Shown here: one piece after another, positions 1 through 64,000 of the stretch
Position numbering within the stretch: the stretch's first letter is position 1
Layout: every line of letters starts with the position of its first letter
Assembly: GCA_965233585.1 (NCBI GenBank)
Contig: CBDDTI010000729.1
Coordinates: 64,001 to 128,000, forward strand
Length of the DNA: 64,000 nt
Direction of reading: 5' to 3'
Source of the DNA: a bacterium
GTDB lineage: Bacteria; SAR324; NAC60-12
Program-made: the position numbers and the translations under genes
Notes under the pieces: generated by a model
What the model was told of the DNA's origin: nothing
The model's input: only the letters and a program-made list of their open reading frames with translations
Database searches by the model: none

Positions 1-199
1 CTATTGTAGTTTTAAGTTCAGCTAAAAGGTGTCTGTCCTCACAGCAAGCACCTTTGATGACCAAATCCACATCACTTCTTGAATGAAAGATTTCCTTTGC
101 TCTTGAACCATAAATAATCACTTGACCTTGAGAAAAATATCGCTTCAAAATCTCTCTCAATATGGTTTCTTGTGTTTCTGTGAGACCCCAATTAGTCAT
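1..199 (-). CDS. Minimal nucleotidyltransferase (MNT) antitoxin, runs off window start
   Basis: Hand translation from ATG at 199: MTNWGLTETQETILREILKRYFSQGQVIIYGSRAKEIFHSRSDVDLVIKG; GSRA..SDxDL motif; overlaps stop of HEPN gene. Confidence 0.85.
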   Translation of the reverse strand, partial: MTNWGLTETQETILREILKRYFSQGQVIIYGSRAKEIFHSRSDVDLVIKGACCEDRHLLAELKTTI

Positions 200-617
200 T
201 TAAAGATGCTTCTAAGAGTTTTAAATAAAAACTATCTAAACAAGAAAAATAGTCGTTTTGAATAGACTTTAAAACTTCTTCAAAAGACTCAAAATCATAG
301 CTGTGACTCGTCAAATTTCTGTCATTCACCATCTTAAGCCAAACCTCAATGTCATCAATATATTTTGCTTGAAAAGCTTTTTTTAAAATAACTTTGGGAG
401 AAACTAGCCCAAATGAAAATCCATCAAATTCCATTTTGTCCTTCAATGTTTTCCAAGCTAGTTCCAAAGTAAAGTGAAACCTTTGAATAGCACCTTCTTT
501 CTCTAATTGGCTGAACTGTTGACCTTCAGCTTGTGCTTCTACAACAGACCTCAATAATTTAAAAGCTCTCTCAAAGTTTTGAAAGCGTTGCTTCCATCTA
601 ATTTCTTCTGTTGTCAT
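192..617 (-). CDS. HEPN toxin / nucleotidyltransferase substrate-binding protein (HI0074 family)
   Basis: RWKQRFQNF start, GAIQRF..TLELAWKTLKD, RNLTSH (Rx4H) motif. Confidence 0.88.
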   Translation of the reverse strand: MTTEEIRWKQRFQNFERAFKLLRSVVEAQAEGQQFSQLEKEGAIQRFHFTLELAWKTLKDKMEFDGFSFGLVSPKVILKKAFQAKYIDDIEVWLKMVNDRNLTSHSYDFESFEEVLKSIQNDYFSCLDSFYLKLLEASLND

Positions 618-628
618 CGTGATACAAT

Positions 629-1732
629 CTACAAAATTTGTTCTAAAATTTGCAAGACTTGGTCATTTTGTGATGCCGTGCCAATGGTGATTCTGAAAGC
701 ATTGAAGGCGGGAAAGTTCCTGATAATGATGCCTTTTTGCAACAGGGCTTGTGCAATTTCAGTAGAGTTAACAGTATCTGGCAAGGTGGCAGTGATGAAG
801 TTGGTGTAACTTTCAATGTATTCAATCTTTTTTTGTTTGAAAAAAGTTTCATAGCGGGTCATTTGCTGAAAATTATCAGCGACACTGCTTTCAACAAAAT
901 CTTGGTCTTGCAATGCCAGTTGGGCGGCTTGTAGAGATAAAGAAGTGATGTTAAATGGAGGTCTCAATTTATGCAGAGTCTTGATGATAGACTCATTTGC
1001 CAAACCATAGCCAACCCGAAGACCTCCTAATCCGTATGCTTTAGAAAATGTGCCAAGATAAATGACATGGTCAAACTCTTCTAACAAATCCTTTGGCTGA
1101 ATCCATTTGTTCTGGTCTTTAAATTTTGCATATTCTTGGTAAGCACCATCAACGACAACCAATGTGTCTTGATTGTAGGTTTGAATCAAATCATAGACTT
1201 CCTGCTTGTCCAAGCATTCCCCCAAAGGATTATTAGGCACACACAAAAAAACAATATCAGGTTTGTGTTTTTGGTAGAGGTCTTGAAACTCTTGGAAGCG
1301 ATGTTGTTGAGAAGGTGTTTTGGTAGTTTGCACCCCATGAATGTTGGCACAAATCTCGTACATTGGAAAGGTCAAGCCACTGATGAGCATCTTAGAAAGA
1401 TTTTTTTTGAGTTCAGCTTTGGCTTGAATACAAAAGTGAATGATTTGGTCACTTCCACAACCAATGATGACCTGTTCCCTACCAATTCCAAAATGATGGC
1501 TCAAGTTCTCTTTCAGTTCATGGTAACTGTCATCTGGATAAAGGGGGATTTGTTTGGATAAAATCGCTTGAATACCCTGATTCACTACTGGTGAACAACC
1601 ATGAGGATTCTCATTAGACGCCAGTTTAATCACTTGTTGTGGTTGGATTCCAAACTCCCTAACCACCAACTCAACTGGTTTGCCTGCTTCATAAACTTGG
1701 ACATTTTCTAAATGTTGATTGAATTGCATCAC
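629..1732 (-). CDS. hisC: Histidinol-phosphate aminotransferase
   Basis: IKLASNENP, PNNPLG, VDGAY, GTFSKAYGLGGLRVGY PLP motif. Confidence 0.93.
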   Translation of the reverse strand: MMQFNQHLENVQVYEAGKPVELVVREFGIQPQQVIKLASNENPHGCSPVVNQGIQAILSKQIPLYPDDSYHELKENLSHHFGIGREQVIIGCGSDQIIHFCIQAKAELKKNLSKMLISGLTFPMYEICANIHGVQTTKTPSQQHRFQEFQDLYQKHKPDIVFLCVPNNPLGECLDKQEVYDLIQTYNQDTLVVVDGAYQEYAKFKDQNKWIQPKDLLEEFDHVIYLGTFSKAYGLGGLRVGYGLANESIIKTLHKLRPPFNITSLSLQAAQLALQDQDFVESSVADNFQQMTRYETFFKQKKIEYIESYTNFITATLPDTVNSTEIAQALLQKGIIIRNFPAFNAFRITIGTASQNDQVLQILEQIL

Positions 1733-1759
1733 TCACTCCTTCAATTTTTCAAAAATCGT

Positions 1760-3469
1760 TCACTCAAATTTTAGTTTTTCATAGGTAAAAATGCGTTCTT
1801 CATAGGACTCTGGGACATTTTTAAAAAAGCGGTCTTTAAACCAATCTACTTCCCAAGCGGCATGGTCTGCTTTAAAAGTTCTTTGTTGTAAATGACCATC
1901 GCGATTATCTACGGCATCAATCTCAGGGCAAAGGTCATCACAAACCCAAGCAGGCAGATCAATCGTCAACATCAAACTTGGGCTGATTTGAAGTTCTCCT
2001 TTCTGGTTAAAATCTTTGATTAAAATTAAGGGATTCCAACGTCCATCTATTTTCACTTGGTAATCTTCCAAATGATGAATGTTTGCCTCACCTGTGCTAC
2101 TTGCTCCATGGTCTGACATAATCACAATGCGTGTTCTATCATAAGCCCCAGACTCTTTCAATTTTTGGAGAAAGTTTGTCACAATTTTCATGGCACAACC
2201 ATAAGTATAAGAAGCTCGCTCTCTTTCTTCTTCAGGAGATTGAGAATTTTGATGAGCCAGACGAAGGCTTCTTTGACAATTTTGAGCTTTTGTGTAGGGA
2301 CCATGAGTTTCATTGGTATGAAACATGTTTAAGGTGGGAGGATAATTGTCTTGGATTACAACAGACTCCATGATGTCGTCAAATTGCCCATGACGCAGGT
2401 AAATGTCGCCAACCCGCCATCTTCCCTTTGAATTACGATAGATGTAAGGCTTTAAAAACAAAGGCATTCCACGCAATAAAGAAAGATTCAGTAAAAAATT
2501 ATGATTCAAAGAAACCCCTCCCGAATAGGAGGATAGAAAATCCATTTTTTCTGGAACGAAAGGGAATGTGTAGTCCGCTAATAAAAACACTTTAGCTCCG
2601 TCATCGTGGTATCTTTTTAAGAACGAATTGGACATCACCTCTGCTGTTAGGTCTGCCACTCTAAGCTTAGGGTTTTGTTGTGCTAAAGAATTAAGATATT
2701 GCAAATTGTATTTTTTACCCGACACCATTTTGTAGATGTTAGCCACTGTGCCTTCCCCCACAGCTTGAGCATAAGGATACCAAGTAAAGCCATCTAGTTC
2801 GGGTTTCACTTCAGGATAATTTTCAAAAACTTGGGGCAGAATATCACCCTGAAACATATCTAAAACGAAAATGATAGTATTCGGATTATTCTGTGAAACA
2901 ACATAATGCTTTCCCTTTGACTTAGAAGAAATTTGAGTTCTGTTGAGATACACCCCCTCCACTAAGAAAGTGAAACTTGCAAGCAAGAGCGATGCGATTA
3001 AGTGTTTGGTTTTGATCTTCTTAGCGATTAGAAGAAAGGCAATAAAAAAAGCAAAATAAAGGATTAAAGAAATCCAAATTTCTTGGCTGGTGATTTTAAA
3101 ATTTTCAAAGCTGACCCCTTGTAGTTTTCCAAATCTTGCCAAAATATCCACTCTAAAAAGTCCGTAGAATATACAAGATGCTGTCCAGTAGTAGAAACCA
3201 TATGACACAAAGCGAAGGATTGGACGAGTCCTTTTGACTAAATAAAGGAGTTTATAAGGAATGTATAGAAGAAAAGAAGTAACAACAACCAGAGCCAAAC
3301 CTGTGAAAAAAGTCTCATCAGACACTAAAATTTCAAGTGTATTCCCAGAAAGAATTTTGGCTGGAAAATAAAAAACAAAGGTCAGAAGAAACAAAAACAT
3401 TGAGCCAAAAAATAACTTCTCATCATCATGTTTAACTAACTTTTGCAAATTCAAAATGAAAGATTTCAT
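1760..3469 (-). CDS. Membrane-anchored sulfatase/alkaline-phosphatase-superfamily protein (LTA synthase-like architecture)
   Basis: ~5 N-terminal TM helices, IIFVLDMFQ, THGPY, IVIMSDHG metal-binding motifs. Confidence 0.7.
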   Translation of the reverse strand: MKSFILNLQKLVKHDDEKLFFGSMFLFLLTFVFYFPAKILSGNTLEILVSDETFFTGLALVVVTSFLLYIPYKLLYLVKRTRPILRFVSYGFYYWTASCIFYGLFRVDILARFGKLQGVSFENFKITSQEIWISLILYFAFFIAFLLIAKKIKTKHLIASLLLASFTFLVEGVYLNRTQISSKSKGKHYVVSQNNPNTIIFVLDMFQGDILPQVFENYPEVKPELDGFTWYPYAQAVGEGTVANIYKMVSGKKYNLQYLNSLAQQNPKLRVADLTAEVMSNSFLKRYHDDGAKVFLLADYTFPFVPEKMDFLSSYSGGVSLNHNFLLNLSLLRGMPLFLKPYIYRNSKGRWRVGDIYLRHGQFDDIMESVVIQDNYPPTLNMFHTNETHGPYTKAQNCQRSLRLAHQNSQSPEEERERASYTYGCAMKIVTNFLQKLKESGAYDRTRIVIMSDHGASSTGEANIHHLEDYQVKIDGRWNPLILIKDFNQKGELQISPSLMLTIDLPAWVCDDLCPEIDAVDNRDGHLQQRTFKADHAAWEVDWFKDRFFKNVPESYEERIFTYEKLKFE

Positions 3470-5478
3470 CGTTGTATGATGTTAATGGGTTGCGTCTCAC
3501 ATAAACGGAAGAGGTCATGGCAAACTTTGACATTGACAAAATTCGTCTCTACTTCCTTAGAATACTTTTTTTTAAAAAAACGTTTCAGATGCGGGCTAAA
3601 CATCAAAGCACGTTCGTATGCAGCAAAATAATCTTCGTTGCGTTGAGCAACATATTTCTGAATGTCTTTTTGTTTTGGCAGCTGAAGGTCTCCCATCGGA
3701 CACAAAGCACGTGCAATGCTGTAAAAAATATCTTCCACAATCGTCCAGTAGTCCAACAATCCTTGAATGTAAGAATATTTTTCAAAAAATGCTTTTTGCA
3801 ATGCACCACACTTTTCAAAAAACATAGCAGGCAAAAGCCTACCTGCACCGTCAACAATGGGACGTTGGTCGTTGACTAAATGTTGAAGTTGCCCAATTTG
3901 TTCACACGCTAGTGGGTAAAGTTCCAGTAACTTAATGACATATTTTTCAGGAATCTGTTTGGATTGCTTAAATTGTTCTAACAATTTTTGGATATGTTCT
4001 TCTGTCAAATTCAAGGCAGTCAAATAAGCAAAGGATATAAAAATTCTTCCTTCACGCAAACCGGGGGATTGCGGACGGTGAATTTGAATGGGGATTCTTG
4101 CAAACTCAATCAATTCAGGAAACGTCAAAGTTCCCCTGACGTCCCAGTTGTGAATGACTTGGTCTAAAAGATTGGTATCTTGTACAATCAAGATGCGTTT
4201 AGAAGATTTGTGGTCTTCCAAATCTTTCAAACTTAACGCATCAACAAGATTGGGAATTGCGATTTCTTTTGGTGCTTCTGGCTCTTTTTTTTGTTGACTG
4301 GAAGCAGGACTTTCCTTTGGAACAGAAGAACGAGTTTCCTCAATTTGTGTCCCTACATTCTTTGACGGTTTAACCTGATCACTTGGGGCTTCCTCCGTTT
4401 GAAAATCAGGGGGAGGAATGTCAAACGAAGCCCCAAAGATTTGGCGAATGTTCTGCTCAATACTGGAATCTTCTGCAATTTTATGGTCTTCTGCAAGTGT
4501 CTTAATGGTTTGATATAAATTGGCAAGCCATTTGCGACCATAATCGTTCTTGACTCCCTCAAAATGCTTTCCAATAAAAACGTACATGTTAGCAAGCACT
4601 TGAATATTGAATCTATAAAGATAATCTATCACGTAGCGTTGGTCAGTTGGTATCAGACTTCCTAAAAAAATAGACTTGCGAAAAGCAGAACGGATTTGCT
4701 TATACTGCTTAAAGAAACGTTTGACGTCATTTGACAAAACGATTGCCGCTTCTCTTTCTCGTTGAGCCTCTACTGTGTCCTTCGCCTCTTTTTCATGGAA
4801 AAGAGGTACTTTCTGGAAATCAAATAGAATTTTTTGTAAATTCACAGGAATCACCAGTTCTTTTTGAAAATAAAACACTAATAGACGACAAAAGACACGA
4901 TACAACATTCGCATATTCAGCAAAGCATTGACTTGATTGGGGTCATGCTGAAGCTGGTTAAGCAAATATTGGGTCATGTTTAAATATTTAAGGTAGCCAT
5001 CACGGCTTAATTTGATGTCTGACCCAAAAACAAGCTGAAGTTTCGTTTTTTCTTGTTCAGGTAAAAACAGATAATTGCAAAAGCGATAAATTTGGTTTTG
5101 AATCAAAAAATGGCTGTGAGTCGTCGCTTCTTCCTGTTTTGACTTTTGTGCAGCAATGAGTCTATCAATGAATTTTGCGCAGTGTTGTAATCCTTCTTGA
5201 TAAATGATGGCTTCTTCAACTCCATCAATTTGAGTTTGAGGGGCTTGAACCAGTGCATAGTATTTTTCTGAAGACGCTTGTTGTGCCTGCTTTTGAAGTA
5301 ATTGCTTAAAATGGTCTTCTGAACCCGAATGATGCTCAAAATAATGCTTTTCTTGATATTCTGCATCAAACTGTTGATTGTAGTTCAAAAAGAAATTGAG
5401 TTGATCTGCAAGTTCTTGAGGATTTGGAAAAACAATATCCCCAGTCAATGTTTCAGCAGTGATCACACCTTTTGCCAC
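3466..5478 (-). CDS. Hypothetical helical protein, 670 aa
   Basis: Long ORF overlapping the next gene by 4 nt; low-complexity linker in the middle; no motif recognised. Confidence 0.75.
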   Translation of the reverse strand: MAKGVITAETLTGDIVFPNPQELADQLNFFLNYNQQFDAEYQEKHYFEHHSGSEDHFKQLLQKQAQQASSEKYYALVQAPQTQIDGVEEAIIYQEGLQHCAKFIDRLIAAQKSKQEEATTHSHFLIQNQIYRFCNYLFLPEQEKTKLQLVFGSDIKLSRDGYLKYLNMTQYLLNQLQHDPNQVNALLNMRMLYRVFCRLLVFYFQKELVIPVNLQKILFDFQKVPLFHEKEAKDTVEAQREREAAIVLSNDVKRFFKQYKQIRSAFRKSIFLGSLIPTDQRYVIDYLYRFNIQVLANMYVFIGKHFEGVKNDYGRKWLANLYQTIKTLAEDHKIAEDSSIEQNIRQIFGASFDIPPPDFQTEEAPSDQVKPSKNVGTQIEETRSSVPKESPASSQQKKEPEAPKEIAIPNLVDALSLKDLEDHKSSKRILIVQDTNLLDQVIHNWDVRGTLTFPELIEFARIPIQIHRPQSPGLREGRIFISFAYLTALNLTEEHIQKLLEQFKQSKQIPEKYVIKLLELYPLACEQIGQLQHLVNDQRPIVDGAGRLLPAMFFEKCGALQKAFFEKYSYIQGLLDYWTIVEDIFYSIARALCPMGDLQLPKQKDIQKYVAQRNEDYFAAYERALMFSPHLKRFFKKKYSKEVETNFVNVKVCHDLFRLCETQPINIIQR

Positions 5479-5850
5479 AAGCCCTTATTCTAAAGTAAAA
5501 TGATTGACAAGACAACCGACTGCATTCAAGAAATAGTCCAAATTAAAATTTTGAAGTTTTGACAAAAATTGCAAGCATCTTGCATTGTCAGAAAGATTCA
5601 ATATTTTCTTTGACCAAAAAACGAAAAATGTATCCGATTTATCAAGAAAAACCAATAGGTATGATTATGATAGAGAGACGACTCAAAGCTCGTTCTTTTC
5701 AAAAACAACAAGCCACTAGAAGAATGTTAGATGAATCGCAAAGCAGGGCGATTGCAAGGCAGAATGCAACAGAACAGATTATATTCATGCCCCGTACTAG
5801 CAGCAAAAAGATCAGCCCGCTGAGAGTCAAACGTCCTATTTAAAATAAAC

Positions 5851-5878
5851 TTGACATGCTTCACAGATAAGCTAGAAT
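5851..5878 (+). promoter_or_regulatory. sigma70-type promoter for tRNA-Lys
   Basis: TTGACA-16 nt-TAGAAT just upstream of the tRNA. Confidence 0.6.
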
Positions 5879-5892
5879 ACTCTGTTTTGCTT

Positions 5893-5968
5893 GGGTTGGT
5901 AGCTCAGCTGGTAGAGCATCTGACTTTTAATCAGGAGGTCCAGGGTTCGACTCCCTGCCAACCCACCA
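5893..5968 (+). tRNA. tRNA-Lys(TTT)
   Basis: Cloverleaf GGGTTGG..CCAACCC-A-CCA, anticodon loop CTTTTAA, GGTTCGA T-loop. Confidence 0.96.
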
Positions 5969-5979
5969 AAAATGACCCT

Positions 5980-6525
5980 TCAAGCGCATCTTAAAAATTC
6001 CTCACGAAGCCGATTTTGTTTGAATACACCGCCTAGACTGTAAGTTGTCATCTGTCCGTTGTGCTGAACCCCCCTTAAACTCATGCACATATGAGTTGCT
6101 CTAATCAAAACACCAACACCTTGAGGAGCTAGCTCTGACTCTAACCTTTTGAGAATTTCTTGAGTGAGTTTTTCTTGGACTTGTGGCTTTCTTGAGTAGT
6201 AATTGACAATGCGTGAAAGTTTTGAAAGCCCACACAATTTTTTTGAGGGAATATAGGCAACGGTTGCCTCTCCTGTAAAAGGCAAGAGGTGATGCGCACA
6301 AAGGGAATGAACAGGAATGTTTTGAAGCATGACCATAGAGTCATCATGGTCTTGATTTTCAAACGTAGTGAAGCAAAAATTTTCTGGTTCTAAACCGAGA
6401 CAAAGTTCCTGAGACCAAGCTTTGGCAGTGCGTTCAGCAGTTTGACAAAAGTGATCAGAAGTTTGGTCTACTCCCAGACCCTCAAGCAATTTTTCAAAAC
6501 CTTCTTTTATCTTTTCATAATCCAT
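5980..6525 (-). CDS. folE: GTP cyclohydrolase I
   Basis: SLCAHHLLPF, GLSKLSR, PQVQEKLT, HMCMSLRGV. Confidence 0.95.
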   Translation of the reverse strand: MDYEKIKEGFEKLLEGLGVDQTSDHFCQTAERTAKAWSQELCLGLEPENFCFTTFENQDHDDSMVMLQNIPVHSLCAHHLLPFTGEATVAYIPSKKLCGLSKLSRIVNYYSRKPQVQEKLTQEILKRLESELAPQGVGVLIRATHMCMSLRGVQHNGQMTTYSLGGVFKQNRLREEFLRCA

Positions 6526-6572
6526 TGCAATCCGTATGATATTTAACCAGCATTTCTTTCCTTAAAATTCTC

Positions 6573-7367
6573 ATGTCATTCTACCAAAAACTCCAGCACT
6601 TCGCACGGCAACAACAAAGTCTTTTGTGTGTAGGACTAGACCCTGTTTTAGGAAAACTTCCTGACACACTTCCACAAACTCTCAACGGCATAGAAATCTT
6701 TCTCCGTGAAATCATTCATGCCACTGCTCCATTTGCATTAGCCTACAAGCCAAACCTCGCTTATTTTGAAGCACATGGTTCTCGTGGAATAACTCTTTTA
6801 GAAAAAACTTTAGAGATGATTCCTGATTCTGCGATAACTATTGGAGATGCAAAGCGGGGAGACGTGGGACATTCCTCAAAGTTTTATGCCAAAGCATTAT
6901 TTGAAGCATTTCAGTTTGATGCCATCACCGTTCACCCTTACCAAGGAACAGACTCGCTAGAGCCTTTCTTCGCATATCATCAAAAGGGAGTGTTTGTGTG
7001 TTGTCTCACTTCTAACGCAGGGGCATCTGACTTTATCCTGCCAAATAATCTTTATTTAGAGGTAGCACGCAAAGCTCAAGAGGAATGGAACACGAACCAA
7101 AACGTAGGGTTAGTTGTTGGTGCAACGTACCCTGAAAAAATGGCTTTGATTCGCCAAGTCGCTCCTGATTTGCCTTTTCTGATTCCCGGAGTTGGAGTTC
7201 AACAAGGAGACATGGAGGCAACTCTTAAAGAAGCAAACAATCAATGTGCAGTGCCTTATTTGATTAATGCCTCAAGGAGTATCCTTTATGCAAGCAAGGG
7301 TAAAAATTTTGCAGAACAAGCGGCAAAGGAAGCCAAGCGATTGCAAGAAGCGATCTTAAAATCCTAA
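6573..7367 (+). CDS. pyrF: Orotidine-5'-phosphate decarboxylase
   Basis: LCVGLDP, YKPNLAYFE, DAKRGDV, LIPGVG. Confidence 0.95.
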   Translation: MSFYQKLQHFARQQQSLLCVGLDPVLGKLPDTLPQTLNGIEIFLREIIHATAPFALAYKPNLAYFEAHGSRGITLLEKTLEMIPDSAITIGDAKRGDVGHSSKFYAKALFEAFQFDAITVHPYQGTDSLEPFFAYHQKGVFVCCLTSNAGASDFILPNNLYLEVARKAQEEWNTNQNVGLVVGATYPEKMALIRQVAPDLPFLIPGVGVQQGDMEATLKEANNQCAVPYLINASRSILYASKGKNFAEQAAKEAKRLQEAILKS

Positions 7368-7843
7368 CGTTCTAGCTTTCTGCGATTGCTATAAGACACA
7401 ATCATCGCCACTTCAACAGACGCATTTCTAGGTAATTCTGACACTCCTACTGCAAACCTTGCATGATTCCCTTGTTCATGGAAGACTTCACATAAGACTT
7501 CAGAAGCACCATCTATGACGGCAGGTTGTGCATTGAATCCGGGAGCGGAGGCAACAAAACCTTCTATCCTCAGAATGCGTTCCACACGATCCAAACTGCC
7601 AAGTTCCAAATCAAGCTGTGCTAGTCCATTTGCCACACAAATTTTTGCTTGTTGCTTAGCTTGTTCAAGACTGACCTCTGCACCCACTTTACCGACAGTT
7701 TTTAATTCTCCGTCTTCAAAAGGTAGTTGACCGCTGACGTAGGCAATTCCCTCGTGGGCAATGACAGGAACATACTTTGCAAGTGGTCTGACGGGTTCAG
7801 GAAGAGCGATGCCAAGTTGTTTCAATTTCAATTTGATTTCCAT
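7364..7843 (-). CDS. RidA/YjgF family protein
   Basis: YVSGQLP, VIDGASE, HARFAVGVSELP. Confidence 0.9.
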   Translation of the reverse strand: MEIKLKLKQLGIALPEPVRPLAKYVPVIAHEGIAYVSGQLPFEDGELKTVGKVGAEVSLEQAKQQAKICVANGLAQLDLELGSLDRVERILRIEGFVASAPGFNAQPAVIDGASEVLCEVFHEQGNHARFAVGVSELPRNASVEVAMIVSYSNRRKLER

Positions 7844-8015
7844 ATCTTATTTCTCAATTTTAACGGTTAGAAAAAATGAACTCATATTTTTACATACTTT
7901 GGGTTTGAAAGTGCAAGCGTAAAATGTCATTGAATTGAGCCAAGACAACTTGAAGTCAACTCAAAAAATGTCAATCAAAAAACCTATTTTGTACTCTATT
8001 TAAGTCAAGCTGCTG

Positions 8016-8732
8016 ATGATGATTACTCAACCTCATTTACTGATTTTCATTGCAGGTCAAAATGAATTAGAGGCATTTTGCAATCACTCTTTACCAGAGT
8101 CAAAACAATATCAAGGTTGGAGTTACTATCGTTATCAACCTCAAGTGTCTTTGGTTCATTGTAGGATAGGTTCATTTAATGCTTTAGCCTGTGCAGAAGC
8201 AATAATCCCAGCCTTGAATCCTAGCCATTGCCTGAATATTGGATTCTCTGGTTCCCATTCCAAAGATTTAGACATTGGTCAGGTCGTCTTGGCAACCTCT
8301 ACCATCGCATTTGACTATCACACCAAAACGGCACAAAACACTCTGGAAATAAGAAGTCAAGACGTCCAAAAAAACGGACAAACTCATCAACTGACTAACT
8401 TTGAATCAGATACCCATTTGGTCAAAGAACTACAAAAACAACTTTCTCACACACTTCACTTGACACAAGGGTTGATTGGCAGCTCCAACCAATTCAATCG
8501 CAGTCTTGAGTTTATTCAACAAGTCAGAGACGTTTTTGGAACAGACTGCGAGGACATGGAAAGCGCTGCGATTGCCTATTCTGCATTCAGACACCACGTG
8601 CCCTTTGCCGCACTGCGTGTCATCTCCAACAATGAGCTTCAAGACAAAACTCAACAAGGGCGAGGCTTTGACCCGATGGCTTTTCAAAGCCTCTCTCTTC
8701 TGGGAAAGGCTTTTACAAAGTGGACAATTTAG
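8016..8732 (+). CDS. MTA/SAH nucleosidase family (PNP_UDP_1)
   Basis: [23 protein letters not shown]. Confidence 0.75.
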
Positions 8733-9109
8733 GGAAAGATTTTTGCCATTTTATCGCTCAACGTCTGGGCGTCAAATGGCTTGACCACATAATTATTCAC
8801 TCCAGCTTTGACAGCTGCAAGAATGTTTTCTTGCAAGGCTTCTGCTGTGACCATCAAGACAGGCATAGACTTCAATTCAGGATCCGCTCGGATTTGCTTT
8901 AACAACTCTAGTCCCGTCATTTTGGGCATATTCCAATCGGTGATGACAAAGTCTATTTTTGTAGTTTTGAGTTTCACCATTGCCGTCGTGCCATCATCAG
9001 CTTCTACAACATTGTTGTAACCTAATTGACGCAAAATGTTCTTCACAATACGTCTCATGGTTGAAAAATCATCAACAACCAAAATTTGCATATTTAAATC
9101 AGCAGGCAT
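8729..9109 (-). CDS. cheY: Chemotaxis response regulator CheY
   Basis: [27 protein letters not shown]. Confidence 0.95.
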
Positions 9110-9309
9110 TCCATTGACTCCATAAATAATAGGTAAAAGTTAAAATCCATGAACAGATAAAGTCATTTAAACCCTGTTGTTCATGCTTGTTTCTTCAATT
9201 TTTGTTCTGATTAGGACAATTTTTGACAACACAGTCCCTGCCTTTGCACAAATGAAAGACTTCTCATTAAAACGCTCATATTTGCTGGAGGGCATCAAAG
9301 TCATTTGCA

Positions 9310-9705
9310 TCAAAAGGTTTCGTGAAACACAGTCCACTCTAATTCTGCAAAATGGGTTGGCTGAGATCCAATAGCAGATTGATTCTCTACAATCCTGACA
9401 CCGGGTAAAAAAAGCGGATCAAAGGTGATTCCTTGCACAACAAGAATGAGTCCCACCCCATAGCCAATAATTCCTCCTACACTTGCTCCTATCACGGCTT
9501 TTCTAAAAAGGGGGTCATCATCCAGAATCAAAGTTGAACCCACGACTGCCCCCCAAAGACTTCCAAGCACTGTATTCCAAAAAACTGAACGCATGGCAGG
9601 GGGTCTATTGGTAGAGCCTCTGAATAAATCTTCCACTTCAAAATTTTGAGCGTTCAAAGGAGACACTAACATCACAGACAATAAAATGCAAATAACAATT
9701 CGCAC
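9310..9705 (-). CDS. Secreted/membrane glycine-zipper protein
   Basis: Signal peptide, two GxxxG helices, C-terminal Phe. Confidence 0.7.
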   Translation of the reverse strand: MRIVICILLSVMLVSPLNAQNFEVEDLFRGSTNRPPAMRSVFWNTVLGSLWGAVVGSTLILDDDPLFRKAVIGASVGGIIGYGVGLILVVQGITFDPLFLPGVRIVENQSAIGSQPTHFAELEWTVFHETF

Positions 9706-9708
9706 AGC

Positions 9709-10140
9709 TTAAAAATGATAACGAAATAAAGAAAGATTCCAACTTTGAGGAATGGTGACAAGATGGTTATCCCAATAGCTTTCTGGGGCATACACAAGAG
9801 GTAACGAGTGATGAGAGGACACAGCTGGACTTTTGGAAGGCGTAGAGGCATATTGGGGAATAATTGCAGAATTAGTGAGCAAAAATGCCCCCCCCACCAT
9901 ACCTACAAATGTACCAAAAGAAGCCCCTCCTTGCAGATGGACAGCTAACGGAGTAGGTTGACCAGGATCCATCAACCACACTAAAAAACCTGCACCCAAA
10001 CCCGCAAAAGTTCCCCCAACAGTTGTGACAATCTCTACCTCCATCGCAAGATGACCAACTTCCTGAGCAAAAGGTATATTCTTTGCTATAATAGTCAGAA
10101 GAAGCAACAGGGGGATAATTTTTCTCATCATTTCAATCAA
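9709..10140 (-). CDS. Secreted/membrane glycine-zipper protein
   Basis: Signal peptide, two GxxxG helices, ends FRYHF; true start probably ATG ~10131. Confidence 0.7.
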   Translation of the reverse strand: MIEMMRKIIPLLLLLTIIAKNIPFAQEVGHLAMEVEIVTTVGGTFAGLGAGFLVWLMDPGQPTPLAVHLQGGASFGTFVGMVGGAFLLTNSAIIPQYASTPSKSPAVSSHHSLPLVYAPESYWDNHLVTIPQSWNLSLFRYHF

Positions 10141-10203
10141 AGTTTAAAAAGGTTCAGCAAAAAAGTCTAACACAGCGAGTCAAAATAGCAACTTATTCCA
10201 AAA

Positions 10204-10866
10204 ATGAAACATTCTCACAACGTCAAAAGCCAGTTTTTACAAAGGTTTTGCCTGTTTTCCTCCTTGATTGTGTTGGCATTTGCAGACGTCATGGCACAAA
10301 CGTCTGACTCATTTTCTTCTGACCCTTTTATGCAAACTAACCCTTCTTCTGATGGAGACCCTTTTTTAGAACAAGACCCCTTCATGCAACAGTTCCCTGA
10401 CTATGATGACAGTCAAAACTTCAACACTTTTGAACTTCCTCAACAACAAAACGACTTGCCTCAGGAAGAATCTGCTCCTGTTCCATCAGACAACAATGCC
10501 CCCCCAGCAGTTCGGGATAACCAATACATTGATGAGTCTGTCATTCCACAAGGATTTGAAGAAAGATTGCAGCAAGAAGCACAACAGCAAAACGTGATTC
10601 TGGGTGATGAAAGGCAAAATATGGTGCCTAATATCGCTTACGGTGTAGGAACAGGCTTTATTATTGGAAGCTGGTTGGCAACCTTGACTGCCAACACTAG
10701 AAGAGATACATTAGCCTCCATTGGTTCTGGGATTGTGTTGGGCGGATTGATTGGGGCATTGATTGGCTCTCGTGCAATTATTTTACCCAATCCTAATATT
10801 CCAAGAGACCCTTCTTTCGGAAAAACTGAAAATTCCGTCATCTTTGTCTGGAACACTCAGTTTTAA
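10204..10866 (+). CDS. Secreted glycine-zipper protein with acidic DPF-repeat N-region
   Basis: Signal peptide, DPF repeats, two GxxxG helices, ends FVWNTQF. Confidence 0.72.
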   Translation: MKHSHNVKSQFLQRFCLFSSLIVLAFADVMAQTSDSFSSDPFMQTNPSSDGDPFLEQDPFMQQFPDYDDSQNFNTFELPQQQNDLPQEESAPVPSDNNAPPAVRDNQYIDESVIPQGFEERLQQEAQQQNVILGDERQNMVPNIAYGVGTGFIIGSWLATLTANTRRDTLASIGSGIVLGGLIGALIGSRAIILPNPNIPRDPSFGKTENSVIFVWNTQF

Positions 10867-10928
10867 GACTTCCCCACCACAAAGTCAAACAAACCGTCTT
10901 TTTTCAATCTTCCTTTAAAATCTACCGC

Positions 10929-12455
10929 CTAATAAACTTGCTTGTAGATGTTGCATTGTTCTTTGAGACTCTTGCCTTCCAAAAACTTTAATTCTCCTAA
11001 CTTATGTTGATGATAGACCTCAACAAAATTAGGAGAAAACCAACTTTTGACATGCTCACTTTGCATCATTTTTTCCAATGCTTCAGAAAGAGTGAAAGGC
11101 AGGTGTGTTAAACCTTTTTCCCGAAGCTGTGATTCTTTCAAAAGAGAAAGGTCATCTTGGTAGATTTTTGGTACAGAAAGGTTGTCTTCAATTCCTTGAC
11201 AACCTGCATGCACGATGGCAGCTAATGCTAAATGTGGAGACGCTGTGGCATCTGCGATTGGCACTTCAAAATGAAACTGATGAGCAGCGCTTTCAAGGGA
11301 GTTTTGAGAGGTAGGGCAAATTCTGACCGATGAACTTTCACTATAACCCAGATTATTGAAAGCACAACCCCAGCCACGAGGAATGTAATTTAAATGAGAA
11401 ATAGCAGAAGGTGCAATGAAAGCCATAATCTGGGGCAGATAGTTGAGTAATCCTGCAACAAATTGCTCCGTTAGCTGCGACATGTTGTAAGTCCTGTTTG
11501 GAGAATAAGCTAAAGGCTCATCTTCTTGACTAAGAAAACTCAAATGAATCTGTACACCATTGCCTGCTTGGTCTAAATCACGGACGGGAGTGAACGTTGC
11601 CTGCGTGTCAAAAGAAGAGGCAACGGCATAGACTAATTCCCTAAAAATTGCTGCCGCATCTGCAATTTGTACCCCCTTAACAGGCTTCATGGACATTTCA
11701 TATTGATTCTCTCCCTGCTCTTTCAAAAACGAATAAGCTTCTACTCCTGTTTGTCGCATCGCATCAACAATCATTTCTCCCATCGCTTGCTGATGCCTAA
11801 AACCTCCGTATGTCAAATGACTGTGCAACAACGCCACTGCTCCTTTAATTTGAAACTGATGCGTCAAAGCACCATACAACGTGGCTTCAGTTAATCGCTC
11901 AAACCGACTCATGGCTGATTGTAAGAGAGAACGAGTACAACACTCCCAAGTCCGTCCGTCCAAGTGATAAATGTTACTTAAAATCAGATGTTGAGAGTTG
12001 CTACGATTTCCGAAGTCAACGAAAGTGCGTGTGTCTAAATCTGGTATTAAAACTAACTCTTCACTGGAGTCATGGGAGTTTGTGGCAAGACTATTGAAAC
12101 AAGTCAGATTGGCATTGGTTGCAGACCAGCTCACGCCACGTTTGAGACCTTCCATTTGCTGACTGAGACGTTTACCTGTTTTTTCTGCAAGCCCTTTTAC
12201 ACGTTCTAACGAATGCTTGACATGATTGAGAAACGTATAAACTCTGCCCAAGTCATCTTTCAAAGGGTCAACATTTTGAAGATGATACTGCTCTTGCAAC
12301 AAATCTTGATAAAGTTTGACCAAATCATCTTGTTCTGTTTGAAGTAACTCCTTTTCATCACTCAATTCTTTGAGCTTATTTTGCGGGAACGCCTTGCCTC
12401 TTAAACGTCCCGAAATGTCAGAAGTCGCCACAAAAATCAGTAGTTCTTTCGTCAT
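10929..12455 (-). CDS. Glutamine synthetase-like protein, apparently catalytically degenerate, with helical insertion
   Basis: DISGRLRGKAFP, WECCTRS, QYE, ATFTP..GNG, D ATASPHLALAA, LPFTLSEAL; key E/H/R residues replaced. Confidence 0.85.
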   Translation of the reverse strand: MTKELLIFVATSDISGRLRGKAFPQNKLKELSDEKELLQTEQDDLVKLYQDLLQEQYHLQNVDPLKDDLGRVYTFLNHVKHSLERVKGLAEKTGKRLSQQMEGLKRGVSWSATNANLTCFNSLATNSHDSSEELVLIPDLDTRTFVDFGNRSNSQHLILSNIYHLDGRTWECCTRSLLQSAMSRFERLTEATLYGALTHQFQIKGAVALLHSHLTYGGFRHQQAMGEMIVDAMRQTGVEAYSFLKEQGENQYEMSMKPVKGVQIADAAAIFRELVYAVASSFDTQATFTPVRDLDQAGNGVQIHLSFLSQEDEPLAYSPNRTYNMSQLTEQFVAGLLNYLPQIMAFIAPSAISHLNYIPRGWGCAFNNLGYSESSSVRICPTSQNSLESAAHQFHFEVPIADATASPHLALAAIVHAGCQGIEDNLSVPKIYQDDLSLLKESQLREKGLTHLPFTLSEALEKMMQSEHVKSWFSPNFVEVYHQHKLGELKFLEGKSLKEQCNIYKQVY

Positions 12456-12631
12456 GATTGATTCAAATTTTTTGATTGTTGAAATTGGTCTTTTTGACTC
12501 GTGACCTATACATTATGAAGAGTCACACAATACTCCTTTAGCAGAGATGTAGCAAACCCATTTTCAAAATCGTTTCCCATTTGGTCTAAAGTTTGTTATG
12601 ATTCTGGATTTAGCTTCTTACTCATAAGCTG

Positions 12632-13105
12632 ATGGAAACTACCTTACTTTTTGACACACTCAAGACCTCCAAACATTTGCAAGCTGCAGGCTTTGAACAA
12701 GAGCAAGCAGAGGCACTGACAGAAGAATTTAAATTTGTTGTAGAAAGCAACTTTGCGAAACTTTCAACCAAAGAACAAGTTTCTGCTTTAGAGACGAATC
12801 TCAATGAGAAACTGGAACAAAAAGCCACCAAAGAACAAGTCACTCACTTACAAGAACAACTGGAGCAAAAAGCCACCAAAGAACAAGTTTCTGCTTTAGA
12901 AATCAGCCTCAATGAAAAGCTTGAGAAGTTTGCTACCAAAGAAGATGTTCAAAATGAACTCAAAGAGGTCAAAGAAGACATCTATTTTTTAAAAGGAGAC
13001 CAGAAGCTCCTTAAATGGATGGTCGGTTTTGGCATTTCTTTAAATCTGTTGACACTTGGAGTCGTGTTAGCTTTTTTGTTTACAGCTACCCTTACTCCTA
13101 CTTAA
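12632..13105 (+). CDS. DUF1640/CCDC90-like coiled-coil protein with C-terminal TM helix
   Basis: FDTL..LQAAGF..EQAEAL, ATKEQV repeats, LKWMVG plus TM. Confidence 0.8.
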   Translation: METTLLFDTLKTSKHLQAAGFEQEQAEALTEEFKFVVESNFAKLSTKEQVSALETNLNEKLEQKATKEQVTHLQEQLEQKATKEQVSALEISLNEKLEKFATKEDVQNELKEVKEDIYFLKGDQKLLKWMVGFGISLNLLTLGVVLAFLFTATLTPT

Positions 13106-13229
13106 AACCCTGCCGCCTATTGCTGACAGCTCTTCCATTTTTTCACACCCCTTCAGTAAAGGTCAACAAACCAAAGGCTTTTTGCTGGCAAATTCAAAAG
13201 AATTTGACGGGGTAGTTAGGAAAAAAAGA

Positions 13230-13316
13230 GAGATTGCGGGTCAAGCCCGCAATGACAAGGAAACGCAGGAATGACAAGTGAGAAAAAACAGAGATTGCGG
13301 GTCAGGGTTCAATGAC
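13230..13316. repeat. REP/RPE-like palindromic repeats
   Basis: GAGATTGCGGGTCAAGCCCGCAATGAC at 13230 and variant at 13291. Confidence 0.85.
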
Positions 13317-14009
13317 TTTAATTTGGTCTGCTTCAGGTTGCAGAAGGTAAACTCCTTTGGCTTTGGCATGAGAGATGAAACGTTCTGGAATGCTTTGACA
13401 GGCAAGCCCCAGATGAATTTGAAAATCCTGATATTGTGGAAAAACAACAGGGAACGTCTCTTTGTGCCTGAACACTTGGTCAAAGTCATCAAGACGAAGT
13501 TTGTGCTTCACTTCTACAATGAAGATGTGAGAGGAATTGTAAAAAACAACATCATACTGCCCAATGACTTTTTTATCGCTTCTTCCCTTCACATTTTTAT
13601 CTACAGAATCATAAGCAACTCCACCAATCATGATGAATCCTTTTTCTTCTATTTCTCTTTGACCAGTACGATAGTAAGCGTCTTCCTGTATGTCGCTTTC
13701 TACCGTGATGTAACTTTCTAGCTTTTTGTTGCTTTCTTTTCTCAAGCGCCTTTCTTCCTTCATTTCTTTCTCCCAAGCGGCATTGGACTCTTGCATCTGC
13801 TTCTCCCAAGCGGCATTGCGTTCTTCTTGCTTTTTAGTCAGTTCTGCTAACTGCTTGCTGTTTTCTTCTTGTTGTTTTGTTAGCTCTGCTAACTGCTTGT
13901 CCGTCTTTTCTTGACGTTTGGCAACAGCATTGACTGTGTCATTGGCTTCTTTAGCGATGACACTGGCTTCTGCCAAGATTTTTTCTATCCTATCTAAACG
14001 TTCTGACAT
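13302..14009 (-). CDS. Coiled-coil plus PD-(D/E)XK nuclease-like protein (DUF3782-like)
   Basis: N-terminal coiled coil with internal repeats; QYDVVFYN..IFIVEVKH. Confidence 0.75.
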   Translation of the reverse strand: MSERLDRIEKILAEASVIAKEANDTVNAVAKRQEKTDKQLAELTKQQEENSKQLAELTKKQEERNAAWEKQMQESNAAWEKEMKEERRLRKESNKKLESYITVESDIQEDAYYRTGQREIEEKGFIMIGGVAYDSVDKNVKGRSDKKVIGQYDVVFYNSSHIFIVEVKHKLRLDDFDQVFRHKETFPVVFPQYQDFQIHLGLACQSIPERFISHAKAKGVYLLQPEADQIKVIEP

Positions 14010-14073
14010 CTTTACCTTTCAATTTAAAATTCAAAAAACTTGAGTATAGCATTTTTTGACAAAAGAAAAAAAC

Positions 14074-14328
14074 AGATTGCGGGTCAAGCCCGCAATGACG
14101 AATGGTCAAGGTGAGCAATGACCAAAAAACAAGCCCACAGGTGAGAAAGTGAGGAATGGGAAAAAGAGAAAGATTGCGGGTCAAGGTGAGCAATGACTTA
14201 AGCACAAGCCCGCAATGACAGTTCTGAAGATGAGTAAATTCCTCTGTCATTCCGTGCTTGATACGGAATCTCAAAAAATAAGAGTTGTTTGGGAAAAAGA
14301 GAGATTGCGGGTCAAGGTGAGCAATGAC
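14074..14328. repeat. Cluster of ~6 REP/RPE-like palindromes
   Basis: AGATTGCGGGTCAAG(CCCG/GTGAG)CAATGAC units and GTCATTCCGTGCTTGATACGGAATCTC. Confidence 0.85.
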
Positions 14329-14337
14329 GCAGGTGAC

Positions 14338-14367
14338 GAAAAGGGAGCAGAACGCCCCCTTTTTTTA
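14338..14367 (-). terminator. Rho-independent terminator, possibly bidirectional
   Basis: AAGGGAGC-AGAAC-GCCCCCTT hairpin flanked by A/T runs, downstream of the 14407 gene. Confidence 0.6.
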
Positions 14368-14406
14368 AACAAATGAGAGGTAGGAAGGAAAAAGAAACGA
14401 AAACGT

Positions 14407-15654
14407 TTAAGCACGTTCTGGAATCTTCACAAAACAAAGATAGTAAAAAGGTCTGGCAGACCTTTGCCCCACTGGGACACTAAGAGGAGTTGTGTTACCA
14501 TCAGCGGATGCCTTGAGATAGTAAAAAGATACGCCAGCATTACTATTAATAATATAGTAGCTATCGGAGCTGAAAATGGTTCTGGCAAATGCTCTGTCAG
14601 TTTGGTTAGTGTTAGTAAGATTCCTGAATTGTTTGTTATCTGTTGCCTTGTAGTTGATAGACCGACATTCACTGCTGCTATAGCTTGGCGCTGTATTACC
14701 TTTACTGATGTAATACCAAAGCTCTCCATCTTTTTCTAAGTGGAATTGATTGTTTAGCACTTTAGGTCTTGACCCTACATCAAAGCCTGTGACGTGTGCA
14801 GCAGTGTTGTGATTGGCATTGTTAGTGGTGAAGGAAACGGGGTTGCCAGAGCGATTGAAGGCAGAAGCTCCACTTGCTGTCTTGACTGCCACTTTGTAGG
14901 TTTTGTTCAAGTCCCAAGTCTGTTTGGGAATGATGACATGATTGGTGTTGTCACCTTTCTGAACATGCACTTTTTCACAATTTAGGAAATCATCTGATGA
15001 CACAAGCAGGGCATTCAAAGGGGCATCTTGACAAGATGTCTTGTCATTGGAAACTAGGGTTTGAGAAGTGTCTAGTCTCATCACCGAACGACCGTAGGCT
15101 TTGCCTGATGTGTCTTGCATTTTAGTAAAAGCAGTTGCCGTAACAGCAACACCCAACGTCAATGCCTTTGGGGTGGATGGCATCAAACTCCCTCTGACCA
15201 CTGTAAAATCCCAGTTTGATTTTTTTCTCAAGATTTTGAATTGCAGTTGCCCTGTGCCTGCTGTGACTCCTGTCAACTTCAGCTTGGCTTGAAATTCTTT
15301 TTTTCTAGGTAAAATGTAAGACAACTTTCCGCTTTGTCCAACTGTTTCTTTTGCTCCAACGACCAGCTTCAAAGAAGCTAAGCTTTCATCGTAAGTGATG
15401 TTTAACTTTTTACCTTGATAAATTGTTGATGCGGTGCAGGTGAGTTTGGCAACTAATTCTTGACCTGTTGTGACAGAACTGTTTGAGTTCACCTTGCACT
15501 TGACGTCGTTGGAGGCTTCATTTCCTTCTTCATTTTCTTCAGCAGGAGGTGTGCAACTCGCTAAGGCAAGAAGTGTCAAAAAAATCATTATTTTGTCATA
15601 AAAAGACCTTCTCCTAACAGAAGGGTTTTGATTTGATTTGAGTTGTTCTAACAT
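14407..15654 (-). CDS. Surface lipoprotein with Ig-like domains
   Basis: Lipobox LASC, beta-rich Thr/Ser/Asn sequence, PKQTWDLNKTYKVAVKT Ig-like strand pattern. Confidence 0.65.
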   Translation of the reverse strand: MLEQLKSNQNPSVRRRSFYDKIMIFLTLLALASCTPPAEENEEGNEASNDVKCKVNSNSSVTTGQELVAKLTCTASTIYQGKKLNITYDESLASLKLVVGAKETVGQSGKLSYILPRKKEFQAKLKLTGVTAGTGQLQFKILRKKSNWDFTVVRGSLMPSTPKALTLGVAVTATAFTKMQDTSGKAYGRSVMRLDTSQTLVSNDKTSCQDAPLNALLVSSDDFLNCEKVHVQKGDNTNHVIIPKQTWDLNKTYKVAVKTASGASAFNRSGNPVSFTTNNANHNTAAHVTGFDVGSRPKVLNNQFHLEKDGELWYYISKGNTAPSYSSSECRSINYKATDNKQFRNLTNTNQTDRAFARTIFSSDSYYIINSNAGVSFYYLKASADGNTTPLSVPVGQRSARPFYYLCFVKIPERA

Positions 15655-15780
15655 AAAAAACTCCTAAATAATGGTTAAGTGAGAATGAAAAAAAAGAAAT
15701 AAAAGGAACTGAGGATTCTAGCAGATCTTGAAAAACAAATGCAACTTTAAAGATTGAAAATTTTATTTTGTGTAGGAATG

Positions 15781-16656
15781 TTATCTTGTATAGTTTTGGT
15801 TTAAGAGAAACTTTAAATCTTGAGTGCCAAGGGGAATGGTCTTTGGGGAGCGTCCAATGATTTCGCCTTTGGCAGATTGAAAAGGTTGGTTGTTTTTATC
15901 GGTTACAATTCTCAAAGAATACTCACCTTGAAGAATTTGGTTAGGCATGGCGTGTTCTTGACCAATTTGGAACTTTTGAGGGAATCCTGTGTAAGCGATT
16001 TTTCTAAAAGCAACAGGTCTGCCTTGCTTGGGGTCAAAAAGAAAAATCACAAGTTGGTCTCCCTGTTCAGTGAGGTTTTTCAATTCAGGCGTCACATCAA
16101 CAACGCCTTGAATGCTGGTGGTTGGGTCAACAGGGGGTGCATTAGCTTGTAAGACTTCTTGCGGAAGTTGCCTAAAATCTTTGGACAAGACGTAGTTGAC
16201 GCCCTCTGTGCCTAGTGCGATGGGCTGGCTTAACTCCCCAATGAGTTCACCGATTGCAGGGTTTTCAGGTATGCCATCTTTGTCGGTTAAAACTAGCAAA
16301 CGATAGCTGCCAGCCAACGTGCCTCTCAACGCATCTTCTTGACCCACTTGAAAGGCAATCGGGGGGACAAAGGTTGTGATTTTTCTCACTGCGGCAAGTT
16401 TCAAAGTGTTTGCCTCATACAAAATTGCATAGCCATTGTCGGTCTTGACCAATGCCTGCCCTACCATCGGTGCAAGGGACACTCTGCCGCTGATGGCAGT
16501 TTCTAACTTCGCCTCCTCTCGCCTCAATTCATTCCAAAAAGCTGTGCCTAGTAGCGCAGAAAACAAGACGATTGATGCCAATAAAATCCAACGATTCGCT
16601 TTCATAGTTTGATGGTATGGCTCAAAGTGGGGATTGATTTGCTTGCATTGTGGCAA
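15781..16656 (-). CDS. Membrane-anchored protein with two repeated beta domains (CycH/CcmI C-terminal-like)
   Basis: N-terminal TM; two repeats ISGRV..FQVGQE..GSYRL..TDK..GE.IG..PIALGT. Confidence 0.6.
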   Translation of the reverse strand: MPQCKQINPHFEPYHQTMKANRWILLASIVLFSALLGTAFWNELRREEAKLETAISGRVSLAPMVGQALVKTDNGYAILYEANTLKLAAVRKITTFVPPIAFQVGQEDALRGTLAGSYRLLVLTDKDGIPENPAIGELIGELSQPIALGTEGVNYVLSKDFRQLPQEVLQANAPPVDPTTSIQGVVDVTPELKNLTEQGDQLVIFLFDPKQGRPVAFRKIAYTGFPQKFQIGQEHAMPNQILQGEYSLRIVTDKNNQPFQSAKGEIIGRSPKTIPLGTQDLKFLLNQNYTR

Positions 16657-16670
16657 GGTAGGTGAGAAGG

Positions 16671-18185
16671 CTAAATAAGGCTTTCCATTTGTGGAGAAGA
16701 CAGTAACTCGGTGTATCCTCTGAGGAAAATGTCAATTTGCCTTGCCGCTTCTCGTCCCTCCCAGATTGCCCAAACGACAAGAGAAGCTCCCCGTCTGGCA
16801 TCGCCTGCAACAAAGACACCTTCTTCGCTTGTCATAAAATGATGGTCTTTGAGAGAGAACATGACGTCTCGTTGCTCCAGCATCTGTGCAATGGCTCTGG
16901 GGTCTTGGACTTCATTTGAGCCACGCATGGTCAGTTGCAACCCAAGTTCTGCAACAGGACCTTGCACTTGGGGTCCCAAAAACCCTGTGGCAAGTAAGAT
17001 CATGTCAGTTTCTATGAGGAACTCAGAATCGGGGACTTTTTGCATGGTCATTCGTCCATTTTCTTGCTTCCACTGGACTTTTGAGGCTTTGAGTTGCTTG
17101 ACATTGCCGTTGCCATCACTGATGACTTCTTCAGTCATGGTATTGGCTCGGCAGTCTGTTTCTATTTCTTGATGCGCTGGTGTTGGTCGTGGTGCCATGT
17201 TGACAATCTCAAATTGCCTGACCAACTTTCTGCCCCCTTGCCTTGTGATAGTGCCAAGACAATCTGCCGCCGTGAAACCTCCTCCCAAGATGAGACAACG
17301 TTTGTTGGTTGCTTGAATCCTTGTTTGTTCAGGAATGACATCACCCGCGTTGATTTGATTTTGTTGTGGTAGAAAATCCATTGCATAATGGACTCCATTG
17401 AGTTCTGCACCTTGCACACGTAGCTTGCGTGCATGCCCTGCACCAATGGCAAGCAAGATAGCATCGTGGTCTTTTTTGAGTTCTGCCATGCTGATTTGTT
17501 TGCCTACTTCCACGTTGGTGTGAAAGATGACGCCCTCTTCTTCCATCTGTGCTTGACGCCTTTCTAGCACTATTTTGTCTAGCTTAAAATCTGGAATGCC
17601 ATACCTTGTGAGTCCTCCAATGCGGCTACTTTTTTCAAAAACATGCACCTCATGCCCGACCCGCCTCAGCTGTTGAGCTGCTGCCATGCCTGCAGGTCCT
17701 GACCCTACTACTGCAACATATTTGCCTGTCAAATGCTTGGGTTTTTCTGGCACAATCCAGCCATTATCCCAAGCACGTTCTGTGATGTGTTTTTCAATTT
17801 GCTCAATCGTCACGGAGTGTTTGCGTGTGAGTCGTTCTGCAGGGTCAGTGGTGTAATAAGCATTGAGAACACAAGCGTCTTCACAAGGTGCGGGACAAAT
17901 TCTGCCTGTCATGTCAGGGAAGTTATTAGTTTTGTGAAGTTGGTATGATGCTTCCTTCCAGTTTCCACGATAGACAAGGTCATTCCAATTTGGAATCAAA
18001 TTGCCAAGGGGACAACCTGTATGACAAAAAGGAATGCCACAGTCCATGCACCTTGCTGCTTGTTCGCGAATTTTACCCTCATTATGAAAGGTTTCATATT
18101 CTCGGTAGTCCTGAATCCGTTCCCTCACATCTCTATATGCTGGGGATTCTTTTTCAAAATCTAAAAAACCTGTGTCTTTACCCAT
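16671..18185 (-). CDS. gltD: Glutamate synthase small subunit
   Basis: RCMDCGIPFCHTGCP, GRICPAPCE, GSGPAG, GDARRGASLVVWAI. Confidence 0.96.
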   Translation of the reverse strand: MGKDTGFLDFEKESPAYRDVRERIQDYREYETFHNEGKIREQAARCMDCGIPFCHTGCPLGNLIPNWNDLVYRGNWKEASYQLHKTNNFPDMTGRICPAPCEDACVLNAYYTTDPAERLTRKHSVTIEQIEKHITERAWDNGWIVPEKPKHLTGKYVAVVGSGPAGMAAAQQLRRVGHEVHVFEKSSRIGGLTRYGIPDFKLDKIVLERRQAQMEEEGVIFHTNVEVGKQISMAELKKDHDAILLAIGAGHARKLRVQGAELNGVHYAMDFLPQQNQINAGDVIPEQTRIQATNKRCLILGGGFTAADCLGTITRQGGRKLVRQFEIVNMAPRPTPAHQEIETDCRANTMTEEVISDGNGNVKQLKASKVQWKQENGRMTMQKVPDSEFLIETDMILLATGFLGPQVQGPVAELGLQLTMRGSNEVQDPRAIAQMLEQRDVMFSLKDHHFMTSEEGVFVAGDARRGASLVVWAIWEGREAARQIDIFLRGYTELLSSPQMESLI

Positions 18186-18260
18186 TTTTGATTTTTAATC
18201 TTTGAAGTCTGAATTGATGAATTGATAAGAGGTGCTGAATTTTTTTGTAAAAATGTTGAT

Positions 18261-21200
18261 TCAAGCGACCTTTTGTTTTTTGAGTATGGCACGATATTCA
18301 ACAGGCATGACTCTGACAAACAATGATGAAAGCCTTTGCCAATGTTTGAGAAGATGCTGACCACGCTTGCTTTGTGTTTCTTGAACGTAGTCTTCAATCA
18401 ACTCTTTAAGCCAGATGAGTTCTGCCTGTTCATCAATCGTTTCTAACTCTACCATGCTATGATTGCAGAGTGTTGCAAGCTGTTTTTCTTCATCAAACAC
18501 ATAAGCAATACCTCCGCTCATGCCTGCGGCAAAGTTCTTACCTGTTTTGCCAAGCACGACTACACGACCCCCTGTCATGTATTCGCAGCCATGGTCCCCA
18601 ACGCCTTCTACCACGGCGTAAGCACCGCTGTTTCTCACTGCAAAACGTTCTCCTGCAATGCCACAGAAAAAGGCAGTGCCACTGGTTGCCCCGTAAAGCG
18701 TTGTGTTGCCAATGATGATGTTCTCATCTGCTTGAAAGGTTGCTTTGGGTGAAGGGTACACAATCACACGCCCCCCGCTTAAACCTTTACCTGTGTAATC
18801 ATTGGCATCGCCTTCTAGCTCAAGGGTGATACCTTTGGCAAGGAATGCCCCAAAACTTTGCCCCGCAGAACCTGTGAAGTGAAAACGTATGAGGTGATGA
18901 GGCAGTCCTTTGTCTTCATACTTCAGAGCCACTTGACCACTCAACATCGTCCCAACAGAGCGATTGGTGTTGCAAATTTTCAAGGATTCTCTGACAGGTT
19001 TTTGATGTTCTAAGGCAGGTTTTGCCAGTTCAATCAGCTGGTGGTCTAGCTGTTTGTCCAATCCGTGATTTTGGGACATGTTGCAATATGGGAAGTCGTT
19101 TTCTCCAACCTTGATTGGTGTCAGTAATTGAGAAAGGTCTATTTTCTTGGCTTTCCAGTGAGTGATGTTGTCCCGCTGTTTCAGTAAATCGGTGCGTCCA
19201 ACAAGTTGGTCAAAACGCTTGATTCCTAATTTTGCCATAATCTCACGGACTTCTTCTGCAATAAAAAAGAAGTAATTGACCACATATTCAGGTTTTCCTG
19301 TGAATTTTTTACGCAATTCAGCATCTTGCGTTGCCACACCCACAGGGCAAGTATTGAGATGACACTTACGCATCATAATACAACCCAATGTAATCAATGG
19401 AGCAGTGGCAAAGCCGATTTCTTCAGCACCTAGCAAAGCCGCAATGACAACCTCCCTTCCTGTCTTGACCTGACCATCTACTTGCAAACGGACACGCCCC
19501 CGCAGTTCGTTGAGCAACAAGGTTTGATGAGCCTCTGCGATGCCAAGCTCCCAAGGTAGTCCTGCATGTTTGATAGAAGTTAGGGGAGACGCCCCTGTCC
19601 CCCCGTCATGTCCTGCAATGACAATCATATCTGCATGCGCTTTTGCCACGCCTGATGCAATCGTCCCGACTCCTGCCTCTGACACCAGTTTGACAGCAAT
19701 CCTTGCCTTCGGATTGGCATTTTTGAGGTCAAAAATCAGTTGAGCCAAATCTTCAATAGAATAGATGTCATGGTGCGGGGGAGGAGAGATGAGAGTGACG
19801 CCCGGTGTAGAATGCCTGATTTTGCCAATGTATTCGCTCACTTTGTGTCCCGGTAATTGACCGCCTTCTCCGGGTTTTGCACCTTGTGCAATTTTAATCT
19901 GAAGCTCAACACAGTTGACAAGATAGTGAATGGTCACACCAAAACGTCCTGATGCAACTTGTTTGATGTTACTATTTGCCCAGTCTCCATTTGCAAAAGG
20001 TTTGAAGCGGATTTGGTCTTCGCCTCCTTCACCGCTGTTACTTTTTGCCCCAATGCGATTCATAGCGATTGCAAGAGCCTCGTGTGTTTCTTGGCTGATT
20101 GACCCCAAAGACATTGCACCTGTTGCAAACCGCCTGACAATCTCCTTAGCTGGTTCTACCTCCTCTATTTCAATCGCATTTTGAGTATCTACAAAATCCA
20201 ACGCTCCTCGCAATGTTGCAAACCGCGTGTTGTTGGCATTGACCATGCGTGAAAATTCACGGTAGGACTCCAAGCTGTTTTCACGACTTGCTTTTTGAAG
20301 AGAGATGACGCTGGCAGGTGTGTACTGATGAATCTCTCCGTGCCTCCTCCAAAAATAATCCCCTCCTACCAGCAAGGTTTGGTCGTTTTGAGTTTCTACA
20401 AATGCGTTTTGCACCCGCATTCTTGCTTCACGTTCTACGTCTTCCAAATCAAGTCCTTGAATCCTTGTGGGCGTGCCTGTGAAGTAACGGTCTACAAAAT
20501 TTTGATTCAGTCCGACTGCCTCAAAAATCTGGGCGCCACGATAGCTTTGAATGGTAGAAATCCCCATTTTTGCAAACACTTTGAACATTCCCTTTTTGAT
20601 GCTTTTCAAGTAGTTTGCTTGCAAAGTCTCTTGGCTTAATTCACGGGAGACAAAGCGTTCTTCTTGCATTTGTTCAAAGGTTTCAAAGGCAAGATAAGGG
20701 TTGATTGCACCTGCCCCGTATCCGATAAGTAAACAAAAGTGTGCAATTTCTCTGGCTTCTCCTGTTTCTATAATCAATCCTGTGTGTCCCCGTCTTCCTG
20801 CACGGATTAAGGAGTGATGCACTGCTGAAGTGGCAAGCAGAACAGGAATGGGGATTTGTGTTGAGCAGACCCCGCGGTCGCTTAAAATGATGAGGTTTGA
20901 CCCAGACTTTGTTGCCTCAATGGCATCTTGACAAATCTGGTCTAACACTGCCCGCATACTCTGGTCTTGGGGACACAAGATTGAGAAAGTGGCAGGGTTA
21001 AAGTCTTTGAGACTTTGGATTTTTTGGAACTGTTCGTTTGTGATGATAGGGTGTTCTAGCCTAATCATCTGAGCATGTTCAGGACCAATCTTTAAAATGT
21101 TGTGTTCCCTGCCAATGCGGCTGACCAAAGACATGACTAGCTCCTCTCGGACAGAATCTACTGCAGGATTGCTCACTTGTGCAAAAAGCTGTTTGAAGTA

Positions 21201-22721
21201 CTGGCTTAAAATATGGGGTTTGTCAGACAGCACAGCCAATGGTGCATCATTGCCCATAGACCCTGTTGCTTCAGCACCTTCTACAATCATCGGCTTCAAA
21301 ATCATGTGTAAATCTTCTACTGAATATCCAAAAGCACGCTGACGTTCAATGATTGTTGAGTCTTCCTTTGGTAGTGTCTTTAGATTGGGTTGGGGCAGGT
21401 CTTCTAAACGTATGGTGTGTTTTTGAATCCATTGGGCGTAAGGGAATTGTTTGCAAATCTCTGTTTTGAGTTCAGGACCTGAGATGATACGTTTTTGTTC
21501 AGTATCCACAAAAAACATTCTGCCGGGTTCAAGTCTCCCTTTCAAGCTGATGTCTTCTTCTGCAATGTCAATCGCTCCTGCCTCTGACGCCATGACAATG
21601 ACATCATTTTTGGTGACTACATAACGTGCAGGTCGTAGTCCGTTGCGGTCTAGCGTTGCCCCAATTCTAATGCCGTCAGTGATGGCGATTGCTGCGGGCC
21701 CGTCCCAGGGTTCAATAAAGTTTTCAAAAAACTCATAAAATGCCTTTCGTTCTGGGTTGTCATAATGTGAGTGGTCCCATGCTTCTGGCACCATCATCAT
21801 AATCGCTTGTGCGATGGAATAGCCTGATAAAATCAAAAATTCTAAAACATTATCAAAGCATGATGAATCACTTCCTGCATCGGAGATGATGGGGAAAATA
21901 TCTTCAATCTTGTCGTAAAGGTTTGACTGAATCAATGCCTCTCTGGCTCTTGTCCAGTTGACATTCCCCCGCAGTGTGTTGATTTCTCCATTATGAGCGA
22001 GATAGCGAAAAGGCTGTGCAATCTCCCAACGAGGCAAAGTATTTGTGGGGAAACGTGTATGAGCCATCGCCAAAGCACTTTGATATGAAGGGTCTGCAAG
22101 GTCAAGATAGAATTGGTGCATTTGGTCTGGGGTCAGCATGCCTTTGTAAGTGATTTTGCGGCACGAGATTCCAGTGATGGCACAATTTTCTACACCAAGC
22201 GTTTTTTCAATCTGCCTTCGCAAGACATAAAGTTGACGCTCAAAGTCTTCTTCTTGAGTGCTTGCCTCCTTTCCAATAAAAAAGTGCACAATCTCTGGTC
22301 TGGCAGAATCTGCTTGCTTACCAACGTAAGTTGGGTCAACTGGCACGTCCCGCCAGCCTAAAAACTTGAGGTTGTATTGTTTTGTTAGAGAGCAAACGGT
22401 GTCTTGGCAAACCTCTTTATTTTGATAGACAAACGCCGTGCCGATGCCATAGTGTCTAGCATCAGGTAGGTTGATTGAAAGGAGTTGGCACTGTGCTTTA
22501 AAAAAATGGTGGTCAATCTGCAGTAAAATTCCTGCACCATCGCCTGTTTCTGGGTCTGCTCCGTACGCCCCACGATGTTCCAGACGGCACAACATTTTTA
22601 AACCTTGCTCAACAATTTTGCGGGAAGGACGCCCCTGAATATCTACAATGAAACCAACACCACAGTTGTCATGCTCAAACTGTGGGTCATATAAACCTTG
22701 CTTAGAATGCCCGAACTTCAT
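18261..22721 (-). CDS. gltB: Glutamate synthase large subunit
   Basis: [42 protein letters not shown]. Confidence 0.97.
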
Positions 22722-22898
22722 AAATCATCAATCATTTGGAGTGCTTTGAAAAGCAACATTAGAGAAAAAAGACTTCAACTGTTTTTGGATAAACCTTGAA
22801 AGTGTAGCCTGTTCATCAGAAAAAATCAAACTTTAGGGGAAGCGGGTCATTTGAAAGGTTCAGGTGAAATGATGAAACTTTGTCAAAACTTCATCATT

Positions 22899-24791
22899 TC
22901 AAAAGAACATGCCGTAGCCTAATTTGAAGAGATGGTCGCGTTGTGTGTCTTGGTAAGTGAGGCGGAACTCATGGTCTAATTGGTAGGCATAGCTGAGTTG
23001 CAAAGTGCCTTCCAGAGGCAAGGTAGGAATGTCTGCAAATTGATATTTTCGTTGAGCCAAAAGCATCTGCCAAGTCCACTGCTTGTGACTGCCAAGCCAT
23101 TGGAGTTCTGCTTTTGTTGCTAATGTTGTGTGTTCTTTTTGAAAATCTTCAGAATGTTGCAAGACGGCTGCCAACAGAGGTGAAAGCAAAGAGTTTTTTG
23201 CTAGGGCAATGGTATATCCTAAACCCCCTTGAAAATAAGCATATCCGCATTTTTCGCACTGAACATTGGGTCTAAAATTCCGCTCCCAGCCTGTTTGAAC
23301 CTTCCAAGAAAATCCTGACACAAAGTCATCACGGGGAATGAATGACATCAATTCAAGAAAAAGGAAGCGGTCTAGCAAAATTTGTGTGTCGTCAATTCTA
23401 ATGTCTGTCTCTAAGGCTTTGATGGAGGCGCCAAAATCATAGCCTTGAGGGAAGTCTGCAAGCCCATGATAAGAAGCCCGATATTGCAGATTTAAAAAGT
23501 TTTTTTGACTGAAAAGGTCTCTTCCTAAACTTGTTGTGAATTTAGATGTTTCATGTCCTTGTTCATAAGAAAAATCAGGTTGTTGGACGGAATTTTGTGA
23601 TTGATAAGGGATTTGAGAGCGTTTTCTGAGCAGTTGACGCCAGCGGTTTTTTTGTTGCTTCTTGTCCTCTCTCAATAAAATCTTGTCAGACAAGGTTTCT
23701 AAGATAGTGGCTTGCACACGGGGGTCTTGCTGATTCCATTCTGAGCTATCTACCAATGTTTCATCATCATAGACTCTTCTTGCAAATTCTTTTTCAGCAG
23801 AAGAGAGGGATTGAAACTTTGCTTGTGCTTGATGCAGTCGTGAGGGTCGGTAGTTTTTTTGTTTGAGAATGCCGGGAATTTTTAAAACTTCTCTGACTGT
23901 ATCCACAGGAGCCGCCCACAAGTTAAAACGTTCTCTCAACTGGTATTCTGGCTTTGCCGCTTCAAGCAACGAAAGCAGTTGATAAGAGCAGTTTTCTAAG
24001 AAAAAGAAATAACGGAATCTGACAAATCGCAACTCCCAAAAATGTTTCATCAGCCTCTCAATTTCTTCTGGTGTCAAATTAAGCTCATATTCCCAAATGT
24101 CCCGTCCTTCTATATCGTTATATTCTTGGATTTTGATGTAGTAAGGAGTGTTTTGCATGACTCCTGTGTAGCCTCCAAAAATTCCCCAAAGTGCGTATTT
24201 GATGGGATTTTCTGCCTCTGGATTGACAACTGCACCATAAGTGACGTTGTAATTCAAGGGGGCAAAGTCTTCCCTTCCTTTGGTGTTTAAAACAAGTGAA
24301 GTATGTCCAAAGATGGTGGCAGGTGCGGTGAGGCGTGAGCCGGGAAAAATGAGATTGATAGATTCAGGATTGAGTCGTTTAATCCAACCTTCGTAACGTG
24401 GGCAAGGGATTTCTGGCAGTAAATTAGGATTGAATTGTAATTGTGTTTTGAGCCAGCTGTAACGTGCAACGAACTGGCATTGTTTATGGAGTGTCTGGTC
24501 ATTGTCTGGAGGGGGATTAAAAAAAGCCTGTAACGTGGCTTCCAATTCGCTTTGGGGGTCAAACATGCCCTCTTTAGAATTAAAAAAATTGGGGTCTTCA
24601 ATTTCTGACCTTGCCCCAAAAACGCCGCTGCGATAATGCAATAACAACAACCAGTAACGACTTTCCGAAATTTGCTTCTGATTGGCTTGTCTAATGAGAA
24701 GTTGAAGGTATTGGTCTTGGGAGGGTGTCAGTGCCTTGACAAAAGAAGGCACTAGGAAGAGAAGAATGAAAAAGAGGGGTTTCAAAGACAA
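22899..24791 (-). CDS. DUF4105 (Lnb N-terminal-like) domain outer-membrane protein
   Basis: W..LLHY, CQFVARY.W, FGHT, YFFFLENCSY, C-terminal beta strands ending in F. Confidence 0.8.
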   Translation of the reverse strand: MSLKPLFFILLFLVPSFVKALTPSQDQYLQLLIRQANQKQISESRYWLLLLHYRSGVFGARSEIEDPNFFNSKEGMFDPQSELEATLQAFFNPPPDNDQTLHKQCQFVARYSWLKTQLQFNPNLLPEIPCPRYEGWIKRLNPESINLIFPGSRLTAPATIFGHTSLVLNTKGREDFAPLNYNVTYGAVVNPEAENPIKYALWGIFGGYTGVMQNTPYYIKIQEYNDIEGRDIWEYELNLTPEEIERLMKHFWELRFVRFRYFFFLENCSYQLLSLLEAAKPEYQLRERFNLWAAPVDTVREVLKIPGILKQKNYRPSRLHQAQAKFQSLSSAEKEFARRVYDDETLVDSSEWNQQDPRVQATILETLSDKILLREDKKQQKNRWRQLLRKRSQIPYQSQNSVQQPDFSYEQGHETSKFTTSLGRDLFSQKNFLNLQYRASYHGLADFPQGYDFGASIKALETDIRIDDTQILLDRFLFLELMSFIPRDDFVSGFSWKVQTGWERNFRPNVQCEKCGYAYFQGGLGYTIALAKNSLLSPLLAAVLQHSEDFQKEHTTLATKAELQWLGSHKQWTWQMLLAQRKYQFADIPTLPLEGTLQLSYAYQLDHEFRLTYQDTQRDHLFKLGYGMFF

Positions 24792-25261
24792 ACGCCTTGA
24801 AGTTTTGGATCCTTCTCAATGAGTTGTTGGGTGTTTTGCAAGACTTGTTGAGGCGTTGCTGTATCTGTAAAGATGTCGTCATATTGCTGTTGAGAAACTT
24901 GATTAAAAGTGTCTGCTTGGCAGTTTAACAACTTGCTGTAAGAGCTTAAAAACAACCCTTGTCCTTGACTCATCTCTTCTGAAATTTTGTCAAAATTAGC
25001 TTTGACAAAAACCTCTGCTTCATATTCTGCCTTCACCACATCATCGGGATTACATCCAGAAGTGCCACTTGTAATTGCAAAAGTCTGCGACCCTGACGAG
25101 TAATTTGTTACCATGACTGATAAATTGGCTCCGAATCCTTTTTGTCCTTTAAAAAGGAGATAACCCGGACCACAACCAGAAGTTGCACCTGCAAAGCTCA
25201 AAGTTGTTGAGAACCAGAAAACAGCAGTGACGATGCCAGCGATTTTAGTCAATTTCATCAT
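24782..25261 (-). CDS. DUF3015 family secreted protein
   Basis: Signal peptide, GCGPG..TN..FAITSGTSGC. Confidence 0.82.
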   Translation of the reverse strand: MMKLTKIAGIVTAVFWFSTTLSFAGATSGCGPGYLLFKGQKGFGANLSVMVTNYSSGSQTFAITSGTSGCNPDDVVKAEYEAEVFVKANFDKISEEMSQGQGLFLSSYSKLLNCQADTFNQVSQQQYDDIFTDTATPQQVLQNTQQLIEKDPKLQGVCL

Positions 25262-25322
25262 AATGAACCTTTAAAGTTGAAAATTAAAAAAGCACCCAAG
25301 TTGGGCATGATTCAAGAAGCTA

Positions 25323-25814
25323 TTACAAGCAAGCAACTTGAAGTTTTGGATTTTCTTGAATGAGTTGTTGTGTATTCTGTAAAACTTTTTGAGGCGTTGC
25401 CATGTCTGTAAAGATGTCGTCATATTGCTGTTGAGAAACTTGATTAAAAGTGTCTGCTTGGCAATTTAACAATTTGCTGTAAGAGCTTAGAAACAAACCT
25501 TGCCCTTGACTCATCTCTTCTGAAATTTTGTCAAAATTGGCTTTGACAAAGATTTCTGTTTCATATTCTGTTTGCACCACATCATCAGGATTACAGCCAG
25601 AAGTGCCACTTATGAGTGCAAACACGTCTGATGAGTATGTGCCATTTGTTGTGACGGCTGATATGTTTGGGACAAGACCTTTCTGTCCTTCAAAAATTTG
25701 AGAACCCGGACCGCAACCAGAAGTCTTGCCTGCAAAACTCAAAGTTGTTGAGAACCAAAAAACGGCAGTCACGATGCCAGCGATTTTAGTCAATTTGAAC
25801 ATAATGAACTCCAA
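25323..25814 (-). CDS. DUF3015 family secreted protein, tandem paralog
   Basis: Same motifs; near-identical N- and C-terminal parts to 24782..25261. Confidence 0.82.
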   Translation of the reverse strand: MEFIMFKLTKIAGIVTAVFWFSTTLSFAGKTSGCGPGSQIFEGQKGLVPNISAVTTNGTYSSDVFALISGTSGCNPDDVVQTEYETEIFVKANFDKISEEMSQGQGLFLSSYSKLLNCQADTFNQVSQQQYDDIFTDMATPQKVLQNTQQLIQENPKLQVACL

Positions 25815-25984
25815 AAAAACGTCAAAAAAAACAGATATTATAGCAATTAAAAAAAAGCAGTCAAGCCCCTAAATCAAAAAAAATTTAAAAAATGAATATT
25901 TTAGCAATTTGAAAAGCAGCCAAAACCTCAAAACTTAAAAAGCAAGCATTGTAGCAACTTCAAAAAAACAGTCAAGACTTTCAA

Positions 25985-26884
25985 TCAAACAACTGGTTTA
26001 TTTTTAAGGGCATGTTGAATGACAGACTGGACATGCTCTAATTCTTCACCAGCTAAATCAAGTCTTGGAGGTCTCACAGTGGTACTTGCCCCCCTTGCCA
26101 GATGTTCTGCCAGTTTGATATTTTGCACAAGCTTGGTAGAAACATCTAGGTCTAGCAAAGGTTTAAACCAACGATAAATTTCAAGAGCTTCGTCATATTT
26201 TTTTTGTTGGAGCAAGTCCCAAAGTTTGACGTTTTCTTTGGGGAAGGCACAAACTAGCCCTGCAATCCAGCCCACTGCTCCCATCACGATTGCCTCCATG
26301 CCCAGATTGTCAACACCTGTAAAAACACGGTAGCGGTCTCCTGTCAACCTGATGATGTCTGTGACACGTCTCACATCGTCAGAAGATTCTTTGATGGCAA
26401 CAAACTTTGGTTCATCAGCTAATCTGGCAAACATTTCAGGCGAGACGTCCATTCCATAGGCAACAGGATTGTTATAAATCATAATTGGTAAACTGGAAGC
26501 CTTCGCAACTGCCCGTAAATGAGCCTCTACTTCTCTGCTGTCTCCAACGTATCGCATACCGGGCAATACCATTAAGCCATCTGCTCCTAAGGTTTCAGCT
26601 TCTTTTGCCACGTGGCAAGCCTCTTGGGTTGTGCATTCTGCAACGGTGACGATTGCAGGGATTCTTTTGTTCACTGCTTGAATCATAGTTTTGGCAACGG
26701 TATGCTTTTCTTGGGCAGTCAGTGAGCCATTTTCACCCAACGACCCGCATGCCACCAGTCCATGCACACCTGATTCAATGTGATATTCCACATCATTTCT
26801 GATGGCATCATCATCCACAGAAAAATCGTTGTGAAACCTTGTTGTGATGGCAGGAAAAATCCCCTTCCAGTCTTCTTTTTGCAT
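25985..26884 (-). CDS. DHDPS/DapA-family protein, likely pyrroline-4-hydroxy-2-carboxylate deaminase type
   Basis: GSLGE, IMIYNNP, AIKESSDDVRR, KLVQNIKL. Confidence 0.8.
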   Translation of the reverse strand: MQKEDWKGIFPAITTRFHNDFSVDDDAIRNDVEYHIESGVHGLVACGSLGENGSLTAQEKHTVAKTMIQAVNKRIPAIVTVAECTTQEACHVAKEAETLGADGLMVLPGMRYVGDSREVEAHLRAVAKASSLPIMIYNNPVAYGMDVSPEMFARLADEPKFVAIKESSDDVRRVTDIIRLTGDRYRVFTGVDNLGMEAIVMGAVGWIAGLVCAFPKENVKLWDLLQQKKYDEALEIYRWFKPLLDLDVSTKLVQNIKLAEHLARGASTTVRPPRLDLAGEELEHVQSVIQHALKNKPVV

Positions 26885-27071
26885 AGTATTCCTTTTGTTT
26901 TGATGTTGTCTTAAAACAAGTTTGAGTGCAGTCTAGCCTTCCATGTTCTTATGGAAAAACAAAGACTCTGTGTTCATTGTATTGAGGTTTAATTTTCTCC
27001 ATTCAAGCAACGTTTTAGTTGTCCTCAGCTTGAACAGCCCCCTCATTATATTGAAGATGAGAGAGACGTGT

Positions 27072-28097
27072 TTATTTGGAGATTTCAGAAAAGTATTGGG
27101 GAACAGCCCAGCCTTGAGCAAAAGTGTCATCAGGACAAACCTCCCAATCGGTTGTCCCCAGATAAGATGATTTACCTTCAACTTGCACCTCTACAATAGG
27201 GAATCCTTCTTTTGTGGTTTCCTGTTCTTTTGGTTTGGCTGTGGCAAAAAAGGATTCTCCTGAAATTCCACGAAATTGGTAACGTTGATTGGCAGAAATT
27301 TTTTTAGAGACAAGATCTAAAGCCATTCTTGCAGAAACCCCACTTCCTGTTGGACTGCGGTCTATTTGACCGTCTCCAAAGATGGTTAAATGGCGACGGA
27401 CGCCATCTGCGTCTTTATCATCAATCAAGATCACTCCATAGAGGAAAGCAAGCTCTGGTTTTGGATGTTCAATTTTGAGACATTTTTGAAGCCTCTGAAG
27501 CAAGAGTCTTCCCATTTTGGACAGGTCTTCAATAGAGGCTCTGTAAAAAGGAAGTCCAAGCCTTGAGGAAGAAACGATGGCATAAAAAACTCCGCCATAG
27601 GCAAGGCTGTATGTGATGGGACCAAAACCTGGGACTGTACTGCGTTCGTACACGGACACCGCATGGGCAGAAGGCATTGTGTAAGAGGAGGAGGTTACCT
27701 TGCCATCTTGTACCGTACTGACCACTTCTACGACATCGCAAGGACATTCCAGATAAAATCTAACCTCTGGGGAGTCTGCAGGAAGTTTCCCTGATTCAAT
27801 CAAATACTGAGCAATGGCAATCGTTCCGTGACCACACATGGTGCTATAACCGGATTGGTGCATAAAAATCACACCTGCCGAAGCGTGAGGCACAGTGGGT
27901 TCTGTCAAAACAGCACCGTACATGGCGGCATGTCCACGTGGTTCCAGCATTAAAGCCTGACGAATATGGTCAAAATGAGAGCGAAAGTAGTTTCTTTTTT
28001 CTAAGAGACATTGTCCTTCAATGGCAGGGACACCTTCTGTGATAATTCTTAAAGGTTCACCTGCAGTATGAAAATCAATCGTTTTATATCTTGTCAT
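27072..28097 (-). CDS. Proline racemase family, Cys/Thr type (trans-3-hydroxy-L-proline dehydratase-like)
   Basis: HTAGEPLR, EPRGH, STMCGHG, DRSPTGSG. Confidence 0.85.
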   Translation of the reverse strand: MTRYKTIDFHTAGEPLRIITEGVPAIEGQCLLEKRNYFRSHFDHIRQALMLEPRGHAAMYGAVLTEPTVPHASAGVIFMHQSGYSTMCGHGTIAIAQYLIESGKLPADSPEVRFYLECPCDVVEVVSTVQDGKVTSSSYTMPSAHAVSVYERSTVPGFGPITYSLAYGGVFYAIVSSSRLGLPFYRASIEDLSKMGRLLLQRLQKCLKIEHPKPELAFLYGVILIDDKDADGVRRHLTIFGDGQIDRSPTGSGVSARMALDLVSKKISANQRYQFRGISGESFFATAKPKEQETTKEGFPIVEVQVEGKSSYLGTTDWEVCPDDTFAQGWAVPQYFSEISK

Positions 28098-28150
28098 TTG
28101 TTTACCTCACTTGTTTCTTAAATTCTTTTGCATAACAAATTCAATGGTTC

Positions 28151-31100
28151 TCATAGTAAATTCAGTTGATTGATACAGACCGAAAATGCTGTCAAGTTTC
28201 CAATGGCATTACTTTGGATTTGTTCTATTGCAGAAAAGTAAGCATGAAGGGGAGTTCCAAAGTCTTCAAGAGCTTTGGCTCTCACGACTTCAGCATCAAC
28301 ATTGTCTAATCCTTTAGGCTTCCATTCTTTGATAAAATATTGGGTGAGGTCGCTTTTACGTAGATGAAGATTTTGCAACAAAATTTCTTGCTGTGCAATC
28401 TCCCAATCACTGCGGAGCTTCATGCTGGTCAGTTGCGTTTCAATCCATTGCAGTTTGAAGGTATGGTCAATGAGATACGAGGCTTGAAGGGCTAAGTCAA
28501 AAGAAATCTCTTGTTCAAAATGCAGATAGAGAGCATCAGGCAGTGTTGTAATGGATTCAAAAATCGCAATGGTTTGCGCTGTCTGCTCATCAAAGCCGAG
28601 GTCTTGCCAACCTTTGATAATGCTGTCCTCAATGTTTTTCAAAAGTTCAGTCTTCGCTTGCTTCCAAAACTTCAAATAGTTAGAAACCTCTTGAAACTGG
28701 AATTGTTGTTGATGTTGAAGAAACGAAATGGTGGCTTGCCTTAAAAAATTTTCAGAGTGAATCAATGCACGATATTTGTCAAGCACAAAAGTTTCAGATT
28801 GCAGGATAGTATAGCGGTATTGAGTCATGTCAAAAGAGGCATCAAGGAACAAATAAATTGAGGCAATTTGTTCAGCAGAGGCTTGCGTGACGCTTTGCAC
28901 GTAGTAAAAGAAAGTCATACCTGCTTGATTGACAATTTGGTTGACAACGATTGCACAAGTGATCTCCCTTCTCAAAGGGTGAAAGGGCAGAGAGTCTGCA
29001 AATTTGTTAAGCAAGGTTTGGGGAAAGTAATTTTGATAAAACGTCTTGAGAAAGTCATGGTCAAGGATTTTGGAATGTTCTAATTCGTTGCAAATGTTCA
29101 TTTTGACGTAGGCTTGTAAGATAGCTAGCACAGGTCTCGGAATAGATTCTTGACGTTCTTCCATACGTTCCAGTTCTCCGCGTGTTGGGATTTTTTCACT
29201 TTCTGCATCTAAATTTTGTTTTGCTACCAAATAACGGGTCAGATTTTTAAAGTTCCGAAATTCTGTTTTGGTGCGATGTTCGTCCATAGAAAGCAAGCGA
29301 TGCTGTGCGCGATTGTTGGCTAAGACTAAATTTGAGACCTCATCTGTTGCTTCACGCAAAGTGGCATTGCGGTCTTCAAGAGATTCTAACTTGCCTTGCT
29401 GTAATAATTGCTGCAACAAAACCTTGATGTTGACTTCATAATCAGACATGTTCACACCTGCAGAATTGTCAATGGCATCAGTATTTCCACGCCCTCCTTG
29501 TTTGGCAAATTGAATACGTGCAGGTTGAGTCATACCAAGATTTGCACCTTCTCCAATCACTTTGACTTGGCATTGACTGACATCAATCCGAGTCAAATTA
29601 TTAGCATGGTCTCCCACGTCTGCATGAGTTTGGTCATCAGATTTGATGTAAGTGCCAACACCTCCAAACCAGAGTAAATCTGCTGGCATTTTTAGAATCG
29701 CACAAATCAACTCCTCACCTGTCATCGTTTTCACTTGGACGCCAAGCATTTTTTGGACTTCAGGAGACAACGTCACTTCCTTCGCATTGCGTTCAAAGAT
29801 ACCTCCCCCTTGACTAATCAGTTGAGTTTGGTAATCGTTCCAACCAGAACGAGGCTTGTGAAAGAGTCGCTGACGTTCCTGCCATGATTCTTGAGCATTG
29901 GGAGTGGGGTCAAGAAAAATATGTTTATGATTAAATGCGGCAACCAACAAAATCTGCTGACTTAGAAGCATTCCGTTGCCAAAAACATCGCCAGACATGT
30001 CGCCTACACCAATGACAGTAGAAGGTTCGTTTTGAATATCTCTGCCCATTTCTGCAAAATGTAATTTGACACATTCCCACGCTCCGCGTGCGGTAATGCC
30101 TTCTTTTTTATGGTCATATCCAACAGAGCCACCAGAGGCAAAGGCATCTCCTAGCCAAAACTCATAATGTTCTGCTTCTGCATTGCCAAAATCAGAAAAA
30201 GTAGCCGTGCCTTTGTCAGCGGCAACGACAAGATAGGGGTCATAGTCATCGTAGCAAATCACATGGTTTGGGTGTTTGGGCAGTCGGTTAAAATCCAAAT
30301 TATCTGTAATATCCAGAAGAGACCGAATGAAACGTTGATACTGTCGTTGTCCTTCTTGCGGAAGTTCGGCTGCACTCACCTTTTTTTTCACAATAAATCC
30401 ACCTTTTGAACCATTGGGAATGATGACGACGTTTTTAGTTTGTTGAGTTTGGACAAGATTCAAGACTTCAGAACGGAAGTCATTATGTCGGTCAGACCAT
30501 CGCAAGCCTCCTCTTGCTACTGCACCAAAACGCAAATGAACGCCTTCTACTGTGGAATCATAGACATAGATTTCACGATAAGGCACAGGAGAAGGAATGT
30601 TTTCAAGAGAACGGAGGCACAATTTGACCGAAAGAAAGGTCTCGTTAGCATCAGTTTTGGGAATATAAAAATTGGTTCGCAACGTGGCTGAAATGAGTTC
30701 AAACAGTCGTCTAAAAATGGCGTCTGTGACTACTTCCTTCACATTGCGCAGGCTGTCTATAAATTCTTTTTCTAATTCAGGCAAAAGCGAGCTTTGACGA
30801 TAATCCTTCGTGCCAAAAGAAGTTTCGCAAGAAAACTTGGTCTCAAAATATTGAAAGATTTTTAAAGTGTGTTGAGGATATGCCAACAAGGCAGTGTTGA
30901 TTTGGTCAATGCTATAAGGTTGTTTCAGTTGGAAGTATAAATTGCGATACATCACCACCACACGGATTGCCTCCCATGACATTTCTGCCAACAAACAAAG
31001 AGCATTGAGTGGGTCATTTTCAACACGACCGAGCAAAGCGGCTTTGAGTAAATCAGTAAACAAAACCTTGTAGCGATTCACATCTAACGTTTGCCTTTGC

Positions 31101-32911
31101 ATGTCTTGAATCCGAAACGTCATCACGTAGCCAATGGTTTGGTCTGATGTGCCAATCCTTGCATTGAGTTGGTCTAAAACATAAATTCCCATATTTTGAA
31201 TGATAGGCATGACCTGTGTCAGATTGATTTTGCCTTTGCAATAGATATAAAGCAAAGTCGTCTGTTCAGAAAGGGCAGAACCTGTGAAAACAAAAGGTTT
31301 CATGTTGAATAAGAATTCTTCACCACTTGTGAGTTGTTCAAGGTAAAAAATATCTTCTGCGGCATCTTCGGGGCTGGTTCTGCTTCTGTAATGACTTGGG
31401 AGCCAAGGCAGATACTTTGTGGCTCGTTCGTAAAGTCCTGTTGAAAACTTTTGATGAATGAAATCAATCGTCAAAGATTCCCACGACTTCAAGGCATCGT
31501 TCAAATCTTTGAGGATTTTATCTAGGTCTGGTCTCCATTTACCGTTGAGGTCAAAATAGATATGAAGCCATTGAGTTTGAACACTGCGAATGGTGAGGAG
31601 TTCATAATCCTGATGAGGAATTTGTGATTTAAGATAGTTGAGAGTTTTTTCAACATTGACTCGGTTGAAGATGTCAGTAGGCAAAACAATCAAAAGACAA
31701 ACCGATTGCCTTTCAGGAAAAGGATAAAAGAAGGCACGGATTTCATTGGGATTGTAGATTAAAAGTAGGTCTTCAATCATACGTGCAAGCGTTTGTTGTG
31801 GAAGCCAAAACAGCTCAAACTTGGGAATCACACTGCTTAAACGAATGGTCTGGTTGTAGCTGTAGCTTGAAGGAATCATACGAAATTGCTCAAAAATCTT
31901 TTGCAGTTTCAGATGAATGATTGGAGTCTCTAAATTGCTAGCATGTAAAGAACTTCTGCGAATCAAGCCAACAAAGACAAAGTGTTGATGAGAACGACTT
32001 GAAGATTGAAAACGCAAGCAGATTAATTTTTCTGCACTTTGAACAGGGCTGATGGCAGAGAGGTTTTCAAAAGCAAAGGGTTCTTGATCCCTGCCCTTCC
32101 ATAAATCTGCCACAAGTTTTTGGTCAAGGTGGGTCTTGTCTTTTTGCAAATGATCACTGGCAAGCAATCCAAGTCCTGATTCTTTGTCTAGCGATGGCTT
32201 TTGATTAGGTTCAAATTGGACTTCAACATATCCCAAAAAGTGAAAGTGTTGACGTTCAAGCCAGCCAATTAAGTCAATCCATTCTTGCTTAGGATGTTCT
32301 GATTGAACATCTCCAGACTCAATTTCTGCTTTGACCATAGCAGTTTTGGATTGAATTTGTTTTAAATCTCTTGCCACACACTCCACAGCGTTTAAGTGCT
32401 GTTGAATGGTGAGTTTGAGGTTGTCCAAATCAATGCCATCTATTCGGTCTAATTCCAAATAAATGCAACAATAGCTTTCTTGTCCTTCTGATTGAGGTAG
32501 AACATTGACCAAGACTTGATTTTTAATCACTACTCCTAAAATAGGATTGAGCCGAAAGACAATGCTGATTCCCAGATTTCGCAACATCATTTCCAGAGTC
32601 ATTAGCAAATGCAACATATCTGGGTAGATGAGTTCCAGTGCAATCTTTTCTGAAAGAACAGGCTTAAAAAAGCGAAAGTCTCCTTTTTGTTTGACAGATT
32701 CTTCAAAAAAACTATGACGTTCACGCATGAACTTCATCAGTTCCACATCACTATAATTTTCTAAAGCTCTCTCTGGGACGCTTTTCATGTAAGCATGAGA
32801 AAAGGCACAAAAAAGTGTGTCTTCGCAAGACTCCAAAAATTTTGAAAACTTTTCTTCTGCACTTTCTACACCCTGAATGTTGGGATTGTTCTGAATCATA
32901 AGGCACTCCAA
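28151..32911 (-). CDS. Large NAD-specific glutamate dehydrogenase
   Basis: GVHLRFGAVARGGLRWSDR, VVAADKGTATFSD, GDMSGDVFGNG, GEGANLG. Confidence 0.95.
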   Translation of the reverse strand: MECLMIQNNPNIQGVESAEEKFSKFLESCEDTLFCAFSHAYMKSVPERALENYSDVELMKFMRERHSFFEESVKQKGDFRFFKPVLSEKIALELIYPDMLHLLMTLEMMLRNLGISIVFRLNPILGVVIKNQVLVNVLPQSEGQESYCCIYLELDRIDGIDLDNLKLTIQQHLNAVECVARDLKQIQSKTAMVKAEIESGDVQSEHPKQEWIDLIGWLERQHFHFLGYVEVQFEPNQKPSLDKESGLGLLASDHLQKDKTHLDQKLVADLWKGRDQEPFAFENLSAISPVQSAEKLICLRFQSSSRSHQHFVFVGLIRRSSLHASNLETPIIHLKLQKIFEQFRMIPSSYSYNQTIRLSSVIPKFELFWLPQQTLARMIEDLLLIYNPNEIRAFFYPFPERQSVCLLIVLPTDIFNRVNVEKTLNYLKSQIPHQDYELLTIRSVQTQWLHIYFDLNGKWRPDLDKILKDLNDALKSWESLTIDFIHQKFSTGLYERATKYLPWLPSHYRSRTSPEDAAEDIFYLEQLTSGEEFLFNMKPFVFTGSALSEQTTLLYIYCKGKINLTQVMPIIQNMGIYVLDQLNARIGTSDQTIGYVMTFRIQDMQRQTLDVNRYKVLFTDLLKAALLGRVENDPLNALCLLAEMSWEAIRVVVMYRNLYFQLKQPYSIDQINTALLAYPQHTLKIFQYFETKFSCETSFGTKDYRQSSLLPELEKEFIDSLRNVKEVVTDAIFRRLFELISATLRTNFYIPKTDANETFLSVKLCLRSLENIPSPVPYREIYVYDSTVEGVHLRFGAVARGGLRWSDRHNDFRSEVLNLVQTQQTKNVVIIPNGSKGGFIVKKKVSAAELPQEGQRQYQRFIRSLLDITDNLDFNRLPKHPNHVICYDDYDPYLVVAADKGTATFSDFGNAEAEHYEFWLGDAFASGGSVGYDHKKEGITARGAWECVKLHFAEMGRDIQNEPSTVIGVGDMSGDVFGNGMLLSQQILLVAAFNHKHIFLDPTPNAQESWQERQRLFHKPRSGWNDYQTQLISQGGGIFERNAKEVTLSPEVQKMLGVQVKTMTGEELICAILKMPADLLWFGGVGTYIKSDDQTHADVGDHANNLTRIDVSQCQVKVIGEGANLGMTQPARIQFAKQGGRGNTDAIDNSAGVNMSDYEVNIKVLLQQLLQQGKLESLEDRNATLREATDEVSNLVLANNRAQHRLLSMDEHRTKTEFRNFKNLTRYLVAKQNLDAESEKIPTRGELERMEERQESIPRPVLAILQAYVKMNICNELEHSKILDHDFLKTFYQNYFPQTLLNKFADSLPFHPLRREITCAIVVNQIVNQAGMTFFYYVQSVTQASAEQIASIYLFLDASFDMTQYRYTILQSETFVLDKYRALIHSENFLRQATISFLQHQQQFQFQEVSNYLKFWKQAKTELLKNIEDSIIKGWQDLGFDEQTAQTIAIFESITTLPDALYLHFEQEISFDLALQASYLIDHTFKLQWIETQLTSMKLRSDWEIAQQEILLQNLHLRKSDLTQYFIKEWKPKGLDNVDAEVVRAKALEDFGTPLHAYFSAIEQIQSNAIGNLTAFSVCINQLNLL

Positions 32912-33118
32912 TAGGATAGATAAAAAACCACCCTGCTAGGTTACACGATTTTCTGAAAAATCAAAGGTTTTTCTCAAAAAAAGTAAAAAAACTACCCTGA
33001 GCGAAGAGGTGAGCTGATTAAGAGTTGGAGAACTGTTGGAGAGATTCGTTGGAAGGTTAGGGAACTAAAGACGTGTGAGGCACATTTTTAGAACCCTAAT
33101 TTTTTGAGATGGTAGGAG

Positions 33119-33364
33119 TTATTGACGAGGTCGTGCTTTATTGACTTTCAGATTCCTTCCTTTGACGTTGCGTTCGTTCAGATTATCAATCGCCGTTTGA
33201 GCCTCTGACTCTTGCGGCATTTCAACAAACCCAAATCCTTTAGAACGTCCAGAATAGCGGTCTGTAATCAGATGGACTTCTGACACTTCCCCAAACTCTG
33301 CAAAGAGGTCTCTTAATTCGTTTTCACTGACGGTGTATGGCAAGTTGCCTGCGTAGATATTCAT
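33119..33364 (-). CDS. RRM RNA-binding protein
   Basis: MNIYAGNL (RNP2), KGFGFVEM (RNP1); start reset to ATG 33364 behind AAGGA. Confidence 0.93.
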   Translation of the reverse strand: MNIYAGNLPYTVSENELRDLFAEFGEVSEVHLITDRYSGRSKGFGFVEMPQESEAQTAIDNLNERNVKGRNLKVNKARPRQ

Positions 33365-33572
33365 AATATAATCCTTAAAAATGAGAAACACGTTTTTCAA
33401 AAAAACCTTCAACAACAAACGTGCAATATTGCTAAAAGCCAATCTTTAAATTCTAAAAAAAGTGTGTTTTTTTGTCAAACTTTTTTTGACAAAAAATTTT
33501 TAATTTTTTAGATTCAGGTCATTTTTCTAATGAAGACAGCCCATTGTACAATAGTTTGGACAAGTGTTGAAG

Positions 33573-34145
33573 TTAAAAATGAGAGGCAAGTAAAAAAACT
33601 TCTACACTTTCTGAGCGAGAACTTTGAGGTTTGCAGATTTTGACCTGTTTGCAATGTTGTTTTAGTTGGTTAAGAAAGTCTTTGAAGTGTTCACCTTGAA
33701 AAACTTTGACCAGAAAAAAGCCATGATGGTTTAAAGTCAAGCGGGAAATCTCAAAAGCTTGGCATGCAAGGTTGTATGACCTTTGCGCATCAAGGCTTTT
33801 GATTCCTGTTGTTTGGGGTGCTAGGTCGCTTAAAATGACATCAAATTTGTTTTTCTGCTCTGTTTTCCAATCTACTTGCCAAATATCTGCTTGCTTGGCT
33901 TCAACCCATTTGGGCAGTGAAACAGACAAAGGTTTGAGGTCAACCCCAAGAACCCTGCCAGATTCTCCAACCTGCTTTGCCGTATATTGCAACCATGCAC
34001 CCGGCGCACAACCTAAATCTAAAACACACCCACCTTTTTTGAGTATCCGATATTTTTGGTTAATCTCTTCCAATTTATATGCGGCACGTGAGGCATAGCC
34101 TTCTTTTTTGGCTTTCTTAAAATAGTGGTCTTGGATTTTTTTCAT
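33573..34145 (-). CDS. rlmE: 23S rRNA Um2552 methyltransferase
   Basis: SRAAYKL, LDLGCAPGAW, SDLAP, KVFQG, SRSESVE. Confidence 0.93.
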   Translation of the reverse strand: MKKIQDHYFKKAKKEGYASRAAYKLEEINQKYRILKKGGCVLDLGCAPGAWLQYTAKQVGESGRVLGVDLKPLSVSLPKWVEAKQADIWQVDWKTEQKNKFDVILSDLAPQTTGIKSLDAQRSYNLACQAFEISRLTLNHHGFFLVKVFQGEHFKDFLNQLKQHCKQVKICKPQSSRSESVEVFLLASHF

Positions 34146-34184
34146 TGAGAGGTTCTGAGAACGTGATTGGGCAAATGCAGAGTT

Positions 34185-35006
34185 TTACCAATAAGGATGC
34201 CCCCAAATGCTTTCAATAAACAAAGCACTAGCCAGATATGCACCAAATGAAGGATAAGGGTCGTAATAGGCATAGAGAGGATAATCATCTCTCTCATCTT
34301 CCCTATTTTGATAGTTCGCATCCCTATTTTGTTCTTGACGAAGCATGAGCTGTCTCTGTGCTTCTGCCTGTTTTTTATACTCTTCATAGCGCTGTTGATT
34401 GAGTTCTGCACCCTGCAAAATGACATCTTCCAACACATCATGTCCTGACACAGCACCTTCTTCGTCTTCGTATCCTAAATCATCTTCAGTCAGTTGCTCT
34501 TTGACAATGTCTTCCAATTCATCAAACAATGTTCCCATAGAAAGGTCAAAACGCCAATCAGGGTTTTCATAAAACTCTCCATAACTTAACATGGCTAAAA
34601 AGACTAATCGGTAGGGGTCAATTCCCTTAAATTCTGCGATGGCAACACGCAAATCCACCCAACACACATCTTCCAAAAAGTCAGACTGTGGGTCAGCAAA
34701 TTTGCCTAATTCCAAATCAACATGAGCAAAAATGTCAAAATGTGTTTTGTATGAAAGTTGTTGCATCAAAGTCGTTTGGTACAACTCTTGCCCCTTGTAA
34801 GAGGTCGTGTAAATTTGCTCTTCATTGACTTCCACTAAATTTCTGTCTTGCATTAAATTCAGTGTGGGTTCCAGCAATTTATCGTCTTTTTCTAGTAAAG
34901 AGGCATGGATTTTGGATTGTTGAGCAATGAGATGGTCTAGCATTAAAATTGCAGAAAACTGATTTTTGACATCAAGGTCAAGTTGAGATTTACTTGTGTT
35001 TCCCAT
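34185..35006 (-). CDS. Hypothetical acidic protein
   Basis: 273-aa ORF co-oriented with rlmE. Confidence 0.7.
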   Translation of the reverse strand: MGNTSKSQLDLDVKNQFSAILMLDHLIAQQSKIHASLLEKDDKLLEPTLNLMQDRNLVEVNEEQIYTTSYKGQELYQTTLMQQLSYKTHFDIFAHVDLELGKFADPQSDFLEDVCWVDLRVAIAEFKGIDPYRLVFLAMLSYGEFYENPDWRFDLSMGTLFDELEDIVKEQLTEDDLGYEDEEGAVSGHDVLEDVILQGAELNQQRYEEYKKQAEAQRQLMLRQEQNRDANYQNREDERDDYPLYAYYDPYPSFGAYLASALFIESIWGHPYW

Positions 35007-35066
35007 AAACTGTTGCGTGATAAGAGATGGAATTATACAATGTTGTTAAACGAACGATGAGGTCTT

Positions 35067-35354
35067 ATGCCTGAGTATCAAATCCGTATTGCTGGAGAAC
35101 CCTTTTCTGTTTCTTCAGAACACACACAAGACCGTATCAGTGAGATTGAATCTTTGTTAAATACTTATATTGAAAAAATCCCTAGTCAGGTGGTAGGGTA
35201 TCGTGAACGTCTTATTTTGGCAGCTCTCATTATGACGAATGACTTATTAAGTGCCAAAGCAGACGCAGGCTCGTCAGATGAGATGAACCGAATCAAAACC
35301 ATGTGTGACCAACTGGCTGAAGCCTGTGAATCTACCATGTACCTTAAAAAATGA
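35067..35354 (+). CDS. zapA: Cell division protein ZapA
   Basis: IRIAGEPF, LILAAL, short coiled coil; followed by 6S-like RNA. Confidence 0.75.
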   Translation: MPEYQIRIAGEPFSVSSEHTQDRISEIESLLNTYIEKIPSQVVGYRERLILAALIMTNDLLSAKADAGSSDEMNRIKTMCDQLAEACESTMYLKK

Positions 35355-35635
35355 ACGCTCCTGCGCTATTTGCTATGAAAGTTTTGTTGCCTCAGAACTC
35401 TATTTAAGGAGATTGTCCCTCAAGGTGGTGTGTATGCCTTTTCAAATATAGGAATCCTGAAGCCTTGATATTTAGGTCAGGCATGCTGAAGTATGATTTA
35501 TTTTAGCTTGCAATAGAATCCATTTTTAAAACATCTGGATTCAGTTTTAACCTAATTTCTACTTTTGTAGAATTACTAATCTCCACCTGACAACATCAGG
35601 TAGATAAAAATTTCAGGCGGTATCTGTGGCGGCGT

Positions 35636-35637
<2 letters not shown>
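35353..35637 (+). ncRNA. ssrS: 6S RNA, extended
   Basis: Directly after zapA; end pairing GAACGCT/GGCGTTC; GGAGATT/AATCTCC and TCAAGGT/GCCTTGA stems; GGTGTGTATGCC..GGAATCCTGAA 6S-like motifs. Confidence 0.72.
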
Positions 35638-37929
<2,292 letters not shown>

Positions 37930-37936
37930 TCTTTTC

Positions 37937-38023
37937 CATCAGGTAGTGAGTGATGCAAAGGCGCCAGGGGTTAATGATATTAACGCCGATATGAAGAGTT
38001 AACCGACTTCCCGCTACCTGATG
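37937..38023 (+). ncRNA. Putative structured ncRNA, copy 1 (87 nt)
   Basis: 12-bp terminal stem, two internal hairpins, covariation with copy 2. Confidence 0.7.
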
Positions 38024-38046
38024 CCCTTCAATTTTCCGCTTAATCG

Positions 38047-38075
38047 TTGACAAGATTTCTTCAGTGTTCTACACT
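38047..38075 (+). promoter_or_regulatory. Second sigma70 promoter
   Basis: TTGACA-17 nt-TACACT. Confidence 0.68.
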
Positions 38076-38165
38076 GACTCCTAGCTTCTCTGTTGTAGAT
38101 GCAATCAAGATAATCAGGTTTTGGCTTGTGGCTTCAGTGCCGCCTGACTTGGTTATCTTCTTTTT

Positions 38166-38252
38166 CATCAGGTAGTGAGTGATGCAAAGGCGCCAGGGCG
38201 AGATAATTTCAAAGCCGATATTGGGAACTAACCGACCCTCCGCTACCTGATG
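38166..38252 (+). ncRNA. Putative structured ncRNA, copy 2 (87 nt)
   Basis: Same length and stems as copy 1; 3' arm overlaps stop codon of the convergent PBECR-like gene. Confidence 0.7.
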
Positions 38253-38588
38253 CTCTTTAAAACACCTTCTTTTAATTTATCCTCAATATCTTTTAAATCT
38301 ACCTTAAAAGCTGTTTTAACGCTTTGGGAAAAGACCTCTTTCTCTTTAAAATTAGGGTGAATGATCACTTTAATCACTTTGTCATTTTTGAGCTTTCTGA
38401 TGAACAATAGATTGCTATCTTTTTTTTGCAAATAGACTGCATCAGGGTTGGCAAGAATGTCAGGCAGCTGCATCCATTCTTCAGGAGACAAGGCATTTTG
38501 AGACTTGGCATGACGTGCTGCTTTTGTGCCAGAAAACAAAGAAGATTCCAAGACAATAGGCTCATCAAGAACACACCCCGTCCCGTTG
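38243..38588 (-). pseudogene. C-terminal PBECR-like (barnase/EndoU/colicin/RelE fold) domain of a Mu-like MuF head protein, 5'-truncated by IS1
   Basis: K..RH...AL..EEW..LP..L..P.AV...LLF pattern; frame stays open to the IS end at 38588; no ATG/RBS. Confidence 0.65.
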
Positions 38589-39228
38589 GGCAGTGTTCAC
38601 TTGGTGTTGCTATTGGATGTAAGAGTGAATTTGAGGAATGGGGATGAGAAGTTGTCATCATTGTGGGAGTCAGACTTACATCAAGAATGGAAGTTGCAAA
38701 GGAGTGCAGAGATATGTTTGCAAATCATGTGGGAGGTCGTTCAGTTCAAATGGGTTGAGAATCCCACTAGAGACGAAGCGTCAAGCTTTAGAAATGTATG
38801 TCAATAGTGTAGGCATCAGAAAGATAGATCGTTTTGTAAAAAGCCAAAGAGTAGCTGTTTGGACAGCCTATTCTCGTCAAGAACAATGTGTGATTGCCTT
38901 TGTGATAGGCAAAGGATTAGCAGCAGCAAAGCAGCTGTATGCACTAGTCAAAGCACAACGAGCTAGAATTGAAACGATTTATACAGATGCCAACTCATGC
39001 TATCAAGTGGCATTTGCTCAATGACAGATTCCAGAGAACCATGAAATCGGTAAAAAAAGACTCATCTCATTGAATCTTCTAATTCTTCCATCAGAGATAA
39101 CCTAGCTCGTTTTATGAGAAAATCAAAACGACATTCTAAAACTTTGGACATGCTGGAACACTCTCTCAAACTCTTCTTTCACTATAAAAGACTTGAAAAA
39201 TATCATGCCAACAACAAGTGAACACTCC
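38589..39228 (+). mobile_element. Decayed IS1-family element
   Basis: TIRs GGCAGTGTTCACTTGGTGTTG / CAACAACAAGTGAACACTCC; Zn ribbon CHHCGS..QRYVCKSC, YTD, THLIESSNSSIR; internal deletion, TGA at 39022 and frameshift; no TSD. Confidence 0.85.
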
Positions 39229-39230
39229 GT

Positions 39231-39682
39231 GTGAAAATAGGGGCAGGAATCCAGTCATGTAAGAATCTGTGCTTGGTTTAAGATGGATTCCGTGTCAAGC
39301 ACAGAATGACTAACAGATTGCAGACTTGTTTTTTGGTCATTGCTCACCTTGTTCCGCAATCTCTCTTTTGTTTTTTGAGATTCCGTGTCAAGCACGGAAT
39401 GACGGCTTGCTCTTTTTCTCATTCCCCTGTCATTGCTCACCTTGTTCCGCAATCTCTATACAACCGTTATTGCGGGCTTGACCCGCAATCTCTTTCTTTT
39501 TCCCAGCTTCTTCATTTTCCCAAACAATTCTTGTTTTTTGAGATTCCGTGTCAAACACGGAATAACAACTATTGTCATTCGGAGCGAAAGAACGTCCCCC
39601 CTGTGAAAACAGGAGCAGGAATCCAGTCACGTATAGGAATCCATGCTTGGTTTAAGATAGATTCTGCATCAAGTGCGGAATG
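39231..39682. repeat. Cluster of REP/RPE-like palindromes framed by ~80-bp direct repeats
   Basis: GATTCCGTGTCAAGCACGGAATGAC, GTCATTGCTCACCTTGTTCCGCAATCTC, ATTGCGGGCTTGACCCGCAATC; GTGAAAA.AGG.GCAGGAATCCAGTCA at 39231 and 39603. Confidence 0.85.
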
Positions 39683-39792
39683 ATTCAGTGCGGTTTGCAG
39701 GATTGAGTTTGAAAATCAGTCAGAATTTTGACAAAATCAATTCTTTAGAAAACTTTTGATTCAAAAATTTTTTGAAAATTGGGGTTGTCTGA

Positions 39793-41352
39793 ATGATCAT
39801 GATGAAGTCTCTATCTTGTCAAATATGGGTTTTGGTTGCCGCTTTTATTTTCTTTTGCAGTCCTCTTTCTGCCTCTAAAATTGCAGTTCTGACTCCTGAA
39901 ATTACCTACACAACTCGTTCTTTGAGCTGGTTGAGCCTCTTTTTGCAAGAACAAATTGAACTAGCATTGCAGCAGCAAGACCTTGCAGTCATGCCTTCTG
40001 AAGTTTTGAGATATTGGGAGGCTAGAGTGACAAATCCACAACAGCTTTTCCAACTTACTCAAACTTCGTCTATTCTCAAAATTGAGTTTCAGACGGTGCT
40101 TAATCAGATTTCAATCAGTGCCAGCTTGATTCAAAAAAGCCAAAAGGTAACAGATTTGGCAGAACATGAATTTGAATGGAGGAGACCCCGTGATTTTTTG
40201 GGGCAAACGTTTAAAACTCTCAAATTCTCAAGGTTTGACGCCACACAAGCAAGGATTGCTCAACTGGGGAACTGGAAGGAATTGGAGGAGTTTTATCGTT
40301 GGAAGCAAAAAGCACCTGTTGGCAACTGGAATCAAGAAATCTTGCAACTGGAAGCCATGGCAACGACGCCTGCTGCTGCTTTAGAACTGGCATCAGTGCA
40401 ACTTTTGCAGTATTGGCAAACACGAGACCCGCAGATGTTAGAAGCCTTGCAAACACAGATTGCAAAAGGGTTGTCATCTCATCAGTATGCCAGTCATTAT
40501 CATGCTCTTGCCTCACAACTCAACTACATTTTGGGTCGCATGAGTGAGTCAAAAACTGATGCGATTGTGGCACGTTCTAAAAACAAACAAAATTTGATAG
40601 CCAATGCCATGTATGGAGTCAATGTAGGCATCAAACATCACGAGGGCAGACGTTTCATCCGTTCTGCAATAGAGCAATTTCCGCCACTCATACAACCTGA
40701 ATACTTTCAACAACACAAATTGCCACAATATGAAATCCTTTCAAATCTTATCAAAGAAGCATGGGCTGATGTTTTTAATCTACGGGAGTATCTTCAAATC
40801 ACTTATCAAGCGAGGCAGGCTATCAAGCGGCAACAATGGTACGAAGCCTCACAGCTTTTTTATCAAGCACTTCAGCTGATTCCCAATGAAATAGAATCGT
40901 TGATTGGTGTTGCCCAAACCTTGATTGGAGCAGGTCAATATTCTGATGCACTGTCTTATCTTGAAAGGCTGGAGCAACAATTTTTAGACCACCCTACCAT
41001 TTTGATTTACAAAGCATTAGTTTTTGAAAGATTAAATGAAGTGGTCAAAGCCAAACGTCTGTATCAACAAATTCTTGGCACAGACCCCAAAAATTTTCAG
41101 GCATTACTGCGTTTAAGTGCATTACTCACCATCACACAAAACTACCAAGAAGCCGAGACGTTTTTGAAAACTTTGACTGTTTTTTACCCCCAATCACTCA
41201 AAGCATGGAAGGAGTTAGGTCTTGTTTATTGGAGGCAAGGCAACAAAGCAGAAGCTAAGAAGACATGGCAACAAGGCTTACTTTTAAAGCCTGATGACCC
41301 GACTCTCAAAGATTATTTACAAAGATTGCAATCTGAAACCTCAAATCAATAA
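39793..41352 (+). CDS. Exported TPR protein
   Basis: Signal peptide, C-terminal TPR repeats (AWKELGLVY..GN..EA..W..GL.L.P). Confidence 0.85.
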   Translation: MIMMKSLSCQIWVLVAAFIFFCSPLSASKIAVLTPEITYTTRSLSWLSLFLQEQIELALQQQDLAVMPSEVLRYWEARVTNPQQLFQLTQTSSILKIEFQTVLNQISISASLIQKSQKVTDLAEHEFEWRRPRDFLGQTFKTLKFSRFDATQARIAQLGNWKELEEFYRWKQKAPVGNWNQEILQLEAMATTPAAALELASVQLLQYWQTRDPQMLEALQTQIAKGLSSHQYASHYHALASQLNYILGRMSESKTDAIVARSKNKQNLIANAMYGVNVGIKHHEGRRFIRSAIEQFPPLIQPEYFQQHKLPQYEILSNLIKEAWADVFNLREYLQITYQARQAIKRQQWYEASQLFYQALQLIPNEIESLIGVAQTLIGAGQYSDALSYLERLEQQFLDHPTILIYKALVFERLNEVVKAKRLYQQILGTDPKNFQALLRLSALLTITQNYQEAETFLKTLTVFYPQSLKAWKELGLVYWRQGNKAEAKKTWQQGLLLKPDDPTLKDYLQRLQSETSNQ

Positions 41353-41381
41353 ATTCGTCAAAAGTTTGGCAAAGTATAGAA

Positions 41382-42761
41382 CTACCAAAACTGAACGGCA
41401 TAAAAGCTAATCGTTAAGTAAATAGAAACTCCTATAACATCATTGGCAGTGGTAATGAAAGGACCTGTTGCCACAGCGGGGTCAATATTCATGTGTTTTA
41501 AGACAATGGGAACAGATGCCCCAACCAATGCCGCAAATGCGACAACAATGAGCAAAGACAACGATGCAGCTAAGGCAATTTGAATGTTTTGGATTAACAT
41601 CCATGCCACAATCAAAAGCAAGACACCGCAAATGATTCCATTGACCACACCGACCCGCAATTCTTTCCATAAACGTAAATAGGTATCAGACAAACGAATT
41701 TCACCAGTCGCCAGTCCCCTGACAACAATAGATGATGATTGAATGGCAATGTTCCCACCCAATGCAGCGACAAGGGGAATAAATAGCGTGACTTGCGGAA
41801 GTTGGATGAGCTTGGTTTTGTAGTGACTCATCACGACTGCTGTCAGCACCCCTCCGAATAGACCTAGCAAGAGCCATGGAATCCTGTCTTTGATTGTTTT
41901 CACAAGCGAATGTTCCAAGACTTCTTCACTGCCCGTTCCAGCGAAACGACCTAAATCTTCTTCATGTTCTTCTTGCATGATGTCAAAAATATCGCTCACT
42001 GTAATTCTGCCAACTAACCTTAAATGTTTATCAATAACAGGAATGACAACGAGGTTGTATTCTCTGGCAAGCACAGCCACTTCTTCTTGGTCTGCAGACA
42101 CATCAACAGAAATGACATGAGGGTCTGTGAGGCTGGCAATTTGCAAATTTCTTGGGGCAAGCAGTAATTGGGTCACGCTGATTGAGCCAATGAGATGAAA
42201 ACTTGGGTCAACTACGTAGACTGTATAAAATTTTGTGATGTCTTCTTTTTGTGAGAATTTGCGAATTTTGTAAATGGCTTGTTCTACGGTCTGGTCTTGC
42301 TCAATGCAGACAAATTGAGCGTCCATAATGCCCCCTGCTGTGTCTTCTTGGTATTTGACTAGCCCGCTAATCAGTTCTTGGTCTTTTTCAGGGAGGCAGT
42401 TGATGATTTTTGTTGCCTTGTCTGGGGCTAAGTCCATCAGCACCAGCATAATATCAGCCGCATCATTACTGTCTAATTCTTGCAACCACTCTATCAACTG
42501 ATCATCTTCAATGGAGGGAAGAAAACTTTGCATGGCAGGAGACCTGTCTTGCAGGTGTGCAAGAATTTCTGCCGCATCTTTTCTTCTCTGAATGATGAGA
42601 TATTGCTTTTGAGGTTCAAAAGCAAGAATGGCATTGATGAGTTCAACAGCAGAGATTTCTGAAATTAAGGCTTCTATTTCAGAAAGGTTGTCGGATTCAA
42701 GGGCGGAGTCTAAAACTTTGGGAAGAGCCTCGTGAGTTTCATACAGATTCAGAGCCATCAC
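41382..42761 (-). CDS. mgtE: Magnesium transporter MgtE
   Basis: EDTAGGIM, CBS pair, RIPWL, GGNIAIQ, DPAVATGPFITTANDV. Confidence 0.95.
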   Translation of the reverse strand: MMALNLYETHEALPKVLDSALESDNLSEIEALISEISAVELINAILAFEPQKQYLIIQRRKDAAEILAHLQDRSPAMQSFLPSIEDDQLIEWLQELDSNDAADIMLVLMDLAPDKATKIINCLPEKDQELISGLVKYQEDTAGGIMDAQFVCIEQDQTVEQAIYKIRKFSQKEDITKFYTVYVVDPSFHLIGSISVTQLLLAPRNLQIASLTDPHVISVDVSADQEEVAVLAREYNLVVIPVIDKHLRLVGRITVSDIFDIMQEEHEEDLGRFAGTGSEEVLEHSLVKTIKDRIPWLLLGLFGGVLTAVVMSHYKTKLIQLPQVTLFIPLVAALGGNIAIQSSSIVVRGLATGEIRLSDTYLRLWKELRVGVVNGIICGVLLLIVAWMLIQNIQIALAASLSLLIVVAFAALVGASVPIVLKHMNIDPAVATGPFITTANDVIGVSIYLTISFYAVQFW

Positions 42762-42786
42762 TATCTCTTAAACCAAGAGGCTGAAC

Positions 42787-43704
42787 TTAGCTTTGATTGG
42801 CATCTAACAAGTCTTTTTGTAAAATTTGGAGTTCTTGTAAGGTGCTGATGAGTGATTGTGCACGTTGTTGGAGTTGAGAGACAGTGTTTTCTGAAAATCC
42901 AAAAGATGCTGTTAAATCTTGAATCAAAGCGATTTCTTTTTCAGACAAACTGCCATCAACAAGAGAGATGAGAAAACAATACGAGATAAATCGCTCTTGT
43001 CCTTCTGTGTCAGTAATGACTGATGAAATTTCATCTACAATCAGCTTGTGATTCAAGTCTTTTTGGTAGTCAATTTTTGTAGAAATATCTTGAATGTCCA
43101 CATCAGAAAGACGAGGGTCAAAACTAAAAATGGCACGCATCAGGTCAATTTTATTGGGAACATCTGATGGATTGTCAGAATAGATTACCGTCAACAACGC
43201 CTTGGTAATTACTTCAGGGAACTCTACATCTTGGTCTGAAAGACTCGTAAAAGGGTCAAGAAAAAACCATTCATTGAAGCATTTGACTGCATAAGCAGTG
43301 TGTTGCAAAACTGTGTTGATTTCCTCTAATGTCAACTGAATCACCTGACCAATTCTAACTAATAATTGCTGTTCATTGTTAGAAACGTACTCATCAATAG
43401 AGGCAATCAGATAGGCAGAGGCAAGTAAATTGATTTTGTCATTGCGATCGTTGACATATTCTGCAATGTAAGAAAAGAGATCTTCTTGCTCCAAACTTTT
43501 AAAGGTGGAGATAGAAGGCTTGATATTTGATGGGTTGACATTGTCATCTAGGGTACAAAGCGCCTCTAACAGTTTCATCTCACGGTCTACATTTGGCTTC
43601 TCATCACAATAAATGATCGTCAGCATTGTAAGGATTTTGGCATTTCCAAGAGTCATGGCAGTTTCTTGGAAAATTTGTTTCAGTTGTCTCAACCAGTTGA
43701 ACAT
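42787..43704 (-). CDS. Tandem TerB-like domain protein
   Basis: Two LIA.ID..S..E helical units. Confidence 0.65.
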   Translation of the reverse strand: MFNWLRQLKQIFQETAMTLGNAKILTMLTIIYCDEKPNVDREMKLLEALCTLDDNVNPSNIKPSISTFKSLEQEDLFSYIAEYVNDRNDKINLLASAYLIASIDEYVSNNEQQLLVRIGQVIQLTLEEINTVLQHTAYAVKCFNEWFFLDPFTSLSDQDVEFPEVITKALLTVIYSDNPSDVPNKIDLMRAIFSFDPRLSDVDIQDISTKIDYQKDLNHKLIVDEISSVITDTEGQERFISYCFLISLVDGSLSEKEIALIQDLTASFGFSENTVSQLQQRAQSLISTLQELQILQKDLLDANQS

Positions 43705-43722
43705 AGCTTTTATTTAATCAAT

Positions 43723-44658
43723 TTAATCAATGTAGAGTTCAGCCCCTTGTGGAGGGCGTAAAAAGGACAAAATCTGCATCTCTTCCAAGAAACAGATGAA
43801 GCGATGCGATTTTTCTCTCAGGTCTTCAATATAGGAAATAGGAAGATTCAACAGCTCTGCAAATTCTCGGAAAAACACCAATTCCTCCTGTGAGATCTTT
43901 CCGTCAATGTCAGCAATGAGTAAACAAATGGAAAGCAGCGTTTTCCGTTGAGAACTATTTGGAATATGTTGAGGAATGGTAGCAAGCAATGCTGAGGAGT
44001 CATGCCGAAGGGTCTCAAACTTTTCAAACACTTCTTCTATATCTTGTTGGGCAAGGTAGGGGTCAAAGACACAAAGTGCTTCCATTAAACGCATCTTATC
44101 TGGAATCACATCCTCATCGTCTGAATGGATCACCAGTAGCAAAGTTAAAATCGTGGTCTGTGCGGCAAGATTTTGTTCATCTTCTGTCGCCTCTTCTTTC
44201 TGCTCAAAAAAGAACCATTCATTCAACATAGAAATAATATACTGTGCATTTGAGGTAATGAGTTCTGTCTCTTTCTGGCTCACACCGATTGCATCAGCAA
44301 TCTTTAAGATGAACTGTTTTTCACCATCAGAAACATAGTTGTCAATGCCTGCAATCAAATAAGCTGATGCAATCAAATTCAACTGTTCCCCATTGTCCAT
44401 CTCTGATTCTCTTAAAAATTGCAAAACATCGTCCCTTTGTAGTTTGGAAAAACGTTCTTTCTGTTCTGCAATACTGATAGAGTTGAGCCTCATGTCTAGT
44501 TTGGTCAATGCCTCCAAAAGTCTCATTTCCCTCACCGTCTCTGCTTTTTCATCTGAATAGATCATATACAGAAGAGTCAAGACTTTCGCCTCACTGAACG
44601 TCAAATCTGCAAATTTAAAAAAATCTTTAACTTGCTTCCATGTGTCTAGTATTCCCAT
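43723..44658 (-). CDS. Tandem TerB-like domain protein, paralog
   Basis: LIAGIDNYVSDGE and LIADIDGKISQEE; colinear with 42787..43704. Confidence 0.65.
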   Translation of the reverse strand: MGILDTWKQVKDFFKFADLTFSEAKVLTLLYMIYSDEKAETVREMRLLEALTKLDMRLNSISIAEQKERFSKLQRDDVLQFLRESEMDNGEQLNLIASAYLIAGIDNYVSDGEKQFILKIADAIGVSQKETELITSNAQYIISMLNEWFFFEQKEEATEDEQNLAAQTTILTLLLVIHSDDEDVIPDKMRLMEALCVFDPYLAQQDIEEVFEKFETLRHDSSALLATIPQHIPNSSQRKTLLSICLLIADIDGKISQEELVFFREFAELLNLPISYIEDLREKSHRFICFLEEMQILSFLRPPQGAELYID

Positions 44659-44958
44659 GTGAATCCCCTTTGGTCAAATAGTTTAATCTAGTTATATACA
44701 TGACAAAAAGGTAAAGATTACCTTTCATATTCATTAAATGCAAGAGTCTTAGAAAAATTATTTGATGATTCTTGAATCATCAGAGTTTTGAAGCACTCTT
44801 TTTTAAAATTCTTTTTCAAAGTTTTCAATCAAAATTGCTTAAAAGGTCTCATTCATCTGAGACAATTTAGACAATCAAGAACATCTAGTTTGATTTTTTA
44901 GATCGGTCAGTTAAAATGGTTTTATGACATTTTTGAGATTTTTTAAATTTTGTTGATT

Positions 44959-46119
44959 ATGAAAGCGATTTGGAATTTGGGCTTTCGTCCTTTCTTTTTG
45001 GGCGGCTTGATTTATGGAGTGATTGCGACTTGGGTCTGGACGTTGTTTTATACACAAGGTTGGCATTTGTTTGAGGTTGGAATCTTTACGCCTGCACAGC
45101 ATGGGCATGAGATGGTGTACGGATACGGGCTTGCAATCGTTGCAGGCTTTCTGATGACAGCAGTGCAGAACTGGACAGGAGTGCCAACTGTCAACGGAGG
45201 CAGACTTGCTTTGATTTTTATGACTTGGGTTTTAGCTAGGCTGACCTTTTTGTTTCAAAAATTCGTGCCTCTTGAACTTGTTGCTTTCTTTGACCTTTTA
45301 TTTAATTTACTTGTCATTGTGGCGGTCATCTACCCTGTTTTAAAAGTCAAGCAATGGAAACAGATGGGAATTTCTGTGAAGCTGGTTTCTTTTTTTGTGC
45401 TGAATCTGTTCTATTATTTAGAAGAATTTCAAGTCATATCTTGGGGGACTTATTGGAGTAATTATTTTGGGGTGTACATCTTAATTGGTTTGTTTTTGAC
45501 CATTGGCAGACGTGTCATTCCATTTTTCATTTCCAAAGGTGTTGGATATTCTGTGGAATTAAAAAATTCTGTATGGGTTGACAGAGTCTGTTTGGTTGGC
45601 TTTGTTCTCTTTGCAGTTTCAGATTTGGTGAGTCCTAACGGAGCATTGGCAATCGGTTCTGCATTGCTTTTGTTTGTTGTACACACATGGCGTGCTGTGG
45701 GTTGGCACACTGTGGGGATTTGGCAGAAGCCTTTGCTTTGGTCGCTATACCTTGCCTATCTTTTTGTTGTGTTTGGGTTCTTGCTTAAATTCCTTGTCTT
45801 ATTCGGCTTGGCGCCTCAATTAGCATTGCACATGTTCACAGTGGGGGGCATTGCTGTTGGCACATTAAGCATGATTGCAAGGGTTTCCTTAGGACACACA
45901 GGCAGAGACATTCGGCAACCTCCAAAAATTTTAGTATTGGCTTTTGTGGCAATCATTGGTAGTGTATTGACTCGTGTTTTGCTCCCAGCTTTCCAACCTG
46001 AACATTATGTCTGGTGGATAGGGCTGACACAGATACTTTGGAGCATTTCTTTTCTTTCGTTGATTTTTGTTTACTTTCCTATTCTTTCCCAACCTCGTGT
46101 TGATGGCATTCCCGGTTAG
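44959..46119 (+). CDS. nnrS: NnrS family membrane protein
   Basis: GFRPFF, HGHEMVYGY, GFLMTAVQNWT, RVSLGHTGR. Confidence 0.92.
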   Translation: MKAIWNLGFRPFFLGGLIYGVIATWVWTLFYTQGWHLFEVGIFTPAQHGHEMVYGYGLAIVAGFLMTAVQNWTGVPTVNGGRLALIFMTWVLARLTFLFQKFVPLELVAFFDLLFNLLVIVAVIYPVLKVKQWKQMGISVKLVSFFVLNLFYYLEEFQVISWGTYWSNYFGVYILIGLFLTIGRRVIPFFISKGVGYSVELKNSVWVDRVCLVGFVLFAVSDLVSPNGALAIGSALLLFVVHTWRAVGWHTVGIWQKPLLWSLYLAYLFVVFGFLLKFLVLFGLAPQLALHMFTVGGIAVGTLSMIARVSLGHTGRDIRQPPKILVLAFVAIIGSVLTRVLLPAFQPEHYVWWIGLTQILWSISFLSLIFVYFPILSQPRVDGIPG

Positions 46120-47202
46120 ATGGTAGATTCACGCATTGAAGATTTGCATATTCTCAAAGAGGAAAGGCTTCCTTCACCTGATTTAATCAAACAAGAGCTT
46201 CCTCTTACTGAGGAATCTGTTCAAACCACACAAAGAGGGCAACAGACAATCAGAGCCATTTTAGATGGCAAAGACCCAAGACTTTTTCTTGTTGTTGGAC
46301 CTTGCTCAATCCATGACCCCCAGTCTGCATTGGAGTATGCAAAGCACTTGAAAGTGTTGGCAGATGAAGTACAAGACACCTTGTTCTTGGTCATGCGGAC
46401 GTATTTTGAAAAACCACGTACAAGCGTCGGCTGGCAAGGCTTAATCCATGACCCCGATTTGGATCAATCGTTTCACATTGAAAAAGGATTGCGGGTTGCA
46501 AGGAAACTCTTGCTTGACATCACTACAATGGGCTTACCCACTGCGGGAGAAGCATTAAATCTAATCATTCCACAATACCACCAAGACTTGTATTCATGGA
46601 CTGCCATTGGTGCAAGAACAACAGAGGCACAGACTCATCGTAAATTAGCAGGCGGGCTTTCTAACCCAGTAGGGTTTAAAAACAACACGCACGGAGACAT
46701 TGATGTTGCAGTCAATGCTATCTTGTCTGCACAAACTCCAGATAATTTTTTAAGTGTTGACAGAAAAGGCGTTGTTGCAGTGATTCGTACCAAAGGCAAT
46801 GCCTATACTCATGTCGTTTTGCGTGGTGGGCAGACCCCAAATTATGATGCTGAATCTATTCAACACACCGAATCCCTACTGCAGCAAGCCAACTTAGCTC
46901 AAAACATTATGGTAGATTGTAGTCATGCCAATTCAGGCAAAGAGCATCTTCGGCAGCTGGAAGTTATAGATAACCTGACCTACCAAATTCAACAAGGCAA
47001 CTCATCAATCATTGGTTTGATGATAGAAAGTCATTTACACGCTGGTTCGCAAAGCATGTCTGGGGACTTGTCTAATCTCAAGTATGGGGTGTCCATCACT
47101 GATAAGTGTTTAGATTGGGAGTCCACCCGTCAAGCGATTCTGGAATTTGCCAGACAACTCAAACCTCTTTTGTTTAAACGTCAACGTTTTTCTCAATGTT
47201 AG
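46120..47202 (+). CDS. DAHP synthase, class I alpha (AroF/G/H type)
   Basis: GPCSIHD, YFEKPRT, IGARTTE, DCSHANS, SITDKCL. Confidence 0.93.
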   Translation: MVDSRIEDLHILKEERLPSPDLIKQELPLTEESVQTTQRGQQTIRAILDGKDPRLFLVVGPCSIHDPQSALEYAKHLKVLADEVQDTLFLVMRTYFEKPRTSVGWQGLIHDPDLDQSFHIEKGLRVARKLLLDITTMGLPTAGEALNLIIPQYHQDLYSWTAIGARTTEAQTHRKLAGGLSNPVGFKNNTHGDIDVAVNAILSAQTPDNFLSVDRKGVVAVIRTKGNAYTHVVLRGGQTPNYDAESIQHTESLLQQANLAQNIMVDCSHANSGKEHLRQLEVIDNLTYQIQQGNSSIIGLMIESHLHAGSQSMSGDLSNLKYGVSITDKCLDWESTRQAILEFARQLKPLLFKRQRFSQC

Positions 47203-48704
47203 ATAACGTTCGTGAAGAATGCGGAATCGTTGCTGTCTATCAGCTTCATTCTGCAGAACGTCCAGTCAATGTCTCTTCATACATTCCTAACCTTTTACTA
47301 GACCTCCAGCATCGCGGACAGCTGAGCGCAGGTGTAAGTAGTTACCATGCCCAACGTGGAAGTTTGATTAAGACTCACCGTGATTTGGGGCTAGTGGAAC
47401 GTGTCTTTGCTATGCACAGTCCCAAAAAATCTCGCGCACTTTTAGAGGAATTTTCAGGCACCGCTGCGATTGGTCATATTCGTTACGCAACATGTGGAAA
47501 AGAAGAAGATGTCAATTTTGCACAACCTTTTGAGCGGATTCATGGCAACAAATGGAAGTGGTTTAGCATCGCATTCAACGGGAATCTTGCAAACTTTGAG
47601 GTGTTGAAACAAGGGCTGATAGAAAACGGCTACCATATCACCTATGACACCGATACAGAAATCATCATGCACTACATCAATCGTGAGTTACGAGGAGACC
47701 AGCAAATTGGCTTTGCTCAACTTTGTGCTTCTCTTGCCAAGAATTTTGATGGTGCATACTGCATCTTGTTTCTCAATGCAAAGGGTGAATTTTTTGCGAT
47801 GCGTGACCCTTTGGGAATCAAACCCTTGTGTTATGGGGTTAAAGACCACTTGCTTTTTGTTTCTTCTGAAAGTGTTGCTCTGACGAGGCTTGGCATTGTA
47901 CATTATCAAGATTTGGATCCCGGCTCCGTGCTGATTGCCAAACCGAATCAAAACTACTCTGTTGAACGTTACACAACAGCCAAGAAAAAGGCATTTTGTC
48001 ATTTTGAGTGGGTGTATTTTTCTAATGTCGCTTCGGTCTTAAATAATCGTTCAGTTTTTAAGACACGGCGCTTGATTGGAAGGTTACTTGCTGAAAATGA
48101 AGATTTAGAGACGACCCCTGAAGACCGCGTTGTGCCTGTTCCTGAGACAGCAAACATCATAGGCTCTGCTTACGGATTTAAAAGACAAGTGCCTGTCATT
48201 GAAGGGGTGATTCGCAATCGTTACGTGGGCAGAACCTTTATTGAAGGTGCAACACGTCAAGAAGTGATGATGCGGAAGTTTTTACCAATTCCTCAATTAC
48301 TGGCAGGAAAACGTATTTTTCTGGTTGATGATTCGCTAGTGCGTTCTACGACTTTGGTGAATTTAGTGCAGATTTTAAAAACTTACGCCCGTGTCAAAGA
48401 AATTCATATCAGAATTGCTTGTCCTCCCATTGTTGCTCCTTGCTTTTACGGCATCAACTTCCCAACCTCTCAGGAGCTATTTGCTACCAAGTTTCCGCTG
48501 ACCGAGCAAGGCGATTTTTCCAAAGAAACCTTAGCAAAGATGGCTCATGTACTTGGGGCTGATAGCCTGCGTTTTCTGAGTATTGATTCACTCACCAAAG
48601 CCATTGGGCATCGCAAGCACAATGTCTGCTTAGCTTGCCTCAATGCTGAATATCCCACGCCTTTTGGCTTGAAAAACTATCAACAACAGCTTAAACCGCT
48701 ATGA
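47196..48704 (+). CDS. purF: Amidophosphoribosyltransferase
   Basis: EECG, LQHRGQ, GHIRYAT, NGN, RTFI, VDDSLVR, PCFYGI. Confidence 0.93.
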   Translation: MLDNVREECGIVAVYQLHSAERPVNVSSYIPNLLLDLQHRGQLSAGVSSYHAQRGSLIKTHRDLGLVERVFAMHSPKKSRALLEEFSGTAAIGHIRYATCGKEEDVNFAQPFERIHGNKWKWFSIAFNGNLANFEVLKQGLIENGYHITYDTDTEIIMHYINRELRGDQQIGFAQLCASLAKNFDGAYCILFLNAKGEFFAMRDPLGIKPLCYGVKDHLLFVSSESVALTRLGIVHYQDLDPGSVLIAKPNQNYSVERYTTAKKKAFCHFEWVYFSNVASVLNNRSVFKTRRLIGRLLAENEDLETTPEDRVVPVPETANIIGSAYGFKRQVPVIEGVIRNRYVGRTFIEGATRQEVMMRKFLPIPQLLAGKRIFLVDDSLVRSTTLVNLVQILKTYARVKEIHIRIACPPIVAPCFYGINFPTSQELFATKFPLTEQGDFSKETLAKMAHVLGADSLRFLSIDSLTKAIGHRKHNVCLACLNAEYPTPFGLKNYQQQLKPL

Positions 48705-48967
48705 TTGACGAAGATGTCATCGCTCTCTTAGTCTGTCCCCAGACCAAGCAAAGTTTGCAGTTTGCAGACAAGGCAATCCTTCAAAAAATTAATGATTTGA
48801 TTCAACAAAACAAACTTCACAATGTTGGGGGGAATCTTGTCAAAGACAGCATTGACGGGGGATTGTTGCGAGAAGACCAAGGAGTCCTTTACCCTATCCG
48901 CAACAATATTCCAGTTCTTTTAGCTGATGAGGGAATCTGTTTGGAAAAAGTAGGGTCTAGCGATTGA
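48701..48967 (+). CDS. Trm112-like protein
   Basis: LVCP..K..L, YPIRNNIPVLL. Confidence 0.85.
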   Translation: MIDEDVIALLVCPQTKQSLQFADKAILQKINDLIQQNKLHNVGGNLVKDSIDGGLLREDQGVLYPIRNNIPVLLADEGICLEKVGSSD

Positions 48968-49727
48968 TGTTTTGTTGTCTGTTGACAAGACGTTGCAAGG
49001 CATCTTGTGCTTCAAGATTTCCCCGCTGAGAGGCGTTTTGATACCACTTGACCGCTCTGTCCAGATTAGATGACAGACGTTCTCCGCCAGTTTCATAAAG
49101 TCTTCCAAGAGCAAACATGGCTTGGGTATGCCCCCGTTCTGCGGCAAGTTCATACCAATATCTAGCACGTGGTAAATTCTGAGATTGAGGATTGTTTGCA
49201 TAAAAATCTCCAAGCAAAAACTGTGCTTCAGGAAATCCCTTTTGAACGGCTTTTAATGCCCATTCAATGCTTGCTTGGGTGTCTTGTGAGACACCTGCAC
49301 CTTTCAACAATCGTCTAGCAATCTCTGTTTGTGATGCAGGATTGCCTGCTTGAGCCGACTTTAAATACCACTGAAAAGCAAGGGAGACATTGGCTTTGAC
49401 TCCTTGACCGGTGTCAAACATCTGTGCAATTTGAACGTAAGCAGGTTCATAGTTTTGCAAAGCAGACATTCTAAACCATTTCATCGCTTCGTTGTAATCT
49501 CGCACGACAATGACACCCTGACGAAAGAAAGTGCCAAGCCTATATTGGGCAATAGCGTCTCCTTCTTGGGCAGTTTTTCTGGTCTCATAAAAACTTTGCC
49601 CAAAAGCAAGCCAAGTGACACAAGCTATGACAGCGGTGAACAAGCATTTTTTAACCACTTTTGATCTTCTGGATTGAGTTCGTGCAAAAGAGCCTTTTGG
49701 ACTCTCTGATGATAATCGTTCAGCCAT
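48957..49727 (-). CDS. Sel1-repeat exported protein
   Basis: Five SLR units (AQ..LG..Y..G..A..W...A..G); real start probably later, near VVKKCLF. Confidence 0.88.
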   Translation of the reverse strand: MAERLSSESPKGSFARTQSRRSKVVKKCLFTAVIACVTWLAFGQSFYETRKTAQEGDAIAQYRLGTFFRQGVIVVRDYNEAMKWFRMSALQNYEPAYVQIAQMFDTGQGVKANVSLAFQWYLKSAQAGNPASQTEIARRLLKGAGVSQDTQASIEWALKAVQKGFPEAQFLLGDFYANNPQSQNLPRARYWYELAAERGHTQAMFALGRLYETGGERLSSNLDRAVKWYQNASQRGNLEAQDALQRLVNRQQNINR

Positions 49728-51406
49728 TGAATTTCATCACTGGTCAGCATCTCTTTGAGAATCAAATCTTTGTTGATAGGGACAAGTGTCAAGTCTTCAA
49801 ACTGCAAAAAATTGTTCTCTGATTCTACCACTAAAACAGTGTTTTCAATCCTGATTCCAAACTCCCGTTCACGATAATATCCGGGTTCATTGGTCACAAA
49901 CATGCCTGCTTGAAATCCAGTTGCGTTATAAGCAGGGGAAATGCGATGAGGTCCCTCATGCACGGAAAGAAAGCTACCCACTCCGTGTCCTGTACCATGG
50001 TCAAAGTCAAGTCCTGCCTTCCAAAGAGGCAATCGTGTTATGGCATCAAGACAGTCGCCTCTTGTACCTTTGGGAAACTTTGCAGAACCCAAAGTGATGT
50101 GACTTTTGAGAACCAACGTGTAGCAATGTTTTTGTTCGTCAGTTGGAGTTCCAACAGGAAAGACTCGGGTGGTGTCTGTTGTTCCTCCTAGATATTGCCC
50201 TCCTGAATCAATCAAATACAAGCCATCACGGGTCAGCTTTGCCGCAGTTTTGGGATTCACACGGTAATGACACAATGCACCATTTCCCCCATAAGCAGAA
50301 ATGGTGTCAAAACTGGGTTCAATAAAATCCTTTGACATTGCACGGAAGTCTTTGATTTGCCTTACGCATTCATCTTCTGTGATAGGATTCCCCGTTTCTT
50401 CTCTCTTCAAAACATGTCTTTCAAGCCATGCCAAAAACCGAACCCATGCAACGGAGTCAATCCGATGAACCTCTCTGGCATTGTCTTGTTCAGTCTGGTT
50501 TTTAACTGCTTTGGGCAGAGCAATCGGGTCAGGGGCGTATTGAATCACTGCTTTTGACTTTTCAAGAAGGTGTGTTAACTGGTAAGGACTCCAATGCTCG
50601 TCTAGCTGAATGACTCCCTTTTCTCCTGCTTTGACAATTTGTTCAGCAAACTGCTTTTGACAAAATGGGAGGCATTCCACCTGACTTTTCTGTAAAAGGT
50701 CATCAGGTAGTTTTTGAGAATCCACAAACCATTGCACTTTTTGGTCGGCATAAATCAGTAAGAATGATAGAGGAATTGGATTATAAGGAACGTCAGAGCC
50801 ACGCACATTTAAAAACCATGCAATGGAGTCAGGCGTCGTAATTGCAGTGGCATAGACTTCATTTTGTTGAAGTTGCTGACAAATCCGAGAACGTTTACTT
50901 TCAAAAGACTCTCCTGCGTATTGCATAGGGTGGTCTTGTATCTTGCCAAGCGGAGGGTCAGGCTGGTCGTGCCAAATGTGGTCAATCAAGTTTTCACAAG
51001 GAACAAAGTCAATCTGTTTGGTTGAAAGGGATTTTTGAAAACGTCTGACTTGGCTTGCAGTCATCAGCCAAGCATCAAATCCAATCCTTTGATTTTCAAG
51101 GCATTTAGATTGAATCCAATGTTCTGGTCTGTTGTAAATCAAATGTTGATGCTCATACAAATTGGGGTCAACTTCCTGCTTAATCTGTGCTGTGTATCTA
51201 CCATCAACGAAGACTGCCGCATCTTTCTCCAGCACGACCGTCGCACCTGCTGACCCGCTGAACCCTGTTAAAAACTCAAGACGACTGTCACGTTCAGGAA
51301 CATATTCGCCTTGATGCACGTCCCCGCGGAATTGCACAAATCCATCAAGTTTCAATTCTTTAAGTAACGCACGAAGTTGTTGCAGTTTGTTTGTGTGAGT
51401 TGTCAT
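49625..51406 (-). CDS. Xaa-Pro aminopeptidase (M24B)
   Basis: DGRY, DSGGQY..GTTDTTR, HGTGHGVG, VHEGP, NEPGYY, GIRIEN. Confidence 0.93.
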   Translation of the reverse strand: MTTHTNKLQQLRALLKELKLDGFVQFRGDVHQGEYVPERDSRLEFLTGFSGSAGATVVLEKDAAVFVDGRYTAQIKQEVDPNLYEHQHLIYNRPEHWIQSKCLENQRIGFDAWLMTASQVRRFQKSLSTKQIDFVPCENLIDHIWHDQPDPPLGKIQDHPMQYAGESFESKRSRICQQLQQNEVYATAITTPDSIAWFLNVRGSDVPYNPIPLSFLLIYADQKVQWFVDSQKLPDDLLQKSQVECLPFCQKQFAEQIVKAGEKGVIQLDEHWSPYQLTHLLEKSKAVIQYAPDPIALPKAVKNQTEQDNAREVHRIDSVAWVRFLAWLERHVLKREETGNPITEDECVRQIKDFRAMSKDFIEPSFDTISAYGGNGALCHYRVNPKTAAKLTRDGLYLIDSGGQYLGGTTDTTRVFPVGTPTDEQKHCYTLVLKSHITLGSAKFPKGTRGDCLDAITRLPLWKAGLDFDHGTGHGVGSFLSVHEGPHRISPAYNATGFQAGMFVTNEPGYYREREFGIRIENTVLVVESENNFLQFEDLTLVPINKDLILKEMLTSDEIQWLNDYHQRVQKALLHELNPEDQKWLKNACSPLS

Positions 51407-51524
51407 AGTTTTAATATTTTTAAATTGATTGTCAAAAGGTTTGGCATATTGGACTAAGCTGATTCAATGCAGCTATTCAAAAAAAAATTTGAGTCTTGGT
51501 CATTAAGGGGTCTCTCTGTTTGTT

Positions 51525-51914
51525 TTACTTGGCAGGAGGAAGAAAAGAAAACAAAAAAGCTAGCATGACACCAAGTGTAATCAGATTTAAAGAAATGCCA
51601 AAACTTGCCATCCATGACAACAACTTAAATCTGCTATCAATTTTCTCATTAAGGTTCATTTCTAAATGAGACATTTTCTCATTAAGGTTCGCCTCTAAAC
51701 TAGCAACCTGCTCCTTAGTCGCTTTTTGATCCAGTTGTTCATTGAGATTTGTCTCTAAAGCAGAAACTTGGTCTTTGGTAGAAAGTTTTGCAAAATTGCT
51801 TTCCACAACAGATTTAAATTCTTCTGTCAGCGCCTCTGCTTGTTCTTGTTCAAAGCCTGCAGCCTGCAAGTGTTTGGAGGTCTTGAGTGTGTCAAAAAGT
51901 AAAGTGGTTTCCAT
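51525..51914 (-). CDS. DUF1640/CCDC90-like protein, paralog of 12632..13105
   Basis: First ~60 aa almost identical to the 12632 gene. Confidence 0.8.
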   Translation of the reverse strand: METTLLFDTLKTSKHLQAAGFEQEQAEALTEEFKSVVESNFAKLSTKDQVSALETNLNEQLDQKATKEQVASLEANLNEKMSHLEMNLNEKIDSRFKLLSWMASFGISLNLITLGVMLAFLFSFLPPAK

Positions 51915-52085
51915 CAGTTTATGCGTGAGAAGCTAAACCCAGAATCATAACAAATTTTAAGACAAAATGGAAAGAGGCAGGTTGTCAAGAGGTTAGTCCA
52001 AAATTTCTCCTTAATTGAATTAATTTTTCTGGATCAGATCTAAAAAGCGATTTTTCTGTTACTTCCAACAGCCTTTCACTTTCTT

Positions 52086-53762
52086 TTATTTTTTAGGTTG
52101 GTTTTCAATTTTATCAATATTATCATCTACCAATTCCCTTAATACGATAAAAGCATTTTTATAGATGGGTTGCCATTTATCATCCAATGGATTGACTATG
52201 CTATGAAAAAGTATATTTCTAAGTTCATACACAAACTTTACGAACCATTTCAGTTCTGCTAATTTTTTATTGTCATTTGGTTTTGTGTAATTTTTATAAG
52301 GTAATGGCTCAAATAAATTTTCTATTGCAAAATTACTTCTTATGCGCTGAAAACAAGTTGTTATCGCTTGATTAAAATTATTGGTATTGTTAAACTATAA
52401 GTGATATGCGATATTAAGTTCATTTAATTGAATTGATAGTCATGGTGTAGCAATGAAGTTGTGTCCTAGATGTGAAAGTGAGAAGACGGTTAAGAATGGT
52501 TTCTTATATGGTAAACCGAGGAGGCGTTGCAATGCCTGCAACTATCAATATACCAAGTCCTATCGTGGCCAAATCTCACCACAGATCAAAAGAAGAGCAT
52601 TAGAGTTGTATTTGGAGGGTCTTGGTTTCAGGTCAATCGGTCGTTTGCTGAATTGTTCTCATGTTTCAGTTTATAATTGGGTCTGTAGTTTTGGCGAACA
52701 GCTCAAGGCATTAAGAAAGGACACAGACATTGAAATTATGGAAATTGATGAAATGCACACCTACATCCAGTCAAAAAAAACTACTGCTGGCTCTGGATTG
52801 CTGTTGATAGATGTGGGAAGCAATTTATCAATTGTGTGCTTGGAAACAGAGACTCAAAAGCCTGTAGGCATTTATGGGACAAGGTCAAGGAAACAAAACC
52901 TCTTCAGGTGATGACTGATCACTGCAAGGCTTACAAACAAGTCATTCCCAAAGAAATTCATACATGTTCCAAGGCAGAAACATACACGATAGAAGGGTAT
53001 AATTCTCTCTTGAGACATTTCTTGGCAAGAATGAGAAGGAAAACCAAATGTTACAGCAAGTCTCTTAAAGCATTACAATATTCTGTTCTTTTGTTCATGG
53101 CAAAACGGAATAATCAGCTATCACTTATTACTTAACAATGCCAAATTATTTTCTGCTTTCTCTTTTTGTTTTTTAGTAAGCGGTTTGTATATTTCAGTTA
53201 AATTATTTTCTACATTTTCTTTTAATTGGTCTAAAATATCATCTTTGTTGTAATTGTTATTGCTTATAAATTTATCAATAGAAATTTTACCCGTCAAAAA
53301 ATATTTTTTACTGTTTTTTAATAGTGTCTCTGTTTCTTTTCTATTGTCTTTAATTTCTATATACAAAATTTTATCATTTTTATTTTCTTTATCTTTTCCA
53401 ATTTTGATTTCATAGCTAAATTTATTTTTCCTGTTTTGGATTTCTTGCTTTTGCTTAAATTCCTCATTTAATCTATAAAAAGTATAAAAATGGTATTTCT
53501 TTAATTTTTCATCGTTTAATATCAATTTATTAGATGCTTTGTGTATATCACAAATACATTGATAAATGTCTTCGTTTGTATTAGCTGGAATTGCTATGTT
53601 TTTAACTGCTTCTTTGATAAGTTTCCCATCTCCTGAATTAATATCAACATCTTTGTATAATTCGTGTAAGGTTGATAAATAAGCAAACCAAGATTTGATG
53701 TACAATGAAAAATAATCTACATCAATAGACTGTCGCCAATTTTGATATTTAGCTTCACTCAT
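52086..53762 (-). pseudogene. HEPN-domain protein interrupted by IS1
   Basis: Removing the IS and one TSD restores a 302-aa ORF containing YELRNILFH (Rx4H). Confidence 0.82.
52383..53142 (+). mobile_element. IS1-family element, apparently intact
   Basis: TIRs GGTATTGTTAA / TTAACAATGCC, 8-bp TSD AAATTATT, ORFs 52453..52911 and ..53135 joined by A8C -1 slip at 52773-52781; DEMH, MTD, IEGYNS motifs. Confidence 0.93.
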
Positions 53763-55167
53763 TGCTTTGTTGCTCTATAAACTCCAGCCCCGCATCTTCT
53801 CCCTCCTCAATCGCCACCTCCACCGCTTGCTTGGCTACTTCCAACAATCTTTCGCTTTCTTTTTTGAGGGCAAAACTTTGTTCTATTTTTTTGGCGGTTT
53901 GGGTTTGGGTTTCTTTTTTGATGATGGGAAGTATAAAATTTTCTATATCTTCATTTCTTATTTTAGGCTGACCCGTTTGAGTTTTATATTTATTTATTTG
54001 TTCTTGAAACAATAACGAATGCAACAATACTTCAAAAAACAAAGGATTAAAAGTATTGCCTAATAAACATAATTTAGATGTATTATTTGATATAAAACTA
54101 TGATTTAGTTCTTTAGGTATCCTATTAGATTTTCCTATAGTATCTCCTATTGTAGCAATGATAAACTCATTTTCTTGAACAATAGTTTCATTTGTATGAA
54201 TAAATTTATCATCAATATAAATAATTTGTTCTTGGTTTATAAATCCACTTTTTGATAATTCTTTAATTCTAATATAAGCCCTTTTTGAGTCTTCAACATA
54301 ATACTCTTTATCTATCAAAGAACCATTACTAATTTTTGATATTTCACCTAACTTCAAATATCCATTTGAATAAGATTTTATCTTTTTCTCTAATTCCTCA
54401 TACTTCGGCTGATAATATTCCGCATCCAATCTACCACTGGTGCCAAAACTTTCGCTAAAATTTTTAACGCTTACTTTTTCTTGTGATGGGGTAAAATCCT
54501 TTAGTCCCACTTCTTCCAACAACAACGCTTCAGCTTCACGGTAGAGGGTTTTAGAAGTGTCTAATTTGTGATGAGCTTGTTTGACTAATTTTTCTATTTG
54601 GAGTTGGAAGGTTTGAGAAAAAAGAGGAATCTTTACATTCAAAACATCATGATCGGTAATGGCAGGATACATTGTTGCCGTATTTTCTCTCATCATTTTA
54701 GTTGTGAAAAATTTTGTTTTTAGAAAAGAATACACAAAATAGGGATTGATTAATTTTTTATCAATTCTTAAAACAGCAAAGCCACTTGTACCCACCAAGC
54801 GTTTAGAATTTCTTATAAAAGCAACAGCATTTCTATTAGGTCTAACCGTAGATACAACAATATCATTTTCTTTTAAACAGTAAGTTGCTCTATCTGGAAT
54901 AGTAGAACAATCTATAACTTCTGTTGTATAATCTAAACCTTTTAAATGTACTCCAGATATGGACAAATAGTTAAAATCTTTTTTGAGTTTTAAAGATTTT
55001 ATATTGATAACAGTTTCCTTTTTTAGATAAATCCTTAATGGTTTCCCTTGTAAGTAGTTTTCATTATTAAGCAAGAATTTTAAATAATATTCACTATCTA
55101 ACCTATTCCTGTAGCTTTGTTGATAAGTTTGAAAATCAATAATACTTATTTCCAGCCCCTCCAACAA
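53755..55167 (-). CDS. Restriction-modification specificity subunit, two TRDs
   Basis: Repeated RLD(S/A)EYY plus IKIP/ILP-helix conserved regions. Confidence 0.88.
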   Translation of the reverse strand: MLEGLEISIIDFQTYQQSYRNRLDSEYYLKFLLNNENYLQGKPLRIYLKKETVINIKSLKLKKDFNYLSISGVHLKGLDYTTEVIDCSTIPDRATYCLKENDIVVSTVRPNRNAVAFIRNSKRLVGTSGFAVLRIDKKLINPYFVYSFLKTKFFTTKMMRENTATMYPAITDHDVLNVKIPLFSQTFQLQIEKLVKQAHHKLDTSKTLYREAEALLLEEVGLKDFTPSQEKVSVKNFSESFGTSGRLDAEYYQPKYEELEKKIKSYSNGYLKLGEISKISNGSLIDKEYYVEDSKRAYIRIKELSKSGFINQEQIIYIDDKFIHTNETIVQENEFIIATIGDTIGKSNRIPKELNHSFISNNTSKLCLLGNTFNPLFFEVLLHSLLFQEQINKYKTQTGQPKIRNEDIENFILPIIKKETQTQTAKKIEQSFALKKESERLLEVAKQAVEVAIEEGEDAGLEFIEQQSNE

Positions 55168-55226
55168 AGCCTGATATTTGGCATCATCAAAGGGGCTTAA
55201 TACTTTCCCACATTTTCATTCCTCCT
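55154..55226 (-). promoter_or_regulatory. Putative programmed -1 ribosomal frameshift signal
   Basis: AGGAGG-11 nt-G GGA AAG-5 nt-long stem-loop linking the RM and S frames. Confidence 0.65.
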
Positions 55227-57263
55227 TTTGTAAAGGGGGCTAGGGGGATTTTTATCTCTGCTTTGTGGGCTTTGCCAAAAACTCAAATTTTCCTTTTTGG
55301 AAAATTCAATGAAGGCTTCAGCGATGCCATCTTGGGTTTGTCCTTCGTGATTAAAGAGGTCATGTTTGACGATTTTATGCCCGTGTTGGTCTAATTGGTC
55401 TAATCCATCTGAACGTTTGACAAAGATTTTATCGCCGCTGTTGTCTTTGCTGGGTTCTTGTTGAGTAGCAAAAAAGATGGGGTAATCGTCTTTTTTAGGA
55501 CAAAGTGTTTCGTCCCATTTTTGCACAAACAACACGCTGGTTTTGGTGCCTGTATGGGGTTTGAAGACATTGCCATGCAAACCGACTACGGCAAGTATTC
55601 GGCATCGTTCGGCTATGTAATCTCTGATTCTTTTATCGCTGGAGTTATTAAAACGTCCTTGTGGTAAAACGATTGCCATGCGTCCGCCATCTTTTAGAAA
55701 GTTAAGATTGCGTTCTATGAACAAAATATCTCGCCCGACTTTGTTTTCATATTTGCCGTTTTCCTTTTTGCCCAAATCATACAGGCTAAACAAATCGCTT
55801 TCTTTGATGTCTCCTGCAAACGGTGGATTTGCCATGAGAAGATCAAAGTTAAAATCGCGGTTGCTTTGCTTGCTGTTTCGTATCCTTTTTAGTTTTCTCC
55901 AACCTTCATAGTAAGTATCAATCCAATCCTCTTCTTTTTGAGTTTCGTCCCATCTTTTGTAATCCAAAGTATTCAAATGCAAGACATTGGTTTGTCCATC
56001 TCCTGCAATGAGGTTTAACGTTCGTGCAACGCGTACTGCTTTTCTGTCAAAATCAATGGCAAACACTTTGTCTGCTACATAATCCATACATTCTGCTGGT
56101 TTTTTCTCTGTTGTGAACAGGTGGCTTTTGGAAAGTCCTTTCTCTTTTAAAATCTGCTCCCAGACATAAAACATGGCATGCACAGGAAAGCCACAACTGC
56201 CTGCGGCGGTGTCAATGATGGTCTCTTCTTTTTGTGGATTGAGCATTTTAACGCACATGTCAATGACGTAACGTGGGGTAAAATATTGACCTTTCTCGCC
56301 TTTGCTACTTTGGTTCATCAGATACTCAAAGGCTTCATCTACCACATCTAAATTAGAGTTAAAGAGTTTGACATTTTGCAAAGATGACACACAAACTGAC
56401 AAGTGAGAAGTGGTCAGGTTGATTTTATCATCAGGGTTAAACACACTTTGCCATTTTCTCTTTGCCTTATCAAAAAGCCCTTGTATTTTTTGTTTAAGCT
56501 CGGTTTGGGTATCGCCATAATTCCTAAACTGCAAATGACGTTTTTCGTCCCGTCCGCTTTCCATTTCATCATAAAGTTTGGTAAAGATGAGCTTAAAGCA
56601 TTCTTCAAAAGCATCTACTCCTGCATTTGCCAAAACCTCATCTTCCATTTCTTCAATGAGGTCTTTCAACGATTTACGTTCTTTGACTAATTTGTCCTCT
56701 CGTTCCAAATCTTTCCAAGTCCAACGTTCGGTGAGAATGTCAGACAGCTTTTCAGTGGCTTTGGGCAGGCTTGTCAGGTCTTCAAAATAATTGGGGTCTT
56801 TGCGGTGATAAAAAGAGATTTGCTCGCCATTTGTCCAAACGGCAATCGGTGAACCTGTGGCATTGCAGTAGCTTTTAAGCTGGTCTTTTCCATCTCTGAG
56901 CTTGGGCTGTTTCACTTCTACAATGATATAAGGATCGGTGGGTCTGTCCTTGTCAAAGATGACAATATCAGCTCTTTTGATTTCTCTGCCAAAATGCACG
57001 GGATATTCGCATTGCATGCGTTCAAAAGGGTATTGGTAACCTTCATTTAAAATGATGAGATAAAGCTGTCTGATGACTTCTTCGGGGGTGAGTTTGATGT
57101 CTTTCTTTCTGACCAAGCATTCAACATGGGGAATTTCTTCACCTTTTTTGTTGGGTTTGCTGAATATCTTACTTTCTAAACGTGGAATGACGTATTCAAA
57201 GCCTTCTTCAGAAAATTGCTCTAGGCTGTAATTAGAATCTTTTAAAATGTCTGTCAGTTTCAT
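55197..57263 (-). CDS. Fused PD-(D/E)XK endonuclease (HsdR_N-like) plus N6-adenine methyltransferase (Type IIG/IIB-like)
   Basis: TPEEVIRQ, ADIV..IVEVK, GQYFTPR, DTAAGSCGF, NPPF. Confidence 0.9.
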   Translation of the reverse strand: MKLTDILKDSNYSLEQFSEEGFEYVIPRLESKIFSKPNKKGEEIPHVECLVRKKDIKLTPEEVIRQLYLIILNEGYQYPFERMQCEYPVHFGREIKRADIVIFDKDRPTDPYIIVEVKQPKLRDGKDQLKSYCNATGSPIAVWTNGEQISFYHRKDPNYFEDLTSLPKATEKLSDILTERWTWKDLEREDKLVKERKSLKDLIEEMEDEVLANAGVDAFEECFKLIFTKLYDEMESGRDEKRHLQFRNYGDTQTELKQKIQGLFDKAKRKWQSVFNPDDKINLTTSHLSVCVSSLQNVKLFNSNLDVVDEAFEYLMNQSSKGEKGQYFTPRYVIDMCVKMLNPQKEETIIDTAAGSCGFPVHAMFYVWEQILKEKGLSKSHLFTTEKKPAECMDYVADKVFAIDFDRKAVRVARTLNLIAGDGQTNVLHLNTLDYKRWDETQKEEDWIDTYYEGWRKLKRIRNSKQSNRDFNFDLLMANPPFAGDIKESDLFSLYDLGKKENGKYENKVGRDILFIERNLNFLKDGGRMAIVLPQGRFNNSSDKRIRDYIAERCRILAVVGLHGNVFKPHTGTKTSVLFVQKWDETLCPKKDDYPIFFATQQEPSKDNSGDKIFVKRSDGLDQLDQHGHKIVKHDLFNHEGQTQDGIAEAFIEFSKKENLSFWQSPQSRDKNPPSPLYKRRNENVGKY

Positions 57264-57384
57264 GGTCAGATTTGGGGTTTATTTTCAAGATTTTCCACTT
57301 GGCAGCGGTGAGGAAATGATGTACCTTTTTCATAGTTTGTTGTTTGGTGAATGACTTTGAAAAAGACTTTTGAATCAGGAGGAA

Positions 57385-57458
57385 TGCACCCGGGAGGACT
57401 TGAACCTCCAACCTTTGGATTCGAAGTCCACTGCTCTATCCGATTAAGCTACGGGTGC
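57385..57458 (-). tRNA. tRNA-Arg(TCG)
   Basis: GCACCCG..CGGGTGC-A, anticodon loop CTTCGAA; CCA not encoded. Confidence 0.94.
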
Positions 57459-57472
57459 TTGGAGGAGAAATC

Positions 57473-57549
57473 TGGGGCAAGCAAAGGGACTTGAACCCTC
57501 GACCACTGGAATCACAATCCAGCGCTCTACCAACTGAGCTATGCCTGCC
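57473..57549 (-). tRNA. tRNA-His(GTG)
   Basis: G-1, GCAGGCA..TGCTTGC-C-CCA, anticodon loop TTGTGAT. Confidence 0.94.
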
Positions 57550-57563
57550 AAACAAAACTGGAC

Positions 57564-57592
57564 ATTCTATGCTAACTCAACCTAATTGACAA
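57564..57592 (-). promoter_or_regulatory. sigma70 promoter for tRNA-His/Arg
   Basis: TTGTCA-17 nt-TAGAAT on the minus strand. Confidence 0.6.
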
Positions 57593-58449
57593 TAAAATTG
57601 TTCACTCATCATCTGCCTCTCAAAGTCCGCCTTACTCTTTCTTGCTCATTATTCCTTTGCGTGACTGCCATCTTGCTTGTGTTTTTGCAAACGACACAAT
57701 CTTTGGTCAGGCAACACATTGCCAGTTATCAAACCGTGTCCTTGATTCTCAATTCGCAAGCAACATTGAAAGAAGCACAGAAGATTCAGCAACGAGTAGA
57801 AGATGACTTCCGTCTCCAATTTCAAAACGAATTGACCTTTCAAGATTCATTGAACACCATCAAACAAAACTTTGACCTAGAATTGCTCAATACTGACACC
57901 ATTGCTCCTTTGTTTTATGGTGTTATTCAGTTTCAGGTCAAAGATGATTATTTGCCACAGTTGGAGACCATTATCAACCGCTTGAGCGTTTTTGAAGAAG
58001 TAGAAGAAGTCGTTTACTTTCCTGACCAACTGAAACAAGCCATGACGTATCGTGTCAAAATCAACCAACTGTCTTTGGCTGTCTTTGCTGGACTTGGTGT
58101 GATTTATCTGATGCTTTCGTGGTATGGAACATCTGCTTTGGTTTCTTTGCACCGTGAATCGTTGGCTCTGAAAGCTCTCTTTGGGGCAAATTTTTCAGTG
58201 ATTTACTTGCCTTTCTTCAAGGAAATAGTGATAATGAACAGCTTGGCTCTGACTGTTCCACTGGGCTTAATGAGTTTTTTAAGTCAAAAAATACCTTCTT
58301 GGTTAGGGGGAGTGATTGTCAAGTTTCAAGATTTGGTCACGCTAGGGGGGCTGGAATACGACCCATTCTTCCTGCTGATGACTTTAGCAATTTTGGGATT
58401 CCTGCTGAACTTGTCTGTGGTTCACCTGCACCTTTCTAAATTGAGCTGA
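57586..58449 (+). CDS. FtsX-like permease
   Basis: TM, periplasmic loop, three TMs; LFGA....IYLPF..E motif. Confidence 0.65.
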   Translation: MTIKLFTHHLPLKVRLTLSCSLFLCVTAILLVFLQTTQSLVRQHIASYQTVSLILNSQATLKEAQKIQQRVEDDFRLQFQNELTFQDSLNTIKQNFDLELLNTDTIAPLFYGVIQFQVKDDYLPQLETIINRLSVFEEVEEVVYFPDQLKQAMTYRVKINQLSLAVFAGLGVIYLMLSWYGTSALVSLHRESLALKALFGANFSVIYLPFFKEIVIMNSLALTVPLGLMSFLSQKIPSWLGGVIVKFQDLVTLGGLEYDPFFLLMTLAILGFLLNLSVVHLHLSKLS

Positions 58450-58507
58450 ATGTTACACATTATGTCAGATTGGTCTCTCAAAAATACCATCTATCAAACA
58501 AAACAAC

Positions 58508-59719
58508 ATGTCTCTGATTGATTCCATTGAACGAAAGCGATTTCCATGTCAAATAAAACAATGTTCTAATACATTTGAATTGACACAACGAGAGGCTCTG
58601 GAAAGCCTCAAGAATAAAAATTTTGAAGCACCTCATCGCATGTGTGATGAATGCTACTCTCGTTTTCAAAAATTAGAAGACCTTCAGGTGACATGTGCGA
58701 CACATGATTGCAATGAAGTCATCACCATCAAACCTTATAAACAACTGGCAGATTCAAAGAAAAAGAAGAGTAACTTTGACCCCATGCTCTTTTGTGAGTC
58801 TTGCCACGAAGTTTTAAAAAATCTTGCTCCCAGAAATGAAAAATGCAGGTTACAACATTGTGACAACACTTGGGAATGGTATCCTGCCTCACAGCTCAAA
58901 AAACTGGGAAGAAAGCTGGAAGGGCAAGCAGACCCAAGACTTTGTCAACCTTGTGCAGAGTCTTTAAAAAAACTTCAGGTCAAAGAAATACCATGCCGCA
59001 TCAAGCACTGTTCTTACACATGGCGACTAGAACGACTGCCCCAGCTAGACCTTCAGAAAAAAAAGAATGTCATCTCTAAAAGACTCTGCTTGCGTTGTGC
59101 AAAAAAATTGAAAGAATTAGCTGTGAAGCAGGTGCCATGTGCCATGCCTGCATGTAACAATTCGTGGGATTGGAACACCTTCTCTCAATTAGAGCATTTT
59201 TGTAAGCAAGAAAGCGGGAATGCTGAAGAACTCAAAAGATACTGTAATGACTGCTTTCACTACCTGCGTCAAACCAAATCTAAAACAAAGAAATGTCATA
59301 CTTCAGGATGCAAAAATCAAATCCAACTCTCTGCAGAAGAACAGCTTAGAGAACGATTGGTCAAAAGAAAGAAGGGAGACAAGGCTGAACTGTTTGTCTG
59401 CCAAGAATGCACCGACTGTCAAGACCAACTCCAAAGCCAAGAAATAGAATGTAAACAACAAGGATGTTCTCAAACATTCACTTGGACTAAGGAGGAACAA
59501 ATCAGTCAAATCAGACGTCAGGGGAAAGGGTGGATTCAAAACACTCATCAACGACATTGCGACTCTTGTCTTGAGTTTATGAAAGAGAACAGAGATCAGA
59601 AACTCGTTTGCCAAAAATGTCAAACGCAAGAAATTTCTTGGACAATCAATGAACAACTCATGTGCCACTTAGGAGTTTGGACAAAACCGACAACATGCCC
59701 TCAATGCCTAAAAACTTGA
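58508..59719 (+). CDS. Protein with eight tandem zinc-ribbon repeats
   Basis: Eight units of Cx4C (last Cx2C)..W/F..Q..CxxC, ~50 aa each. Confidence 0.8.
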   Translation: MSLIDSIERKRFPCQIKQCSNTFELTQREALESLKNKNFEAPHRMCDECYSRFQKLEDLQVTCATHDCNEVITIKPYKQLADSKKKKSNFDPMLFCESCHEVLKNLAPRNEKCRLQHCDNTWEWYPASQLKKLGRKLEGQADPRLCQPCAESLKKLQVKEIPCRIKHCSYTWRLERLPQLDLQKKKNVISKRLCLRCAKKLKELAVKQVPCAMPACNNSWDWNTFSQLEHFCKQESGNAEELKRYCNDCFHYLRQTKSKTKKCHTSGCKNQIQLSAEEQLRERLVKRKKGDKAELFVCQECTDCQDQLQSQEIECKQQGCSQTFTWTKEEQISQIRRQGKGWIQNTHQRHCDSCLEFMKENRDQKLVCQKCQTQEISWTINEQLMCHLGVWTKPTTCPQCLKT

Positions 59720-60387
59720 ACACTAAATCTGTCTTCTTCAAAATTTTGATTCTGCTCACACTGGTCTTGACTGGGTGTTCCACACGTTTTTCTGACTATG
59801 ACTTTTACCCCATCTATCGCAATGTCCGTTTTTTAGATGCAGACACAGAAGAGCTTTTTAGCAAGGTTCATCGCTTTGGCTTTCTTTACCAAGATTATCG
59901 TCCCGTGCTAGTCGCTGACGTCATTTTTAAGGGTGCCGATTATCGTAAGTTATATGCCAATAATATAGTGGAGGGCTACGGACTGCGTCAGAAGCAAAGC
60001 GATGACATCTTGCGTGAACAACGAAAGTCTTATCATAATCGCTTTGAATTTGTCTTGTTTCTCTACAACGGAAGCCTTGACAACATAGACTTACACAAAG
60101 CAAAATCTCAATGGAAACTCTATCTACAAGATGATGATGGAGACGAGCTTTTGCCAATGGAAGTGAGAAAGCTCAAACACGATGCACCTGAAGCGATTTT
60201 TTTAAAAAAATACATGATTGAATTAGACCGCTGGGTAGAAGTGTACCTTGTGTCTTTCCCCAAATTAGCCAAAGCTGTCTTGCAAGAAGAATCAGGAACA
60301 AAAGACTTTCAAATGACCTTGACCAGCTTGAATGGACGCATCTTGCTTGAATGGAAGCAGTCCCAATTATTTTATTCCAAATTCTAA
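59662..60387 (+). CDS. Hypothetical lipoprotein
   Basis: Lipobox LTGC after hydrophobic stretch; true start likely ~59704. Confidence 0.7.
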   Translation: MPLRSLDKTDNMPSMPKNLNTKSVFFKILILLTLVLTGCSTRFSDYDFYPIYRNVRFLDADTEELFSKVHRFGFLYQDYRPVLVADVIFKGADYRKLYANNIVEGYGLRQKQSDDILREQRKSYHNRFEFVLFLYNGSLDNIDLHKAKSQWKLYLQDDDGDELLPMEVRKLKHDAPEAIFLKKYMIELDRWVEVYLVSFPKLAKAVLQEESGTKDFQMTLTSLNGRILLEWKQSQLFYSKF

Positions 60388-60389
60388 CG

Positions 60390-60857
60390 ATGCGCTACCG
60401 ACCAAACGTCTGTGCTGTGATTGTGAACCCCGAACGAACTCATGTTTTGATGTTTCACAGAGTAGATTTTAAATTCCACTGCTGGCAGTTTCCACAAGGC
60501 GGGATAGATGAGGGAGAGACAGAATTAGAAGCACTTTACCGAGAACTGCATGAAGAAATTGGGGACAATGACATTGAAATTTTGCAGCAATCTAAAAGTC
60601 GGATTCGCTACCGATTTTCTCCTACTGCCAGACGTTCAAGACATTCTAAAAAAGTGGTTGGGCAAGAACAAAGATGGTTTGTCATCCATTTGAAAAATGG
60701 GACAAGCAACATCTCTTTTGAACAAGTACCTGCAGAGTTTAATGACTTCCAATGGTTTAAAATAGAGGGTTGTTGGAAGCAACTCCCTGCCTTTAAACGT
60801 AAATCGGTCAGGAAAGCACTCAAACAGTTTAGGCTCATCAAATGTCAACGCAAATGA
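60390..60857 (+). CDS. rppH: RNA pyrophosphohydrolase (Nudix)
   Basis: YRPNV, WQFPQGGIDEGE..ALYRELHEEIG, GQEQRWF. Confidence 0.88.
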   Translation: MRYRPNVCAVIVNPERTHVLMFHRVDFKFHCWQFPQGGIDEGETELEALYRELHEEIGDNDIEILQQSKSRIRYRFSPTARRSRHSKKVVGQEQRWFVIHLKNGTSNISFEQVPAEFNDFQWFKIEGCWKQLPAFKRKSVRKALKQFRLIKCQRK

Positions 60858-61615
60858 AAGCGGTCAAGCAGTTCGTTTGCAAAGCGAATGTATGCTGTTG
60901 AGCCTATTGCCTCCAAGTTGCGACTGAACACTGTATCCCCCATTGCACTAGATTCCATAATATCAGGACATCTTGGGATAATTGTTTGAAAAACCGATGC
61001 AGGTAAAGATTTGTAAATTTGACGGCAGATTTGGCGATGTACAGGCATCTGGCAGTCATACATGGTCATCAAAATTCCTGCGATTCGTAGGTCTCCAGAA
61101 ATGGAATGCTGAAGTTGCCTAAACAGCTTTAAAAAACGTTTCAATGAACCAATCGCAAGGGCTTCACATTGCAAAGGGGCAACAATTAAATCTGATGAAA
61201 TCAAAGCACTGACGCTCAATTCATTGGAAGAAGGAGGTGAATCAAGCACTATGAAGTCATAATGATCCATCGCTTCACGTTCAATCCATTCTTTTAAAAA
61301 GGCAGGATTTGATGCGTTTTTTAAAATCTGTGCTTCATCTCTAAAAGACATGGCATTTGAAAAGATGAAGTCCAAATTTTCACGAGATGTTGGCGTCGTC
61401 ACTTCAGAAAGCGATGCTTGGTCACAAAAAAGTTCGCGTATTCCACGGGCAGGCTGTTGTTGATAACCGAATGAGGCTTGAATAGAACCTTGTGGGTCAA
61501 GGTCAACCATCAGCACTTTACGACCCCCGATGGCAAGTGCTGCCGAAAGATTGGTGGAACAAGTCGTTTTGCCAACGCCCCCTTTTTGACTAGAAAATGT
61601 AATTACTGTTGTCAT
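60845..61615 (-). CDS. ParA/Soj family ATPase
   Basis: QKGGVGKTT, DLDPQGS, DSPPS, PLQCE. Confidence 0.92.
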   Translation of the reverse strand: MTTVITFSSQKGGVGKTTCSTNLSAALAIGGRKVLMVDLDPQGSIQASFGYQQQPARGIRELFCDQASLSEVTTPTSRENLDFIFSNAMSFRDEAQILKNASNPAFLKEWIEREAMDHYDFIVLDSPPSSNELSVSALISSDLIVAPLQCEALAIGSLKRFLKLFRQLQHSISGDLRIAGILMTMYDCQMPVHRQICRQIYKSLPASVFQTIIPRCPDIMESSAMGDTVFSRNLEAIGSTAYIRFANELLDRFHLR

Positions 61616-61720
61616 AACATACTCAAATTAAAAAACTTTGTGACACAAAACCAAAGGCACGAATCTCATGTACTCTAAATTAAATCAAATGACCATCATT
61701 TAACAGGCTATTATCATACT

Positions 61721-63148
61721 ATGTCCCTTGTGATTTACAACTCTTTAGCAAGACAGGAAGAAAAATTTCAACCCATCGTCCCCCAACGTGTCTCAGCTTA
61801 TGTCTGCGGACCAACAGTTTATGGATTGCCTCATCTTGGTCATGCCAAAACCTACGTCTCATTTGATGTCATCTTCCGTTATCTTCGGCATCAAGGATTC
61901 CAAACCTTTCATGTAGAAAACATCACGGATATTGGACACTTGCTAGATTCTGGAGAAGACCGCATCATCAAAAAATCCAAAGAATTAGGGCAACACCCAA
62001 TGGTTGTTGCAGAATACTACATCCGTCAGTTTGAAGACGCCATGTCTCAGCTCAACGTCATTCCCCCTGACCTCATGCCAAGAGCTTCGGGACACATTCC
62101 AGAACAATTAGACATCATTCAACGTTTGGTTGACTCTCGTCATGCTTACGAAGTGAACGGGTCGGTGTATTTTGATGTGTCTTCGTTGTCAGAATATTGC
62201 AAGCTGTCAGGTCGGTCTTTGGAAAACAATCGTTCAGGGACTCGTGTTGAAAACCGTTCTGAAAAACGCAATCTCAATGACTTTGCCCTCTGGAAAAAAG
62301 CAGATGCTGAAACACAAATTTTTTGGAAAGACCCTTGGAGTGGTGCAGGTTTCCCCGGTTGGCACACAGAATGTGTCGCTATGTCTCTCAAATATCTAGG
62401 AGAACAGTTTGACATTCACGGAGGAGGCATGGATTTAAAATTCCCACACCATGACTGCGAAATCGCCCAAAATGACGCACTACAACTACCCTTTGCAAAA
62501 TACTGGATTCATACCAATTTGCTGAATATTGGAGAACAAAAGATGAGCAAATCTCTCAACAACTTTGTCAACTTAAACGAGGCATTAGAACAACATTCGC
62601 CTGAAGTTTTACGTTACTTCATCGTCTCTGCTCATTATCGTTCTGTCTTGGAGTACAATCCCAATGCTCTTGAGTCTGCAAAAAATTCACAGCAAAAGCT
62701 CAATCAGTCTTTGCAAAAACTACGGACGTTCAAACAGACTGAAGGCAAAAGGCAGTTCTTCCAAAACTATCAACTCCAATTTTGCAACGCCATGAATCAA
62801 GATTTTGCAACACCCCAAGCCTTAGCTGTTCTCTTTGAACTCAACAAAGAAATCAACAAACTTTTTGAAACACCGACTCCCAACCCTGAAGCCATTGCAG
62901 ATGCTGAAACCTTGTTGACAGAACTTGGGGGTGATATTTTGGGAATTTTCCCAACGCATCAATCCCAGACAAGCCCCAAAGAACATCAGCTTTTGCAGAC
63001 CACAATGCAAATGCTCATCTCTTTGAGAAACGAGGCAAGAGACCATCAAAATTACGCCTTGTCAGACAAAATTAGAGACGAACTGGCTGAAGCAGGTGTG
63101 ACTTTGGAAGACACAAAAAACTTTGGAACAAAGTGGTCATGGAAGTAG
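61721..63148 (+). CDS. cysS: Cysteine-tRNA ligase
   Basis: [30 protein letters not shown]. Confidence 0.96.
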
Positions 63149-64000
63149 CCCCATCAAAATTAAGACGATATTTGGGAGTGTTTTGGAGTGCCTTGTGCTT
63201 CCTTAACCCCTTTTACAAAGGCAGTCCTCAGGACATTAAGATGCGGTTTCGCAGCCTCTTGTTCAGGTACAAAGGGCTGGTGTTCACTAGCTTACTCTGC
63301 ATGGTTGGTTACAATTTGTTCAATGCTGTCCCTGCCTTTTATATCAAAGACATTGTTGATGCTCTTTCATCAAAGCCTGAACTAGACAATTTTTTTATCG
63401 TTGGCATAGGCGTCATGTTGGTTTTTGGCTTAAAAGGGTTTTTTGCCTTTGGGCAGACTTTTACGATGGGACTAGCTGTTCAAAAACTGGTCAAAGACCT
63501 AAGAGACAAACTTTTTGTGCATCTGCAAAAACTCTCTCCTTCTTTCTTCTCCCGCTTCCAAACAGGTGACATTGTAGCACGTTTCACCAATGACACCTCA
63601 TCACTACAAGACTCTTTGAACGTCAGCATTACAGGACCAATCCGAGACATTCCTGCCATTGGGCTATTCTTTGTCATTATGATTTACAGAAGTTGGGAGT
63701 TGTTCCTTGTAACCTTGTTTGTCTTACCTCCTGCAGCAATTTTGATTCAACTATTTGGCAAAAAAAATGGCGAGGCAGTGGACAACAGACAACGTGAAAT
63801 TGGGAAACTAGGCTCATTCCTCACTGAAAATGTCACAGGCATTCGGGTTGTGCAAGCCTTTGGAATGGAACAACACGAAGTCCAATCGTTTCAACAACAC
63901 AACAAACGTCTGTTTTCAAGCTACATGAGAACCATTGGCATTGAATCTCTTTCTTCTCCTTTTATTGAGATTGTCGGTGCGGCAGTGGGTGCTATCGTTC
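63139..64000 (+). CDS. ABC exporter transmembrane domain (MsbA-like), runs off window end
   Basis: Hand translation from ATG 63139: ..DLRDKLFVHLQKLSPSFF..TGDIVARFTND..GIRVVQAFGME. Confidence 0.88.
   Translation, partial: MEVAPSKLRRYLGVFWSALCFLNPFYKGSPQDIKMRFRSLLFRYKGLVFTSLLCMVGYNLFNAVPAFYIKDIVDALSSKPELDNFFIVGIGVMLVFGLKGFFAFGQTFTMGLAVQKLVKDLRDKLFVHLQKLSPSFFSRFQTGDIVARFTNDTSSLQDSLNVSITGPIRDIPAIGLFFVIMIYRSWELFLVTLFVLPPAAILIQLFGKKNGEAVDNRQREIGKLGSFLTENVTGIRVVQAFGMEQHEVQSFQQHNKRLFSSYMRTIGIESLSSPFIEIVGAAVGAIV

Follow-up and report, generated by a model that had tools for sequence, protein, structure and literature searches.

Does a protein of the glutamine synthetase (GS) family that has parted with many of its active-site residues still serve as a ligase, or has its fold been put to another use? 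This question is raised by a gene, here called P0001, located at positions 10929..12455 of the window (the whole stretch of 64,000 nucleotides of DNA analysed here). GS is among the best-studied enzyme folds, its bacterial paralogs are normally presumed to be ligases with other amine substrates, and annotation pipelines would label P0001 a 'glutamine synthetase family protein'. Our analysis points elsewhere. With a probability of roughly 0.6, we read P0001 as a lineage-specific paralog of the PA5508-like gamma-glutamyl-amine ligases (GS-I-like, 'GoaS' type) that has lost ligase chemistry and kept a folded protein with a non-catalytic binding or regulatory role. The overall organization of the gene is as follows:

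10929..12455, minus strand: whole open reading frame of P0001, putative GS-fold pseudo-ligase (PF00120, 4hpp, AlphaFold2, Foldseek)
12363..12455, minus strand: N-terminal beta-grasp domain, strands one and two, residues 1-31, upstream of the insert (alignment and model)
12141..12362, minus strand: lineage-specific insert, residues 32-105, 72-74 aa (alignment)
11931..12140, minus strand: remaining N-domain, residues 106-175, including loop 107-135 (alignment)

The first-pass annotation had described an intact reading frame related to GS-like ligases, and both observations hold. The frame runs for 508 codons plus a stop, and its product belongs to the catalytic-domain family PF00120 (Gln-synt_C; E 3.4e-52, 178.1 bits, cut-off 24). 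The top sequence match among solved structures is 4hpp (E 1.3e-54, query residues 97-508), which is also the best Foldseek match (E 3.4e-35, target-normalised TM 0.90) of an AlphaFold2 model with mean pLDDT 88.4 and pTM 0.87. Split by the insert, the N-terminal beta-grasp domain (PF16952) reaches 24.2 bits, short of its 35.7 cut-off; its alignment invariants and model strands (residues 6-12 and 18-24) are kept, and all seven family-invariant positions of the N-terminal 31 residues (D13, G16, R19, G20, K21, F23 and P24) are retained. P0001 falls below the cut-offs of the more specific NCBIfam models GlnA (TIGR00653; 130 vs 429), type III GS (TIGR03105; 108.3 vs 469.6) and GGputSyn (NF045547; 171.9 vs 650), the last of which also leaves out the intact paralog P0002 from the same genome (214.8 vs 650).

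The structure behind 4HPP is PA5508 of Pseudomonas aeruginosa, which the excerpts of PMC6478659 and PMC11335346 present as a hexameric GS homologue and active ligase that glutamylates bulky amines. P0001 shares with it the two domains of the GS architecture and the absence of a long C-terminal thong, but PA5508 keeps the EHEF, NGVHLH, SYLR, REAALR and EFR motifs, all of which P0001 has lost, and lacks its hairpin insert. The corresponding segments of P0001 are these:

11853..11867, minus strand: LTHQF, residues 197-201, with the metal-ligand Glu pair of the E-x-E strand replaced by T198 and Q200 (alignment)
11697..11723, minus strand: KEQGENQYE, residues 245-253, metal ligands E246 and E253 kept (alignment)
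11544..11561, minus strand: NGVQIH, residues 299-304, first His replaced by Q302, second His (H304) kept (alignment)
11388..11399, minus strand: SHLN, residues 353-356, Tyr replaced by H354 and the glutamate-binding Arg by N356 (alignment)
11358..11384, minus strand: IPRGWGCAF, residues 358-366, remodelled flap loop (model and alignment)
11322..11345, minus strand: YSE-SSSVR, residues 371-378, lacks two Arg, one of them through a deletion, and keeps the last (R378) (alignment)
11259..11270, minus strand: FEVP, residues 396-399, metal ligand E397 kept, next Arg replaced by P399 (alignment)

Alignment against GS families thus finds six of the 11 canonical catalytic positions changed in P0001 (three of six metal ligands and three of four catalytic arginines), giving the string TQEEQHN-REP where the near relatives P0002 and P0015 read EEEEHHRRRER, with all 11 kept. 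The five motif replacements named in the first-pass annotation are all real: the family motifs FEHEF, NGVHIH, SY(L/F)R, RDRE(A)(S/A)VR and EFR have become LTHQF, NGVQIH, SHLN, SE-SSSVR (S372, E373, one deleted residue, S374) and EVP, and this set of changes is peculiar to P0001 in alignments of 14 and of 120 family members, the latter including 119 relatives. Positions were matched with the help of the canonical GS-I of the same genome (PEAEF, HHEVSPAQHE, NGSGMHSH, SYKR, ARNRSATIR, EYR). In the Salmonella typhimurium numbering, the six metal ligands are E129, E131, E212, E220, H269 and E357, and the four arginines that contact glutamate and the phosphates of ATP are R321, R339, R344 and R359. 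P0001 has neither set in the form found in active GS: T198, Q200 and Q302 substitute three metal ligands and leave E246, E253 and E397, and N356, a deletion and P399 substitute three arginines and leave R378. The flap segment (residues 359-367; family consensus TPHRWSAAF) is modelled with pLDDT under 50. Since E246, E253, H304, R378 and E397 are kept, the site is best described as degraded rather than erased.

The second distinctive trait of P0001 is its insert, which lies between RGKAFP (residues 19-24) and RGVSW (residues 106-110) and is absent from all 119 relatives and from 100 full-length representatives aligned. Its components are:

12276..12380, minus strand: hairpin helix 1, residues 26-60, acidic (AlphaFold2, block mean pLDDT 73-88)
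12138..12251, minus strand: hairpin helix 2, residues 69-106, basic and amphipathic (AlphaFold2)
12237..12259, minus strand: direct repeat copy 1, 23 nt, in frame, encoding KDDLGRVY (repeat scan)
12309..12331, minus strand: direct repeat copy 2, in frame, encoding QDDLVKLY (repeat scan)

A single charged helical segment of about 78 aa had been proposed here. Its place in the sequence and its helical nature are borne out by alignment and AlphaFold2, but the alignment trims it to 72-74 aa and the monomer model folds it into two helices, an intramolecular antiparallel hairpin instead of a long coiled-coil spike. Helix 1 carries 9 D/E vs 4 K/R and is hydrophobic at 7 of 10 heptad a/d positions; helix 2 reverses the charge balance (9 K/R vs 3 D/E), with hydrophobic residues at 9 of 11 a/d positions and a hydrophobic moment 4.6 z units above shuffles. 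Within the N-domain, the hairpin precedes loop 107-135 by a few residues. This loop aligns with the FDGSS loop of GS and corresponds to the N-domain loop that, in GS, completes the site of the neighbouring subunit.

As regards the origin of the insert, the two 23-nt repeats, 83% identical and spaced by 72 nt (24 codons), suggest growth through internal duplication. Searches of the genome with tblastn and blastn found no source for it elsewhere, Pfam returned coiled-coil noise only and atlas scores did not exceed 0.85; the search for a mobile-element signature found neither flanking target duplication nor tandem repeat, the internal 23-nt repeat being the sole find. Contigs from four public runs (two samples of one study, probably the source of the assembly itself) span positions 10700-12673 with 0 differences, so that a one-off error of assembly does not account for the insert and an artefact can be discarded; these contigs offer no variants across the gene for a pN/pS count. 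An intein or intron is likewise ruled out by the continuous frame, the helical character of the insert and its lack of splicing motifs.

Together with P0002 and P0003, P0001 forms a clade with 100/100 support, nested among 431-438-aa proteins named 'glutamine synthetase family protein' from Rhizobiales, Rhodobacterales and Arenicellales, to which it is 41-54% identical across residues 1-31 and 106-508. P0002 is 54% identical, and members such as P0002 and P0015 differ from P0001 in keeping the complete catalytic set. The tree places P0001 outside P0002 and P0003 (99/90), but the AU test does not reject a P0001 and P0002 pair (p 0.079), and hence we make no claim on the order of duplication. 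Clade members tend to be linked to RpiR regulators: an RpiR/SIS regulator gene reaches up to the start of the clade member in six of the ten loci examined, and genes for FGase, isochorismatase-like proteins and Liv-type transporters are often close by. P0002 retains this RpiR and transporter context; P0001, which falls inside the clade, has neither an RpiR/SIS gene directly upstream nor the transporter or hydrolase neighbours, and the two paralogs lie on different contigs. The same genome also encodes a second GS-like gene besides P0002 and the canonical GS-I, and therefore does not need P0001 as a GS. No ortholog of P0001 was found in 40 relatives, 5.8 billion clusters or 1.84 billion representatives, nor did P0001-specific peptides retrieve one with the insert from genome and metagenome contigs; among the matches listed in the representative search, none of the 149 besides P0001 itself covers residues 32-76. 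P0001 is thus a singleton from one uncultured bacterium.

The immediate surroundings of P0001 provide no functional clue. The relevant features of the window are:

16671-18185: gltD
18261-22721: gltB
28151-32911: NAD-GDH
12456..12631, unstranded: upstream intergenic region, common to the divergent gene 12632-13105 (sequence scan)

The location near gltBD and GDH, noted in the first-pass annotation, is correct, but any link is one of position only: P0001 has its own intergenic regions and four other genes, one of them on the opposite strand, intervene, precluding a common operon. Next to P0001 are genes for small membrane proteins, and coiled-coil genes that are multi-copy and possibly mobile. 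The adjoining small-protein genes are conserved in relatives, and neither a relative of P0001 nor gltBD was present at the syntenic site in any of six relative loci examined. Upstream of P0001, Rfam reported no riboswitch or other RNA and inspection by eye no sigma-54 site; a simple scan detected no sigma-70-like promoter on the minus strand and no terminator after the gene. P0001 has no SD-like motif, an uninformative and typical absence, as the motif is present for only 11 of the 43 ORFs in the window. A look for transcripts found no RNA run listed with this stretch. Models of defence systems run on P0001 and seven neighbours gave no match for P0001 and weak coiled-coil matches for 13302-14009. 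Recent acquisition of foreign DNA can be set aside, because the GC3 of P0001 (0.366) equals that of its paralog and neighbours.

Several lines of evidence bear on how selection has treated the gene. The P0001 branch is about 3.3 times longer than that of its sister (0.86 vs 0.26 for P0002), with the frame open throughout. In simulations of neutral drift up to about 2-5% nucleotide divergence, the frame is still open in 25% to 4% of cases (3.7% at 5%), falling to 0.3% at 10% and to 0 of 4000 at 20% or more. The frame of P0001 has thus remained open well past the divergence that drift tolerates. The Nei-Gojobori comparison with P0002 yields dN 0.37 and dS 1.87, a ratio of about 0.2, far from the value near 1 that would have spoken against the first-pass reading, this figure being rough because dS is saturated and averaging both paralogs. 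Losses are also unevenly distributed. Taking as family-invariant the positions conserved in at least 97% of members, P0001 has lost 19 of the 43 that lie within four residues of a catalytic position (24 kept), and 7 of 14 are replaced in loop 107-135, against 7 of 71 elsewhere (64, or about 90%, kept). The difference between positions near and not near the catalytic residues has a Fisher p of 0.0012, with windows derived from GS residue numbering and chosen after the alignment had been seen. Retention climbs with conservation, from 56% to 77%, and the overall 77% for invariant sites denotes a strongly relaxed protein. These data support a scenario in which the ligase site was dismantled with the rest of the protein under purifying selection, a statement on the history of P0001 overall rather than on the insert or the recent part of the branch. 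P0001 hence combines, as judged from sequence, the two traits of a pseudoenzyme: a fold under selection and the loss of catalytic residues.

It is conceivable, in the first place, that P0001 remains an enzyme with altered chemistry or substrate, working with a single metal or none in an uncharged, remodelled pocket through E246, E253, E397, H304 and R378. Five of the 11 catalytic positions are kept, purifying selection is evident, and the replacements, T, Q, Q, N and S, are polar rather than hydrophobic; those at the metal site (T, Q, Q) could still touch a metal and sustain some residual or altered chemistry. The catalytic arginines of GS, however, hold glutamate and the ATP phosphates, and three of four are gone; one metal site has also lost two of its three ligands. 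The remodelled flap loop has low model confidence, and about half of the invariants around the site have been replaced, which resembles relaxation more than a new conserved site. Moreover, the full catalytic set is retained by both near relatives and by the 57 representatives without changes, and on the whole we deem continued catalysis improbable. Slightly less probable in our estimation is that the gene is on its way out, a relic long functional after duplication and now dispensable, whose frame is open simply because its inactivation is recent. The long branch, the singleton status across the databases and contigs searched, the adjoining multi-copy and possibly mobile genes and the non-negligible survival of open frames under brief drift would all fit such a relic. 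Against it, most of the divergence, the six catalytic changes and a 74-codon stop-free insert included, arose with the frame intact, and the invariants have been kept to 90% away from the active site and in full upstream of the insert.

A special case of the pseudoenzyme reading, which we hold unlikely yet somewhat better placed than the two preceding options, makes P0001 a regulatory subunit that co-assembles with P0002 in mixed rings, with dead or modulated sites and the hairpin gating the amine entrance. The genome does supply an intact paralog of the same clade, P0001 conserves some 90% of positions away from the active site, and its insert stands just ahead of the loop aligning with FDGSS; in relatives, according to PMC11335346, active sites are formed between adjacent subunits. 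The separate contigs of the two genes and the missing RpiR and transporter context of P0001 argue in the opposite direction, and at 54% identity, with half of the invariants of the N-domain loop changed, the interfaces may no longer match.

In the more general form of the pseudoenzyme reading, P0001 probably serves a non-enzymatic role. It would still take on the assembly of its relatives, described in PMC6478659, PMC11335346 and PMC13740247 as one hexameric ring with sites at the subunit interfaces, and it would bind rather than catalyse, contacting a ligand or a partner protein with its remodelled, charge-neutralised pocket or with the projecting hairpin. P0001 would then be a pseudoenzyme that regulates or scaffolds, and no longer a metabolic ligase. 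Precedents for contacts of this sort can be found in the GS of Bacillus, Listeria and Paenibacillus with GlnR/TnrA peptides and of Methanosarcina with GlnK1, whose rings can act by contacting other proteins at the entrance of the active site or close to it; unlike P0001, which is without the catalytic set, these are active moonlighting enzymes. Entries 7tf9, 7tfa, 7tf6 and 8tge are among the Foldseek matches of the P0001 model. The closest analogy for the loss of activity is lengsin, the vertebrate lens pseudo-glutamine-synthetase, a GS-I-like folded oligomer with no known GS activity that has been reused non-enzymatically. Lengsin is eukaryotic and its loss independent, with no common origin of inactivation implied, and its added segment is an N-terminal extension, not an internal hairpin.

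The P0001 sequence neighbourhood, which is PA5508-like, holds other degenerate GS-like clusters. Four of them (P0170, P0201, P0206 and P0268) have 5 to 10 of 11 catalytic positions changed and a weaker one (P0222) has 4 of 11; the P0170 cluster comprises six members, one in a record named from Candidatus Schmidhempelia bombi. None has the insert and their substitutions are others, so that the catalytic losses in P0001 and in these clusters look independent. With at least four further degenerate clusters, dead bacterial GS homologues appear to recur, and none was found in the literature searched. We would tentatively extend the argument, though we doubt that it holds in full, to P0001 as the first recognised bacterial counterpart of lengsin: a ring-forming dead GS homologue in which a newly evolved, charge-zippered helical hairpin beside the former amine entrance might act as a protein-interaction arm, the ring regulating another protein (e.g. 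P0002 in mixed rings, or an enzyme of nitrogen metabolism), and dead GS-like proteins might constitute a class of bacterial pseudoenzymes that recurs and has been overlooked. As P0001 is a singleton from one uncultured genome, the finding carries limited weight. If the pseudoenzyme reading is true, P0001 would represent a bacterial case of enzyme-to-binder repurposing in the GS fold. More generally, the existence of other degenerate GS-like clusters suggests that predictions of function in this family should include a check of the catalytic set.

The glutamine synthetase (GS)-like protein under study, P0001, is encoded by a single intact open reading frame, as the first-pass annotation had proposed, and is, judging by profile matches and a predicted structure, a glutamine-synthetase-fold protein. 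The Pfam Gln-synt_C model matches residues 220-494 (178 bits, E 3.4e-52), the N-terminal domain model PF16952 scores 24.2 bits for a cut-off of 35.7, and the NCBIfam equivalogs are not reached (GGputSyn, 171.9 vs. 650; GlnA, 130 vs. 429). The closest solved structure is that of the gamma-glutamyl-amine ligase PA5508 (4hpp; E 1.3e-54, query residues 97-508 aligned), with which an AlphaFold2 model based on 120 sequences (mean pLDDT 88.4, pTM 0.87) shares a target-normalised TM of 0.90. The gene, its surroundings and its paralog are as follows.

9310-9705, minus: small Gly-rich protein, predicted membrane or secreted
9709-10140, minus: small Gly-rich protein, predicted membrane or secreted
10204-10866, plus: small Gly-rich protein, predicted membrane or secreted
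10929-12455, minus: P0001, 508 aa
12141-12362, minus: insert of P0001 (residues 32-105), placed by alignment
12632-13105, plus: CCDC90/DUF1640-like coiled-coil protein, 157 aa, with a C-terminal membrane segment
13302-14009, minus: coiled-coil protein, 235 aa, C-terminal part PD-(D/E)XK-like by eye
C747:214993-216207 (locus L009:9991-11295), minus: P0002, intact GS-like paralog on another contig of the same genome

Position equivalences for the catalytic residues were fixed on the canonical GS-I encoded in the same genome, to which the family was aligned and which carries the textbook motif set (PEAEF, HHEVSPAQHE, NGSGMHSH, SYKR..GFEAP, ARNRSATIR, EYR and FDGSS). In separate alignments of P0001 with 13 and with 119 relatives, P0001 alone changes FEHEF to LTHQF, NGVHIH to NGVQIH, SY(L/F)R to SHLN, TPHRWS to IPRGWG, RDRE(A)(S/A)VR to SE-SSSVR (with one residue deleted) and EFR to EVP. 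In the usual S. typhimurium GS numbering of catalytic positions (E129 ... R359), the residues lost are E129 (now T198), E131 (Q200), H269 (Q302), R321 (N356), R339 (deleted) and R359 (P399), and those retained are E212 (E246), E220 (E253), H271 (H304), R344 (R378) and E357 (E397). The replacement of active-site motifs announced by the first-pass annotation is thus borne out as particular to P0001 among 119 relatives, with 6 of the 11 canonical metal, ATP and glutamate positions changed and 5 kept; P0002 and the Bradyrhizobium relative P0015 have 0/11 changed. According to two reports, such ligases usually keep the residues that bind metal and orient glutamate (PMC6478659), and two Mn2+ ions are bound through Glu and His in a pocket where neighbouring subunits meet (PMC11335346).

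A word-indexed search with P0001 returned 512 relatives, headed by P0002 (434 aa, 54%) and by P0003, a 434-aa protein from one metagenome contig (53%), and followed by proteins of 431-476 aa (41-49%), the majority of them from Rhizobiales, Rhodobacterales and Arenicellales. An exhaustive search of 1.84 billion representatives yielded 3112 matches, and residues 32-76 are left uncovered by all 149 others among the matches listed. In 40 genomes from its family and order no relative exceeded 31%, and two peptide-pattern scans gave no ortholog; by these sequence searches P0001 is a singleton in the collections examined. In trees, P0001, P0002 and P0003 form one clade (support 100/100) with P0001 outside P0002+P0003 (99/90); an AU test retains the pairing of P0001 with P0002 (p 0.079). 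The branch of P0001 measures 0.86 changes per site against 0.10 + 0.16 on the path to P0002, and P0001 has therefore evolved ~3.3 times faster. Recent foreign DNA as the source of either gene is ruled out by GC3, since the value for P0001 (0.366) matches that for P0002 (0.364) and falls inside the range of the neighbours (0.33-0.42).

The helical insertion described earlier is real, at a length of 72-74 residues by alignment instead of ~78: in the 13- and 119-relative alignments, all relatives run from RGKAFPxxQ(F/L)xxR directly into (K/R)RGVGW. AlphaFold2 renders the insert as two helices (residues 26-60 and 69-106) joined by the linker NVDPLKDD, with pLDDT of 73-88 although this block is covered by P0001 alone in the model alignment. 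Helix 1 is acidic (9 D/E, 4 K/R) with 7/10 hydrophobic heptad a/d positions, and helix 2 is basic (9 K/R, 3 D/E; a/d 9/11) and strongly amphipathic (z 4.6). Given the modelled helices, their opposite charges and a/d hydrophobicity, a predicted intramolecular antiparallel hairpin fits better than a long spike. An in-frame 23-nt direct repeat (83% identical, 72-nt spacing, encoding QDDLVKLY and KDDLGRVY), with a roughly estimated probability of ~0.01 of occurring in the stretch by chance, hints at internal duplication as the route of insert growth. No relatives of the insert were found elsewhere in the genome, in Pfam or in the protein atlas. Its position is a few residues ahead of the loop aligning with FDGSS of canonical GS, a loop that in GS extends into the neighbouring subunit's site. 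The segment 10700-12673 is matched with 0 differences by contigs from 4 runs (2 samples from a single study, which is probably where the assembly itself came from).

We fetched 80 GS-like loci and listed ORFs for 10. An ORF of ~280-300 aa ends at the start of the GS-like gene in six of these and is missing from that place in the other four; a domain scan of the six adjoining ORFs identified RpiR/SIS regulators in 6/6. FGase-type amidohydrolases, isochorismatase-like hydrolases, Peripla_BP_6 proteins and fused Liv-type ABC proteins also recur near the clade's GS-like genes, and the RpiR/FGase-like/isochorismatase-like linkage occurs in Alphaproteobacteria and Arenicellales. The gene of P0002 itself is preceded by an RpiR/SIS regulator and lies opposite a fused Liv-type ABC protein and a Peripla_BP_6 binding protein. 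Because regulator, hydrolase and transporter genes recur beside its members, gene context suggests that the clade is part of a catabolic module that gamma-glutamylates an amine; no curated family matched the P0002-type module. P0001 has no RpiR, transporter or hydrolase context and is a solitary gene, with a convergent neighbour on one side and a divergent one on the other. The Gly-rich trio had no family match, its member at 10204 is matched in 22/26 genomes, and its adjacency is kept in 6/6 relatives' loci fetched, all without P0001 and gltBD; in one relative the trio adjoins the same CheY-like receiver gene. The two coiled-coil genes belong to multi-copy families (29 and 35 genome tblastn matches, 40-88% identity) that include tandem arrays (e.g. 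C746:88543-93393), and at 12576-12700, where many contigs end, summed contig depth passes from ~3 to 125-175 (18.5 in X4).

The window is ordinary chromosome (ligA, cysS, DAHP synthase, hisC-like, mgtE, gltBD, large NAD-GDH, tRNAs). Tandem DUF3015 paralogs (24782-25261 and 25323-25814, both minus), which have near-identical N-terminal and C-terminal halves in common, adjoin an Lnb_N/DUF7840/DUF7843 protein (22899-24791), and tandem paralogous TerB-domain proteins of ~305-311 aa (42787-43704 and 43723-44658, both minus) adjoin mgtE. A restriction-modification pair lies at 53755-57263 (minus); one protein (688 aa) is a fused HSDR_N/N6_Mtase/Eco57I-type one, the other (470 aa) a specificity subunit, and the pair has two tRNA genes at its flank (57385-57548).

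Lengsin is a known eukaryotic GS-fold pseudoenzyme. Judging by their listing entries, the papers found in full-text searches on GS pseudoenzymes and inactive GS-like proteins describe no bacterial dead GS homologue. The 11 catalytic positions were scored in 100 full-length representatives near P0001: all 11 are unchanged in 57, one is changed in 21, two in 12, three in 2, four in 4 and five to ten in 4. Motif views confirm real degeneration in the clusters P0170, P0201, P0206 and P0268 and, more weakly, P0222 (4-10 of 11 positions changed); the insert is absent from all five, and the P0170 cluster comprises 6 members, found on many contigs, one member being named from Candidatus Schmidhempelia bombi. 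These clusters may be independent bacterial pseudo-GS families, and dead GS-like proteins thus seem to be recurrent in bacteria, since further degenerate clusters exist besides P0001. The exhaustive search of representatives also returned giant proteins with several GS-like stretches: P0122 (4424 aa, six stretches), P0157 (2757 aa, three), P0140 (1356 aa, three) and P0267 (1098 aa).

One rival reading holds that P0001 is a relic whose function was lost recently. In a neutral drift simulation in which the paralog's CDS was mutated at random (4000 replicates per level), the open frame survived in 25% of replicates at 2% divergence, 3.7% at 5% and 0.3% at 10%, and was lost in every replicate from 20% upwards; P0001 and its nearest relative differ at 46% of residues. 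Over 433 codon pairs of P0001 and P0002, Nei-Gojobori counts gave pN 0.29 and pS 0.69, with dN 0.37, a saturated dS of 1.87 and a ratio of ~0.2; the branch of P0001 itself has a ratio of ~0.3, a rough, unfitted figure splitting dN by protein branch lengths and dS equally. Of the positions that 97% or more of the 119 relatives conserve, P0001 has replaced 19/43 lying no more than 4 residues from a catalytic position, 7/14 in the N-domain loop 107-135 and only 7/71 elsewhere (Fisher p 0.0012 for near versus not near catalytic positions, the windows being set from GS residue numbers post hoc, with the alignment already in view). The better a position is conserved in the family, the more often P0001 retains it (56% rising to 77%), and by these comparisons P0001 is overall a strongly relaxed protein. 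All 7 invariants in its first 31 residues, upstream of the insert, are retained, and hence selection has acted on translation through the insert.

In P0001, the two halves of the interface site both appear to have lost the ligase machinery, with the fold kept and a predicted hairpin added. Alternatively, P0001 might carry altered chemistry through E246, E253, H304, R378 and E397, still present with the other six positions changed, or might co-assemble with P0002. Relatives form single hexameric rings, according to two reports (PMC6478659, PMC13740247), and the most likely function of P0001 is a non-catalytic one, in which a ring-shaped protein would bind a ligand or a partner and the hairpin would provide a new contact arm or a lid above the former amine entrance. 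The observation of the first-pass annotation is confirmed and its interpretation supported in part. The weight of the case is limited by its being a singleton from one uncultured genome, without a functional handle. Clean sequence evidence supports the case, which is out of the ordinary for a fold this familiar, and P0001 would add to a known kind of protein, the GS-fold pseudoenzyme, a bacterial version with an insert.

Follow-up and report, generated by a model that had tools for sequence, protein, structure and literature searches.

Among the BECR nucleases, colicins D and E5 cut tRNAs, and phages carry tRNAs that counter anticodon nucleases. The MuF-C domain was placed in the PBECR clade in section 19 of Iyer et al. 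(2017; PMC5512222), from which the roles of its His and Thr residues are also taken here, and the passages of that paper that deal with the RNase-fold domain at the C-terminus of the phage protein F give it no known target and no known control. A search of the full-text literature, together with passages of that paper and of a 2026 BECR preprint, yielded no account of an RNA gene beside F. Here we describe a locus in which the end of an F gene meets, tail to tail, a repeated structured element, and we compare it with the F genes of other Mu-like phages and prophages. The window referred to throughout is the whole 64-kb stretch of DNA that was analysed. The features at the centre of the argument are the following:

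37937–38023, + strand: copy 1 (E1), a cloverleaf-shaped element, within a conserved module at 37921–38031
38166–38252, + strand: copy 2 (E2), a cloverleaf-shaped element, within a conserved module at 38150–38260
37875–37915, + strand: a truncated third copy, comprising the 3′ arm of the closing stem and a tail of ~30 nt
38243–38596, − strand: the C-terminal 117 codons of a Mu-like phage F gene (gp30-type), encoding a MuF_C/PBECR domain in which the His (RH) and Thr (TAFKV) are kept

An earlier note on this DNA had reported the two 87-nt copies at these coordinates, with a shared first stretch of 33 nt and a 12-bp closing stem, and all of this is confirmed. The copies agree at 71 of 87 positions. 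Their first 33 nt are the same and form the longest identical run (permutation p = 0.003), and the 33-mer, allowing up to three mismatches, has two matches within the window against an expectation of zero from 100 shuffles. The 16 differences are clustered, all of them falling within element positions 34–74. Homology between the copies reaches 111 nt with the sharp bounds listed above, taking in 16 nt before the element, 12 of them identical, and 8 nt after it, 6 of them identical, and past this module the flanks are unrelated (8/44 and 13/52). The two copies lie 229 nt apart from start to start, which leaves 142 nt between them. The third, partial copy is a direct repeat, 76% identical to 38014–38054, the stretch past E1, and its local alignment score was matched by just 5 of 2000 shuffles. 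A covariance model built from E1 and E2 and run with filters off found no further copies in the 64-kb window.

With its 12-bp terminal inverted repeats and sharply bounded module, set in a spacer that is rich in other small palindromic repeats, the element might be taken for a mobile palindrome of the host genome of the MITE or REP type. We regard this as the least likely of the rival explanations and as very improbable: the covariance search of the 64 kb returned no other copy, the element is without a target-site duplication and its flanks are not direct repeats, and one arm is the native end of the F gene. The terminal repeats point the same way, since a scan of 185,579 species genomes for the closing-stem arms separated by a gap of 50–80 nt returned six loci, none of them in the source genome or its relatives, and these are unrelated palindromes from six phyla which have no common interior and in which no F gene ends in an arm.

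Several known kinds of element were considered and rejected. For an integron attC site, judged by inspection against the consensus, the ends read CATCAGG.../...CCTGATG and form a continuous 12-bp stem, and no integrase was present among the ORFs scanned. A type I toxin was dismissed on inspection because the small ORFs, which are 13 and 22 aa long on the + strand (M-Q-R-R-Q-G...) and 16 and 35 aa long on the − strand (where they start at the ATG of the distal arm), keep neither their length nor their frame. Inspection for their known features likewise led us to reject the repeats of a diversity-generating retroelement, a retron msr/msd, an invertible segment and a Y RNA. An Rfam scan, which the earlier note had suggested as a check, gave no family at gathering score, nor any at E values up to 10, over 37800–38400, tRNA included, and ARAGORN called no genes in 37700–38500. 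Comparison of the 451-nt region with plasmids and with phages by blastn gave no match, and the 54-aa ORF spanning E1 had no relative in a protein search.

Both copies fold with the 12-bp closing stem, which contains one U–G pair on the + strand, and with three hairpins inside it, and the resulting four-way junction is present in the minimum-energy fold as well as in the RNAalifold consensus of E1 and E2. The consensus has 24 pairs, of which three are compensatory, one in the middle, variable hairpin and two in the third hairpin; with only two full copies to compare, this covariation is thin. The variable segment had been described as a hairpin in each copy. This holds for E1, where it forms a perfect 6-bp hairpin, whereas E2 forms a 4-bp hairpin in a shifted register only, and in register RNAalifold retains two pairs, one of them compensatory. 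Of the compensatory changes claimed for the 3′ hairpin, those at two of its three in-register pairs (A–U to G–C) stand, but the supposed fourth pair is G–C in E1 and U/U in E2. This third hairpin consists of 3–4 bp with a 10-nt loop, and by inspection it is without a T-loop motif.

The earlier note also favoured the + strand, and the G–U pairs bear this out; at E2, the stem anchored at the F stop codon is 12 bp long counting G–U pairs on the strand opposite F and 10 bp long without them. The fold energies do not discriminate, as both strands fold well relative to shuffles (z-scores of −3.8 and −2.9 on the + strand, and of −4.0 and −2.3 on the − strand), so that for E1 and E2 it is the G–U pairs only that speak for the + strand. 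On the − strand, two constant blocks of the element are able to pair together. Two promoter-like sites lie in the same orientation as the copies:

37901–37929, + strand: promoter-like TTGACA-17-TAACCT, ending 7 nt before the first base of E1
38047–38075, + strand: promoter-like TTGACA-17-TACACT (10/12 matches), in the spacer ~90 nt upstream of E2

The site at E1 has 9/12 matches, and at least 9 is reached by 2.1% of 6000 random positions; it is missing from a standard promoter scan because its second hexamer matches at only three of six positions. Promoter scanning gave four sites in 1 kb, compared with 1.3 ± 1.3 in shuffles. Close to E2 the best promoter-like site reaches only 6/12, and no terminator-like site was found at the E1/E2 locus.

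The 3′ arm of E2 shares 10 nt with the end of the convergent MuF_C ORF, including its stop codon (TAG, 38245–38243), an overlap that had been noted before. This ORF (38243–38551, − strand) continues in an open frame to an IS1-like inverted repeat at 38592 (about 38596). Its product scores 38.9 bits against the Pfam MuF_C model (cut-off 27.6), and both PBECR3 (24.0, cut-off 30) and PBECR2 (23.1, cut-off 27.1) are under threshold; together with the placement of MuF-C in section 19 of PMC5512222, this agrees with the earlier assignment of the protein to MuF C-terminal domains of the PBECR clade. An exhaustive profile search found 79 relatives of the fragment, the best of which (P0122; 422 aa, 65% identity) is a full-length F of Mu-like transposable phages; by tblastn this F occurs in 421 phage records, and in the records matched it is annotated 'minor head protein and DNA pilot'. 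The fragment itself, when used in tblastn, gave no matches in phages and one in plasmids (Thiodictyon). The two active-site columns are well conserved among the relatives, the His being H in 71 of 78 and the Thr being T or S in 69 of 78. An AlphaFold model of the MuF_C fragment has a pLDDT of 91.4, and a fold search of the PDB with this model gave no match at E < 0.001, the weak top matches being HigB2, RelE, YoeB, BrnT and a CdiA-CT (TM 0.35–0.44, E 0.13–0.9).

The fragment aligns to the last residue of P0122 (...GVLKKIR), and its other close relatives also end in ...IR. Judged by this alignment, the C-terminus is native and complete, with the 5′ part of the gene lost to an insertion sequence, so that the overlapping arm of E2 is the gene's own end and does not stem from an insertion. 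Read on the − strand, each of the three units ends in ...LKxIR*. The idea that the units are three copies of the F 3′ end was rejected, because, once the arm itself is set aside, the stretch past E1 is no closer to the coding end of F than are shuffles (1307/2000). The genes on either side of the array complete the picture:

35862–37904, + strand: ligA (NAD-dependent DNA ligase), with Pfam ligase domains
38592–39226, no strand assigned: IS1-like remnant with 18-nt inverted repeats, truncating the F gene

The closest relative of this ligA (P0003; 84% identity over the searched region) diverges right past ...IS(K/Q)WL. The last ~10 codons of ligA, from ~37872, are foreign, and the end of the gene aligns with the stretch past E1. 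From this divergence and this alignment it follows that the end of ligA derives from the truncated third copy, and therefore that a deletion joined the array to ligA. On the other side, an ORF in the IS1-like remnant (38638–39024) encodes an IS1 zinc-finger N-terminus; it scores 71.3 bits with the NCBIfam IS1 transposase model, under the cut-off of 100, and 39.1 with the IS1/IS1595 Zn domain, over the cut-off of 28. REP-like palindromes are found beyond the remnant, and the same ones occur at 13.2–14.3 kb.

Because the 5′ part of F is cut by the IS1-like remnant and REP-like palindromes lie beyond it, the locus is a small prophage relic in a junk-rich spacer; the earlier note had recognised the truncation and had suspected as much. 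Its further argument, that no immunity protein gene follows the ORF, carries no weight, as an intact F is followed by the head gene G and here everything downstream has been deleted. With F broken in the window, the array is either a decaying relic or else a retained decoy. A rival account is that the copies are non-functional debris, produced by local duplication of a short segment at the 3′ end of F as the prophage decayed; templated (quasi-palindrome) mutation would have created the palindrome, and gene conversion would account for the identical blocks. The truncation of F, the loss of everything downstream, the fusion of ligA to a partial copy and the dispersed REP-like palindromes in the same spacer are all what such decay would leave behind, and the element has not been found elsewhere and has only two full copies. 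Yet we consider this account unlikely, given that identical runs of 33 nt sit between flanks that are random once past 16 and 8 nt, that three pairs are compensatory, and that the placement, size and three-branch topology of the element recur in independent phages.

This recurrence was established by comparing what follows F at 13 distinct F loci, the window included, taken from annotated Mu-like phages and prophages that share ancestry. At one group of loci F overlaps G by 1–8 nt: MP22, JBD67, Mu, the Yersinia phage YpM_23 (the F of which is identical to that of Mu over the stretch compared), an E. coli plasmid prophage of the Mu type, Serratia and Y. ruckeri. At another, F is followed by a gap of 112–125 nt: the Thiodictyon plasmid prophage, E. 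coli pO165 (the same prophage is carried by STEC411), the Pasteurella phages Pmp9 and AFS-2018a, B3 and C. coli, with Rhizobium having a longer gap. As a measure we took the longest contiguous stem that starts a few nt from the F stop codon and spans 65–100 nt. The seven gap loci have anchored stems of 7, 11, 12, 9, 8, 10 and 13 bp with spans of 72–100 nt, and the window has one of 12 bp, whereas the gap-less entries (six entries, five distinct loci) have stems of only 4–6 bp; of 9200 random anchors, 8% gave at least 9 bp, 3.6% at least 10 bp and 0.55% at least 12 bp.

Six of the seven comparison gap loci fold as cloverleaves of 72–92 nt, while B3 has the anchored stem without the cloverleaf. 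Exactly three branches inside the closing stem were obtained in the minimum-energy fold of eight out of nine elements, E1 and E2 among them and B3 being the exception, compared with 8–21% of shuffled interiors (300 trials each; 19–20% for the interiors of E1 and E2). In AFS-2018a, C. coli and Rhizobium the closing stem and three hairpins are formed on the strand opposite F. The closing stems as a whole give mixed evidence on the strand (antisense in four cases, sense in two and neutral in two), those of B3 and Rhizobium depending largely on G–U pairs; in four cases (the window, B3, Rhizobium and E. coli) such pairs speak for the strand opposite F. Promoter-like sites with at least 9/12 matches end 4–12 nt before the 5′ end of three out of seven elements (E1, E. 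coli and AFS-2018a), against a background of 2.1%.

At three of the seven gap loci the element on the strand opposite F is recognisably tRNA-like. Read opposite to F, the gap in E. coli pO165 matches the Rfam tRNA model with a score of 31 bits, above the cut-off of 29. RefSeq has a minus-strand tRNA-OTHER there, 2 nt past the F stop codon, and of 5426 complete E. coli genomes 228 carry this F–G region. Elements in the same place and on the opposite strand in Pasteurella phage Pmp9 and in Thiodictyon match the tRNA-Sec model, at scores (25.0 and 25.7 bits, respectively) that are below its cut-off. The tRNA model leaves 24 nt unaligned in the middle arm of the E. coli element, which is without a 7-nt anticodon loop. 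The elements of AFS-2018a and C. coli have no tRNA match at E values up to 10, that of Rhizobium is also without a tRNA match, and ARAGORN made no call on any of the F-adjacent elements. A covariance model built from the three tRNA-like elements of E. coli, Pmp9 and Thiodictyon (R2), run with filters off and at E values up to 10, finds the three real tRNAs of the window and neither E1 nor E2, and it also misses the elements of AFS-2018a, C. coli, B3 and Rhizobium. The window element thus shares position, strand, size and topology with the F-adjacent elements of other phages and, since E1 and E2 go undetected by the tRNA models and by R2, its likeness to the tRNA-like ones is limited to position and shape.

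The tRNA likeness in three lineages and the promoter-like sites upstream, taken together with the phage tRNAs that counter anticodon nucleases, suggest one role in which F has no part. The element could be an anti-defence tRNA mimic directed against tRNA-cutting defences of the host, carried as a moron with its own promoter and placed beside F without being related to it. We think this quite unlikely, as it leaves unexplained why the element is constantly anchored at the F stop codon and why it is restricted to loci with a His-bearing MuF_C; the missing anticodon loop in E. coli also argues against it.

In a profile alignment of MuF_C, the window, Thiodictyon, E. coli pO165 and Pmp9 have a His at the canonical column, and in AFS-2018a, C. 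coli, B3 and Rhizobium a His lies ~7 residues upstream of it. Mu, JBD67, MP22, Serratia and Y. ruckeri have no His, and it is precisely at these loci that F and G overlap. All eight distinct loci with an element therefore have the His, and all five without an element lack it, although with 13 related loci this link could reflect few evolutionary events. The contrast is also seen within clades, between E. coli pO165 and Mu (C-termini 42% identical) and between B3 and JBD67, both of which are Beetreviruses. The proposal of the earlier note that an RNase-fold domain is paired with a structured RNA accordingly gains in substance: the convergent arrangement recurs at the F stop codon in other Mu-like prophages, and only where MuF_C has its His.

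The same comparison bears on a role in cis, in which a structure in the late-operon mRNA around the F stop codon would uncouple or regulate the translation of F and G, or their processing, or in which the element would be a DNA site. Every closing stem is anchored at the stop codon. Loci without the element have F and G overlapping by those 1–8 nt, which implies translational coupling, and at loci that have it G begins 112–124 nt downstream. The minus strand of E1 and E2, moreover, folds as well as the plus strand and is the one on which the constant blocks can pair. We nevertheless hold a cis-acting role to be unlikely, since a recognisable T-arm and D-arm are read opposite F in three lineages, the G–U pairs favour that opposite strand in the four cases named above, and a purely cis role leaves unexplained the link to a His located ~100 residues upstream.

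Our preferred reading is that E1, E2 and the third copy make up a small-RNA module convergent with F, the RNA being a partner, as decoy or inhibitor, of the F RNase domain; we would put the probability of this at roughly 40%. The anatomy of the element, its position, its recurrence and its link to the His are observed; that it is transcribed and that its RNA binds and acts on the domain we infer. Transcription of the + strand, towards the F gene of the decayed Mu-like prophage, would yield an RNA of ~87 nt (111 nt with the conserved flanks) whose 3′ end overlaps the F stop codon. Its predicted fold is a cloverleaf in which the 12-bp closing stem encloses three hairpins, the middle one variable. 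The array in the window would be the local form of an arrangement that recurs in Mu-like prophages: where MuF_C keeps its His, a structured element lies between F and G, with its stem anchored at the F stop codon. Expressed from its own promoter, the RNA could serve as a tRNA-shaped pseudo-substrate or inhibitor of the RNase domain of F, and in this way it may keep a virion-borne RNase harmless in the producing cell or in the lysogen. Such an RNA partner is the most economical mechanism: it fits an element that resembles a tRNA, is anchored where F stops and is linked to a catalytic residue, and it fits the cutting of tRNAs by BECR nucleases.

A more far-reaching version, which we advance as speculative and rather improbable, is that in Mu-like phages whose virion protein F has a catalytically competent PBECR RNase domain, a tRNA-shaped RNA placed tail to tail with F acts as an immunity factor, or RNA antitoxin, for an injected RNase, and that a diversified array kept by the host supplies decoys against incoming relatives of the prophage. 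The array of two to three copies, with its constant scaffold and variable middle arm, would then have been retained past the decay of the prophage.

The presence of a tRNA-like gene at the same position in other Mu-like prophages suggests an undescribed RNA partner of a phage enzyme. If a conserved RNA gene is indeed tied to the catalytic His, it would give a first handle on what the domain recognises, namely the shape of a tRNA; it would further reveal how the phage shields its own translation against the RNase domain of F, and an RNA inhibitor of a virion-delivered effector would join the known ways of restraining RNases. If the His link reflects shared ancestry only, the window element is an ordinary relic. 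Since the E. coli version is present in 228 of the 5426 complete genomes, the idea is directly testable in that organism.

Among described systems, the MITE, REP and Correia palindromes resemble the window element in being ~100 nt long, in lying between genes while overlapping gene ends and in having terminal inverted repeats, but the window element is undispersed, has no target duplication and has one arm that is native F coding sequence. Phage tRNAs and the Y RNA YrlA are also cloverleaf small RNAs on mobile elements, with a tRNA-binding protein as a possible target, whereas the window element has no anticodon loop, matches no tRNA or Y-RNA family and is fixed at the stop codon of one gene. 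Type III toxin–antitoxin systems, with ToxI as their RNA, share with it a repeated structured RNA beside a protein of endoRNase fold and the logic of an RNA that neutralises an RNase. In those systems, however, the repeats run head to tail upstream of the toxin gene in the same operon, whereas here 87-nt units are convergent with the protein gene, lie downstream of it and are 142 nt apart, and the protein is a domain of a virion protein and not a ToxN-type toxin. The type III analogy drawn in the earlier note therefore fails on layout and is useful as logic, not as membership.

The closest relatives are the tRNA-OTHER group of E. coli pO165, Pmp9 and Thiodictyon. Canonical T- and D-arms are present in these, and tRNA models score them; neither is true of the window element. 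They occur as one copy each, compared with the two full copies and one partial copy seen here. Their elements measure 72–83 nt, with the 3′ end 0–4 nt from the F stop codon, an extended closing stem, three hairpins and promoter-like sites upstream, and what they have in common with the window element is an end at the F stop codon, a closing stem around three hairpins and a place on the strand opposite F, beside a MuF_C that bears its His.

The 3' end of the ligA frame consists of foreign sequence (window 37872–37904): the truncated third copy of the 87-nt cloverleaf-shaped element (37875–37915) supplied the last ~10 codons of the gene. The closest LigA relative ends in a tail of 17 residues which is unlike that of the LigA encoded in the window.

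The spacer between the two full copies of the element, E1 (37937–38023, + strand) and E2 (38166–38252, + strand), contains the following feature:

38086–38101, + strand: CRISPR-repeat-like stretch of ~15 nt, just 3' of a promoter-like site (38047–38075)

This stretch resembles a type V-A CRISPR repeat in its 3' portion, except that the stem is one base short. No CRISPR repeat family was found at this position in the Rfam scan at E-values up to 10, and the likeness may be due to chance. Among the matches of the pattern scan, in which a genome collection was searched with the two closing-stem arms of the element separated by a gap of 50–80 nt, that in a Gemmatimonadales contig (L003, 5176–5261) is a chance match to a short tandem repeat. 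Its 23-nt unit terminates with the same 10-nt arm sequence as in the element, and this tandem repeat is unrelated to the element finding in the window.

Several other repeats are present in the window. Past the IS1-like remnant, the spacer at 39227–39700 is filled by a dispersed family of REP-like palindromes (units such as ...GATTGCGGGTCAAGCCCGCAATGAC), which occur a second time, 25 kb away and in reversed orientation, at 13214–14328. An inverted repeat of 268 nt (12573–12840 versus 51706–51973; 88% complementary) joins two small ORFs, 12632–13105 (+) and 51525–51914 (-), which also contain internal repeats of 33–108 nt and probably encode paralogous repeat proteins. Two adjacent ORFs of ~160 aa each (24789–25268 and 25330–25809) are tandem paralogues with 81–88% nucleotide identity. 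The stretch from 52000 to 56000, a possible island acquired by horizontal transfer, is low in GC (0.32–0.34 versus ~0.41 elsewhere). Its restriction-modification genes encode a specificity subunit and a methylase whose N-terminal domain is that of a type I R protein, and two tRNA genes adjoin the stretch at 57385–57548.

In Mu-like prophages of E. coli (L012 and L020), Pasteurella phage Pmp9 (L021) and a Thiodictyon plasmid (L007), a tRNA-like gene is wedged between the head genes F and G, on the strand opposite to the late operon. The E. coli version, which was found in 228 of 5426 genomes, is annotated in RefSeq as tRNA-OTHER.
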